NCBI RefSeq assembly: GCF_041260155.1
Contig: NC_091939.1
Location: 23,771,744-23,835,743 of the forward strand
Reading direction: 5' to 3'
DNA length: 64,000 nt
From: Ptychodera flava
Lineage: Eukaryota
A program made the position numbers and the translations under genes. Positions 1 to 64,000 of the stretch are shown here, in pieces. Within the stretch, counting starts at the first letter, position 1. Each line of letters begins with the position of its first letter. A model generated the notes under the pieces. It saw nothing but the letters and a program-made list of their open reading frames with translations. It was not told where the DNA came from and ran no database searches.

Positions 1-3000
1 AGCAAATTGACATAACTTTTCATCTCCCACAATTCTTGATCAAAATGGTATGAAAAATCCAGAAAAAATTGTCTTGATCTGAAAAAAAATGTCTGCATGA
101 TATTTTTTGAAGGTAACAAAAATTGACTTTGACACTCAAAGGGTTGAAGTAACCTAAGTGAAATTCGCCGAGAAATCAAATGATCGAGGGGACAGTGGGT
201 CTGTTTTTCTGGTCTGCAATCAAAATCAAAGTCGTTTTCAAATTCAGGTTCGGAACATTCGTTAGACACAGCTCAAGTTCAACTGTCATTATAACAGCTG
301 ATTTCAATAAAATCAAAAGTACATCTACCTTCGCTGCGATCAATGGTTAATACCATATCATTGCAGATGAAACACATTTTCCAAACACTATAGCTACATG
401 AGCCGTATCTCGCTCACGGCTCGAGTATTTTCGAGTATAGACAAACCAAGAAAAGTTAACGTTTGAGGAGAAAAACAAGTAAAGTACGCTTTTGACGCTC
501 TCTGGCCTCCTTTTTACGCTAAATTTCCAGTTATGGTAAAATTGAAAAATAACTTAATAAATTCAAAAGAAATTTAGGGAAAATTTCGCACCGTGAAAAG
601 TCTCAACAAGTCTAACTTGGTTTGAGGACGGCGCAATGGGACCAGTACATTTTAATTGAGATTTGTTAGTACTATAAGATTGAGAGGAGAAATTGGGAAA
701 TTCAGAAATTGGTAATTTACACTGACCTTGGTGCCCAACTTTAAGCATTTTTGGTGGTATATTCCACACTTGATGTTATGAGGGTTAACATGATAAGTTA
801 TCTTTGGTTTTCTTTTGCTAATAATCAACAATTTAAATGTAAATACTTAATGTGCTTTTGGTTCTTTTCTTGGGAGGGGGGGGGAGTTGCTCCGTCGAAT
901 GGGAATAATCAGACACAACTGTTACTTAATGATGGAACTGACAAGAAGTCATCATATAAGGATAATATTCCCTGATCGGACCAGGTCAAGCGGGAAATAT
1001 TCTCTATACTGGCATTATTGACCAATCGCTGACCTGAAGGCCAGACCTGTTGAGCGGTATAATTTACTACCCGTATTTTTTTGACATATGGTCTTTATCT
1101 ACACACTATGTTGACGCGATCAGCAAGCCAGAACTTCGAAAAAAAATTAGACTCCTCAACAGACGGATCCAGTCTATGTCGGAAGTATGTTGAAATTTCG
1201 ACGGAGCGCCAAGACTATCCGGTGTTCAACTTTTCGTTTTTTTATCCCCCGGCCAGCTCATGACTTTCATTTGAAATCGGGGAAGTATTGATTGATTTGG
1301 TATACAGGGTATATGTAAAGTCGACTAGGTAGAGGCTAGACTCCAGCGACAGTGTCTTGTTTTGTATAATTTTCTCGTTGTCTGTTAATAAAAGTTTACG
1401 CTAAATTATCAAGTTTCTCGCATTGCACTGCATTGACCTTACAAGTGACTCTCTTGACTCGCTGGCGATTAATCATCTGTACAGACTCGTCAGTAAGAGT
1501 GTTTCATCCACCGAGTGGCAAAGTATATTCCCCTTCACAACCGGCGAATGCGTCAAGATTCAAAAAAGGCTCGAGTGATACAGTGTTGCGTCGGCGACCC
1601 TGAAGAGGCCGACAGACATATCTTCGAAAAGTTCACTGGGAAAATCAATTCCCAACGGATCCGTTGGCGGTGATATTTGTCCCTTTAAGGTTCCGAACGC
1701 TCTTTAGATCACAGCTTTTCAGGACAAAGTCAACAGCTACACTGGTCTGCATAAAGTCGAAACAACCCCAACATAGTTCAATCTATGTTCATGTGTAGAT
1801 AGAATCTAAGTTCAAACGCATGTAGAATTCAATGTCATCAACGACGAAGTAACTACCTGAAGAAAATATTTCTTGTGGAAAAAGAGGAAACACCTTTAAT
1901 CAGGGGGATTTTCATTTTGGCATTTCTTCAAACTTCAAATATTTTGAATTTGACATTCATCTCGGAACAATATTTGACGCTAACTGTTCTCTCATCGGGG
2001 AAAGAATCGCTCTTGACTTTGACAGTCGTGTTGATAAAATTGATATTTGTCACAACAATCAAATATTTACAAAATTAACCTTTAGGTTTTCTTATCTTTT
2101 GTGTTGATTTTCAAATATTGTTGCGAATGGTGTTTCTGTGACATTTTTATAACCATCTATATTTCCAAATTTAAAAGTAATTTGAAAACGGTGGCAAGAA
2201 AATTCTCACATTCTTTTATAGTTTCTTTCTAAATGTAAACCTCGGCCCGATTTATGAAGACATTGATTCTTCTAACCCTAGGATGCATCAAAAGAAGTTG
2301 CAATCTTTTTTCTAGATTGTATCTCAAGCGTCCAAACTCGTCCCTCATCAAGCTTATTCATCTCAATGTCTTGCCGTAAGTGAACAATAATACCCTGTGA
2401 CTTGTTGCCGTTATCAACCAAACTTCCAGAATCCAAAATATTGTCGAAGTCAACGCACTTTTTTTGGAAATAACACCGAGTTTTGCTCCAATAGATAACT
2501 TGTTTACCGTTGTGGCAATAGCAGCAACAGCTGCTTCGATATATTAATGCTACATGAATTTGGACAATTTTCATACTTGAGTCAAACGAGGGTTAAGATT
2601 GACAGAATCGAGTGACAAATGTGGACATTACCGCCTGTCGTCACTGCACCAAGTTCGAAGACTTGCCGATCGTAATTAACTTTGAAGTCTGGAATGTTCC
2701 TTTTTACCGAGCCCGTGGATGTACTTCTTTCTTATAAATCAATGCCTCATTTTGCAATTACTCAAACCTCGCTAGCGGTGCAGTGTAGTATAATACGTCT
2801 GAACTTGAACTCTGTTATCGCTGTTTGTTCAACCTTACACCAGTTCAAAGTATTTAGCCCGAAATACGCTGCAGTTTACGAAAATCAAAATGAGAAATTG
2901 CCGCCCTGACTTGGTCTTATGACCCGAAGCAGCCGAGAAAGGGCAATGGCAGTGCCTCAGTTACTAAACGCGGCACATGCATCATTTGTTGTTTTGCTTG

Positions 3001-3676
3001 CTCCGAGATCAGGCACAAAAATCAAACGGACAAGACCCCGGATTATCCTAGCCGGCCGGCTTTCAAGGAAGTCTTCAACTTCGTAAAAACATATTCTTGG
3101 AGTATCTTGCACTATGGTACAAAGTGACACACCATAGATGACCCTTTCCTTACTTGTTTGCTATGCAATGGTGTGATAAATCTGAAATTGCAAAACGCCA
3201 TCTCCCGAAACAATACGTTATTCATTTATCACCAACTCCTGTTCAACAAACAAAATTCAAAACCTGTTTCCTGGTAGCGAGATTCCGCCACATGATGAGG
3301 TGCAATCTGTTGCTATTTCACTCCCGTCATCGCGTTCTCAATTAATATGATCTATTCACAGACTGCTTCTGATTATCGTTGTAAGAAGACAATTCATTAT
3401 GAGCATGCGGTTGCCCCGCACGACAATTCTCTTCTCTTTCCGTCAAAACACTTCCAGTTGTTAAATTATAAAGGTACAGTATCTGTACTTTTTTCAAATT
3501 TTAAGCAACTTTATTTCAATAAAAAATTATGTACCACAATTATTGTTTGATCTTCTCCTAAAATACCCAGTATTCGACTTGTCAATCGCACATGTGTTAT
3601 ATGTCATGTTTTACTGTTGACCATCCGATGTAAATCCGGACAGTTTAGACTTTCTTACATGTAAGGTACTCTGAGA

Positions 3677-3683
<7 letters not shown>

Positions 3684-3775
<92 letters not shown>

Positions 3776-3830
3776 AGGGAGGGAGGGAGGGAAGGGAGAG
3801 ATGGAGGGTGTGAGGGAGGAATCCTTTTTA
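3684..3830. repeat. Compound microsatellite (GA)n - G11 - (GGGA)n
   Basis: The repeats are directly visible in the sequence. ORF 3677-3871 is its translation. Confidence 0.95.
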
Positions 3831-5507
3831 TGACTAGATATTTACATCTTAATGTAATGTCAATACGTTAATAAGCAGCGAACACAACTATTGGCCCTGT
3901 CGTTGCTATGTAGATGCAAGGAATCTGCGAGCGGGAAAGAGACTGAGGGGAAATTGAGAGCCTGGTTGGACTTGATGGGATGTTACTGCGGAGGCATAGT
4001 GCACGATCATCGAATAGTGCTATGATTGTTGCTTTTTGTAGGGTGACAGCCGAAACTGGATGATTAAGCGACGGTCTCATTGAAAGGTCGACCTCCGCAG
4101 CCGCAAAGGGAGACCTCACACACTGGCTGCCAGTTGCTACACTTCGCTATGTAAGGCACCCAAACAGATGGAAAAATCACCAACGTCCTCAAGACTATCG
4201 TTTTTCGTTTCCATGGCAGCAAAGTGACACCGTAAGACTCGGACGGGGGCGGCTGGAGATGCTTTGATATAGCCCGCCCGTCCGCCCATCGTCGATGATT
4301 CCCATGGAGACGCCCACATGGCGGTGTCTGGACATATGACCCCAGTGTGAGCTATCACGGGCGTGGCTTTCCCCCGATATCACCCAACCCTAAGCAAAAG
4401 AGCGTGATCAATTTCCCGGGTAGAAAGCAAATAATAACAATTAAACTCTTCCCTTTCCTCTCTGAAAGGAACATTACCTAAACTTTGAATTTATTTCCAA
4501 TATCTTTGTTTCATAAAACACAATTTATACCTTTTTTATATCGTTCTGAAGAATATTGAAATACCAGTTATCATCCTTCCAAACACAATACGGTATGTGT
4601 AATATGCATTTTTATCGTTGATAAGTGATTTCTAGTCCGGACTGATAATTAAGTTGTCAACAATGCACCGGCTATTATTGCACCGGCTATTACTTACTTA
4701 CATGTTCTATTGACGACTTGAACAGAACGTGGAGAATTATCAGGAAACTAGATTTCTACAGAATGAACAAAAACACTTCAAAAGACATCAAAAATTTCAG
4801 CTAATGAAGCTTTAATCTGAAGAACTTCGGAGTGGGTCTGGGAAGTGATAATGAATGCCAAAATGCAAAGGCTCAGTTCACCTGCCCACCCCCCAGTATA
4901 TCTTCATGGCTATCCTTCCTTCGTGCTGACTTTTTCCTGGCACGCTGACAGTTGTGTCTGTCCCATGCCTCGGTGGCCGCACATGACTTGATTGCCGGCG
5001 CAGCGTCCTTCTCTCACCAGCTCTTATTTCATCCGTAGTTCAGGCGCTCCGTGGCCAACCCTCCGCACACAACAGGCATCTACGGGCAAGGTTCTCCAAA
5101 ACGCGTCTCTTGGCGCAATGCGTCGCAGATTTTGTTCGTTTGGGCATTTCAAATCAAAATGAAAGCATGTCTCAAGGGATCTTAAAATTTTAGTCACTGA
5201 AACAATGACACTATTAATCTGCATTTCAGTCCAGTATGTACTTGTATTTCTCGCTGTCAAGCTTAGGTAGTGTACACTTCGTCAATACATTGAAATCCAA
5301 AACTTATTTCAAAATAAAGAATAAACTCAAGTGTCATCTTCCAACTTGTGGAGGTTGAAGATTAGAAACAAATTAACTCAGATTTTACCAATATTTGCCT
5401 TTGATAATGGCTGCTACTTCCTTAACGATGAAAAACATGTCCATATAAAATACTTGGAGGTGAGAATATGCTTTCTCTGAATTTCAAAGTTAGTGAAGAC
5501 GACTTTT

Positions 5508-5736
5508 CAACCAGCAAAGAATTGTAAACACGATTGGAACTATTTTGGGATAATTGGATTGTGAAGTAATGTCGATTTAATCTGCCAATGTAAGCTCATC
5601 TGCTTTTCTTTTTAAGTTACACACTTGTTTTATGAGTAATTTGTAATATTGCAACATTCAGCTATACGGTACCTTTTGATAAATTTGAAAAATATAAAGA
5701 TCCAATTTATCCGAATTAGTTCCAATCGTGTTTGTA
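5508..5736. mobile_element. Short MITE (about 230 bp) with TIR AAACACGATTGGAACTA and possible TSD TTGTAA, copy 1
   Basis: aaacacgattggaactatttt at the left pairs with aattagttccaatcgtgttt at the right as inverted repeats. TTGTAA immediately flanks both ends. A second copy lies at 51357-51590. Confidence 0.6.
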
Positions 5737-8700
5737 ATTCTTCGAAAGTCTCGGGAGGGCATTCTGCCATAGCGGAAACCAAATGATTTAAGATTTTAGC
5801 AAGACACTGGTCTGATGCTGTAGAGCATTGTTGAAGATCAAACGAGGGCGACGACGAGACAGCCGTCACAATAGAAAACTGACAATAATCAGACACGTGA
5901 TATATTAGAGTTGCTTTACTATCCTAAACCTAAATCGGGAGTCCATTATCTCTGCTGAATAACCCGTGCCCGTTTCTCTGTTAATTACTAATGTCGTTTA
6001 ATATGTCCGCGCCGGATTTCTAATTGTTTGAAAATATGCGAAGACCCTTTGTTCTAGACGGTAAGTGAAAGTTACAGAGATCTCATACACGAGTATAATT
6101 TATGAGGGCGGGAGACATCCTATACGGGCTCATCGGCCGAGAGAGGGTCTGAGTTTTTCCGCTGTATCGCTTTCGCATGTCCGATATCGGGGAGATCTGA
6201 AGGTTCCGCCGCCCACAACCGCCGTGCTGAGAATGTCTGATAGTCACGTGGGATGAATTTGTTGCGCGAGATCATCGGGGAGTGATGCTCCCTTGAAACC
6301 GATCATTTGACGAGAGTTGCGTACAATCGAAATACCGGAACGGTCACTGTCGATAGAGTGGAGTAAGGCGGTCGTGTTGTTGCCCTGCCCCTCACCAACT
6401 TATGGAAATCAAAAAGGTTGCAGTTTAATATTGACCAAATCGAGGAATACTCTAACGAATGTCCTCAGATCAGAGCCGCAACAGTAAAGACGTTGAATGG
6501 CTCACGTATAATAAACTGTGAATAATTACGGCGGACACGCTTTGACATAAAAATTAATCAGTATATAAATGGTTTCAGTTTCCGACGGCGCGCCTGTTTA
6601 CATGCTGAAATGGGACATCAGGCCATATGATGCCTCACTCCACATATTAGACTTTCATATTCAATTTACTATATCGGTTTTGGACAATTTGTGCGCCATA
6701 TTTTGATTCAATAAAGCCATTTAAAAGAATCTCCCGCTATCGTCTTTGTAGTAAATCTTCATCATTTTGAAGTATCGAGTAAGGACCCTTTCGTGAAATG
6801 ATTAGCACATAGTATGAATTAATGTTAATTATTCCAAGCACGCGTGATGAAATAAGACGCGGCTAATCACCGGAGCGTAATGTTACCACCGAACGCTCAT
6901 AGTTGAAAGACTGATGTACACGTTTATGGCACCATTATCGGCATTCGGTTTCGGCACTTTTCAACACTATTTATATTTTGTTAATTATGGCGTTGCTCTC
7001 ATAGTTTTATGACCTGTGCTTTCCGATGAGCGCCTTCAATGCTAATGATAAAATGCACATGCGATATTGCACACGTTGTTCAACTGCTTTCCCTGGAGTT
7101 TCTTGTTCTACTTCCCAGACCATGTTGAGATAGACAGTATTCAGCTTGTAAACTGATCCCCTGCATGTGTAGACCGCAGTGTTATTGTTGACAATTGAAT
7201 TCTGGTCCGGACTAGAATTCAAATGTATACAACAACTGCATTTTACACGTATGGAATCATCTTTACAAGCTATGGTAGGTGTTTCAACATGCAGGGAGTA
7301 GAACAAGAGACTGCACTTGACATTGGAAAAATTAGTGAAAAAAATTATTGAGAATTACATAAACTTGCCAGAGTCTGTAGCAGTTGTGTTTTCGTTCGTG
7401 TATTGGCTCAGACAGATTTCGAAGCGTATACTTCCCAGCATGCACTTGTAGTTTTAATCGAGTTCAAATTCATGACCCACCCCCATACAGGTTTCCTTTT
7501 GTCAACTAGTTACATCAAAATATATTTTCTGAGTACATCTTGAAATCTCTCAGGGTAATAACGCTACTTTGAATTTTCATTTTGTCGAGTGCAAGAATAA
7601 AGTGTTAAATAGCGGATCAAATTTAACATCAAATAAAAGTATTAATAACATTGTCTAACCCATATATATGTCATCGACGAGTAAATATTAAACGTCTTGA
7701 AGTTTGAAATTAAAACCTTGTGTTTTTTTACATTATCCCTCTACTTCTAACATCTTAACCGGCTTTTTTAATAGTAAGATGATATTCTTAGAACAATGAA
7801 AACAGGCAATCTGAGACGGAGTCGATGGGTCTGGCTGTAGCCTACTTGTGAAAACTGTGTACAAAACGTTAAACCGGTCGTCGACTTTGTCAAACCTGGG
7901 AGAGTATAGAATTTGTCGCACTTTACAAAAACACCAACAGAATTATTATAATAATGTATGGGATTTTACTCATGCGTCGAGTTCTTTTTAAAATAAAACC
8001 TGACAGTTTTTAAAGAAATGTTACATACAGTGCAATCGATAATAATGTTGTAATATTAAGTCATATAAGTAATTAGTAAAATATTGTTTTGTAGTATAAA
8101 TCAAATTTGCAAACATGAAAACGTCAATAGGAGGGCCACCGTTTCACAGCGACGAGACTAGAGCTCAGGACAGCCTCTCAGAATTCCAAATTTGTTCGAT
8201 AGCATATAAGAACTTGTTGTTGGTGATATATCAGTATCGTCACGTGACGTAAATCTACTTCACAACTTCACCGTTGGCTAGACTCCGGGGAAGTTTCAGA
8301 TCCGTTCAAAGATATCGAACACAAACATTTCACAAGTACTTCTTAACTTTTAATCAAACATATTACCGCCGCGCGATCTCACAAGTATTTTGAAACGACC
8401 ATATGAAGATTCGCCCTTACAACCAAAAAATGTTAACGCTATTTATATGTGTGCGGCATAGAAGTTCCAAATGTTTTTTTCCCTAACATCATGACAACGT
8501 TCAAGTTCATGATTGATATAAGCAATGGGTATGAGATCAGACACAACATACACCATGCAAGTGGATGACATGATAATGATCAGTTTACGATCTATTCTAG
8601 CCATCCTTGACTTGCACGAGACGTGGTAGAGGGTTATATTTAGATGATGACGCCCAACAATTTAATGTCGCTTCGGCGAAACATGGGGTGTCATGATACT

Positions 8701-8870
8701 CAAGGAAGAGAATAGCTGCAACTGTTGATGGTATATTACTTTTGTTCTCTAAAAAGTACATTTCTTTATTGTTCTTCTACAATATGTTAAAGTACAAAGT
8801 ATCAGCCTTGCCAACAAAGTGCATTGTGAATACATAATGAAAAGTTGTTGTTGAACGAATTTAGTCCGGC

Positions 8871-9230
8871 CTTTAAGGTAGAACGCGTCCCGGGAACAGA
8901 TATTCGGATTCTCAAACTTTTACACTTCTTTTCTAATATACCACTTGTGGGGGTTCATTTTAAAGCTCTTGGTGTAAGAACACTTTTCAGTGTCTTAGTT
9001 TTCCGAAATTCGAAAACGTTATTTTCCTCCACAGAGTTAACACAGGGATGGTGGCCATTTTGAATTTTAAATCTTGGGGAATCTTGGGTAATTTGTTTCT
9101 CTAGTAGCAAACTTTGCTCGGTGATCCCCAATTTTTATTGTTGATTTGTAAGAGAGTGGTTGACAGATTCATCCAGGAAAGTTTGAGCAAAAGTTTAAGT
9201 CTTTCACTTTCGAGGCGTATACTATCTTAA
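8871..9230 (+). repeat. Interspersed repeat family A (MITE-like, about 360 bp), full copy with imperfect TIRs TTAAGGTAGAACGCG / CGTATACTATCTTAA
   Basis: Internal blocks are shared with four other copies (ggttcattttaaagc, cagagttaacaca..gg.ggccattttgaa, ttgaaagagaatggttga, gtttgagcaaaagtttaagtctttcactttcgagg). The termini begin and end with TTAA. Confidence 0.6.
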
Positions 9231-9995
9231 TTCAGCTGTAAACAATAACATTGGAAGCGTCTAGCTTACAAGCAGTGTTGATAAGTTGAAAACTTAGGCA
9301 TTTCGACATGATCTTTGGAATATAACCCGAAACTGTAGTTTACAAACCGGAAAAAAAGTACCGGAAAGTATATCAAAAGTTACAGCTGATGGCGCTTTAG
9401 GAGCGGAAAATAATGACGTCATAATCTTTCACCCCGGCGATAAGTTCCCTACAAACGACATAGCCGACGTCCATCGCACATAGGTCATCTTAAGGTCACG
9501 CAAAGGGGAAAAGGAGTGCCACATTACACAAGAAACAACGCTTTCCTCAATTCTGCAGAGCGTGAGCGAACGTTAAGCAACAAGAATTCATATAACACTA
9601 TTTCTCGTCTCACCAGAGAGCTGTGATAAAAATTTGATTATGGCGCTGCATACCAACGATTAGTCATGGCATATTAAGACGCTGGGGGTTATCGCAAAAG
9701 CAGAATGTTCAAGTATTAGTCTTGATTGAGGAAAATGTACACGAGGATTTCTGTGATAGCTTAACAGGTGTCGTGAAATCTACACGACTGACTTCTTCAA
9801 CCCGAGCCAGAGCTAAGGCGGGAACACAGACAAGATGCAGGGATAGCAGCATCGGCGTTTTAAAAGAGAACCGTCCCGCGCTTACATGACTTTACTGACG
9901 GCAGCTGGCGATTGTTTTCCGATTCAAAGCTTGTTTTATTGCCAGGTGCCAAGCTTGTAAACATGCACACAAACGAACATGAGTCTTGATGATAC

Positions 9996-9996
<1 letters not shown>

Positions 9997-10049
<53 letters not shown>
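9997..10049. repeat. (AT)n microsatellite
   Basis: The repeat is directly visible in the sequence. Confidence 0.95.
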
Positions 10050-10052
<3 letters not shown>

Positions 10053-13000
10053 TAATATCAGCAATTCCTCGGCAAGTAAAGGCCCATGAGCAGCAATATG
10101 TGATCACTCAAATTCATAGAACTATGATGGACATACCATCCTCCACCAAGGTCATACAAAAGTTGCAATTATAGTTGCATTGTAACACTTTGTAAAAAAA
10201 TCGATTATCACTTGTTTAACGAAGTTCCTTTTATTCGATGTGTGTAAACAGATTTCCAGCCATCAAGTTTACCCGACAGGCTTGTTCGTCCTCTCGACAT
10301 CGATCAGACCCGTGACAGCAGCCGGCAGGGCCACCATCTTTCAATCCCCGGGGGACGTGACACCGGGGACATGACATCACCGCTTTTTATAAGGAAAACA
10401 TCCCGGTGCATATGGTTTCTCGCTGTTCAAGGGAGATCGGGACGACTTCGGCAAAAGAACAGAGGTATATCTGATAGGGGAGATACACGTCTACTGGCCG
10501 CCGACTAATCGAGCGTGACAGTAATAGACCAAACAAATACACACACTGACAGGAGCAAACGCGCCGCAAAATATCGCTCAAACGCGCGGCATCCCGTAAA
10601 ATTGTGGAAATCTCACAGCGGCTTTTGGGGTTTTGTCTTTACTTTACCGAAACTATCCGACGACAACATGCCGAAGCAGAATCGGAGAACCGTAAGTGAA
10701 AAACAAGACATTTTAAGGGGAAAAGTTGTTCGGAATAAAATGGAAAAAAACACGATTTCACTGCTGGTATTTCAATCAGTCAAGGCTTGACATTAATTGG
10801 GAGAGCGGGGAGAGGCTGGGTGTCGACAGAGAGGGGATACAGAGTAAAAGGGGAGCGGCGATCGCTAAACCTGATAACATGCATAACGAAATTTTAAGTG
10901 TAACAATCGGGAACCTTGAAGTTCAACGAAGTGTTGCCAAGATCATGAGTGAAGCCAAACAGGGATGTAATATTAGCGAGAAAGAGGCACACCATTGGGG
11001 GTAACGACCGTGACACAAGACTATAAGTCAACGACAAAACGAGAAATTCTGTACTATGCAGCCTCGATTCAGCGAGATTTTATTGGTCATTCGCCTTAGG
11101 TCATAAAGATTTGATGACTTGGTTCGAATACAAACCACAGTCTTGTCGTGAATACGACGAAATGTTTCCCAAAATTTCACTAACAAGCGGGTTATACCTT
11201 TGCGGCCGCGGTCTGAGAAACCGGGGAGTCTATACCCTATACACATCCAACTTATAACATTTGCGACAGATTTGCATTCAGTTTGTCGGAACAGTTGTTG
11301 ATTGCTTGGTTTCTATCAAACTTCGACTCAATCTAAAAAAAACCCAAAAGACTACCAGAAACAAATGTCGACTCGATGTCGCCAAACATCGGCCGCAGTG
11401 TCAGTTCGGAGCTATTGGCTGATTCCGTGCACCTGCCTTGTGCCATTCCTGGAATCAGATTACGTTTTTCCCGGTGGGTGAAAACGGGCGCCACCAACAA
11501 CAGCTGGTATGATTCTCAAATCTCGAGAGAAGCCCATACCTTGCCTTTGGAGACACGATGACATAACCTGGAAAGACTTTGGCAACGTCGCCAAACTGTA
11601 ATATTACGAAATTAAAGTTCACATTACACTTCTTGATCAAGACATTATTTTTCCACATATAAGTTTGTAGCGCTTGTTTTCATCTAGTAATAGTGGATTG
11701 AACACGGAAGCAAAAGAAGACAGTATCAATCGGAATACAGCACGGGCGTCCCCGAAAGTGTTGCAGGAAGTTAGTTATGTAATCTAAGACTTGATCTCGC
11801 TAGGCGTGTCACAAATTTTGGACTCTGCATTTTGTTATTTTCTTCATGCTGAATTGTCAATATGTTGCCAGCACAAATTTGCACATGGCAATGCTCGCCT
11901 CAAAACAGAGAGTTTTAAAGATATGATCAATCCTTTCCAAAGAAGAACTTCAACTTTATTTTCCCACAATTTTTAATTCAAAATGGCCGTTATGATGTTT
12001 GTTAAGTCTAATGGGAAAACCCGAATTGTCCTCTTTCATAAAAAAATACAGTGTACACTTTTAATAAGTCCACCGACTTAAAAATGTATCCACTTGAGCA
12101 GAGATGATAAAAATACTGTAAAAATTTGAGTCCAAATATCTGTCCCCGAGGCTTTTTTACCATAAGCGTAAAAAAGTGCGCGCGACTTTACGCGAAAGCT
12201 TGAAATGTTAATCACCTCTCAATAAGACGCTTTGAAACTGAAAATTAATATTTTTTTAATTGAAAGGGGACGGGAATAGATCTGACTTTAAAGGTATTCG
12301 GTTACCTGCTTTTTAATACCCAATCACAGTTTTTAGGCGGGTGGCCGCCTTTTAAAAAGGGCGCCTCCACATGATCAGCCATGGCATACTTAGCAGCGTC
12401 GTCTGCATGCTCTTTGACGTATCAAATATGGAGGACCGACAGCTACAGTGTTAGGGATAGTACGCTAAGCCCCAACCCTTTACCATATATGGAATATGCG
12501 AATTTACGGTGACCGTCTAACTTTAAGCTCGTTTTGTTGTGACTTCTTGAACTCAGATGCGTGCCGTTGTGACGATATATTTTATATAGTATATTTGTCA
12601 CGTGTGACAACTTAAGTATTTCAGTACTTAAGTCCGACCCCTCGCGCTAGAGCTAAGAATGTAATTACGGTGACAAAAACACAGGGAAGAGTTTTAAGAC
12701 ATGAAGCGACTTTTCATAAGCTGTGCGCAATACTGTTGGGAAAAATTGGACCTGAAAAAAATATTATGGTCGCAATCCGCTTCATATAGCGGTCTTTGAT
12801 CAACGACGCTCCATAATCGTCATCATATATTCAACACTACCGAGTTGGTATACATGATAGATCTTCAGAACATAATAGATGAGTTGTGGTTGAATTTTTT
12901 TTCCACATGAAACTTTGAAAGTTAAACCAGACGTCATTAAAACTCTATTGCCATCCTTGCCCCATACGACCTGTCGCCCCGGATGATTTTAAGTTCAACA

Positions 13001-16000
13001 CGGTCTAGCAACCAGCGCATCGCGTGCGAGCCAACCATTCGGACGTGTAAATAATAACAAGCGATAATGCCGGCAGATAAGCCATGCCCTCAGCCCTCGC
13101 CTGATTTCTACACGCTCGGCCAGCGTAACACGAGCTCCCCCTCGGAAGACGTGGACGGGCAAGAAAAATAACGGATTGTGGAAACATTTATGAAATCTCC
13201 GAGCCTCGTGGGATGAAATCGCCAATAACTAGCGAAACAAGGCGGGGGAAGTAGCCCGGTGATGAGAGCCCTCCGTTTGATTAATCGGTCTCGGGGGCAT
13301 GAAAGCATTCGTTAGGTTCATTAAATTGTGTATTTGAAGAACTTTAATTTCACAGGGAAACATGTAGGTCTGGGAATTTCTCCCGTCGCGGATCCGGCCA
13401 AAACAAGAGAGCCATTTGACAAACTTTGGTGTAGGCCTGATTGATTATGTTTCGATGATGTGTGCGTGAGTTGGGGAGTTATTATTCGACGCGTAGGCTT
13501 CCTAGAGCGGATGAGCACTTTGGTTTATTTTCACCAATTGCCGAAGACAAACCCCACAAGTCTTCCGAGATGTATGACGTCGCGGACCGTCCTCATGCGG
13601 GATGTGCTAACTCGAACTATAGAGGGCGACCGTGAATTTCACTCTCGCTCATCGAGAGGTGGAGTGTATATGCTCTGAATGGAAAATGAGCGCCTGCAAT
13701 ATGAAAACCAAACAGGGAAATCTCTGAGCAGTGTAGTGGGCTTGCATATGAAAATGATCTGAGAAAATTATGTGCTTTTTACAACACCATAACATCTATT
13801 TTAACCAAACTTGATGTCCGTAACCGTATTTACAAGGCGATAGCAATGATTATGTAGCTTTTTTTGCGAAACTTTGCATAGAACGTTCACATATAAGAGT
13901 AAGAATTCAGTTACACTTGCGTTTGATGCAGTCTTGTCCCAGATCCTTCGGCATTTTTATTCTCAAGCTTTACAAAACTGATATATCGACTGTTTTTATT
14001 TGATTTTCCCTCGAAGGAGCAAAGAGCTCGAGTTTGGATGTCCGACTTCAGTGGCCTATCTCGTCGATAATCAAAGTCCATTGGTCTGTTTTTACACGAG
14101 TGGGAGTCATAGACCGTGTGGCGGAGCTTTTCTATTCCTCACTTGGGCAATATCTTGTAAAAGCATAGTCTTCTTTATGCAGATTGAAATAAACAACAAG
14201 TATTTGATGAAGACTTAACATGATAGGTTAACCAGTCATTGTTTATTTCCATGGAAACCACAACAACTTGTTAACTGTGTCAGCAGACACAAGTATTAAA
14301 GCAGTGTTGGTACTCGTCTTTGAACAATTAAACCATAGAGAATGTTATCGAGAAGACTTCCGGGCAAAATATGTAAAACGTGATGATTTTCAAAACCCCG
14401 CAAGAATGTGTATAACATAATAAAAACTGTTGGCAACTTTCATGCAAATAACAATCCTGAAGACGAGGAATAGCTGAGTTGTCATATTCAATAAATTATA
14501 CCGTGGTGTTCCGACCATTCCAGGAATTTGCCAACTCGCAACAGAAATCACCCGTCATTTTTTCTCCAGACCACACTCCAGGATTATTAAAAATAGACCC
14601 GATCTGCTGCCGTGGGCAATTGTTGATGAAATCCATAACGACTTGTCGAGTGACGTTTGGTATACAGGCGACACGGACACCTATAGGGGGTTTGGAAGAC
14701 GTGTTCCCTCGATGCTCTGAGCGATTGTTAAATATGCGCATCTTGAGTTCCGGTCTTGGGTATAGGTGGCTGTTCTCCTTGTGTGGTAAAATCAAACGCA
14801 AATGTATGGAATCCTAGCAACTATGTCAAACGTTACATTTCCATTAATCATGATCAATTGATGAATAATATAAATTAGAGTCAAATATTAACAATAATTA
14901 CATGAATAATACAAATACGATGTTATTTTCTTTCTATCTCTAGTATATTATAAGCTTGCAATGAGCGATAATTGTTCGAAGAAATGAGCTTTCTTGATTT
15001 TATGTTTGGGCTAATCAGCATTGTATTTTTCTATACAAACCCCTAAAATGTTGGGGAAGTTTTGAGCTTAAGTAGAACAGCGTGTCGCAAACATTTGTTC
15101 AGAGCAAGGTACCGAGTACAAACACCACTGTATCTTCAAACTTAGAAACCAAATACTTGTTTACACACATGCAAGTCTGTACATCAAGACTGTACGTTTT
15201 CCCAGCGGTGCAATATATGTCTCAGTGATTTTGTGCAAAGAAGAACAAACCAATACCAGTGCGGTGTTTGAGATCCTGGGAACAGAGTATTAGAATTAGG
15301 GGGGCAACAAATTGAAGCCATCAAGTATATTTCAGTTGAACGTTCAGGATGATACAGACAAAATATTCACGTCACCTAGGATGCTAATGTTGTGAAATCG
15401 GTGTCCTTGTGATTTCATCCGCAGACGACAAAATGTGTAAATATTCATTGGCTTTTAACACCAACAATACAACCAGTTTTAAAGAACTTGATCCCTCCTG
15501 CCCGTTCGCGTAAGCTCTGCAAATATGATGAGAGCGGTGCTCTTCCGCTGTGCTTACATAACAAACCGTGGTGATTGGTGAAGATTAGCGTTCTCAGCGA
15601 ACAGCTAATTGCAAACTCGGCTAAGTGACGATAAACGCTAAACAACACGGGGGAACAGTAGCTGCTCGCTGACATATTGATGATAAACACGATAAACAGG
15701 GCTGGATACTTGTGTTTCACACCGGTGGTTTTGTCCGGGGTTTGGGAAGAGGCTGGGGGCTTAAGATTGACTGGTTGGCTCGGTGACTGACAGGTCTGTC
15801 CTTCGAGGGGTAAGGGGATGTAGTGAAAGGAGGGAATTAAGAATCTCTCCTGTAAATACATATTACAGTCGAAAACTCCCTCAGTAAAAGCTGCCAAGAG
15901 TCATAACTTTTATAGATTTACTCACTCGGAAGGGACTCAGAATAGCCACGTCGCGGCGGCTAAGTATGGAAAAATCCGTTCTCACACTGCAGATACGTAC

Positions 16001-18584
16001 GCAGACTCGAAAAAGTTTGGAGGAACAATATCAGAAACAGTCGGTCCCTTTAACCTTGACTGGCAGTATAAGTTACACACATGTAAAGGTGATTAACAAA
16101 GGATAATGTATTTTGATACACTGTCTATTCAATTACACTGGACTGTAGGAATAACTCACCGGAAAGTCAAAACAGACAAAACTTCCACTTTAGAACTATT
16201 CGGCTTCTTTGCATATAAATTCGTGAGACCTTGAAAAAGCGAAATCCAAGAAGGAAAATCTCCATTTTCCACTCAAAGTTGTGTTTTGTCAGAGCTAACA
16301 AAACATGGGTGGATACAATTTTTTTGAAAGTTAACGCAAACCAAAAATAAACAATACTCAATGTCAAAGTGGAAAACAAATTTACACTACCAAAAAAAGT
16401 CTGTCGCTTGAGTGCGAATGTGGATCGAAAATAAAAACAAAAGCAAAGAATGCTATTTGGTTTGGTGGCGCTATTATCATTCATCCAAGTCCTGGCTTTC
16501 TTCGAGAGTTGTCTGCAGTTCAGGTGACGGCATCCGGCGGCTATAATCTTCAGTGATCTCGTCCCTTGCATGCACAACCAGTGTTTCGATTGTTCTTCAC
16601 CTCTTGTACGCTTGCGTGGCACCGTTACCATTCGGTGGAGTCTGCAAACAATAGACCTCCCCCAAAATCAACTTTCTACTTTTGTTTGAGAGAAAGTGAG
16701 AATGATTAGTTTCAACATTTTGTTAAAAACAAGGTGGTGTGTCATGAATCATGGGACAATTTAGTGAAAGGGAAAGTAGCTCTAACGTTTGATACTGTTC
16801 ATAGCATTTTGTTGTATACAACACAACAGTTTCTTTTCCTAAGTAGGCTAAGATACTAGTAGCAACACAATTCACAGTGTACCGTACGCAAAGGTATTGT
16901 TGAGAAATGAATTCAGTCACGCCAATGCATCGTTCTGATTGGACTAGACCTCATGCTGGCTGTGGTAAAAGTCAGTTCATGAAGCACCAGTGCTAAAACA
17001 CCCCCTCAACTAGCATAGAAACTTAAAGCGTAGACAGACAGCATTCCTAAAAGCAAGAAAAGATTTTCGTTCGACGCTGGTGGCCGCATTAGATTCTGCT
17101 TTCTCCATTTTTTCGTGCTAAAACCACAGAGGAGACAGCTTTTAACACGAGAAACACAATGCTGATCAGTTTAGCGATAACCTTCTTCGTTCGCAGATAC
17201 ACTCGATCTGTGCATGTACTATTCGCTCCATATAGCATTCGCTTCTGCTATATGTCGCGCATTAGGTACACAAACTCGTATATGTGAGCCTGCTGGGCGG
17301 GAGTCATTTCTTCATTAATGGAATCCTTTTTTTCTTTTCGTTTCTCTATTGGATATTGCGCACACGTTAAATTTTGAAGGGTCATCGCGAACAAGACTTT
17401 CCTCTATCTAGAACCTTCACTTTCCTGGGAAGGCTTATTGTTGCCCAAAGGTGGCGTATGGGACCCATATGACCAATGCAAACATGTATCCCACGTACGA
17501 TTGTGATGAATGAAAGTTAAACATGTCTGTCATAATCTACATCATATTATTTAAATGTTGCAGCTATGATGATGAGGTGTATCTAGATATCGTGCACGAA
17601 ATGCATTGTTTGTAAACAAGAAACTCGCACACGCGCAGTTTCGACGACTGTTTCCCGTGCTCCGTTTCCGAATCAACATTTGCAACTCATTCTGTGGAAA
17701 TCTATAATAGCAAATACACCACGCCGAACAATGTAGAAGTTTGTTCACTCAAAAAACTGATTTTTTACAAGAGTTGTACGCTGCGTACGAAGTGACCCAT
17801 CTGAAACCCAGTGTGTAAAATGAAAGTTGATACAACGTGTTCCTTTCTGTAGCCCTGACGTACGCGTCCGGCTCTTGTCGACGGGGTGGTCGACGTCCTA
17901 AAAATGGTGCCTCTTCACTCTCCTTCCAGCATTGATGGTATTATGCACTGAAAATGTGGAAGGAGGGTGCGGTGGGATTGAATTAGTAGTTGACTATAAA
18001 CTCATCTGGAAAACCCACCAAAGCAAAGCTCATCACGTTGACAATTCTCCAGTTTTTGCAGATTTTGTGACTACCTTCCCCTTCTCTCACCAGGTGTTGA
18101 GCAAATTCTCGGTTGACGCAAGAGATTTGTGTTTGTACACAATAAGTGATATGAAACGAGTTCAAGAGTCCTACAGAGAAGACCTACAGCGAACCATATA
18201 TATTAACTTAGACCACACTTCTTGTGCATCAATTTTGCGTTTAGGAATGAATACTTTGATTGTACAAGAGAAATTCGCAGGCGCCCGACTTCCGAGAGAG
18301 AAAATATACCAGATGATCTTATTAGTGGGAAAAAATACGGCGTTTTCATGTCACTCATTATTCATTCATAGACTTGTAAGTCTTCCGATTTGGCTGAAGC
18401 CCGTTAAGGGAATCAACAGCGAAACCCAAATTACGTGAGCGGGTGTTTATTGCAGAAATATATAAATTGTACAAAAATACAGTTCAGATCATGCTTCGGT
18501 GCAATGGACAGAACACACCTCCTTCAGTAGCAAGGAGCTTGATGCATGGTCGATGTCTGGATACGGCAGCAATATCGTGTCTCG

Positions 18585-18950
18585 AGCGAAAAACTTCTTT
18601 CTTGAAGTTGGAATATACCTCGGGGACATATTTTTGGACTCTTTCTTTACTGATCTATCACTTGTGGGGATTCATTTTGAAGCCCTTTGAGTAAGAAAAA
18701 CTTTCACCGTCTTAGTTTTTGAAGACCGAAAATTTTATTTTTCTCCAAAGAGTTAACACATATGGCGGCCATTTGAACTTCAAATATCAGTAAATCGATA
18801 TCTTAGGTAATTTGTTTCTCTTGTGCCAAAATTTGCATGGTTACAACCGATTTTTCTTCTGGATTTTGAAAGTGAATGGTTGAAAGATACCTTGAAGAAA
18901 ATATGAGAGAAAGTTTAAGTCTTTTACTTTCGAGGATCATACTACCTTAA
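18585..18950 (+). repeat. Repeat family A copy
   Basis: About 80 percent identical to 8871-9230. It ends ...ctttcgaggatcatactaccTTAA. Confidence 0.6.
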
Positions 18951-19929
18951 CCCGGTAGATGACCCTATATGACGTACCTTTCATTCGGCCACTTTTGGTG
19001 ATATGACTCGTTGACTTCTGACTGAAGTTGGTTTTGAATGTACATAGAGACGGTAATGCCCCGCCAATGGCATTTGTCATTTCAACATAAACGTAAATGA
19101 ACAAAAATGACAAAAATATCGAAAGAAACATAAAAGTTTACTCGAGCTCCCTCCAGCAAGGGTGTTTGGTGTTCATGAATATTTTTACCATCTTCTACAG
19201 GGGTATTTATTTTTTAGTGGGCAGGGTTCCACCAATTTGGACGCTCCCTTGAAACTACTCCGAGGTGTAAAACATTCTATTCCAAGCTACAAGCTATTCA
19301 ATTCACTAAAATTGAGCCAGAAAAAAGGAGAGAGTAAAAGACACGAAAGTAGTCCGTGATTATTATGACGCTGACAGATATTGGTCCACGTGATGGTGCA
19401 TACAACCACAGATTCTATGACGTCGACTTCTGCCTTCTTAATTCACAGGAGTTGCATATAACGTGTCCGCCAAGCTACGAGTCCTAACTTTAAAACGGAA
19501 AAAAATCGCATACATTAAAAGCGCTGATCACGGTTGTTGGTTTGTTATTTTGGCATTCTTTTGGGTTTAGTCTGGTCCCCTGGCCCATTTCTACCATCGT
19601 CCGCTCTTACGGGTCTGTTACTTCCTACTAACTACCTTCGAGAAACAACCAGCTTCCCGGACAAGATACCTTGACAAGCGAAGATGCATTTCTACAGCTG
19701 GCTGCAGCTGCGCTGCCTATTTCGTCAGCAGCGCAGCCAGCGGTAGGAATGGAGTACTGAGGGGACCAGACTACATTTTGGGTTTGTCAGATAGTATCAC
19801 CCGCGCGTCAATGGCCGCTGCAGACAGAAATTTAGGCCAGTTCGTCGTTTGTCACTTACTCTTTTATTACTGCAGCTTGTGGTCGGATACTTACATCTGA
19901 TTTTTGGAGATTCGATCACAAGGCTGCGT

Positions 19930-20075
19930 TCACAAATAACGGGGGGGGGGGGGGGGCTGGAGGAATTGCGATTAAAATCTTATTTTATTTTTCAGACCCC
20001 CTCCATAACCTCAACAAACAATTTCAAGTCCCCGTCGGTATGATCAAAAATTTTCAAGTCCCCCCTCGTTATCCT
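19930..20075 (+). repeat. Diverged direct repeat, copy 1 (aaaattttcaagtcccc motif units). Its partner is at 21190-21340
   Basis: gattaaaatcttatttt...aacaatttcaagtccccgtc...gatcaaaaattttcaagtcccccctcg corresponds to ggcattaaaatgttatt...ccaaaaaattttcaggtcccct...gatcaaaactttcaagtgccccctctg. Confidence 0.4.
19941..19956. repeat. G16 homopolymer
   Basis: The homopolymer is directly visible in the sequence. It sits at the edge of a diverged direct repeat (see findings). Confidence 0.9.
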
Positions 20076-21189
20076 ATAGCCACATATTTATTTGGGATGC
20101 ACACAAAGAAAAAATAAACATGTATTGGGCAATTGTGCTCGCAGATGTTCAACACTACTACCTGTGTATGTAGAGCTATATTCCTAAGGCAAGTTGTTCA
20201 ATTGATTCATTTTAAACGCATCAGTGGACTTTTTCATTTATAAATCAAAGCCAACTTGAATTTATCCAACTCTGGCCAGATCAATGGCATCTGATGAAGA
20301 GCACACAAAAAATGACGATCATAAAAGAATACTAGTATGCCAATATTCCATCAAATGAACGTTTTAATTTCTGGAATGTTTGGTGTTATAATAGTAATTA
20401 TGGTAAAATTGAAATAATTCCATTTCGTCTAACAATTTTTTATTTAAATCAGAGTCTTTACTGTAATAGTTTTACTTTTGAGTAATTTTAAGATCAGAAT
20501 GTGAAAATTTAGGAAATCAAGCTTGGTGGCCCACATCTTTTTAATATTTGATTATTCTCATATGTCAGCCTTCAAAAATCCCTGGTAACTTTCCCGTCTC
20601 CTGGTCTTCCATGTGTTGCTTTCTGGCCTGATCTTGTGTACAAGTATATGTTTCACGGTCATGAGCGTCACATGACCCAAACTCTTCTACTTCATAGTCA
20701 GAGTTATCTATGTCACTGCCGTTATGCTGTGACAGTGACACTGCTCGTAGGCACTAGCAGGGCATAGCTGTATTAACTTTGATAATTTGACAATAATTTT
20801 GTTCAGTTTATACAACTGCATTCTTGTTATACTCCCTACAGCGTGTTGAACTGGCCAGTATTCAGCTTGCCAACACGGCCAGTGAATATGTACCCCGCAT
20901 TTGTATCATTGACAAATGACTTTCATTCTGGACTCTAATCACCCAATATTTATTTATATATGCAGGCTTTTGTTGACAAACTGTATTCAACATGCGACAA
21001 ACTGTTTCAGCTTGCTGTAGGGAGACAGCAAGAAACTGTATTTGATATCCCCCCTATTGCATAGAAATATTGATAAATTATCAACAGTTGCAGCTTCTGC
21101 CTCGATACTAGGTCTACTTGTTTGGCTTTTTTCGAAAATTAATCATCATACACTCTCGTTTAATAATTACTAACATTAGAACAATTGGG

Positions 21190-21340
21190 TGGCATTAAAA
21201 TGTTATTAAATTTCATTGAATTACCTAACAAACCTTGGAATCGTAAACAAGGGGAACCAAAAAATTTTCAGGTCCCCTATAGGCAGATCAAAACTTTCAA
21301 GTGCCCCCTCTGCTACTCCCAAAATTTTCGAATCCCAACG
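21190..21340 (+). repeat. Diverged direct repeat, copy 2
   Basis: See copy 1. The two copies bracket an AT-rich segment of about 1.1 kb with no ORF. Confidence 0.4.
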
Positions 21341-21977
21341 TGTACGAACATGTACGCTCTGAAAAACCATGATTGGACCTATCCACAGCCGAGGCCTGGG
21401 TTGAGCCACAGTCGTATCCACAGGACTGTGCTTGAGCCATTGAGGTAGAAGTGTCACAGGTGCATGCCGTTAGGTTCGGCCTTCGGCCCCACGCTACGGG
21501 CTTCGATCCCGGGCCTTCGATTGACTATCCAAACAACGCTGCAAGCACCCGTGGAAGTATCTTGCACCAAGCGAGCGAGTCATACTGTTTAATACATACA
21601 TGTTGGTTAGCCCTGCGTACAGGTCTGTGTGTTCCCGGCTATATGGGCCTCCCACTGCACAGGCCTATACTACAGAGCACAGTCCCTCTATCCACTGTGT
21701 ACAGAGCTAGTTTCCAACCTCCGTGCTAAAAGTGCAAAACCTTGCTTAGACGTGGCCAGATGAAACGTCATCGATAATAAAAGAATTTCAGTCATTACAT
21801 TTTGGTTGAGTCATTCTCTCTTCATATCCTTGACGTCATGCTATTGAACGTGTACTTGAGGAGTCTATGCTGCATGCAAAAGAAAGAATGAGTACTCTGT
21901 GTTTACATGTGACATCATCAAGTATTGCATGTTGCCAATGCATTGTGGGGCATTTTTAAATGACGTTTCGCATTCTG

Positions 21978-21997
21978 ATTGGTTACGTGTATAAAAG
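21978..21997 (+). promoter_or_regulatory. MVP: Putative MVP core promoter: inverted CCAAT box (ATTGG, 21978-21982) followed by TATA box TATAAAAG (21990-21997)
   Basis: The sequence ctgATTGGttacgtgTATAAAAGctg lies about 30-40 bp upstream of a short exon-like segment. That segment ends in a strong donor (CACAG|GTAAGA at 22088/22089). The next acceptor, ttccacag|, precedes the MVP ATG exon at 24026. Confidence 0.5.
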
Positions 21998-22024
21998 CTG
22001 ACAGGCAATCTTTTGCTTACCTTG

Positions 22025-22088
22025 CAAGTTCACTGTGTGTGCATTGCATAGCAGAGGACCGGCGGCAGCCTTCGACATCGGCCCACAG
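22025..22088 (+). other. MVP: Putative non-coding first exon (5'UTR) of MVP; the TSS is approximate and the donor GT is at 22089
   Basis: The TATA box sits about 30 bp upstream and the consensus donor gtaaga is at 22089-22094. The exon carrying the ATG (24062) begins right after acceptor AG 24025-24026, with an in-frame TAA at 24029-24031 between acceptor and ATG. So the coding exon is not the first exon. Confidence 0.4.
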
Positions 22089-24061
22089 GTAAGACATCCC
22101 CAAATATCTAGTTTTCTGCTGACACTGCTCTCAGTTGGAGCTATGTCAGTGAATTCAACAGTAACCAGTAGCAGCTGATTGTACCCAGTTTACGATTTCC
22201 TGGTAGCCCCCGCGTCAATCTTGTTCTGCTGCTGCCCAGCTCTATATTGCTACCTCCCCGTGCTAGTGATGTTGAACCGGTGAGGTTTTGGAGGTACATA
22301 CGACGCCCTTTGCACTCGGTACCCCTTGCCCTTGCCATGTCGCCCCGTCACCAGCTGTCTGTGTGTCTGGATTACATGTTCCGAATTTCGAAACAGTGTT
22401 TCCGAAAGCGAAAATTATGAATTGCTCACACAGCAGCGTTCCGTTCTAGTCAAATATGGCAGCACCAACGTGACCAAGGCAGCTGTCAGCTCCACTGCAT
22501 TGCATTGCAGTGTCATGTGATGAACAAGGAAGTGGGAAATACGCGGCCGTAATCCATTCGACGATCCTTCTCTGCGCTCTTTAGCCTTGCCTTACACATT
22601 CGACCATTTTGCATTTTTGTCGACCCGCTGTAGAGGTAGCAGAGGCCTCTCGAGGAAAAATGTGACCAACAATAAAAGACTTTAGCCGGGTTTTTTTTTG
22701 GGGGGGGGGGCGTGGCGACTGCTTAGCATGTGTGTAAAACACCTGTTGCTACGGCACCCGGCGTCGTGAATAGAGAGACAAAATGATGAAACGAATGTGA
22801 AATCGCCAGGACTGCAAATGCTCTGAAAGTAGTCAAACCCTTTATGCTGACGCTGCTTGAAGCAATTTTGCTTTGCAAGCATAGCTTGTGATTGCGCAAC
22901 ATTTCAGAGGATGAATTACGGTGCCGTGACTCATCCAACCACTTTCTTATAAATATCATGCGGTCCCGGAGCAACTGACACTTGTAGGCTAGGCGCTGAA
23001 GTGCACCATTCATGAACGTACACTGCCTTTGTTACAAACATGGATGTTTAGCAGCCTAGTAGTAGAGCTGTAGGACTCTGCAGACCTGTATTGATTAACC
23101 AGAGGTTGTCAACAGTATTTTCTCCACTGCCAGGACATTGTGCAATTACAAAGTACTGATCTTTATAAGTAAGTGCTATTTTTCCTGGCTGTGCCGAACG
23201 GATCGCCTATTTCACTGTGATTTCATCATTAAGATAAGCTATCGGAAAGAATGGAGGTTTTGACAGGATTTTTTTACATTTTGTGTGGAAGCATTCTCAA
23301 TGCATTGGCAATCTATTTCCATATCTCTCTCCAGTGCTATACTTCTATGGAATATATGTACCAAAATGGAAAAAAGTTAAGAATCAGCCATTGATATTTG
23401 AGTGTTTTGACTTGATATTAGCTTGCAACATTTCGGCTTCAGTTGCCGTGCAATCTTTAGTGTCTGTAGACTCAACTTCCCATTTTCATTGAATCAGGGC
23501 CATGTTGATCACCAGGAAATATGACCTGTCATTTCTGCATCCTGACTCAGTAATCGTCACCGATGTGTGCACCCACTTCCACCTTTCTCAGTGGATGAGG
23601 CCCCCCAGGCTGCATTCGGAGTACATATGATAGAGCAGGAATAGAGGCTGACAGGATCAAATCTGATGAAGATTCTTCAAGTTTTGACTTGTAGGCTCAA
23701 TGCAGTAAAATGAGGGAAAAGAGAGTACTATCAGCTGATATCACTGCAACCTATCTGATAGCATACACAGCCACAACCACATATGCTATATACTGCAGTA
23801 CATTGTACACGTCACACTACGGTGAATTATTGCCCCATTCTTTCGTTTAACCCTTTCACTGCAATGGTTTGTCCTAAACCCATTGTTATCCATAGTAGTT
23901 ATGGACCTGGGTACAGGGAATAGGGATGAACAGGTTAAAAATGGTACTCTCAATGACAATCTGATCATTTTTCAATGGACAAGTCATCAGTAATTATTTT
24001 AATGATTCATTTTGTTTCTTCCACAGATTAAGTGCTTGAATTACCCTTCAATCAGACAGCC

Positions 24062-24216
24062 ATGGATCGTGATCGTTCGAGGGCACGTGCTGGTGGAAGC
24101 GATGAGAGCATCTATCGCATTCCACCATTCTACTACATCCATGTCTTGGACCAAAACACCAATGTAACAAGGGTTGTGATTGGTCCAAAGACCTACATCC
24201 GACAGGATAATGAAAG
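24062..24216 (+). CDS. MVP: Major vault protein, coding exon 1 (MDRDRS...[35 protein letters not shown], ends phase 2)
   Basis: The translation matches the vertebrate MVP N-terminus motif [35 protein letters not shown]. The ATG has an upstream in-frame stop, and the donor GTGAGA is at 24217. Confidence 0.9.
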
Positions 24217-27200
24217 GTGAGAATGCTTATTATACCACCATATTTTAAAAATCGCCAGCGCCAAACTTTTGCCATTGTTAATTGTTAGTCAGTAAAAATT
24301 TCATTGGCAGAGGAAAGTATTATGTTCGATTTACCAATTTACTCCCTAGGCTAGAGCCATAGGCAGAAAGCATGTATTACTGTTAAACTATAATATATGC
24401 AAATTTTCATGTAAGGAATTCGGCACATATATTCCAGGCAAACTAATCATGCAAGAATTTGCAACAAGTCTCTTCACTGCCAATAGCGCTAAAATATCAG
24501 CCACAACGCTGAAATTGTGTTTCGATCAGCTTGCATCATGCGATGGCAGGATGAGCAATAACCATGAAATTGTGCAGTTCCATTGGCAGCATTAAAGCCC
24601 CATTAGCTTTATCTTTTTGGGTTTCTTTTCAAGCTGGTTTGAAATCAAAAGCAACTTATATGTAAAAATGCTTACTGAAGTGTGACCATCGAACATTTTT
24701 CTAACATTGGCAATGCCAACTTACCAACAGTTAAATAATTTTCAATTTGCAAGTCATACTGGTATGTGGCCACCCTCCATGAGTGAGTTTGCAAAACCTG
24801 TGAACCACCGACTGAATCCATGCCACATTTTGAAATAGTCACATTGTAAAAGACAAGGAATCAAAAACTCAATCTCTAAAGATTGGACGTTATTATTCTT
24901 TTGGCAAAAAGATGCAGCTAACAGGGGCTTTAAAAAGTTGTACTGCAACAAAGGGAGTGTTGCCACTAGGGGGAGGGCCCTAGTGTCTATCAGGTATGAT
25001 GTGTCATCAGTTTGTCATTACCTCTTCTGGAATGATTCTGTTTGGTTATTTATTATGACCTGGAGCTTTTGTCCGATCTGGACACCTAGATAATTTTGAA
25101 AAGAACGTTCCAGTTTAGCTTTGTAATTTTCTTTGTGCCTGCTGGGGTTTCAAGGTTAAATTATAATAGTACAGAGTTGCTATGAAGAGTTATGTAACTA
25201 CACCTGTGTTAGGGCAAAGATGGCAACAAGGAATTGCTGAGTAAACATGTTCACATTTTCAACACAAACCATAGTCATCCTCTGCAATTCACAGTTCACT
25301 GTTGCTTTTTTGTGAGCTCGTTATCTCTTGCAATGATTATCAAAGCAAAAAATTTGCCAAAATTAAAAAAAAATATAATTTTGCTGGTTGCTCGTAGCAT
25401 GGTCTATTTTTTACATCCATGCTCATAGGTTATGCTAAATTTTGCCTGTTTGCCGTGACGTCATCAGTAAAGATCAGAAGTGAAAGTAATGTGTTCCTGA
25501 TTTGCATGACAAAGGGCTCAGCGCCCAGATGTTGATAGTTGCAACATTTGTTTGGTTTCCTCAAGAAAAAGCAAAAAAGAAACCCAGCCATGATGTGCAA
25601 TTTTTGGCCTGCTTGTTTTAATGACTCTACTTATCAGTATTCATTTTGATTTAAAAGTGTTTCACATCTCTTAATTTCATAGCAATATCTGTACCATTTT
25701 CAGTCATGTCTACTTGTAGCTTTTGGACATTCATGTCAGACCAGCTGTTGGTGGAAGCTAGTGCCCTCCAATTTTGTCATTGACCAGTTTTGTACTGTAG
25801 TTGAGAAATATAATACCCACCAGTATTATCTGCATTTAAAAAAAGCACAGGACAGTGTGAGAAAGCAAATTTGTGACCTCGTTGTTCTCCATTGTGGTCC
25901 CATGAATCAATACTTTGCTGACCCATAGCGTTTCCCTCGGTACTTGAAATATACCCACGATTCAATCCATTGTGCACACATATTTGGCTGAATTGTGTAG
26001 GCAGCTGCATGCTGACATGTACAGTGTATAGAGATATTTTCAATTTTGGAATCACAGATTTTGATTGAACCAAAATTTGCAGGTAGTGGGTTGTGTAGGC
26101 TTAGGTCTCATAGAAAATTGTATTGAAAGGAAAATGTGAGAAACAGGAAATTTCTCCCTCATATTGTGGGTTTTGAAACTGATTTTATTGCAATAAAATT
26201 TACAAATGAGCTCATCACAGAGAATGACCACCACATGAAATTAAACCTTTGTAAACACAGGTTATCAAGGCATTTGGAAAATTTGGACACTGTCATCCTG
26301 TGATAATATTTTCAACAAGCAATTGTCATGATTTTAAAAGCTTTGTACATGAGTCATAAACCTAATATAGAACAGAGATATCCAGAGTAGAAATCAAGCA
26401 AACATGATCGATACATTAGTTTATTGGCATCATTTTGATATGCAGATACCATCAGAGCTGACATCATCAGAACCTGTAAATTTATGCCAAGATTTGTCAA
26501 AATTATCATTGAGCTATGGATGTCAGTGAAAATGTTTTGAGCAAAAAAAATTTCCACATGGTTTCCCATAAATAGTGATTTACAAATTCAACATTCTGTG
26601 GTGAATTTTTTCACTCAATGAATTATGTCTTAGTATATTACATTTGAAATGACTGACAAAAAGTTCTTCTCTAAATCTTGAGGTACCATTCAAATCAACC
26701 GTGAAGGACAATGCCTTGTGAATTGATCTCTCAAACATACGTTGCATACTTTAAATTACAGCCCGATACTCGTTCAATTGCTGAGTTGTGAAAGAAAAGC
26801 AATCCTGGTAAATGAATATTCACTGGTATTCTTAGTTCACCCTCCGGTCCTGAACTCTGTTTTGTACGTCAAGTCAATATACCAGGGTGTTCATTGTACC
26901 ATATGTGTTATGCAATCATCTACTTCAATAACCCAACTGCACGTCTTTCCGTATTGACAAGTCACCCCATTTCTCTTTCAATACGACAGACTATGACTCT
27001 TCATAGGGCGGTTGATCAATTCTTGTTTGTTCTACATTGTGCGTCAAGCATTTACTTTGTTACAAATTTTTGACTCGAAATGGTTGCCTTTTATGAACAG
27101 TGATTGAAACATGATTTATACAGATATTATAAGAAAGAATCTATGGGTAACAGTTATGCCTCATTTGCATATAATGGATGTTACACCTTACCAATTGTTA

Positions 27201-27789
27201 TGGAAATGAGTGTGGCTTTGTGAATGTATGGAGGTAAAATTTATGTCCGTGGTGAATGTACTGCAAGGTGCCCTCTGATAAAGGGTTGCTTAGCCCTAAA
27301 TTTACCCTGTGGAGAATAACACCACATCATAATAGTATGACTTAAAAGATGTGTCCCGGGTCTTTCTATTGTTTGTACTCCAGAAAACGAGGTATTTTCA
27401 TGCATTTATTGAAAATTGTAGCCCTGAAATGCTGTAGCATTTGTATGGCCCTTGTTTGTCCAAAACACCTTGAAGTGCTTTTCAAATTATTGGTAAAATA
27501 CACAAGAAATGAGCCAACGTTTGATCCATGAGAATTGTATCTGGTCAAATGAATTCTCAGAATTGTATCATGTACGTGTTTTTTGAAAAAGAACTACATG
27601 TACACACTGTATGGGTTTTTATTGCATACAGCACTGACCAAGATCGGCATTAGTCTTGGCTTGCAGTGGGATGCAATGATACAAAAGGTATCCTGGTATT
27701 ATCATTGTCCAGGTACTTTTGAACTGTAAAGCTTATTTTCTTGCTGTTTGATTGACTTTGTAAAATTTCCAATTATAAAATTCACCCAG

Positions 27790-28109
27790 GGTCATTTTTG
27801 GTCCAGAGAAGATGATTACAGTTCCACCACGCCATTACTGCATCGTTGAGAACCCTGCAATCCGTGGTGAAGATGGCAGCATTACGCTGGACCAGCACGG
27901 CCAAGTCAGGCTGAACCATGCCGACCAGGAGATCCGCCTCGCTCAGGAACCGTTCCCCCTCTACTCTGGTGAAGTTCTTAAACAGGTGGTGTCTCCACTG
28001 AAAGTCGTGACCGCCAACACAGCTCTCAGACTTAGGGCAATCCTTGACTTTGAAGACGATACCGGTACCAAGAAAGTGGCTGGCGATGAGTGGCTGTTTG
28101 AAGGACCAG
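27790..28109 (+). CDS. MVP: MVP coding exon 2 ([30 protein letters not shown]...[14 protein letters not shown])
   Basis: The acceptor is cacccag| and the donor GTATAC is at 28110. The reading frame joins exon 1 (ag+g = Arg) and matches human [17 protein letters not shown]...[13 protein letters not shown]. Confidence 0.9.
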
Positions 28110-30547
28110 GTATACTGTTATTTACTGTTCCCCTCATCACAGACATCCTTTCATCCCTAGGTGATTGTTTATAGGTCCAACCATACCTTGAAACATATTG
28201 GTTTGTGCCAGTCATAAAGGAGTATAATCCTTTCCAGTCGTTTCTGTACAGGTGGAACCACTGATTAAAATGCAAATAATTACATCACATATAATATTGT
28301 TTTGGTGATAGGAAGGAGCTCACTTCTTGCAACACGAGATTATGCTATTACTTGCTTGTAAAAGACTCAATCAATGTGGAGTTTTTGGTGATAAATTACA
28401 CCACATTTTGAGTAAAAAGAACCCAATATTTCTGGCTGGTCTTCAAAAGTAAAGTGAGTTTGTGAAATATTCATTGCCTCGTGCAGCACAAAGCTTCATC
28501 AAACCTTTAAACAACTGTCTCATGTAGACTTTTACCAACCCACAGAGAATCGAGGAGTGAACAATTTGCAGATGTGTAGCTACCTTGTTTAGATATTTCC
28601 AAAAAAATATGCTTTAGACTGTATACACCAAGCAGAATTGGATTTCTGGTATACTGACATCAGTACATCAGACTCCAGTTCTAGCCTAGAGGGCAGAGCT
28701 ATCAACATCTGTCAATAAAATTGCTTTGTAGATTTGTATAGGGTGAGAACTATGCTTACTTACATTTGGTAGTTTATTATACAGATAGTGATAATCTTAA
28801 ATTTTGGTGTCTTGCTTCCTGTGCCAATTACGTTTTTGTCTAAATTTTGAGACAGCAAAATAGGGGACAAAATTCTGATTTATTCGCTAAATTGATAAAG
28901 TTGAGAAAAGAAACATGTTCAAGTCATTGAATAAACCTCAACCTACAATAGTTGGATAAATGCATTCAAATTACCGGGTAACGTATGACTTATCAAATCT
29001 TTGACCTTTCAGTTCTCAAATCATCACACCAGTTTGTCCTCTAACCCAGATTGACTGAGATACTGACACGCCTTTGACCAGTGAAAGTTTTCCCATGACC
29101 AAAGAAAATTTAATGTTTTCAGGTACCATGGGGGGAGGGGGGGGGGAATATGGGGTACATGTATAGGGCTCACTCAAAGAAATTTCTGAAAGAATCAAAA
29201 TTTAATCAAAGAGGTCAAGAAATGTCATCCATCAAAGGTAACACTGAATGTTATATTTTTACAAGAAATTTGTCAGATCACAGAAATGTTGTGTTGACAT
29301 TTTGCTGAAAAGATGTTTACATAAAAGCATTTATGAAAATTATTGTCAAATATTTCCTTGTTTACATTAGTGATATGGTCTGATGTGGTCTTTGTTAGGT
29401 AAATGTCAGATATTTTTTTAATCAAAGACTATATGTACAACTGTTTTAGATGCTATTTCATTCAAATAATTGCGTGTTAATATTTGAAGAACATTCTCTG
29501 GTGTAGAGCTTTGCACATGGCAACATAGGAATCCACGGTACCATTTGATGCATACCTGGATTTTTTAAGAACGTAATTTGAATGAAGAGTCATGAACAGA
29601 TATCTGCAGCCATGAAATCTTGGAATGTCATGTTGGAAAAAATGTGACAACTTGTACAATGTAATATTTTGACAGAGAAATTTTAAAATATTGCGCGTTT
29701 GACAGATTGGTTTTGATAAAATGTGGATAGGATTAGATTGTTGGTAGTTGCAACAATGAACTTTGGCTTGAACTGGTTACCAAACAGGCAAAAAATACTT
29801 ATCGCGATGACTATCATGTGGAATGTATTAATTGTAACCAACAAACTTCTCAGTTTCATAGCCATTATTGTATGGTGGTGCTGGTCTGCCTTTGGGAAGT
29901 CTGTTGCTCTTCAAATGGCTTTGGGAATTAATTATGAACATGAGTTTCGATTCGGTGTCACAACTCTGTATGTCTTATAGATTCATTGTCTGTACAATGT
30001 AAACAATTAGCTTGGGTATCACCACACATTTCAATGTCACCGACTCATTGATTAGTTACAATAAACCAGCATGGTGCAACTCTTTCTGGAATGATATCTG
30101 AACAGTTGATTGCACTTAATCTACAGTTAGCAGACAGAAAATTAGTAGACATTTTGTCCATTAAAACTGTCTCATGTACAGAGTTGTGGCACCGAATTGA
30201 AACCCACCGTAGTTACGCTTTAATATTTTATACATGTATCATAAAAATTTAGTAACACGATGAACAGGAAAAAAATTAACTCACGTATATGCATTGTACA
30301 ATGTACATAAATCAAATAATTATTCAGTTTGCCATTTGAGTCAACTATGTAATTAACTAAGTAAAGTAAGATTTTCCTAATATAAGATTTATGTCTATAC
30401 ACATAATACAGGGTTCACTTGAAGAAATTTCTAGAAACTCCAAATTGACACAGAAGAGTTGACAAATGTTTAGAGTACACCACACCATTACATTCATTGA
30501 TTTTACTGTACACCTAACCTTGACTTCATTGCTTTTTTCCCCAACAG

Positions 30548-30774
30548 GTACCTATATTCCAAAGAAAGAGGTGGTCGTGGATGAAACGATCCGTGCTACA
30601 ATTATCAGACCCAACCAGGCTATCAAGCTGCGTGCCAGGAAGGAAACCCTTGCCAGGGACGACACTCCCAGAGTGACAGGAGAAGAGTGGCTTGTCAAGA
30701 AGGTTGGTGCCTACTTGCCCGGTGCCTATGAGGAAGTTATCGATGTGGTTGACGCCTACGTCCTCACAGATAAG
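30548..30774 (+). CDS. MVP: MVP coding exon 3 ([33 protein letters not shown]...[31 protein letters not shown])
   Basis: The acceptor is ccaacag| and the donor GTAAGT is at 30775. The translation matches human [32 protein letters not shown]...TGEEWLV. Confidence 0.9.
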
Positions 30775-31373
30775 GTAAGTGTTCATTTCATACTTTATGT
30801 CATCCGGAAATGACCACATTTTAGCCCCGACCGTGCACCTCATGCTGAATAGTGTGTCAACATTGTGGCAGTGGCACTATTATCTCTCATCAGACCTTCC
30901 TCGTGTGTTTGCCCCTTCCACCCCTACCCACCCCTCTACTCCCCCATTTGCCAATGAAGATGTCCGAGTTTGGCGTATAAAACTATGGGATCTGGCCAAA
31001 CGTGATGGTGGGTTTGGGCCAATGTGACATATGGTGCATGTGGAACGATTCATGGTTCAAGGGCCCAAGATACATGTATGGTTTAGAATATCTACACAAT
31101 GTTTGCGAGATGCTATCATATATCACTTCTGTGGGCACAGGCCTAACTCCCTGTGGAAAATAGAGACCATATGTCCATGATGGTGTATGGGTTAAGGTAG
31201 CACCATAGTACTTATGGAATAATGTATGATTTGAGGGAAATATACTATAGAGAAGAATATTGTCTCAGACAAATGGGCCACTGCCTCTGTCATTTCTGGT
31301 AGCCTATGTTCGACTCCCTCCCTCCTCCCCCCATAAATACATATATAGACTAAGTTATTTTTTAAATTTACAG

Positions 31374-31610
31374 AAAGCACTTCACTTGCGAGCAACCCGT
31401 ACTTTCAAAGACCAGGGCGACAAACTCCGCAGGAATGGAGAGGAATGGCTGATCAAAGTAGAGGACGCCGAGACGTATATACCCAACGTCTACGAAGAAG
31501 TCGTCGGTGTGGTTCCAATCACGACGCTGACAAACAGACAATACTGCGTGATTTTAGATCCAGTAGGACAAGACGGCAAGCCACAGCTGGGACAAAAGAA
31601 ATTAGTCAAG
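31374..31610 (+). CDS. MVP: MVP coding exon 4 ([79 protein letters not shown])
   Basis: The acceptor is tttaaatttacag| and the donor GTAAGT is at 31611. The translation matches human [27 protein letters not shown]...[25 protein letters not shown]. Confidence 0.9.
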
Positions 31611-32194
31611 GTAAGTGAAAAAAGAGGAACACTGTGTAGTTGCATTGATAATTGTACCTGTCATTCTAGAGAGATGTTAGTGTATTGGTTGCGCAGGTCA
31701 GAGATTTTGAAACTATACGTAAGGTGAACCTCAGATATTGGAGTAATCAGGTTAAATAAAATAGCTATAATATGGAGCAGCAACAATGCTTACTCTGTGT
31801 TTGGAGGGATGTTCCAAGAAGTTGTTCATCAGAAGGATGATAATTCGCGTGAAAGATTGTATTGTATTGCTCCAAGAACCAGGATTTCTTTGAAGTTTTA
31901 ACATACATTTGTACAGGTGCCTGTATACCAAGCAATGCACAATTAAAGATGGTGTAATATTCTTTATTGATGAATCGTTGTTTCAGTTTTACAGAACTTT
32001 GAATTTGGGTTTAAACTATCATTAATGTGATCTTTTGAGAAATAAACATTTTTCTTTGAAAGTTTGAAAGGTCACAAATCAACGTGAAATTTGCATTATT
32101 GGGAATGATGGTAATTTTTCGCAGCACATATTTGTTATTATGGCTCACAATTACGATTGATTTAAATTATTTGGTGTGTTTCTTGTCATTTTAG

Positions 32195-32314
32195 GGTGAG
32201 AAATCATTCTTCTTGCAACCTGGTGAGAAGCTAGAGAAAGGAATTCAGAACGTCTATGTACTTGGAGAAGACGAAGGTGTCATCTTGAAGGCCAACGAAG
32301 CGTTCAAAGATGAA
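32195..32314 (+). CDS. MVP: MVP coding exon 5 ([40 protein letters not shown])
   Basis: The acceptor is ttgtcattttag| and the donor GTAGGT is at 32315. The translation matches human [33 protein letters not shown]. Confidence 0.85.
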
Positions 32315-32894
32315 GTAGGTCGAGTGTTATTGTCTTAGGACATCAAAACTAAATACTATCTGTGATGTTGTGTTTCTGATGCAGCTATATATGGAAAATA
32401 TCTTCAAGAAAATAAAATTAAACTTGAACTGTTTTGGCCACCCAGTCACAAAAATAGCTATAAATGTTGATTGACTCATACAAAAAACAGACCAGCATGT
32501 AGTGTAATTAGCATCAATGATACACTTGCAGTGTTTCATCAGAGCAAGTTCTCTTCTGTACACTTGCAGTGTTCCAAATCGAGCCTTACTTAATGTTCCA
32601 AATAGAGCCTTACCTTAATATGCCGGCACATTTTATCTTGTGTGTGCCTGTCTTTACCTGTGATTATACTATGCCTTTATATTGTATCACAAGTCCATGC
32701 AATGAAGTATGAAGTCATTTTACCTAGATCAAGCATAAGGGTACAATATTACTGTATGCACACGTTAGGTCATATAAAGTCGCAATTCTTTAGATTTATG
32801 CGACACCAGGGAACACACGTATGATGTGAATGTAAAAAAGAAATTCGAATTGCAAGTGCAAGTTGCTTAATGAGAACTAATTCTCAATATCAAG

Positions 32895-33044
32895 GGTGTT
32901 GACAGAAAGCCCGGGGATCGTTGGATGATCCGTGGCCCAGCAGAGTACGTCCCCCCAGTGGAAGTGGACGTGGTCACCAAGAGGAAAGCCATCCCACTGG
33001 ATGAAAACGAAGGTATCTATGTCAGAGATACCAAGACAGGAAAG
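32895..33044 (+). CDS. MVP: MVP coding exon 6 ([50 protein letters not shown])
   Basis: The acceptor is aatatcaag| and the donor GTAGGG is at 33045. The translation matches human [45 protein letters not shown]. Confidence 0.9.
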
Positions 33045-33243
33045 GTAGGGCGAGAGTCTTTGTTGAGTGTCCAGCACTCTTATTTTCCTCAAATTCTATC
33101 AAAAGTATCCTCCAGATTTTAAGATATATATTCTTCTACCTGATGCTGCTATGTTTGCCAGAAGCAGGGAAAATTTTCATTTCCTAAATTCATATGGAAA
33201 TGGCGTTGCACACAGCTGATGTGTATTCTCAAAAAAATCTCAA

Positions 33244-33251
<8 letters not shown>

Positions 33252-33342
<91 letters not shown>

Positions 33343-33346
33343 ATAC
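33252..33346. repeat. (AT)n microsatellite (about 47 units) in MVP intron 6
   Basis: The repeat is directly visible in the sequence. Confidence 0.95.
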
Positions 33347-33868
33347 GAACGTACATACATATTATTATAGCCCAAATATGGGACTATGTGCGTGAGGGTA
33401 GGTGACCATTTGCTTTCCTGACGTCAGGAAGGCAAATGGTCTCCTGCCTCATGGTACCATTGTCCCTTGCTTGGGCTATAATGTTTTCATGTGCCTCTCT
33501 TACATAGTTTTCACTCCATATTTTAGGTTTACATACAAATGACAATCATATGCTTTCTGTCCATGTTATACAAAAATCTGTTGAAAAAATAGTGTATTGA
33601 TATTTTTAAATCAATGTTATGTGGTTTATCAAATTTTTTACACATAATTTTGTAAAAACAGTATTTTCTATTTAAAACATGTAATGTGATCAGTTTTAAA
33701 TCTTGAAGTTGTCAAGTTGAAAATAGTTCCGGTTCACTTTCAGTCAAATGATGACTGCAGCCTGTGAAATCATCAACAAGTTACCATTGAATCCTATGGA
33801 GTGTGTGACGTTTGATAACTGAGGCATGAAATAAATATATAAATGACATCTTCTGTCCCCATTCTCAG

Positions 33869-34107
33869 GTCAGAGCAGTTACCGGTGAGACGTACATGCT
33901 GACCCAAGACGAGGAACTGTGGGCCAAAGAGTTGCCCCCAGCAGTTGAAAATCTCCTTCAGAGCCATAAGGACCCTTTGGCTGATCGCAGTGATCGTTCA
34001 GGGGCTGGTGGTCCCGTCAGACAGAGAGAGAAGACCAAAGTTGTGACGTTCCGGGTTCCTCACAACGCTACTGTACAAATCTATGACTACAAAGAAAAGA
34101 AAGCAAG
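33869..34107 (+). CDS. MVP: MVP coding exon 7 ([40 protein letters not shown]...[23 protein letters not shown])
   Basis: The acceptor is ccattctcag| and the donor GTACGG is at 34108. The translation matches human [30 protein letters not shown]...[24 protein letters not shown]. Confidence 0.9.
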
Positions 34108-34730
34108 GTACGGCTCGGCTGGCAGAAAGGTCCATCATGGTGTTCAAGAGGAAATCTCTCTTCCACTGTATATCCAAAACATCTCCCATTCTAGTTATAT
34201 AGGGTGTTGACATGGTGTAGTATTTCGCCATCAGACATGGCATATTTGAAGAAAATACTCATGAAGACATTAAGACATTATCTATCAGTTCGTCATTTCA
34301 TAAAAACTTCATGAAATGCTTGTTATAATTTACTCATAGATGTATGTACTAGGTCGATCACATAAAAATCAGTGTATTAATTTTCAGCTGCACACAAGAT
34401 ATTGAGGGGCTATTCCCAAATGTTTAGATGGTTTCCTATCAAACAAGCTTCTCTTCTATGAAGGAAACAACACCATGCGCAAATTCTCCCCATTCCTAGC
34501 TGTCTCCTGGTGCCAATATGTAACCCATGTGAGAAATTTTTGAAGACCCTTAACCCTTTCACCACCATGGTTTTACCCAAACCCATTGTTATTAATGGTG
34601 ATCTTGGACCTGTTTACAGGGAATGGGGGGTGAACAGGTTAAATTGAGTGGTGAACTTCAAGCATTGAACATTAGGATAAGATAGATTTGATAATTTTCA
34701 TAATGTTTTCTTTGCTATATTTCCCAACAG

Positions 34731-34928
34731 GGTTGTATACGGCCCTGAGCTGGTGATGCTTGGACCCGATGAACAGTTCACCCAGCTTTCGTTGTCCGGT
34801 GGCAAACCAAAGAGACCAAATGTTATCAAATCGCTGGTCTTGCTGCTCGGTCCTGACTTCTGTACAGACATCATTACCATAGAAACGGCTGATCATGCCC
34901 GGCTTCAACTGCAGCTTTCGTACAACTG
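34731..34928 (+). CDS. MVP: MVP coding exon 8 ([67 protein letters not shown])
   Basis: The acceptor is tttcccaacag| and the donor GTAAGT is at 34929. The translation matches human [66 protein letters not shown]. Confidence 0.9.
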
Positions 34929-35415
34929 GTAAGTTTTAAGAAATATGTACTTACCCAACTTTACAGCGTACAAAAGATTTGTTAACTCTGTACAAAAAAC
35001 TGAGTTTCACATCGGCTTTAGAAAAAAGGAAATGATTGCCCATAATAAGAAGTGGGGAAATTACAGTTCTAATATCTACCGAGACCAATGCACAACAGAC
35101 ATGACACATGATAATGATAATGTATGACTAATATTTAATACTTTATTGGCTTCTGTAATGTAAAATTATTTTTTCCCCGATTTAATGAGACATGTATAAA
35201 AAACTTTTTGATAACTTCAATAAAAAAAATATTAAAAAAGTTTGAAGAAATAATACTGACTCTGGGGCGATGTCAATGGGATGGGTTTTGAAAATTCACT
35301 CAAAGTGAAAATTAAAAGGTAACCTCACAGTGTCCTAGAACCATATATGAACAAAAGCATGTTTACACAATTACACCAGAACTGACCGTTGATGGTTTTG
35401 GTGATATTTTTCCAG

Positions 35416-35560
35416 GCATTTTGAAGTGAAAGACAAGACAGACAAACAGGAAGCCGCTAAACTGTTCAGCGTTCCTGATTTCGTCGGCGATGCATGCAAA
35501 GCCATCGCATCCCGAGTCAGAGGTGCCGTGGCTAGTGTACAGTTTGATGATTTCCACAAG
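35416..35560 (+). CDS. MVP: MVP coding exon 9 ([49 protein letters not shown])
   Basis: The acceptor is tatttttccag| and the donor GTGAGA is at 35561. The translation is near-identical to human [48 protein letters not shown]. Confidence 0.92.
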
Positions 35561-36994
35561 GTGAGAATGGTGTAAAATTTGCCTTTTTTATTGCAGCAGA
35601 AGTATATGTCGCTTCCTATGTTTACTTGAGAAATAGCACCATCATGATATGGGCTGATTCGCTCTGTCATCATGGAAGTCGTTCTGTGTGAAACTTACAT
35701 CCCCTGCCACTGGCTGAGAGACTGTGCACTCATAAAATGGTCACACACTTAAACATCATTCTAGCAATAGAACAATTTCGCTGTCAATACCATCTTTTTG
35801 GTAGAACCATTGCAAGTTTATGAGTGGCTGTGTGAATTTACAACTAGAAAGCATTTGCAAGCAAAAGCGAAGTTCCAGAGACCAGAGCAGCGGAAGAAGC
35901 AAGAGAATGTGTGACAAAGATAGGTGCAGAATGAAAGGTGCTTTGGATTTTAATATTCAGGGCTGATAGCAGTAAACACCATAATACAACTAAAAGCAAG
36001 GCAGTCCGGGGAATTACAGTACACAGATTACAAATGCCTACATGTATGGTAAAAACGCAACAGATACATACGGGGCGACAACGCACGGAAATGTTTATCA
36101 GACGACATTCTCGCGAGCCAGAGCAATAATTTTCGCTCCGCTGACCTACGCAAAAATCAATCGCTTGACGGGTAGCGCTGAGTTGTTGCCGTAAAGAGGC
36201 GTGTCATTTACAACGATGAGAAGGAAACATCGGACCTAGGCCGTTGAAATTGAGCCACATGCATTTTCATTTGATTAAAAGCACAGACTAAAACAATTTT
36301 CATTGCTATGTCGCTGTTTTCACAAGATACTGACCATTTGATCTTGGAAAGTTGAGTTGCTTTTACGTGCAGCCAACGCATGCCGGTGCATGACAGACAG
36401 TACGTTCACTATGAATGCCTAGCTCTGCATGGCAGGGCTGTGTGTTTACCGGCGTTAAACGGCCTCCCACCACAGCCCCGCAGATTGATGTAGGAAAAAA
36501 CGCTGGTGGCTCCTCAGAAATACGGCGGGCAGTTTCTCCGCCAAAACAGCCGATTTTGAGTCCAAATTTTGCATTGATCATCGTTTTCGAGCACACCCAC
36601 CTCGCCTAGGTACACGATGTGCCCAGCCGCGCTTGTAAACTTAGGGAAAGGCTAATTTTCACTCTCTGGGCGAGCGAGGCGATTGACACGCCGCCATGTT
36701 GTCTCATGAGCATTCGGGCGAAACAGTATAGCGCCACGTACGGCGAGTATTTAGAGAAAAATAAAATCAAAAAGCAACAAAAACAAAGCGAAAGAAAGCT
36801 AGAATTATTAATAACTGAACGCAATATGATAGTTGAGCAATGCCAAATAAAAAATAAATAAATAAACAAACAAGAAATGCCCGTAAAACCCGTCCGAGCT
36901 GAGCGATGACGTCATAAGCGTGTCGCAATGCATTCTGGGTAATTATGGTAAAATTTGTGTATAGCATGTTCTATGGTAGTAAAACCGGAAATAG

Positions 36995-37025
<31 letters not shown>

Positions 37026-37030
37026 AGGAA
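36995..37030. repeat. (GAAA)n microsatellite in MVP intron 9
   Basis: The repeat is directly visible in the sequence. Confidence 0.9.
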
Positions 37031-37384
37031 AGTGAGCAAAAACTAACAGTTCCAGAGCTGGTCTCTGGAACTAATTACCCTTTGCACCCTGATCCCCTGG
37101 TACTCTATGACGTCATCGGACATTTGTGTCCGAGCCGGGTTCAAAGGGTAACCTAGTATGTTATGCAGTATCTGTATATATATATGTATTCAAGCTACTA
37201 AATGCAATACTATAATCCCCTTTTCAAAGTGTAACCTGATGAATTCTCTCGGCTCCAAAAGATAAGAAATTTTCTGCATACAGTAAGTCATATATTCCAT
37301 GAAGCCTCAGCAAAAGAGTCAGAGCTCTCATCTCAATGCGTGAATCATTATTTTGAAAAAGTGTGATTTGTCCCCATATTTCAG

Positions 37385-37596
37385 AATTCAGCCAAGATCA
37401 TCCGTGCCTCAGTGTTCGGTCTGGATGAGAGACAGAAGGTGCGCGACCGCTTCATGTTCCCCCAGAACAACCTGATCATCACCAGCATTGACATCCAGTC
37501 CGTGGAGCCAGTGGACCAACGTACCAGAGATGCCCTGATGAAGTCCGTGCAGCTGGCCATTGAAATCACCACAAACTCACAGGAGGCTGCTGCCAA
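37385..37596 (+). CDS. MVP: MVP coding exon 10 ([71 protein letters not shown])
   Basis: The acceptor is ccccatatttcag| and the donor GTGAGT is at 37597. The translation matches human NSARIIRTAVFGFE...[49 protein letters not shown]. Confidence 0.92.
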
Positions 37597-38252
37597 GTGA
37601 GTACCCCCCCAAGCAATCTAATGGAATTTCCCTGAACAACAAAAAATATATTGACACGTGTAGTCTATACGTCACATGTTAGGGAATGTAATGTTAAAGA
37701 GAGATTATCATGGCTCAAGTAAAAGGCCCGCTGTAATTATCATCAGTTTCGTTGAAGCATTAATGTCACCTAATTTCATTCATACTTCAATATATCAACA
37801 TAAATTAGATTTATTTTCGTCACTTTTCAAGAAGGAAAGTAGCAAAATGTCTGCCACCTTTATTATGGTAACAAAATATTGTTACAGTTGATTGCGTCAA
37901 TAAGTCTTCTAACACATCTTGAATAAGAGAAAAAACCATCAATTTCCCAGACAGTTTTATGATATTGAAGCATACACTGTGGGATAGGATCTAAATATTT
38001 GTTTGCAACAAATGTATTCACAATGAAATGAAACCAGAAGAATGTGATGATGTTCACTTTCTAAGCAATGAAAGAAATTGCAATGTTGAAAAAGTTGTGC
38101 ATGATTTTACAGCATTTTAAGGAAAAGATTCATAATCAACAAAAGTAAAAGCTGCAAGTCTGAGGAATGATTCTCTCACTCTCACTTGTCTAAAACATGT
38201 CAAACATGATCGACAAACCTTGACTCCATTCTCTATTTCTGTACCACCACAG

Positions 38253-38496
38253 ACATGAGGCTGAACGTCTTGAGCAAGAAGCCAAAGGTCGTCTTGAGCG
38301 CCAGAAAATCCTGGACGAGGCTGAAGCCGAGAGAGCCAGAAAGGAACTGCTTGAATTGCAGGCAAACAGTGCTGCTGTGGAGAGTACCGGTCAGGCCAAG
38401 GCTGAGGCCCAGAGTCGTGCCGAGGCGGCCAGAATCGAGGGTGAGGCAGCCGTCCAACAGGCCAAGCTGAAAGCAGAAGCTGCTAGAATTGAAGCA
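38253..38496 (+). CDS. MVP: MVP coding exon 11 ([82 protein letters not shown])
   Basis: The acceptor is gtaccaccacag| and the donor GTAAGT is at 38497. The translation matches human [80 protein letters not shown]. Confidence 0.92.
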
Positions 38497-38813
38497 GTAA
38501 GTAGTCTTATATCCTTATATGGTCATCTTTGGTTTTCTGTATTTTTCTGATCTGGATGAAACAGTAACTATGGATACCACTCTCTTGTTGTAGTAGATTG
38601 ACTTGGAGTAAACTTTGAATTCTGATTTGGAAAATAAATGAACAGGTGAATATCGTGGGTGATTTCTAGTTTTAAAATGCAAAATTAAAGAAAATATGAC
38701 TTAAGTATTAGGTACTTCCCATTTGACAAACCTGTTTTCCAAAATATTTGTTTCTCATTTCATGCGACTGTTTCTCCCCTGAAATAATTTAAATCATCTT
38801 TTTTCTCCGCAAG

Positions 38814-39002
38814 GAATCAGAATTGGAGAGGCTTTCCCGTGCTCGTGAGAGCGAGACTAAGTACTTGAGCGAGCAGAACACTCTTGAAATTACCAAGGTC
38901 AAGGAAATGGCTGATATTGAAGTGGAGAAATTCAGGAACATGGTCAGCGCCATCGGAGCTGACACAATCAGAGCTATTGCAGTCTCTGGACCCGAGATGC
39001 AG
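38814..39002 (+). CDS. MVP: MVP coding exon 12 (ESELERLSRARESETKYLSEQNTLEITKVKEMADIEVEKFRNMVSAIGADTIRAIAVSGPEMQ)
   Basis: The acceptor is ttttctccgcaag| and the donor GTATGT is at 39003. The translation matches human ...[31 protein letters not shown]. Confidence 0.88.
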
Positions 39003-39621
39003 GTATGTGATTCTGTTTCATGTTATCTTCTGTCAAATTTTCATATTATTCATCTGAATCTCGATAATTCACAACACCACCCAATTCTGTGATAACTATA
39101 ATGATCACCATAGAGAATCATAAAAGCAGTGGCGAGTTCAGTATGAATTGTTCTTCGTCTGCCGTTAGATTTCTCGTACGGTTTTGTTGGTATTTATCTC
39201 TGTTCGCCAAGTATGAAAATGTACAGACTGGTTTCGCATGAGAAGGATATCATATTATGGGACGAGAAACAAAAAGAATTCATACACACAGGAGTCAAGT
39301 CAATGGAGATTCTTAGCATGGGCTTGACTGTTGAAGTTGTTCATTCACAATTCTAGCATAATGCATTGACACATTCCTAGTTAGGTAACTCATTTTATTT
39401 CGTAGAAACAGTAAGATTAATGGAAAGACACAGAAACAATTGGACTCTTCAGGGGATTAATAATTCCAACAGATTGAAAGAAGTATTTTGATCAGAGATG
39501 AAGATGTAATCAGCAGAAAAATGTGAGAGAATATTTTACTGGTTACCACCACTCATTCCAATCAGTACGTACTACATATGTGGCGTGATTTACTCAATTT
39601 GTTGCGCACGTTTCCCTACAG

Positions 39622-39777
39622 GTGAAACTGCTGCAGTCTCTGGGATTGAAGACGACCCTCATCACGGATGGCAGCAGCCCCATTAACCTGTTCAACACGG
39701 CCCATGGTCTGATAGGAGCCAATGCTTTGCAAGCCCCTGGCAAACCTCACTCCACCGCTGACAGCGATGATGACTGA
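39622..39777 (+). CDS. MVP: MVP terminal coding exon 13 ([51 protein letters not shown], stop TGA 39775-39777)
   Basis: The acceptor is tttccctacag|. The translation matches human [32 protein letters not shown]. The summed CDS is 2589 nt, giving 863 aa. Confidence 0.9.
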
Positions 39778-40069
39778 AAAATTCACGGTGCAAGCATGCA
39801 TCAGAAAAAAAAAATCTGCTTGGAATTTCACAAGCTCACTTTGATGTGTGCCTTCATTCATGCAAATTATGTATCACTTTTTGTCCTATTCTGTTTTGTT
39901 AAGGTGCACATAGCTGTAAATAGCCTCGTAAAAAGTATATATTTTGGTAGTTTTACATATCAAGGACATCACAATCAAAAGGTGTTGTCTAAACTTGAAA
40001 ACTCTGCAATATTTGGTGCACTTACTGAGTATATGTAATGTATATGATGAGTATATTTAGATTTCTGTA

Positions 40070-40075
40070 ATTAAA
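40070..40075 (+). other. MVP: Candidate polyadenylation signal ATTAAA for MVP, about 300 nt after the stop
   Basis: The variant hexamer ATTAAA sits in the AT-rich 3' flank (ctgtaATTAAAcatc). No canonical AATAAA lies closer to the stop. This is weak evidence. Confidence 0.25.
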
Positions 40076-42049
40076 CATCAAATCTCTACAAATTTGCAAT
40101 TTGAAAGACTTTAATCAAGTTTTTTGACGATTTCTCTTCATTCTATACCATAGTGCTTTGCCTGATATGCATATTTATATTAGGTTTTCTTGCAGTTGGT
40201 ATAATTGTGTGGCATATGTATTAATTATTTTGTATCACTCATATAATCACATTACCTATAGAACGTAATGTACCACACAAAACTTATGATTTGTAAGTTC
40301 TTTGTAGAAATATATTTCAAACATAATGAAATTTGAAAGGTTCTGTTCAGAGTTGTGTGATGTGTGCAGAAGTGTGTATTGAAGGAAATGTTGCAAACTA
40401 ACCTGGAATGGTGGCTAGCTTGACAAATGTCATTTTTTCAAAGACTGCAATTGTGTCTGTCGCCATAGAAACTGCTTAATCTTCCATGCCCTCACCAGTG
40501 TGATAGAAGCTCATTATCATCATTGCATCAGAACATCAAAATGTGCTCTTATGTGTGAATTTAAAGCTCTAAAACCCCACACACTATGTTTTTGCATTTG
40601 AGGTCAGGGAACAAAATGAAGTTGAATATATCGTGTGATTGACAATTGAATCTTCAGATGACGTTGCTTTCAGCCTTTGATGCAAACCACTCGGACATCA
40701 TAGCAAACTGTTATCCAGGGTATTCTAACAATTTCACAAATGCAAGAATTGAGAAAACTGTTCAACTAGAATTGTCTTTTTCTGAAGGAAAAAAATTGAT
40801 TACTCTTGATATTGATAAATTTGTTTTAACTAGGTGTTGCCATGGTATTTGACGTAATAATCTTAGTTTATCGAAGATGTTCCTCCCATATGTAAACCTA
40901 AATGAATTGTTAGGTGTTTATCTACGCGGTTACATGCCCCTTTACTTGTGAGTAATGGTATCTTTTTTGTTTCACTTAGAAAAATGTAGTTATGTTTACT
41001 TAGTTTTTTTATAGGCTGGACCTCATGACTAGAATGACATGTGGCAGCCGACCCATCTCCAGCATTTACATTCATCATTTTAGCAAACAACAGAAAGGTG
41101 ACTTTCCTCCTTTTCTTGTTGTACTTGATATTTTTCATCATGCACTTCTGCAGAGGATAAAAAAGAGTAGTCAGTTTTCGCCCCATCTTTGTAAACTTTC
41201 AGTATTGTATACCCGTGGTGTTCTGCTAGGCTAATTTACATATGAATGTGTGTGTCAATCGTGGCTAACCAATCACCGCTAGAAATTTTGCATAGAATAT
41301 TAGTATGCATTGAACTCACTGAATATGCAGATTTCGCAACAAGAAAACAGATAAATTCTGATTCAATCGAGATTTTGTGAAATTGTGATTTCATTCTTCA
41401 CCTGCGAACACGGAAAACATATATAGTTTGCACCAATCATTGCTTCTGTGGTACTTGCGCATATCTGTGCTTTCGTATAATCACCTTGTCACTGATTTTA
41501 ACTCTCACAAAAATTTGGCCTTTATTGGCAGAATTTTACGAGGATAACAGGTTCAAGTGAATGAATGTAAACACTTCCCAGTAATTTGAAAACAGGTCTT
41601 AATTCACATATCCAAGTTTCATAGTATAGTATTAGTAATTGTTATCAATTAAAAAGTCGAAGTTAAGTGCCCCCCCCCCCAATCTTCTTTTTTAAAAACC
41701 AGTATGTTTAAAAGGAGATATGCTCGTAGGTTTGGAATTTCTTACTGAGATTCTATCAACAACTAACTTTGATTACCAATTTTGATAAATTTTCATGGAC
41801 CGTAGATCTCTGTCCAAAATAATGTCAAACATGTACCGACTATTAACAGCTTTGTTTGATATAATTGTTATAAAAAATTGTATATTTAAGAATTGGCAAT
41901 GTACAAATAAAAGGTGTCTCTTGTTTGTTTGGGTTGGATAGTTTGTTTTGATATGTAAATCCTTTGTGTACTTATATATTATGGAACTTTTAGGTTTCAT
42001 AGGTGAATAAAATGTTATGAAAACAAATATATATTAATCTTTTGATATT

Positions 42050-42185
42050 TTAAGGTAGTGCACGCCTGAAAACTGAAAGCATTAAACTTTTGCTCAAACT
42101 TTCCTCAGGTAAACTTTTACCCATTCTCTTTCAAAATCGATAATAAAAATTGGTGGTTACCGTGCAAATCCTGGTATTAGCAATC
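42050..42185 (-). repeat. Repeat family A, 3'-terminal fragment in reverse orientation
   Basis: TTAAGGTAGTGCACGCCTGAAAACTGAAAGCattaaacttttgctcaaactttcctca is the reverse complement of the family 3' end. Confidence 0.55.
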
Positions 42186-42339
42186 AAATTACATAGCATA
42201 ACATAACATTTACCCAAAGTTGAAATCAATCCTATAGGGCTATATGTCAGTCTTATTTTGTGATCAGAACTGGTAAATTCGCACAATTAACCCGATATAT
42301 ATTGACCCGAAATTCTTCATTTATATTTCATGTTTGGCA

Positions 42340-42480
42340 TACCTTTGAATCAGTGCAGAAAGTGATACCACGTACAGCTGTAACCGCTGTGGAAATATCG
42401 CCAAGTAAACTTGTCACAATGCATTGTTGGGGTGCAAGATATCGAAACACTTGAAAAACTATAACATAATACAACATACG
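42340..42480 (-). repeat. Repeat family B fragment, reverse orientation
   Basis: It is the reverse complement of 46100-46245 (atgttgtattatgttatagtttttcaagtgtttt.gatatcttg.ccccaacaatgcattgtgacaagtttacttggcga.atttccacagcggttacag.tgtacgtggtatcac). Confidence 0.6.
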
Positions 42481-43657
42481 CTTACTACTGTGTGGGTTCT
42501 TGTACTCGGAGAGTTTATGATCGCCGCTTATTTTGAATGTTGGAAATCTCCTATTTAAAGGAAAACATAAGGAGACTAGACTAATATGAGTAGTAAGAAG
42601 GTGCTTTCTTTCAAAGATATTAGGATAGTGATTCAAAATTTCGTTACATTGCAGAATTTTGAAGAACTTTTCAAAACCGGTTGATATAAATACTTCGAAA
42701 TTTGCTTCCAGATCGAAGTCTTCCTTCGGGAATAGTATACAATAAGATATCGTATGGTGATGGCTAAATCAAACTCAATTAAAACTTTAACAACGATATG
42801 ATGCCAAGGATTTTTTTAACAAGTGACCAGAACTGCTGTGACTGATACTCCAAAACAACGCAAAGTCTTCTGAATGAAATTCCATACTGAACAATAACAT
42901 AAACGAGGAAACAAATTCTCTTCTATAAAAGTGAAAACGACAACAATAAAAGACATCGGACATTATTATCGAAACAACTGCACTGGCGTTGGTATAACTT
43001 GAAGCATTGTTGAATGAGAAGCGACACAAAGGAAAATGAATATTTTCAAATCAATTAAAAATATAAAACAACGAAAGGACGCATATCACATTTATGGGGA
43101 AAATTTAAAGAACGGATGGGTAAGTTTTCTTCATTTTCTCATCGAACAACTTTGATAGCTCATCAAGACCACAAAACCACACGTTTATAGCACACTTTGG
43201 CATTTTCTTTAAAGACACCCTCCTGTATTGAAACACTGTTCAGTGCCTTATCGCCCGGCAGCCGAAAGGGCGCCACCAACGCCAGCAGTTACGCGTCAAT
43301 ATTTTGAAAATTATCACCAATTTTCACCAATTTCTCGTCACAAGACAAACAGAGATCATTCCAAAGTCATCAGGGTTGTAAATTAAATTAGGTTGAAGGC
43401 ATTTGTGGATGGTGTATCTGCTTTTATACGGGCTTTTAATTTAGTGCAAGGAGAATAAAACCTGTATCCAAGCCTATTTTTCTCAGTGCACGAGTAAAAT
43501 AAGGTGACAACCATTTTGGATACACTGTTTCATTTCATTCTATTGGTTGCGTCATTGTTGATTCGGCGCTGATTCGGCGTTGATTCGGAGATTGATATTT
43601 TTTTTGGGGGGGGGGTCGGTAACGTATGCGTGATTTCATAACAATGTTATTACTGAT

Positions 43658-44393
43658 CAGGGCTCGAAATTAGCGGTAGTCCCGCGTCCACAGACTACCA
43701 ACTTTTCTATGGGGCTACCAAAGTCTATGAAATGGTAGCCCACATGGACTACCAAAGGGTGGGACAGTACTTGGCGTGCCATGTCCTGTCTTTGACTTTT
43801 TGACGAGCTAAATGCAGTCAAATCCAGCTAGACACAGTAAGGCCAGACTGTGACTTTGTTTTGCAAATTACAAAGACGACCTTGCGACGGAACTTTGCAA
43901 CAAAGTTTCAATATCTCAACTGATGTACTTGGATGACAGGAACTGAAAATGTTGGGCAATGAAAACGTATTCTCACTGCATTTTGATCAAAATGTATCAA
44001 TCACAAACTCCTCCCTACTACAGAAAGCCCATTGTCTGTTTTTAGCCCTGCTGAGAAGGTGTTGGTCATTACCATGATGACTATCAAAATTGGCATGCAA
44101 CTCTTAGAATGAAACGGGTTGTCAGTACAATGATAGGTCAACAAACGTTTTAGTGTCACTGTCATCAATTATACCAGTTTCCTTAGGGTTATAAAGGTGT
44201 GAAAGTATTCACATCAAATAACTAACAAATTCACTGCAGGGCATAATCTTGAAAAATACCTTTCTCTTCTCCTGTTCAAAACATCCCTAAACTAAAATAT
44301 GCATGGACTACCAACCATTGTCACTGGGCTACCAACTTCAGAAAATGGTAGCCCAAGTGGACTACCAGGGAAAAAAGTTAATTTCGAGCCCTG
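43658..44393. mobile_element. MITE-like DNA transposon (736 bp) with 15-bp TIR CAGGGCTCGAAATTA and 5-bp TSD CTGAT
   Basis: The left terminus cagggctcgaaattagcggtagtcc and the right terminus ggactacc...taatttcgagccctg are inverted. CTGAT lies at 43653-43657 and 44394-44398. Internal subrepeats (ggtagccca..tggactaccaa) occur near both ends. There is no ORF. Confidence 0.6.
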
Positions 44394-45056
44394 CTGATTG
44401 TTGGTATGCAGATACAGAATGAGGCTCGGTTGGATTTTCGCACTTCTAAACTTTCGTTTACAGGAGGGGGTTTGAGGCCAAACGCATAAAGTTTCGTGTA
44501 CCATGCGCATATTTTAATTATCCATGGCCCCTAACAACTATCCACTTTCTGGTATTTTCTCAAATGCAAAGGTAAACTAATAAAAGAATTGGCTCCTCTG
44601 ACCTGAAACGCCCGTATTACTTGTAATCCCATGCTTGTTTCATAGCAGTACGTTGAATTAGACTTAAAAGTTACAAACCGAAAGTTTCATTGAGTCGCAA
44701 ACTATAGGCCGATGAAAATTTTCGAAGTTAAACTACAAACGGGTACTTTAAACTAGTTTCAGTGTCACGCCACAAACTCGATCTCTTGTCAGGTACCTCC
44801 ACGGTGAACAAACTCTGCGCTTTATCTTTATGTAAGTACGTAAATCCATATATTTACTAGTAGCCAGCTGGCAATTATGTTTTGTACTGGTTATGTTAGG
44901 TGGGAGCAAATTCAAAGAACAGTATGCTTGGAATTTAACAAGTGTACATTATAGTGGCAAAGGAGACAAATATACGCACCTGGACTTACTGGAAAAATCA
45001 ACGAAAAACGACGGGCGCGCGGGTGAATATAATTTAGCCACCTTTTTGCTAGTTGT

Positions 45057-45197
45057 GGGTCCATAGCCATGGTGTTTTCTGACGGGATTCGTTCCTGCAT
45101 CTTACGGGCTGGTTTTGACTTTTACGATTTTTAAAAGTCAAAACCAGCATGTGAAAGGCAGGAATCCCGTCTGAAAACACCACAGCTATGGACCCAA
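45057..45197. repeat. Isolated near-perfect palindrome (about 65-bp arms) able to form a hairpin
   Basis: tgggtccatagccatggtgttttctgacgggattcgttcctgc...ctggttttgactttt pairs with aaaagtcaaaaccag...gcaggaatcccgtctgaaaacaccacagctatggaccca. Confidence 0.7.
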
Positions 45198-46099
45198 AGC
45201 TACCTATTTGCACTTCATGCTGGCTAAAAGTTGGGTCGTTGGAATTTATGCTAAAGAATCGCAGCTGATTCCTCGGACAGTCCCCAGGCTTCGTGCAATC
45301 ACAGACAGTAATTTATAGTAGGACCCATATTGCAGTACAGGAAATTTTTTTCCCGCGGCTGATCGTTATGTGAGGGCACCGCTAGTGTCAGCTATTAGAA
45401 TTTCAATAAGTTCATACCTGTAGAGGGCGTTGAGCAGAGATGTTGTGCTCCCATAGACCCTCGAATAAAACGAGGGTCTATGGTGCTCCTAAAAGTATGT
45501 CTTTTTTTTAACAACAAGGTGATAATAACGTAATGTCAATAGTGCAGTTTAATCGTCCGAATAACTTCAAGGCAAATCTTTTACCACCAATTAACTATAA
45601 ATTTAAAATCATGACGCAACTGAATTTAAAGGGTCTCGGTGGTAATAGATGCGCCTGGAACTCATTTTGACAGCTAAACTGCATTAACACCATGTTATTG
45701 TGACTTTGTTATTGAAAGCATCATTCTTTGTAGTTTTTTCGTTTGCTTTACTTATTTACAGTTATATAGACATTACGCGTCATGTTGATGGTAAACATCA
45801 ACTATCAAAGTCACTTTTTTGTGAATAAACTTTACTTTCCTCAAAAAAAATTCAGCAAAGCCCGGTACACCTGATACTAAACCAAGGCTACGTGTTGCCT
45901 CAGCCCAGCATTAACACTCATCCGATGTCGTATCTCTACTAGGTCAAGGGTTATTTAACTTGCTGAAGGATCACGATCGCATGTAATACTTTGGGGAACC
46001 AAACCTTGAACAGGTTTAGTAAAGCCCTTCTTATTCAGCCGACGAGAAATTTCATGTGCATTTTCAGTGACGATAACTAAAAGCCTGTTTGTTATAGGT

Positions 46100-46460
46100 G
46101 TTTTAAGACACACACAAAGCTCATGTTGTATTATGTTATAGTTTTTCAAGTGTTTTGATATCTTGACCCCAACAATGCATTGTGACAAGTTTACTTGGCG
46201 ACATTTCCACAGCGGTTACAGTTGTACGTGGTATCACTTTCTTTCAAAAAATATTTTAAGCATCAGCTTACCTAGCAATATCCTTGGTTGCACTTGATTT
46301 TTTTTTTGTCGATGAGCTGTTCAAGTTTCTACGCGGTTGGAATGTTGGAAAATTTGTTTGTTGAGAGGCTCGTCAATCATACCGGACGCACATCACGGCG
46401 TTCTGGTCACCTGCCATTGTTGCAAAGCTGCAGACGACACTATGGTCACGTGACCGGGTA
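46100..46460 (+). repeat. Repeat family B unit, copy 1
   Basis: It is about 80 percent identical to 46715-46975 (ttctttcaaaaaatatt, tcgatgagctgttcaag, ttggaatgttggaaaat, gccattgttgcaaa.ctgcagacgacacta). Its 5' part is also present in reverse orientation at 42340-42480. Confidence 0.6.
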
Positions 46461-46714
46461 TTTTCCCAAATTTGGTCAAAACTATTTGCTTTTTAAGGGA
46501 ATGGCTTTTCAAAAACTACCCTCTGACATCAATTTTGTCGATTTAGTGCGGACTAGTAAACACCTATTACCTGGTCAGGACGGCTATAGCGCCCGTCTAT
46601 TACCCTGAGGGACCGTGTGTTACCAGAAACACATCGCTATTCCCGAGGCCGTAGGCCGAGGGGCATAGAAATGTGTTTCTGGTATATTGCAAAGCAACAG
46701 TCCATTGATACAAG

Positions 46715-46975
46715 TTTAGGCCTACTTGTTGATATTTCTACGGCGGTTACATGGTACCACTTTCTTTCAAAAAATATTCTACGCATACCTAGCTACATCC
46801 TTGGTTGTACTTCAGTCTTTTTCGTCGATGAGCTGTTCAAGCTCCTTCGCTGTTGGAATGTTGGAAAATGTTGAAAAATATGTTTTAGAGAGAGGCTCGT
46901 CGCTCATCCCGGGACGCACACAACGTTCTAGTCACCCGCCATTGTTGCAAAACTGCAGACGACACTACGGTTTTG
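46715..46975 (+). repeat. Repeat family B unit, copy 2 (local duplication about 600 bp downstream of copy 1)
   Basis: See copy 1. Between the two copies there is a short hairpin taccagaaacacat..atgtgtttctggta (46622-46690). Confidence 0.6.
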
Positions 46976-48397
46976 TGTGTAAAAATAAACCAAAACTGCG
47001 TCCTCGTACCAACAAATTTTACAGTATGTCTCCGACTCGTTCATGCCATATGTTATTGTGTTTACTCCCAAACACAATTTGCCGACAGTAACGTTTTATC
47101 CTAAACGTTTCATTCATCAAATTATATAAAGTATTATTTTTTATATTTTGCTCGCGTCTAGATCTGCAGACGTCAACATTTCACACTTTTGAAATTTCGT
47201 TCAGAGGGAGGGGGAGTGGTTTTGATCTAAACCACGGTCCCTCTATCACGAGGGACCGTGTCTAAACGAAGGAACTTCGTTTCTTGGACTTATGCGACAA
47301 TCTGAGAGGTCCCTGTGTAAAGGGCTTGGATGTGATACATTGCAAGGCAAATTATTCAGTTTTGTTCGTGAATATCTCTTCATACTCGTCATCCAGTAGA
47401 GGCCGAGGCTTGGCAAGGTGGGCGTTGTATGGTATCCCGTAACTAATTGATTTGAGATGTGGTCTCTGTCCGAATAAACACCCTTGGCCAGCGAACATGA
47501 ACACCACCACCACAGTGCGAAGTAAACGCAGGTCGTTGACCACTCAGTGTCAGGGCCATGCACTGAGGATGTTACGGCCTGATACCAAGAAATTGACCTT
47601 GACTTTTAGAGATACGACGGAAGAGAAATTTAAAGTCATCATTTACAGGAACAAAGTCGTTCGTTACGGACTCTCAATTCTTTTTTCCAGTTTGACTCAT
47701 TGCAATTACGGTGAGTTATTTTCTTTTACACCTTGAAAATCAGACAAATCATTCCAAGCCTATAATTCGACAATTTCGAACCAATCCTGACGGATTATAA
47801 ATAAATATCCCACAGACCTGCAACCTTCAAAGGATATGATTATTGGACGCGTTTTTACGCGTCTTTACCCAGACGGAAGTACGATCTAACACAATCTTGA
47901 ATTGCCCATGTTGCCTGCTCAGAGCAAAATCACTTCCATGAGAACGGAAGCCGTAAAAATGGTGCAAGCTTTTTCACGTTTTCCTTTCATGCAATCAACA
48001 AGAATATAAGTCAAAGAAATTAAGTTCAAAATGTAAGCTTATTTTGATCGAGTTGACATAGCATAGACACGAGATTGAAAGCTTTCCGCGAAAGCAAGAG
48101 TCTACCCGGAGAGTCTACCGATTGAAAACTAGCCGTAAATTCAAATACGCTGTCCTATGACCTATTACCTTAAGGTCAACCACGCTCACTGTCAATTGTC
48201 TTATCAGGTCGCTTTCCACGAAGACTCGGCGCAGACAACCGATTACTGGGAAAGCCGGACGCTGGCGGTGCAAACAGAAAGAAGGCTCGCGCGATCGCGT
48301 TACCGGTTCCTTCAGAGAGAAGTCGTGGTCTAGCTAGAATCCTCAAATCACGGACGTTTCTTTGCACAGCGGCAGACGCACACCGTCCGAGATCAAG

Positions 48398-60037: not shown

Positions 60038-60820
60038 CACATTTTGTCCCAAAAGGATTGGCATTGCTACCAAGAAGTAAACAGCTAATACACTCAAGGT
60101 AGCAATAATCCAACTAGCAAAGACCCACAGTTGAAGCCAAAACCGACTTTGGAAAAACCAAGCCAAGAAAGCCACGATGCCGCTGATGTGCAACAGGTGA
60201 CCCGGTAGAAATGAGACGGACACCGCAAGAGTTGCCAATATAACTAACACTTTGAAAGTCTTGAATTGCGAAGCCTTAGACTCAAAGTGCGCCGCCGCTA
60301 TGAGAGAGTCGTGCTTTCCAACCAGACCGAAGACACGCATGGTTTTCATTTTCTCAAGGGTCCTCGATGCGATGGTATAATTTCTCAAAAACTCCTCCCG
60401 ATCGAAGGCGCTCGAAACTCCTCGCCTGTTATCGTCCAGGAACCTCGCTTTCATGTCGATGACCTTCTTGACCTTCCCGGCGATGAAATTCGGAAGTTTA
60501 CCGTTGTCTTCTAACTTTTGAATCATTGCTTCGTTGAAAGCAACAAAATTGGGTTCGAATATTTCCATTATGGTTCTTTGCAACTTCAGATTTGCTTGAG
60601 TAACCAGGTCAAAGTTGGAACCAATCCAAATGACCTCGTCTGTCCACGATGCTAATTCTTCAAACATGTCACGAAGGTAGCGATACACACTTTCGCCCAT
60701 TGTACAATGTGAATGGTCTCTCCAATGTATGCAGGTGATGTGTCCGCTGGACAATCTGCGACAGAAATCAAGCATTGCGCGATCGTTATGACCCATATCA
60801 TGTAGCGTTTTAGGTAGCAC
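60035..60820 (-). CDS. Uncharacterised protein with C-terminal transmembrane helices (261 aa in the track; the open frame extends upstream to about 60853 past a possible acceptor cgaatcag|). Family not recognised
   Basis: The long open frame has a soluble N-terminal part (HDMGHNDRAMLDFCRRLSSGHITCIHWRDHSHCTMGES...) and 2-3 hydrophobic helices at the C-terminus (VLVILATLAVSVSFLPG...FWLQLWVFASWIIATLSVLAVYFLVAMPILLG). The track start is a GTG. The first ATG gives MGHNDRAM... The stop TGA (60035-60037) directly abuts an (AT)n microsatellite. Confidence 0.4.
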
Positions 60821-63525
60821 AGTATACAGCAGATACGAAGACTGCCTGATTCGTCAGATTGAGGAGTACAAAACTGTATTATATTCTTAGTCATGGCACT
60901 ATCCACCGGACCGGTGGGTGGATAGTGGGACTGTGTGTGGATAGGGGGACTATGGTCATGGCGACCACAGGCACTGCCGTAGTTGACAGTTCTTTTTAAT
61001 AGTGTAGTAGAAAGGGCCCTTTACCACACTATGAAAAGCGCTGAATTACTGCGGTGCCTGTAATGGCGACTGACAAGAGTAAATCACACAATTTCTCATG
61101 TCGACGCAAACCGGATCACCGACAGCTTGCGAACAACAAAAGATACCCACCTGTTTATATAGCAAAGTCTGACGATATGCTTTTTGACACCCAGACAACT
61201 ACTACAGCGACCCCTTTCGATCGTCGGTAGCGGCTGGCGATGGAACCACAGAAATATTATGGCGTCTAATACGCTACAGCCGACCTTATTTGAAGAACAA
61301 GTCTGTTCAATGAAAGCTATTGAATATGAAAGAAAGGTATACGTGAAGCCCGGGGGTCAGCTAGCGTTTTGCGCAAGCGCAAGCATGCATTTAGGTCAAT
61401 GGTACTACATGTAACCCCAGTTAAGTCTCGTCGTTCGGATAAAACGTTGGTTTTTAACATGTAGACAAGCAGTAGCTTCACCACCGTGTATTAAAGAGAT
61501 AACAACGCAGCGAAAGTATTTTCCGACATTTTTCCGTTTATTTCTGTCTGTTTTTTTTCTCGTTATGTCGTCCCTGAAAACAATACCTGAATTGTAATAA
61601 TAAAATTATTGGATAATGAACCATCATTTTCTGTCGGAGCTTAGCAATCCGTCGAAACGAGAAAGTTGCATGCAGGCAGATGAAAGCTTTACTTCAGCAG
61701 CTTCGAATCTTGGATTGAGTGACTTCATTTCATTTCATTCCAAAGCCACGTCAATGAACGTTAGACGGATGACGGCAGAAGGGAGCGCTCAGATTAGGGC
61801 CAGGGCTGGGCCGGCATATTCTTCTTGTGCATCTGTTAAAATAGGTGAACTCCCACCCATTGCCCCTCCCCCAATTGATCCGCCCACTTTTAAGATCACA
61901 AAAATTTCATGAAACCCTCCCATTTTGTTTGAATAAGTATTGATCCAACCTTGAATGATAACACTGGCCATTACCAGTGCGTACATACAATATAGCATCA
62001 GTGGAAAAGAGATATTTCCAGCATCCAGCTCTTCTTCCTGATCTCGTATACATTGTATACATATTGTCTCGGAAGGTTCAAAAAAAAAATCATCACTTGT
62101 GTTGCTGCCATTTTCTTTTTCGGCAAAAGCTCCGAGTCTGATGTGTCACTGTCACCATAGCTACTGATTTGACTTGTTCAATTCTTACGTTGATTGCCAT
62201 ATCACTCCAACTGTTGCAATCTTTTCAAGTGTTGTCCATACAGTTCTAAAGATTTTTTTATATTTAAAATGGATATGAGTTTTATTCTACATTCTATTTC
62301 ATTCTGTCCAAGTCATGTTTATGTAATTTAACCATAGTTTTCCCAATATAAATGTAATTCGTGCAATTCTTTACTTCTCAACAGCATTGTGAACCACATG
62401 TAAAACCTACGTACATGACCACTCCGCGTTCCCTTCTTGGGCCACAAATCCTGGCATTTCTGTTGATATGCGTTCTATCAGGTTGATTGAAAACGCTGTA
62501 ACATTCAACCATATTTTCATCGGCCTCACTTCCAAGGGAAATTGCGCATTTCATATAGATGCATTTTCTTTCAGAGGAAAATATTGCATTTGAAATTCCT
62601 TCATGTCACCAAAAGTGCCAGGATATAGGTGTTAAAGAGCCTATTGACAGGCCTAAGTACCCACCGTTCTGGGGTAAGGAGAAGCAAAGTAAGCTACGGT
62701 AAAGTGCTTGATCAAGGACATGCTCCCAAGTGGAATACTCTTCCCACAATACCAGAATGCTACCTGAAAGATACTTTACTACACATTATATTACCATGCC
62801 CTGCCTGTCGCATTTTGATTGGTCGAGCAGAACCACGTGACTGACCACAATACACAGTAATAGTTTGTTTACATGCCCGTGAATATGAATAATAAGATTA
62901 ACAACTCAAAGTATCGTACTTTACAGCTCAAACGTAAATTATAATAAAAAACGAAATAAAATTGAGCACATGTAGGTCAAGTTGAGATACATTTTTCAGT
63001 GAAAACATCTCCGGATTTGCCAATTTTTTACAGCGCGCTTGACAGTGCGTCGCGTGTTGCTCAGTTCTTGGGGCCCAGTTGTCGTTCGCCTCCGGAAATT
63101 TTCGCAAATTTTGACGGTTTTCTTGGGTTCGCTGATAATATAATGGAAATACAGACTCCGCTCTGACCATTAACGTTTATTTATGGGCGCGGGCTCTAGG
63201 AAAGCCAAATTAACGGGCTCGGCAAGCCTCGCCCGTCAATTTGGTTCCCAGAATATTTTTGTACACTGAAACTGCTTTTTGCTGGGATGTATTGAATCAA
63301 GTGAACCCCATGTGCTGTTTGAAAAATATGAAAAAAATACCTGACTCCCATGCAATTTCCAAATTTAAGTTGACACTCCCCCTTTCCGGATTTTGCCGGC
63401 CTGCCCCGCCTTAGTAATTGAACGCTCCCCAAGTTATAGTATAAGTACAGATCCGACGAAACCGAAAAACGTTCGCCTCTCCGATATGAAATGACAAAGA
63501 CACAAGATATTTATAAAAGTACGGA

Positions 63526-63643
63526 TTCCCCAGGTGAGGCTCGAACTCACAACCTCCGCATTACTCACTATCCAGCACAACGTGTGCGTTGACCATGTAC
63601 TGACATATAAGTACGGCGCGCTAACCGATTGTGCCACTGGGGA
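63526..63643 (-). tRNA. tRNA-Ile (anticodon UAU) gene with intron, copy 2
   Basis: Its exons are identical to copy 1. The only two differences are in the intron (tgtcag vs tgacag at the intron 5' end, gagta vs gagtg at the intron 3' end). The flanks are unrelated to copy 1. A T-run (AAAA on + at 63515-63518) lies 3' of the gene. Confidence 0.8.
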
Positions 63644-63756
63644 TCTGATATCACGGAGTCTATACTCTGGTAGACATTACGTTACAGAGATTTAAAAAAC
63701 CTGCGAGAAAGATTGACATATATTTTTGATATCATTATTAAAACAAACTATTTTTG

Positions 63757-64000
63757 TTAAGGTAATGCACCTCGAAAGTGAAAGACTTAAACTTTTGCTC
63801 AAACTTTCCTCAATGAAACTTTCAACCAATCTCTTACCAAATCAAGAATAAAAATCAGGGGTCACCGCGCAAACTTTGGTACTAGAGAGACAAGTCACCA
63901 TCAATTTTCCGATATTAGAAATTCAAAATGACCGTCATATCCCTGTGTTAACTTTACGGGGAAAAATAAAATTTTCGATTTTCGAAAAACTAAAACGGTG
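63757..64000 (-). repeat. Repeat family A copy in reverse orientation, cut by the window end
   Basis: TTAAGGTAATGCACCTCGAAAGTGAAAGACTTAAACTTTTGCTCAAACTTTCC... continues through the ggtcaccgcgcaaac and caaaatgaccgtc blocks. Confidence 0.55.

What the first reader, a model, noticed from the sequence alone, without database searches (positions are those of the whole stretch)
21978..39777. Complete major vault protein (MVP) gene with a fully resolvable 13-coding-exon structure
Every coding exon can be placed from GT-AG sites, and the reading frame stays consistent across all 12 coding introns. The exon junctions reproduce the vertebrate MVP sequence block by block. The protein runs from the [13 protein letters not shown] repeat-domain start to the [18 protein letters not shown]-terminus. 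The model gives 863 aa and ends ...[15 protein letters not shown] is absent from several model invertebrates, so a cleanly structured invertebrate-type MVP locus with its promoter is a useful reference for vault biology.
Basis: partly seen in the sequence, partly recalled or inferred. Interest (0 to 1): 0.5.

Follow-up and report, generated by a model that had tools for sequence, protein, structure and literature searches.

The report
Acorn-worm major vault protein gene

Summary
On the + strand, 13 coding exons (24062-39777) are joined by 12 GT-AG introns. They give one open 863-aa frame ending ...[12 protein letters not shown].

The protein is residue-for-residue identical to RefSeq XP_070572747.1/XP_070572748.1, "major vault protein-like [Ptychodera flava]". 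It is 91% identical to Glandiceps MVP and 87% to Saccoglossus MVP. It passes all five Pfam MVP models and aligns collinearly (E=0) with solved human and rat vault structures.

All 12 intron positions and phases, and all 11 internal exon lengths, are identical in the two other hemichordate loci. Most are shared with sea urchin, limpet and sea anemone. No MVP-like sequence lies in the large introns, so no exon was missed. Codon substitution patterns show strong purifying selection.

A consensus donor lies about 95 nt further on. The same module occurs once upstream of MVP in both other hemichordates, which supports a short non-coding exon 1. Without RNA data this remains an inference.

Verdict: a known gene, correctly modelled. 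Interest is low.

The parts
21961..21983 (+). Putative core-promoter module: CRE-like TGACGT, 9 nt, then inverted CCAAT/Y-box CTGATTGGT
   Evidence: It occurs once in the 64-kb window, with 0.00 expected from shuffles. The same pattern occurs once in the Glandiceps locus (L001 8693-8715) and once in the Saccoglossus locus (L002 8902-8924), on the gene strand 1.1-2.1 kb upstream of the ATG. TGACGT and TGATTGGT are invariant across the three hemichordates; with starfish added, only TGATTGGT stays invariant. No binding or function was tested.
21990..21997 (+). TATA box (TATAAAAG)
   Evidence: Read from the sequence. Saccoglossus has ATATAAAAC at the matching place. The motif alone is not rare: 7 in the window against 3.8 expected.
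22014..22089 (+). Putative non-coding exon 1; the 5' end is inferred, the 3' end is CAG|GTAAGA
   Evidence: The 13-mer TGCTTACCTTGCA (22014-22026) is identical in Glandiceps (L001 8759-8771). A consensus donor lies at 22090, the only AGGTAAG/AGGTGAG/AGGTAAA site in the 6 kb upstream of the ATG. The candidate exon contains no ATG. There is no RNA evidence.
22090..24026 (+). Inferred 5'-UTR intron (1937 nt)
   Evidence: It runs from GT at 22090 to a pyrimidine tract and AG at 24025-24026. All three hemichordates have a pyrimidine tract plus AG 25-35 nt before the ATG. It contains a 94-nt interspersed repeat at 23847-23939.
24027..24216 (+). Coding exon 1: inferred 5'-UTR 24027-24061, ATG at 24062 in the context ACAGCCATGG, 155 coding nt, ends in phase 2
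   Evidence: The start codon is the one used by the RefSeq protein, since the products are identical.
27790..28109 (+). Coding exon 2 (320 nt)
   Evidence: Same length and phase in L001 and L002.
30548..30774 (+). Coding exon 3 (227 nt)
31374..31610 (+). Coding exon 4 (237 nt)
32195..32314 (+). Coding exon 5 (120 nt)
   Evidence: The donor choice was settled by the orthologue alignment.
32895..33044 (+). Coding exon 6 (150 nt)
33869..34107 (+). Coding exon 7 (239 nt)
34731..34928 (+). Coding exon 8 (198 nt)
35416..35560 (+). Coding exon 9 (145 nt)
37385..37596 (+). Coding exon 10 (212 nt)
38253..38496 (+). Coding exon 11 (244 nt; cap-helix)
38814..39002 (+). Coding exon 12 (189 nt)
39622..39777 (+). 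Coding exon 13 (153 coding nt plus TGA at 39775-39777)
39778..40095 (+). Inferred 3'-UTR up to the first poly(A) signal variant (ATTAAA at 40070-40075)
   Evidence: Motif scan only. The next signals lie more than 1.8 kb further on. The true 3' end is unknown.

Best explanation
The region is the single, intact major vault protein (MVP) gene of the enteropneust hemichordate Ptychodera flava.

**Gene structure.** It probably has a short non-coding first exon followed by 13 coding exons. Transcription most likely starts about 25-30 nt downstream of a TATA box that is preceded by a CRE-like site and an inverted CCAAT/Y-box. Splicing of 12 GT-AG coding introns gives an 863-aa protein.

**Protein and inferred function.** The protein has the full MVP layout: the N-terminal beta-sheet repeat domains, an SPFH-like shoulder domain, a long cap-helix and a cap-ring tail. 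By homology with rat and human MVP, 78 copies would assemble into the hollow vault particle, two 39-mer halves joined at the R1 waist.

**What is shown and what is inferred.** Shown: exon structure, protein identity, domain content, purifying selection and the conserved upstream motif module. Inferred: transcription start, exon 1, 3' end, particle assembly and cellular role.
For: - GT-AG exon model with an open 863-aa frame.
- The exact sequence is in RefSeq as XP_070572747.1/XP_070572748.1, major vault protein-like [Ptychodera flava].
- 2959 homologues at E<=1e-50. The best are Glandiceps (91%) and Saccoglossus (87%) MVP, followed by echinoderm, sponge, mollusc, amphioxus and cnidarian MVPs at 75-82%.
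- Pfam Vault (4 stretches), Vault_2 (2), Vault_3, Vault_4 and MVP_shoulder all score far above their cut-offs.
- Residues 13-848 align collinearly with solved vault chains of 861-893 aa at E=0, with only three short indels (4, 2 and 10 aa).
- In that alignment, the residues a human vault cryo-EM study names as waist and R1 contacts are all conserved: Arg9, Gln21, Asn22, Gln38, Asp39, Asn40 and Arg42 correspond to model R19, Q31, N32, Q48, D49, N50 and R52 (PMC13347060; alignment).
- The 12 intron positions and phases and the 11 internal exon lengths are identical in Glandiceps and Saccoglossus. Ten to eleven positions are shared with Diadema, Lottia and Nematostella.
- Only the 13 coding exons are conserved at the DNA level.
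- Codon differences against Glandiceps and Saccoglossus are 49-56% at third positions and 8-10% at positions 1+2.
- Promoter module and exon 1. The human MVP core promoter is also reported to hold an inverted CCAAT (Y-box) (PMC7916137).
Against: - No transcript data were available, so splice junctions rest on sequence logic, on the orthologous annotations and on the RefSeq product. Those are themselves pipeline predictions, and I did not see what evidence they rest on.
- The promoter motif pattern was derived from the same three sequences in which it was then counted, so its uniqueness statistic is partly circular.
- CCAAT and TATA boxes are common promoter elements, and here they lie unusually close together (about 5 nt apart).
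- No vault RNA gene or other vault component lies in the window.
- Particle formation in this animal has not been observed here.
Confidence: 0.96

Rival explanations
1. The coding model is right, but the promoter and non-coding exon 1 are not at 21961-22089. Transcription would start elsewhere: just upstream of the ATG exon, or at a more distant or alternative first exon.
For: There is no RNA evidence. blastn finds no conserved non-coding block. RefSeq lists two accessions for the same protein, which may mean two transcript variants differing in the 5'-UTR. TATAAAAG alone is not rare.
Against: The CRE-like plus Y-box module is unique in the window and recurs once upstream of MVP in two other hemichordates. 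In each case a GT donor follows 70-110 nt downstream. A strong acceptor lies 35 nt before the ATG in all three species. A 13-mer at the expected start site is identical in Glandiceps.
Confidence: 0.2
2. The gene has additional, alternatively used coding exons in the long introns (1, 2 or 9), giving longer isoforms as annotated in amphioxus.
For: Branchiostoma has annotated MVP isoforms of 868-943 aa. Introns 1, 2 and 9 are larger here (3573, 2438 and 1824 nt) than in the other hemichordates.
Against: No MVP-like HSP lies outside the 13 exons, even at E<=10, with 123 MVP queries that include the long isoforms. No Pfam domain is found in intron ORFs. No intronic DNA conservation is seen with the other hemichordates. 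Both RefSeq accessions carry the 863-aa product.
Confidence: 0.06
3. The locus is a non-functional copy (pseudogene) or a diverged paralogue that does not build vaults.
For: Nothing positive. Expression and assembly simply were not tested.
Against: The frame is open across 13 exons and the splice sites are canonical. The protein is 91% and 87% identical to the other hemichordates' MVPs although synonymous sites are near saturation. All domains and the waist-contact residues are conserved. There are no retrocopy features, since the introns are retained.
Confidence: 0.02

Closest known systems
RefSeq XP_070572747.1 / XP_070572748.1, major vault protein-like [Ptychodera flava]
   Same: Identical 863-aa sequence from first to last residue. 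This is the same gene.
   Different: Nothing at the protein level. I could not see the record's UTRs or transcript variants.
MVP-like genes of Glandiceps talaboti (P0001, locus L001) and Saccoglossus kowalevskii (P0002, locus L002)
   Same: 91% and 87% protein identity. They have 13 coding exons with identical internal lengths and intron phases, and the same upstream TGACGT-N9-TGATTGGT module.
   Different: Their introns are shorter: the CDS spans 11.1 and 9.7 kb against 15.7 kb here. The N- and C-terminal tails differ by a few residues. No gene neighbours are shared within +/-10 kb.
Vertebrate MVP (human 893 aa, rat 861 aa; solved vaults such as 4V60/4HL8, 7PKZ, 9Z4W)
   Same: Collinear alignment over residues 13-848 at E=0, covering the repeat domains, shoulder, cap-helix and cap-ring. 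The R1 waist-contact residues are conserved. The human promoter is also reported to have an inverted CCAAT/Y-box (PMC7916137).
   Different: The hemichordate protein has three short deletions relative to the vertebrate chain (4, 2 and 10 aa) and a different, short acidic C-terminal tail. The human gene is reported to have 15 exons (PMC7916137), against the 14 inferred here (1 non-coding plus 13 coding).
MVP genes of sea urchin (Diadema, L003), limpet (Lottia, L004) and sea anemone (Nematostella, L005)
   Same: 78-82% protein identity for Diadema and Lottia in the alignment and 77% for Nematostella in the search. Ten to eleven of the 12 intron positions are shared, with the same phase.
   Different: They have 14, 13 and 17 coding exons. 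The introns at alignment columns 117 and 276 are present in Diadema and Lottia (276 also in Nematostella) but absent from all three hemichordates.

Membership tests
Major vault protein (MVP) | [quoted passage not shown] | tested here: met
   Pfam Vault (4 stretches), Vault_2 (2), Vault_4 (1) and Vault_3 (1) are all above their cut-offs. Residues 13-522 align collinearly with the repeat region of solved MVP chains, including 3GF5 (R1-R7, E 2.6e-167). Internal repeats also show up as off-diagonal tblastn hits between exons 2-6. R1 has no separate Pfam hit listed, but it aligns residue for residue with solved chains.
Major vault protein (MVP) | SPFH-like shoulder domain after the repeats | tested here: met
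   PF11978 MVP_shoulder, E 5.6e-55, residues 523-641, covering profile positions 1-118 of 118.
Major vault protein (MVP) | Long C-terminal cap-helix (coiled coil) and cap-ring | tested here: met
   Residues about 642-848 align without gaps to the solved chain 9z4w_A. There is a separate hit to the cap fragment 9z5n_B (query 747-849, E 5.8e-32).
Major vault protein (MVP) | Conserved residues that join the two half-vaults at the R1 waist (human Asn22, Gln38, Asp39, Asn40, Arg42) | tested here: met
   The residues are named in PMC13347060. In the alignment they correspond to N32, Q48, D49, N50 and R52 of the model, all identical.
Major vault protein (MVP) | Orthology: same gene structure as MVP genes of related animals, under purifying selection | tested here: met
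   Intron positions and phases are identical in two other hemichordates and mostly shared across Metazoa. Third-position divergence is 49-56% against 8-10% at positions 1+2.
Major vault protein (MVP) | Self-assembly into the 78-mer barrel-shaped vault particle | not testable with these tools
   This needs expression and electron microscopy. Here it is inferred only from homology.
Vault ribonucleoprotein locus (MVP together with vault RNA or minor vault proteins) | A vault RNA gene, or TEP1 or PARP4, next to MVP | tested here: not met
   No Rfam Vault match was found at the gathering threshold or at E<=1 in the 64-kb window. The neighbours identified are an otopetrin-like ORF and tRNA genes. 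Linkage is not required for MVP membership. The Rfam model may also miss divergent invertebrate vault RNAs.

The most novel reading that the evidence does not exclude
The compact CRE-like plus inverted-CCAAT (Y-box) plus TATA module in front of a short non-coding exon 1 may be an ancient MVP core promoter. It would be conserved across ambulacrarians (three acorn worms and a starfish) and be homologous to the Y-box of the human MVP promoter. That would imply that NF-Y/YB-1-type control of vault expression predates vertebrates.
Probability: 0.3. Interest if true: 0.3.

Novelty: already known. Interest (0 to 1): 0.1.

Why it matters

Biologically the gene is a routine orthologue that is already in RefSeq. 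Two small additions come out of the check:
- The MVP exon-intron structure is very old. Ten to eleven of the 12 introns are shared from sea anemone to acorn worm, and hemichordates have lost two introns.
- A short conserved promoter module marks the likely transcription start. It could guide reporter constructs or expression studies of vaults in a non-vertebrate deuterostome.

Neither addition changes what is known about vault function.

Tried and rejected
- **Vault RNA or other structured RNAs in or near the gene.** Rfam at the gathering threshold and at E<=1 gave only two tRNA genes and low-scoring miRNA-like hits on simple palindromes.
- **Missed or alternative exons.** A permissive tblastn with 123 MVPs gave nothing outside the 13 exons. 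Pfam on ten ORFs, eight in the coding introns and two in the inferred 5'-UTR intron, gave nothing credible.
- **Conserved non-coding DNA by blastn against the Glandiceps and Saccoglossus loci.** Only the coding exons matched. The promoter module was found only by motif search.
- **Microsynteny.** Translated ORFs from the flanks of the Glandiceps and Saccoglossus loci have no match in the window.
- **Retrieving the window's own public record with gene calls.** P0121 and the otopetrin ORF were not on record.
- **Amphioxus loci for the intron and promoter comparisons.** Not on record.
- **CpG-island test for the promoter.** CpG observed/expected at 21750-22750 is 0.62-0.86, against a window mean of 0.80, so there is no island.
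- **The 272-aa ORF at 60038-60853 (-).** No Pfam or PDB match.
- **Structure prediction.** Not run, because a collinear E=0 alignment to solved vault structures already answers the domain question.
Full report
**1. Observation**

Open stretches on the + strand between 24.0 and 39.8 kb carry unmistakable MVP peptide blocks. I placed each block and resolved every junction by GT/AG and reading phase. An exact spliced-mapping script then recovered the same structure.

The 13 coding exons are 24062-24216, 27790-28109, 30548-30774, 31374-31610, 32195-32314, 32895-33044, 33869-34107, 34731-34928, 35416-35560, 37385-37596, 38253-38496, 38814-39002 and 39622-39777. The 12 introns measure 3573, 2438, 599, 584, 580, 824, 623, 487, 1824, 656, 317 and 619 nt, and all are GT-AG.

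The product is 863 aa. Only the exon 5/6 junction allowed other GT/AG pairs, one of which also gives 863 aa. The orthologue alignment settles it: KDE|[10 protein letters not shown].

**2. Identity**

- A search of 5.8 billion proteins returns 2959 hits at E<=1e-50. Wherever a source gives a functional name among the 120 listed, it is major vault protein.
- The best hits are Glandiceps talaboti (91%) and Saccoglossus kowalevskii (87%), so the window comes from an enteropneust hemichordate.
- An exact-sequence look-up shows the 863-aa model is already in NCBI RefSeq as XP_070572747.1/XP_070572748.1, "major vault protein-like [Ptychodera flava]", on a 44-Mb contig.
- Pfam finds Vault (4 stretches), Vault_2 (2), Vault_4, Vault_3 and MVP_shoulder, all well above their curated cut-offs.
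- Residues 13-848 align collinearly at E=0 with solved vault chains of 861-893 aa. The only indels are three short ones of 4, 2 and 10 aa.
- A recent human vault cryo-EM paper lists the residues that hold the two half-vaults together at the waist: Asn22, Gln38, Asp39, Asn40 and Arg42, plus Arg9:Gln21 (PMC13347060). All are identical in the alignment.

**3. Independent test of the exon model**

I fetched the MVP loci of Glandiceps (L001) and Saccoglossus (L002) and mapped their annotated proteins exactly onto the DNA.

- Both have 13 coding exons.
- The 11 internal exon lengths (320, 227, 237, 120, 150, 239, 198, 145, 212, 244, 189 nt) and all 12 intron phases are identical to the window.
- On a joint protein alignment, all 12 intron positions coincide in the three hemichordates. 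Ten to eleven of them are shared, with the same phase, with a sea urchin (Diadema, 14 coding exons), a limpet (Lottia, 13) and a sea anemone (Nematostella, 17).
- The hemichordates lack two introns. The one at alignment column 117 is present in Diadema and Lottia. The one at column 276 is present in Diadema, Lottia and Nematostella. This points to lineage-specific intron loss.
- blastn between the loci matches only the 13 coding exons, at 73-87% identity.
- Against Glandiceps and Saccoglossus, 49-56% of third codon positions differ but only 8-10% of first and second positions. That is strong purifying selection on an expressed protein, not a pseudogene.

**4. Missed exons**

- The model aligns to both hemichordate orthologues with no internal gap.
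- tblastn with all 123 retrieved MVPs, including the long amphioxus and sea-cucumber isoforms, at E<=10 gives no hit better than E=0.09 outside the 13 exons anywhere in the 64 kb.
- ORFs in the coding introns and the inferred 5'-UTR intron have no credible Pfam match.
- The larger introns hold only non-conserved sequence, a few simple repeats and a short interspersed repeat.

**5. The 5' end**

The sequence there reads TGACGTTTCGCATTCTGATTGGTTACGTGTATAAAAG (21961-21997). That is a CRE-like hexamer, an inverted CCAAT box in the Y-box form CTGATTGGYYA, and a TATA box.

- CTGATTGGYYA occurs once in the window, with 0.10 expected.
- The combined pattern TGACGT-N(5-12)-TGATTGGT also occurs once, with 0.00 expected.
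- The same pattern occurs exactly once in the Glandiceps locus and once in the Saccoglossus locus, on the gene strand, 1.3 and 1.1 kb upstream of the ATG.
- In all three species a GT donor follows 70-110 nt downstream: window CAG|GTAAGA at 22090, L001 at 8820, L002 at 8992.
- Each species has a pyrimidine tract and AG 25-35 nt before the ATG.
- A 13-mer at the expected start site (TGCTTACCTTGCA, 22014-22026) is identical in Glandiceps.
- A starfish (Patiria, L007) has CTGATTGGTCC followed by a GTAAGT donor about 3 kb upstream of its ATG.
- The human MVP core promoter is reported to contain an inverted CCAAT/Y-box (PMC7916137).

Synonymous sites between these species are near saturation, so this conservation is meaningful. 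I therefore regard a short non-coding exon 1 (about 22014-22089) and a 1937-nt 5'-UTR intron as likely.

Three cautions apply. The pattern was derived from the sequences in which it was counted. CCAAT and TATA elements are common. No RNA data were available. There is also no CpG island at this site.

**6. The 3' end and surroundings**

The first poly(A)-signal variant (ATTAAA) lies 293 nt downstream, and the next lies more than 1.8 kb on. The true end is unknown.

No vault RNA or other curated RNA family lies in or near the gene. No other vault protein gene was recognised in the window. The flanks share no detectable genes with the flanks of the Glandiceps or Saccoglossus loci.

**7. Mechanism**

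The protein has the full MVP layout, and this is shown by the tests above. By homology with the solved rat and human particles (PMC13347060, PMC7916137), 39 chains pack side by side through the cap-helix bundle and shoulder to form a half-shell, and two halves join through R1. Assembly and cellular role in Ptychodera are inferred and were not tested.

**8. Verdict**

The gene is an ordinary, highly conserved orthologue whose exact protein model is already public, so I rate its novelty as "already known" and its interest as low (0.1).

The statement that vaults are missing from Drosophila, C. elegans, yeast and Arabidopsis matches the literature (PMC11219742). Many invertebrate MVP loci are nevertheless already annotated, so this one adds little as a reference.

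The only mildly new points are the deep conservation of intron positions, with two hemichordate-specific losses, and the conserved CRE/Y-box promoter module.

Noticed in passing
window 53908-54025 (-) and 63526-63643 (-): Two copies of an intron-containing tRNA gene with anticodon UAU (tRNA-Ile) and a 45-nt intron. Each scores 46.6 bits against Rfam tRNA. The copies are 96% identical over 136 nt, and the similarity ends just outside the gene, so these are gene copies and not a SINE. ARAGORN, run in bacterial mode, missed both.
   Followed up: partly
window 48338-50569 (+), first ATG at 48398: An uninterrupted 744-codon open frame in the most GC-rich part of the window (about 50% GC). It matches Pfam Otopetrin (E 7.8e-39), so it is an apparently intronless otopetrin-like proton-channel gene about 8.6 kb downstream of MVP. 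The exact product is not on record in the contig index.
   Followed up: partly
window 56015-57709: A complex repeat block. A 51-bp minisatellite (7.7 copies, 93% match) lies at 57262-57660. Two long self-complementary stretches (palindromes) lie at 56134-56644 and 56644-57246, at 84-85% arm identity. An inverted copy of the repeat unit lies at 56015-56140. CpG observed/expected is high here (1.39). It may be a foldback-type element, but I did not identify it.
   Followed up: partly
window 23847-23939 and 34550-34643: A 94-nt interspersed repeat (81% identity) occurs once in the inferred 5'-UTR intron and once in coding intron 7 of MVP. It is probably a short non-autonomous element.
   Followed up: no
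window 8926-9230, 18643-18950, 42050-42192 (-), 52134-52321, 63757-64000 (-): At least five copies, 72-81% identical, of an interspersed repeat of about 150-310 nt are scattered on both strands outside the MVP gene. The family was not identified.
   Followed up: no
window 33252-33345, 33364-33482 and 36995-37032: Simple sequence inside MVP introns. An (AT)47 microsatellite sits next to a 119-nt palindrome in intron 6, and an (AGAA)9.5 repeat sits in intron 9. A similar AT-rich palindrome at 45050-45202 produces spurious weak miRNA-family hits.
   Followed up: no
window 60038-60853 (-) and 61792-62145 (-): A 272-codon open frame with hydrophobic stretches at its C-terminal end, and a 118-codon open frame upstream of it on the same strand. 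Neither has a Pfam match, and the longer one has no PDB sequence match. They may be exons of an unidentified minus-strand gene.
   Followed up: partly
L001-L005 compared with window 24062-39777: MVP intron positions are very old, and hemichordates have lost two introns (alignment columns 117 and 276) that sea urchin and limpet retain. Diadema lacks the phase-1 intron at column 158. Lottia lacks those at columns 313 and 819. Nematostella has several extra introns.
   Followed up: yes
L001 1-6431 and 27872-31056; L002 1-4366; window flanks: Gene neighbours of MVP differ among the three acorn worms. In Glandiceps they are an astacin/CUB gene and a glycosyltransferase, in Saccoglossus a WD40 gene, and in Ptychodera an otopetrin-like gene and tRNA-Ile genes. 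There is no local synteny.
   Followed up: partly
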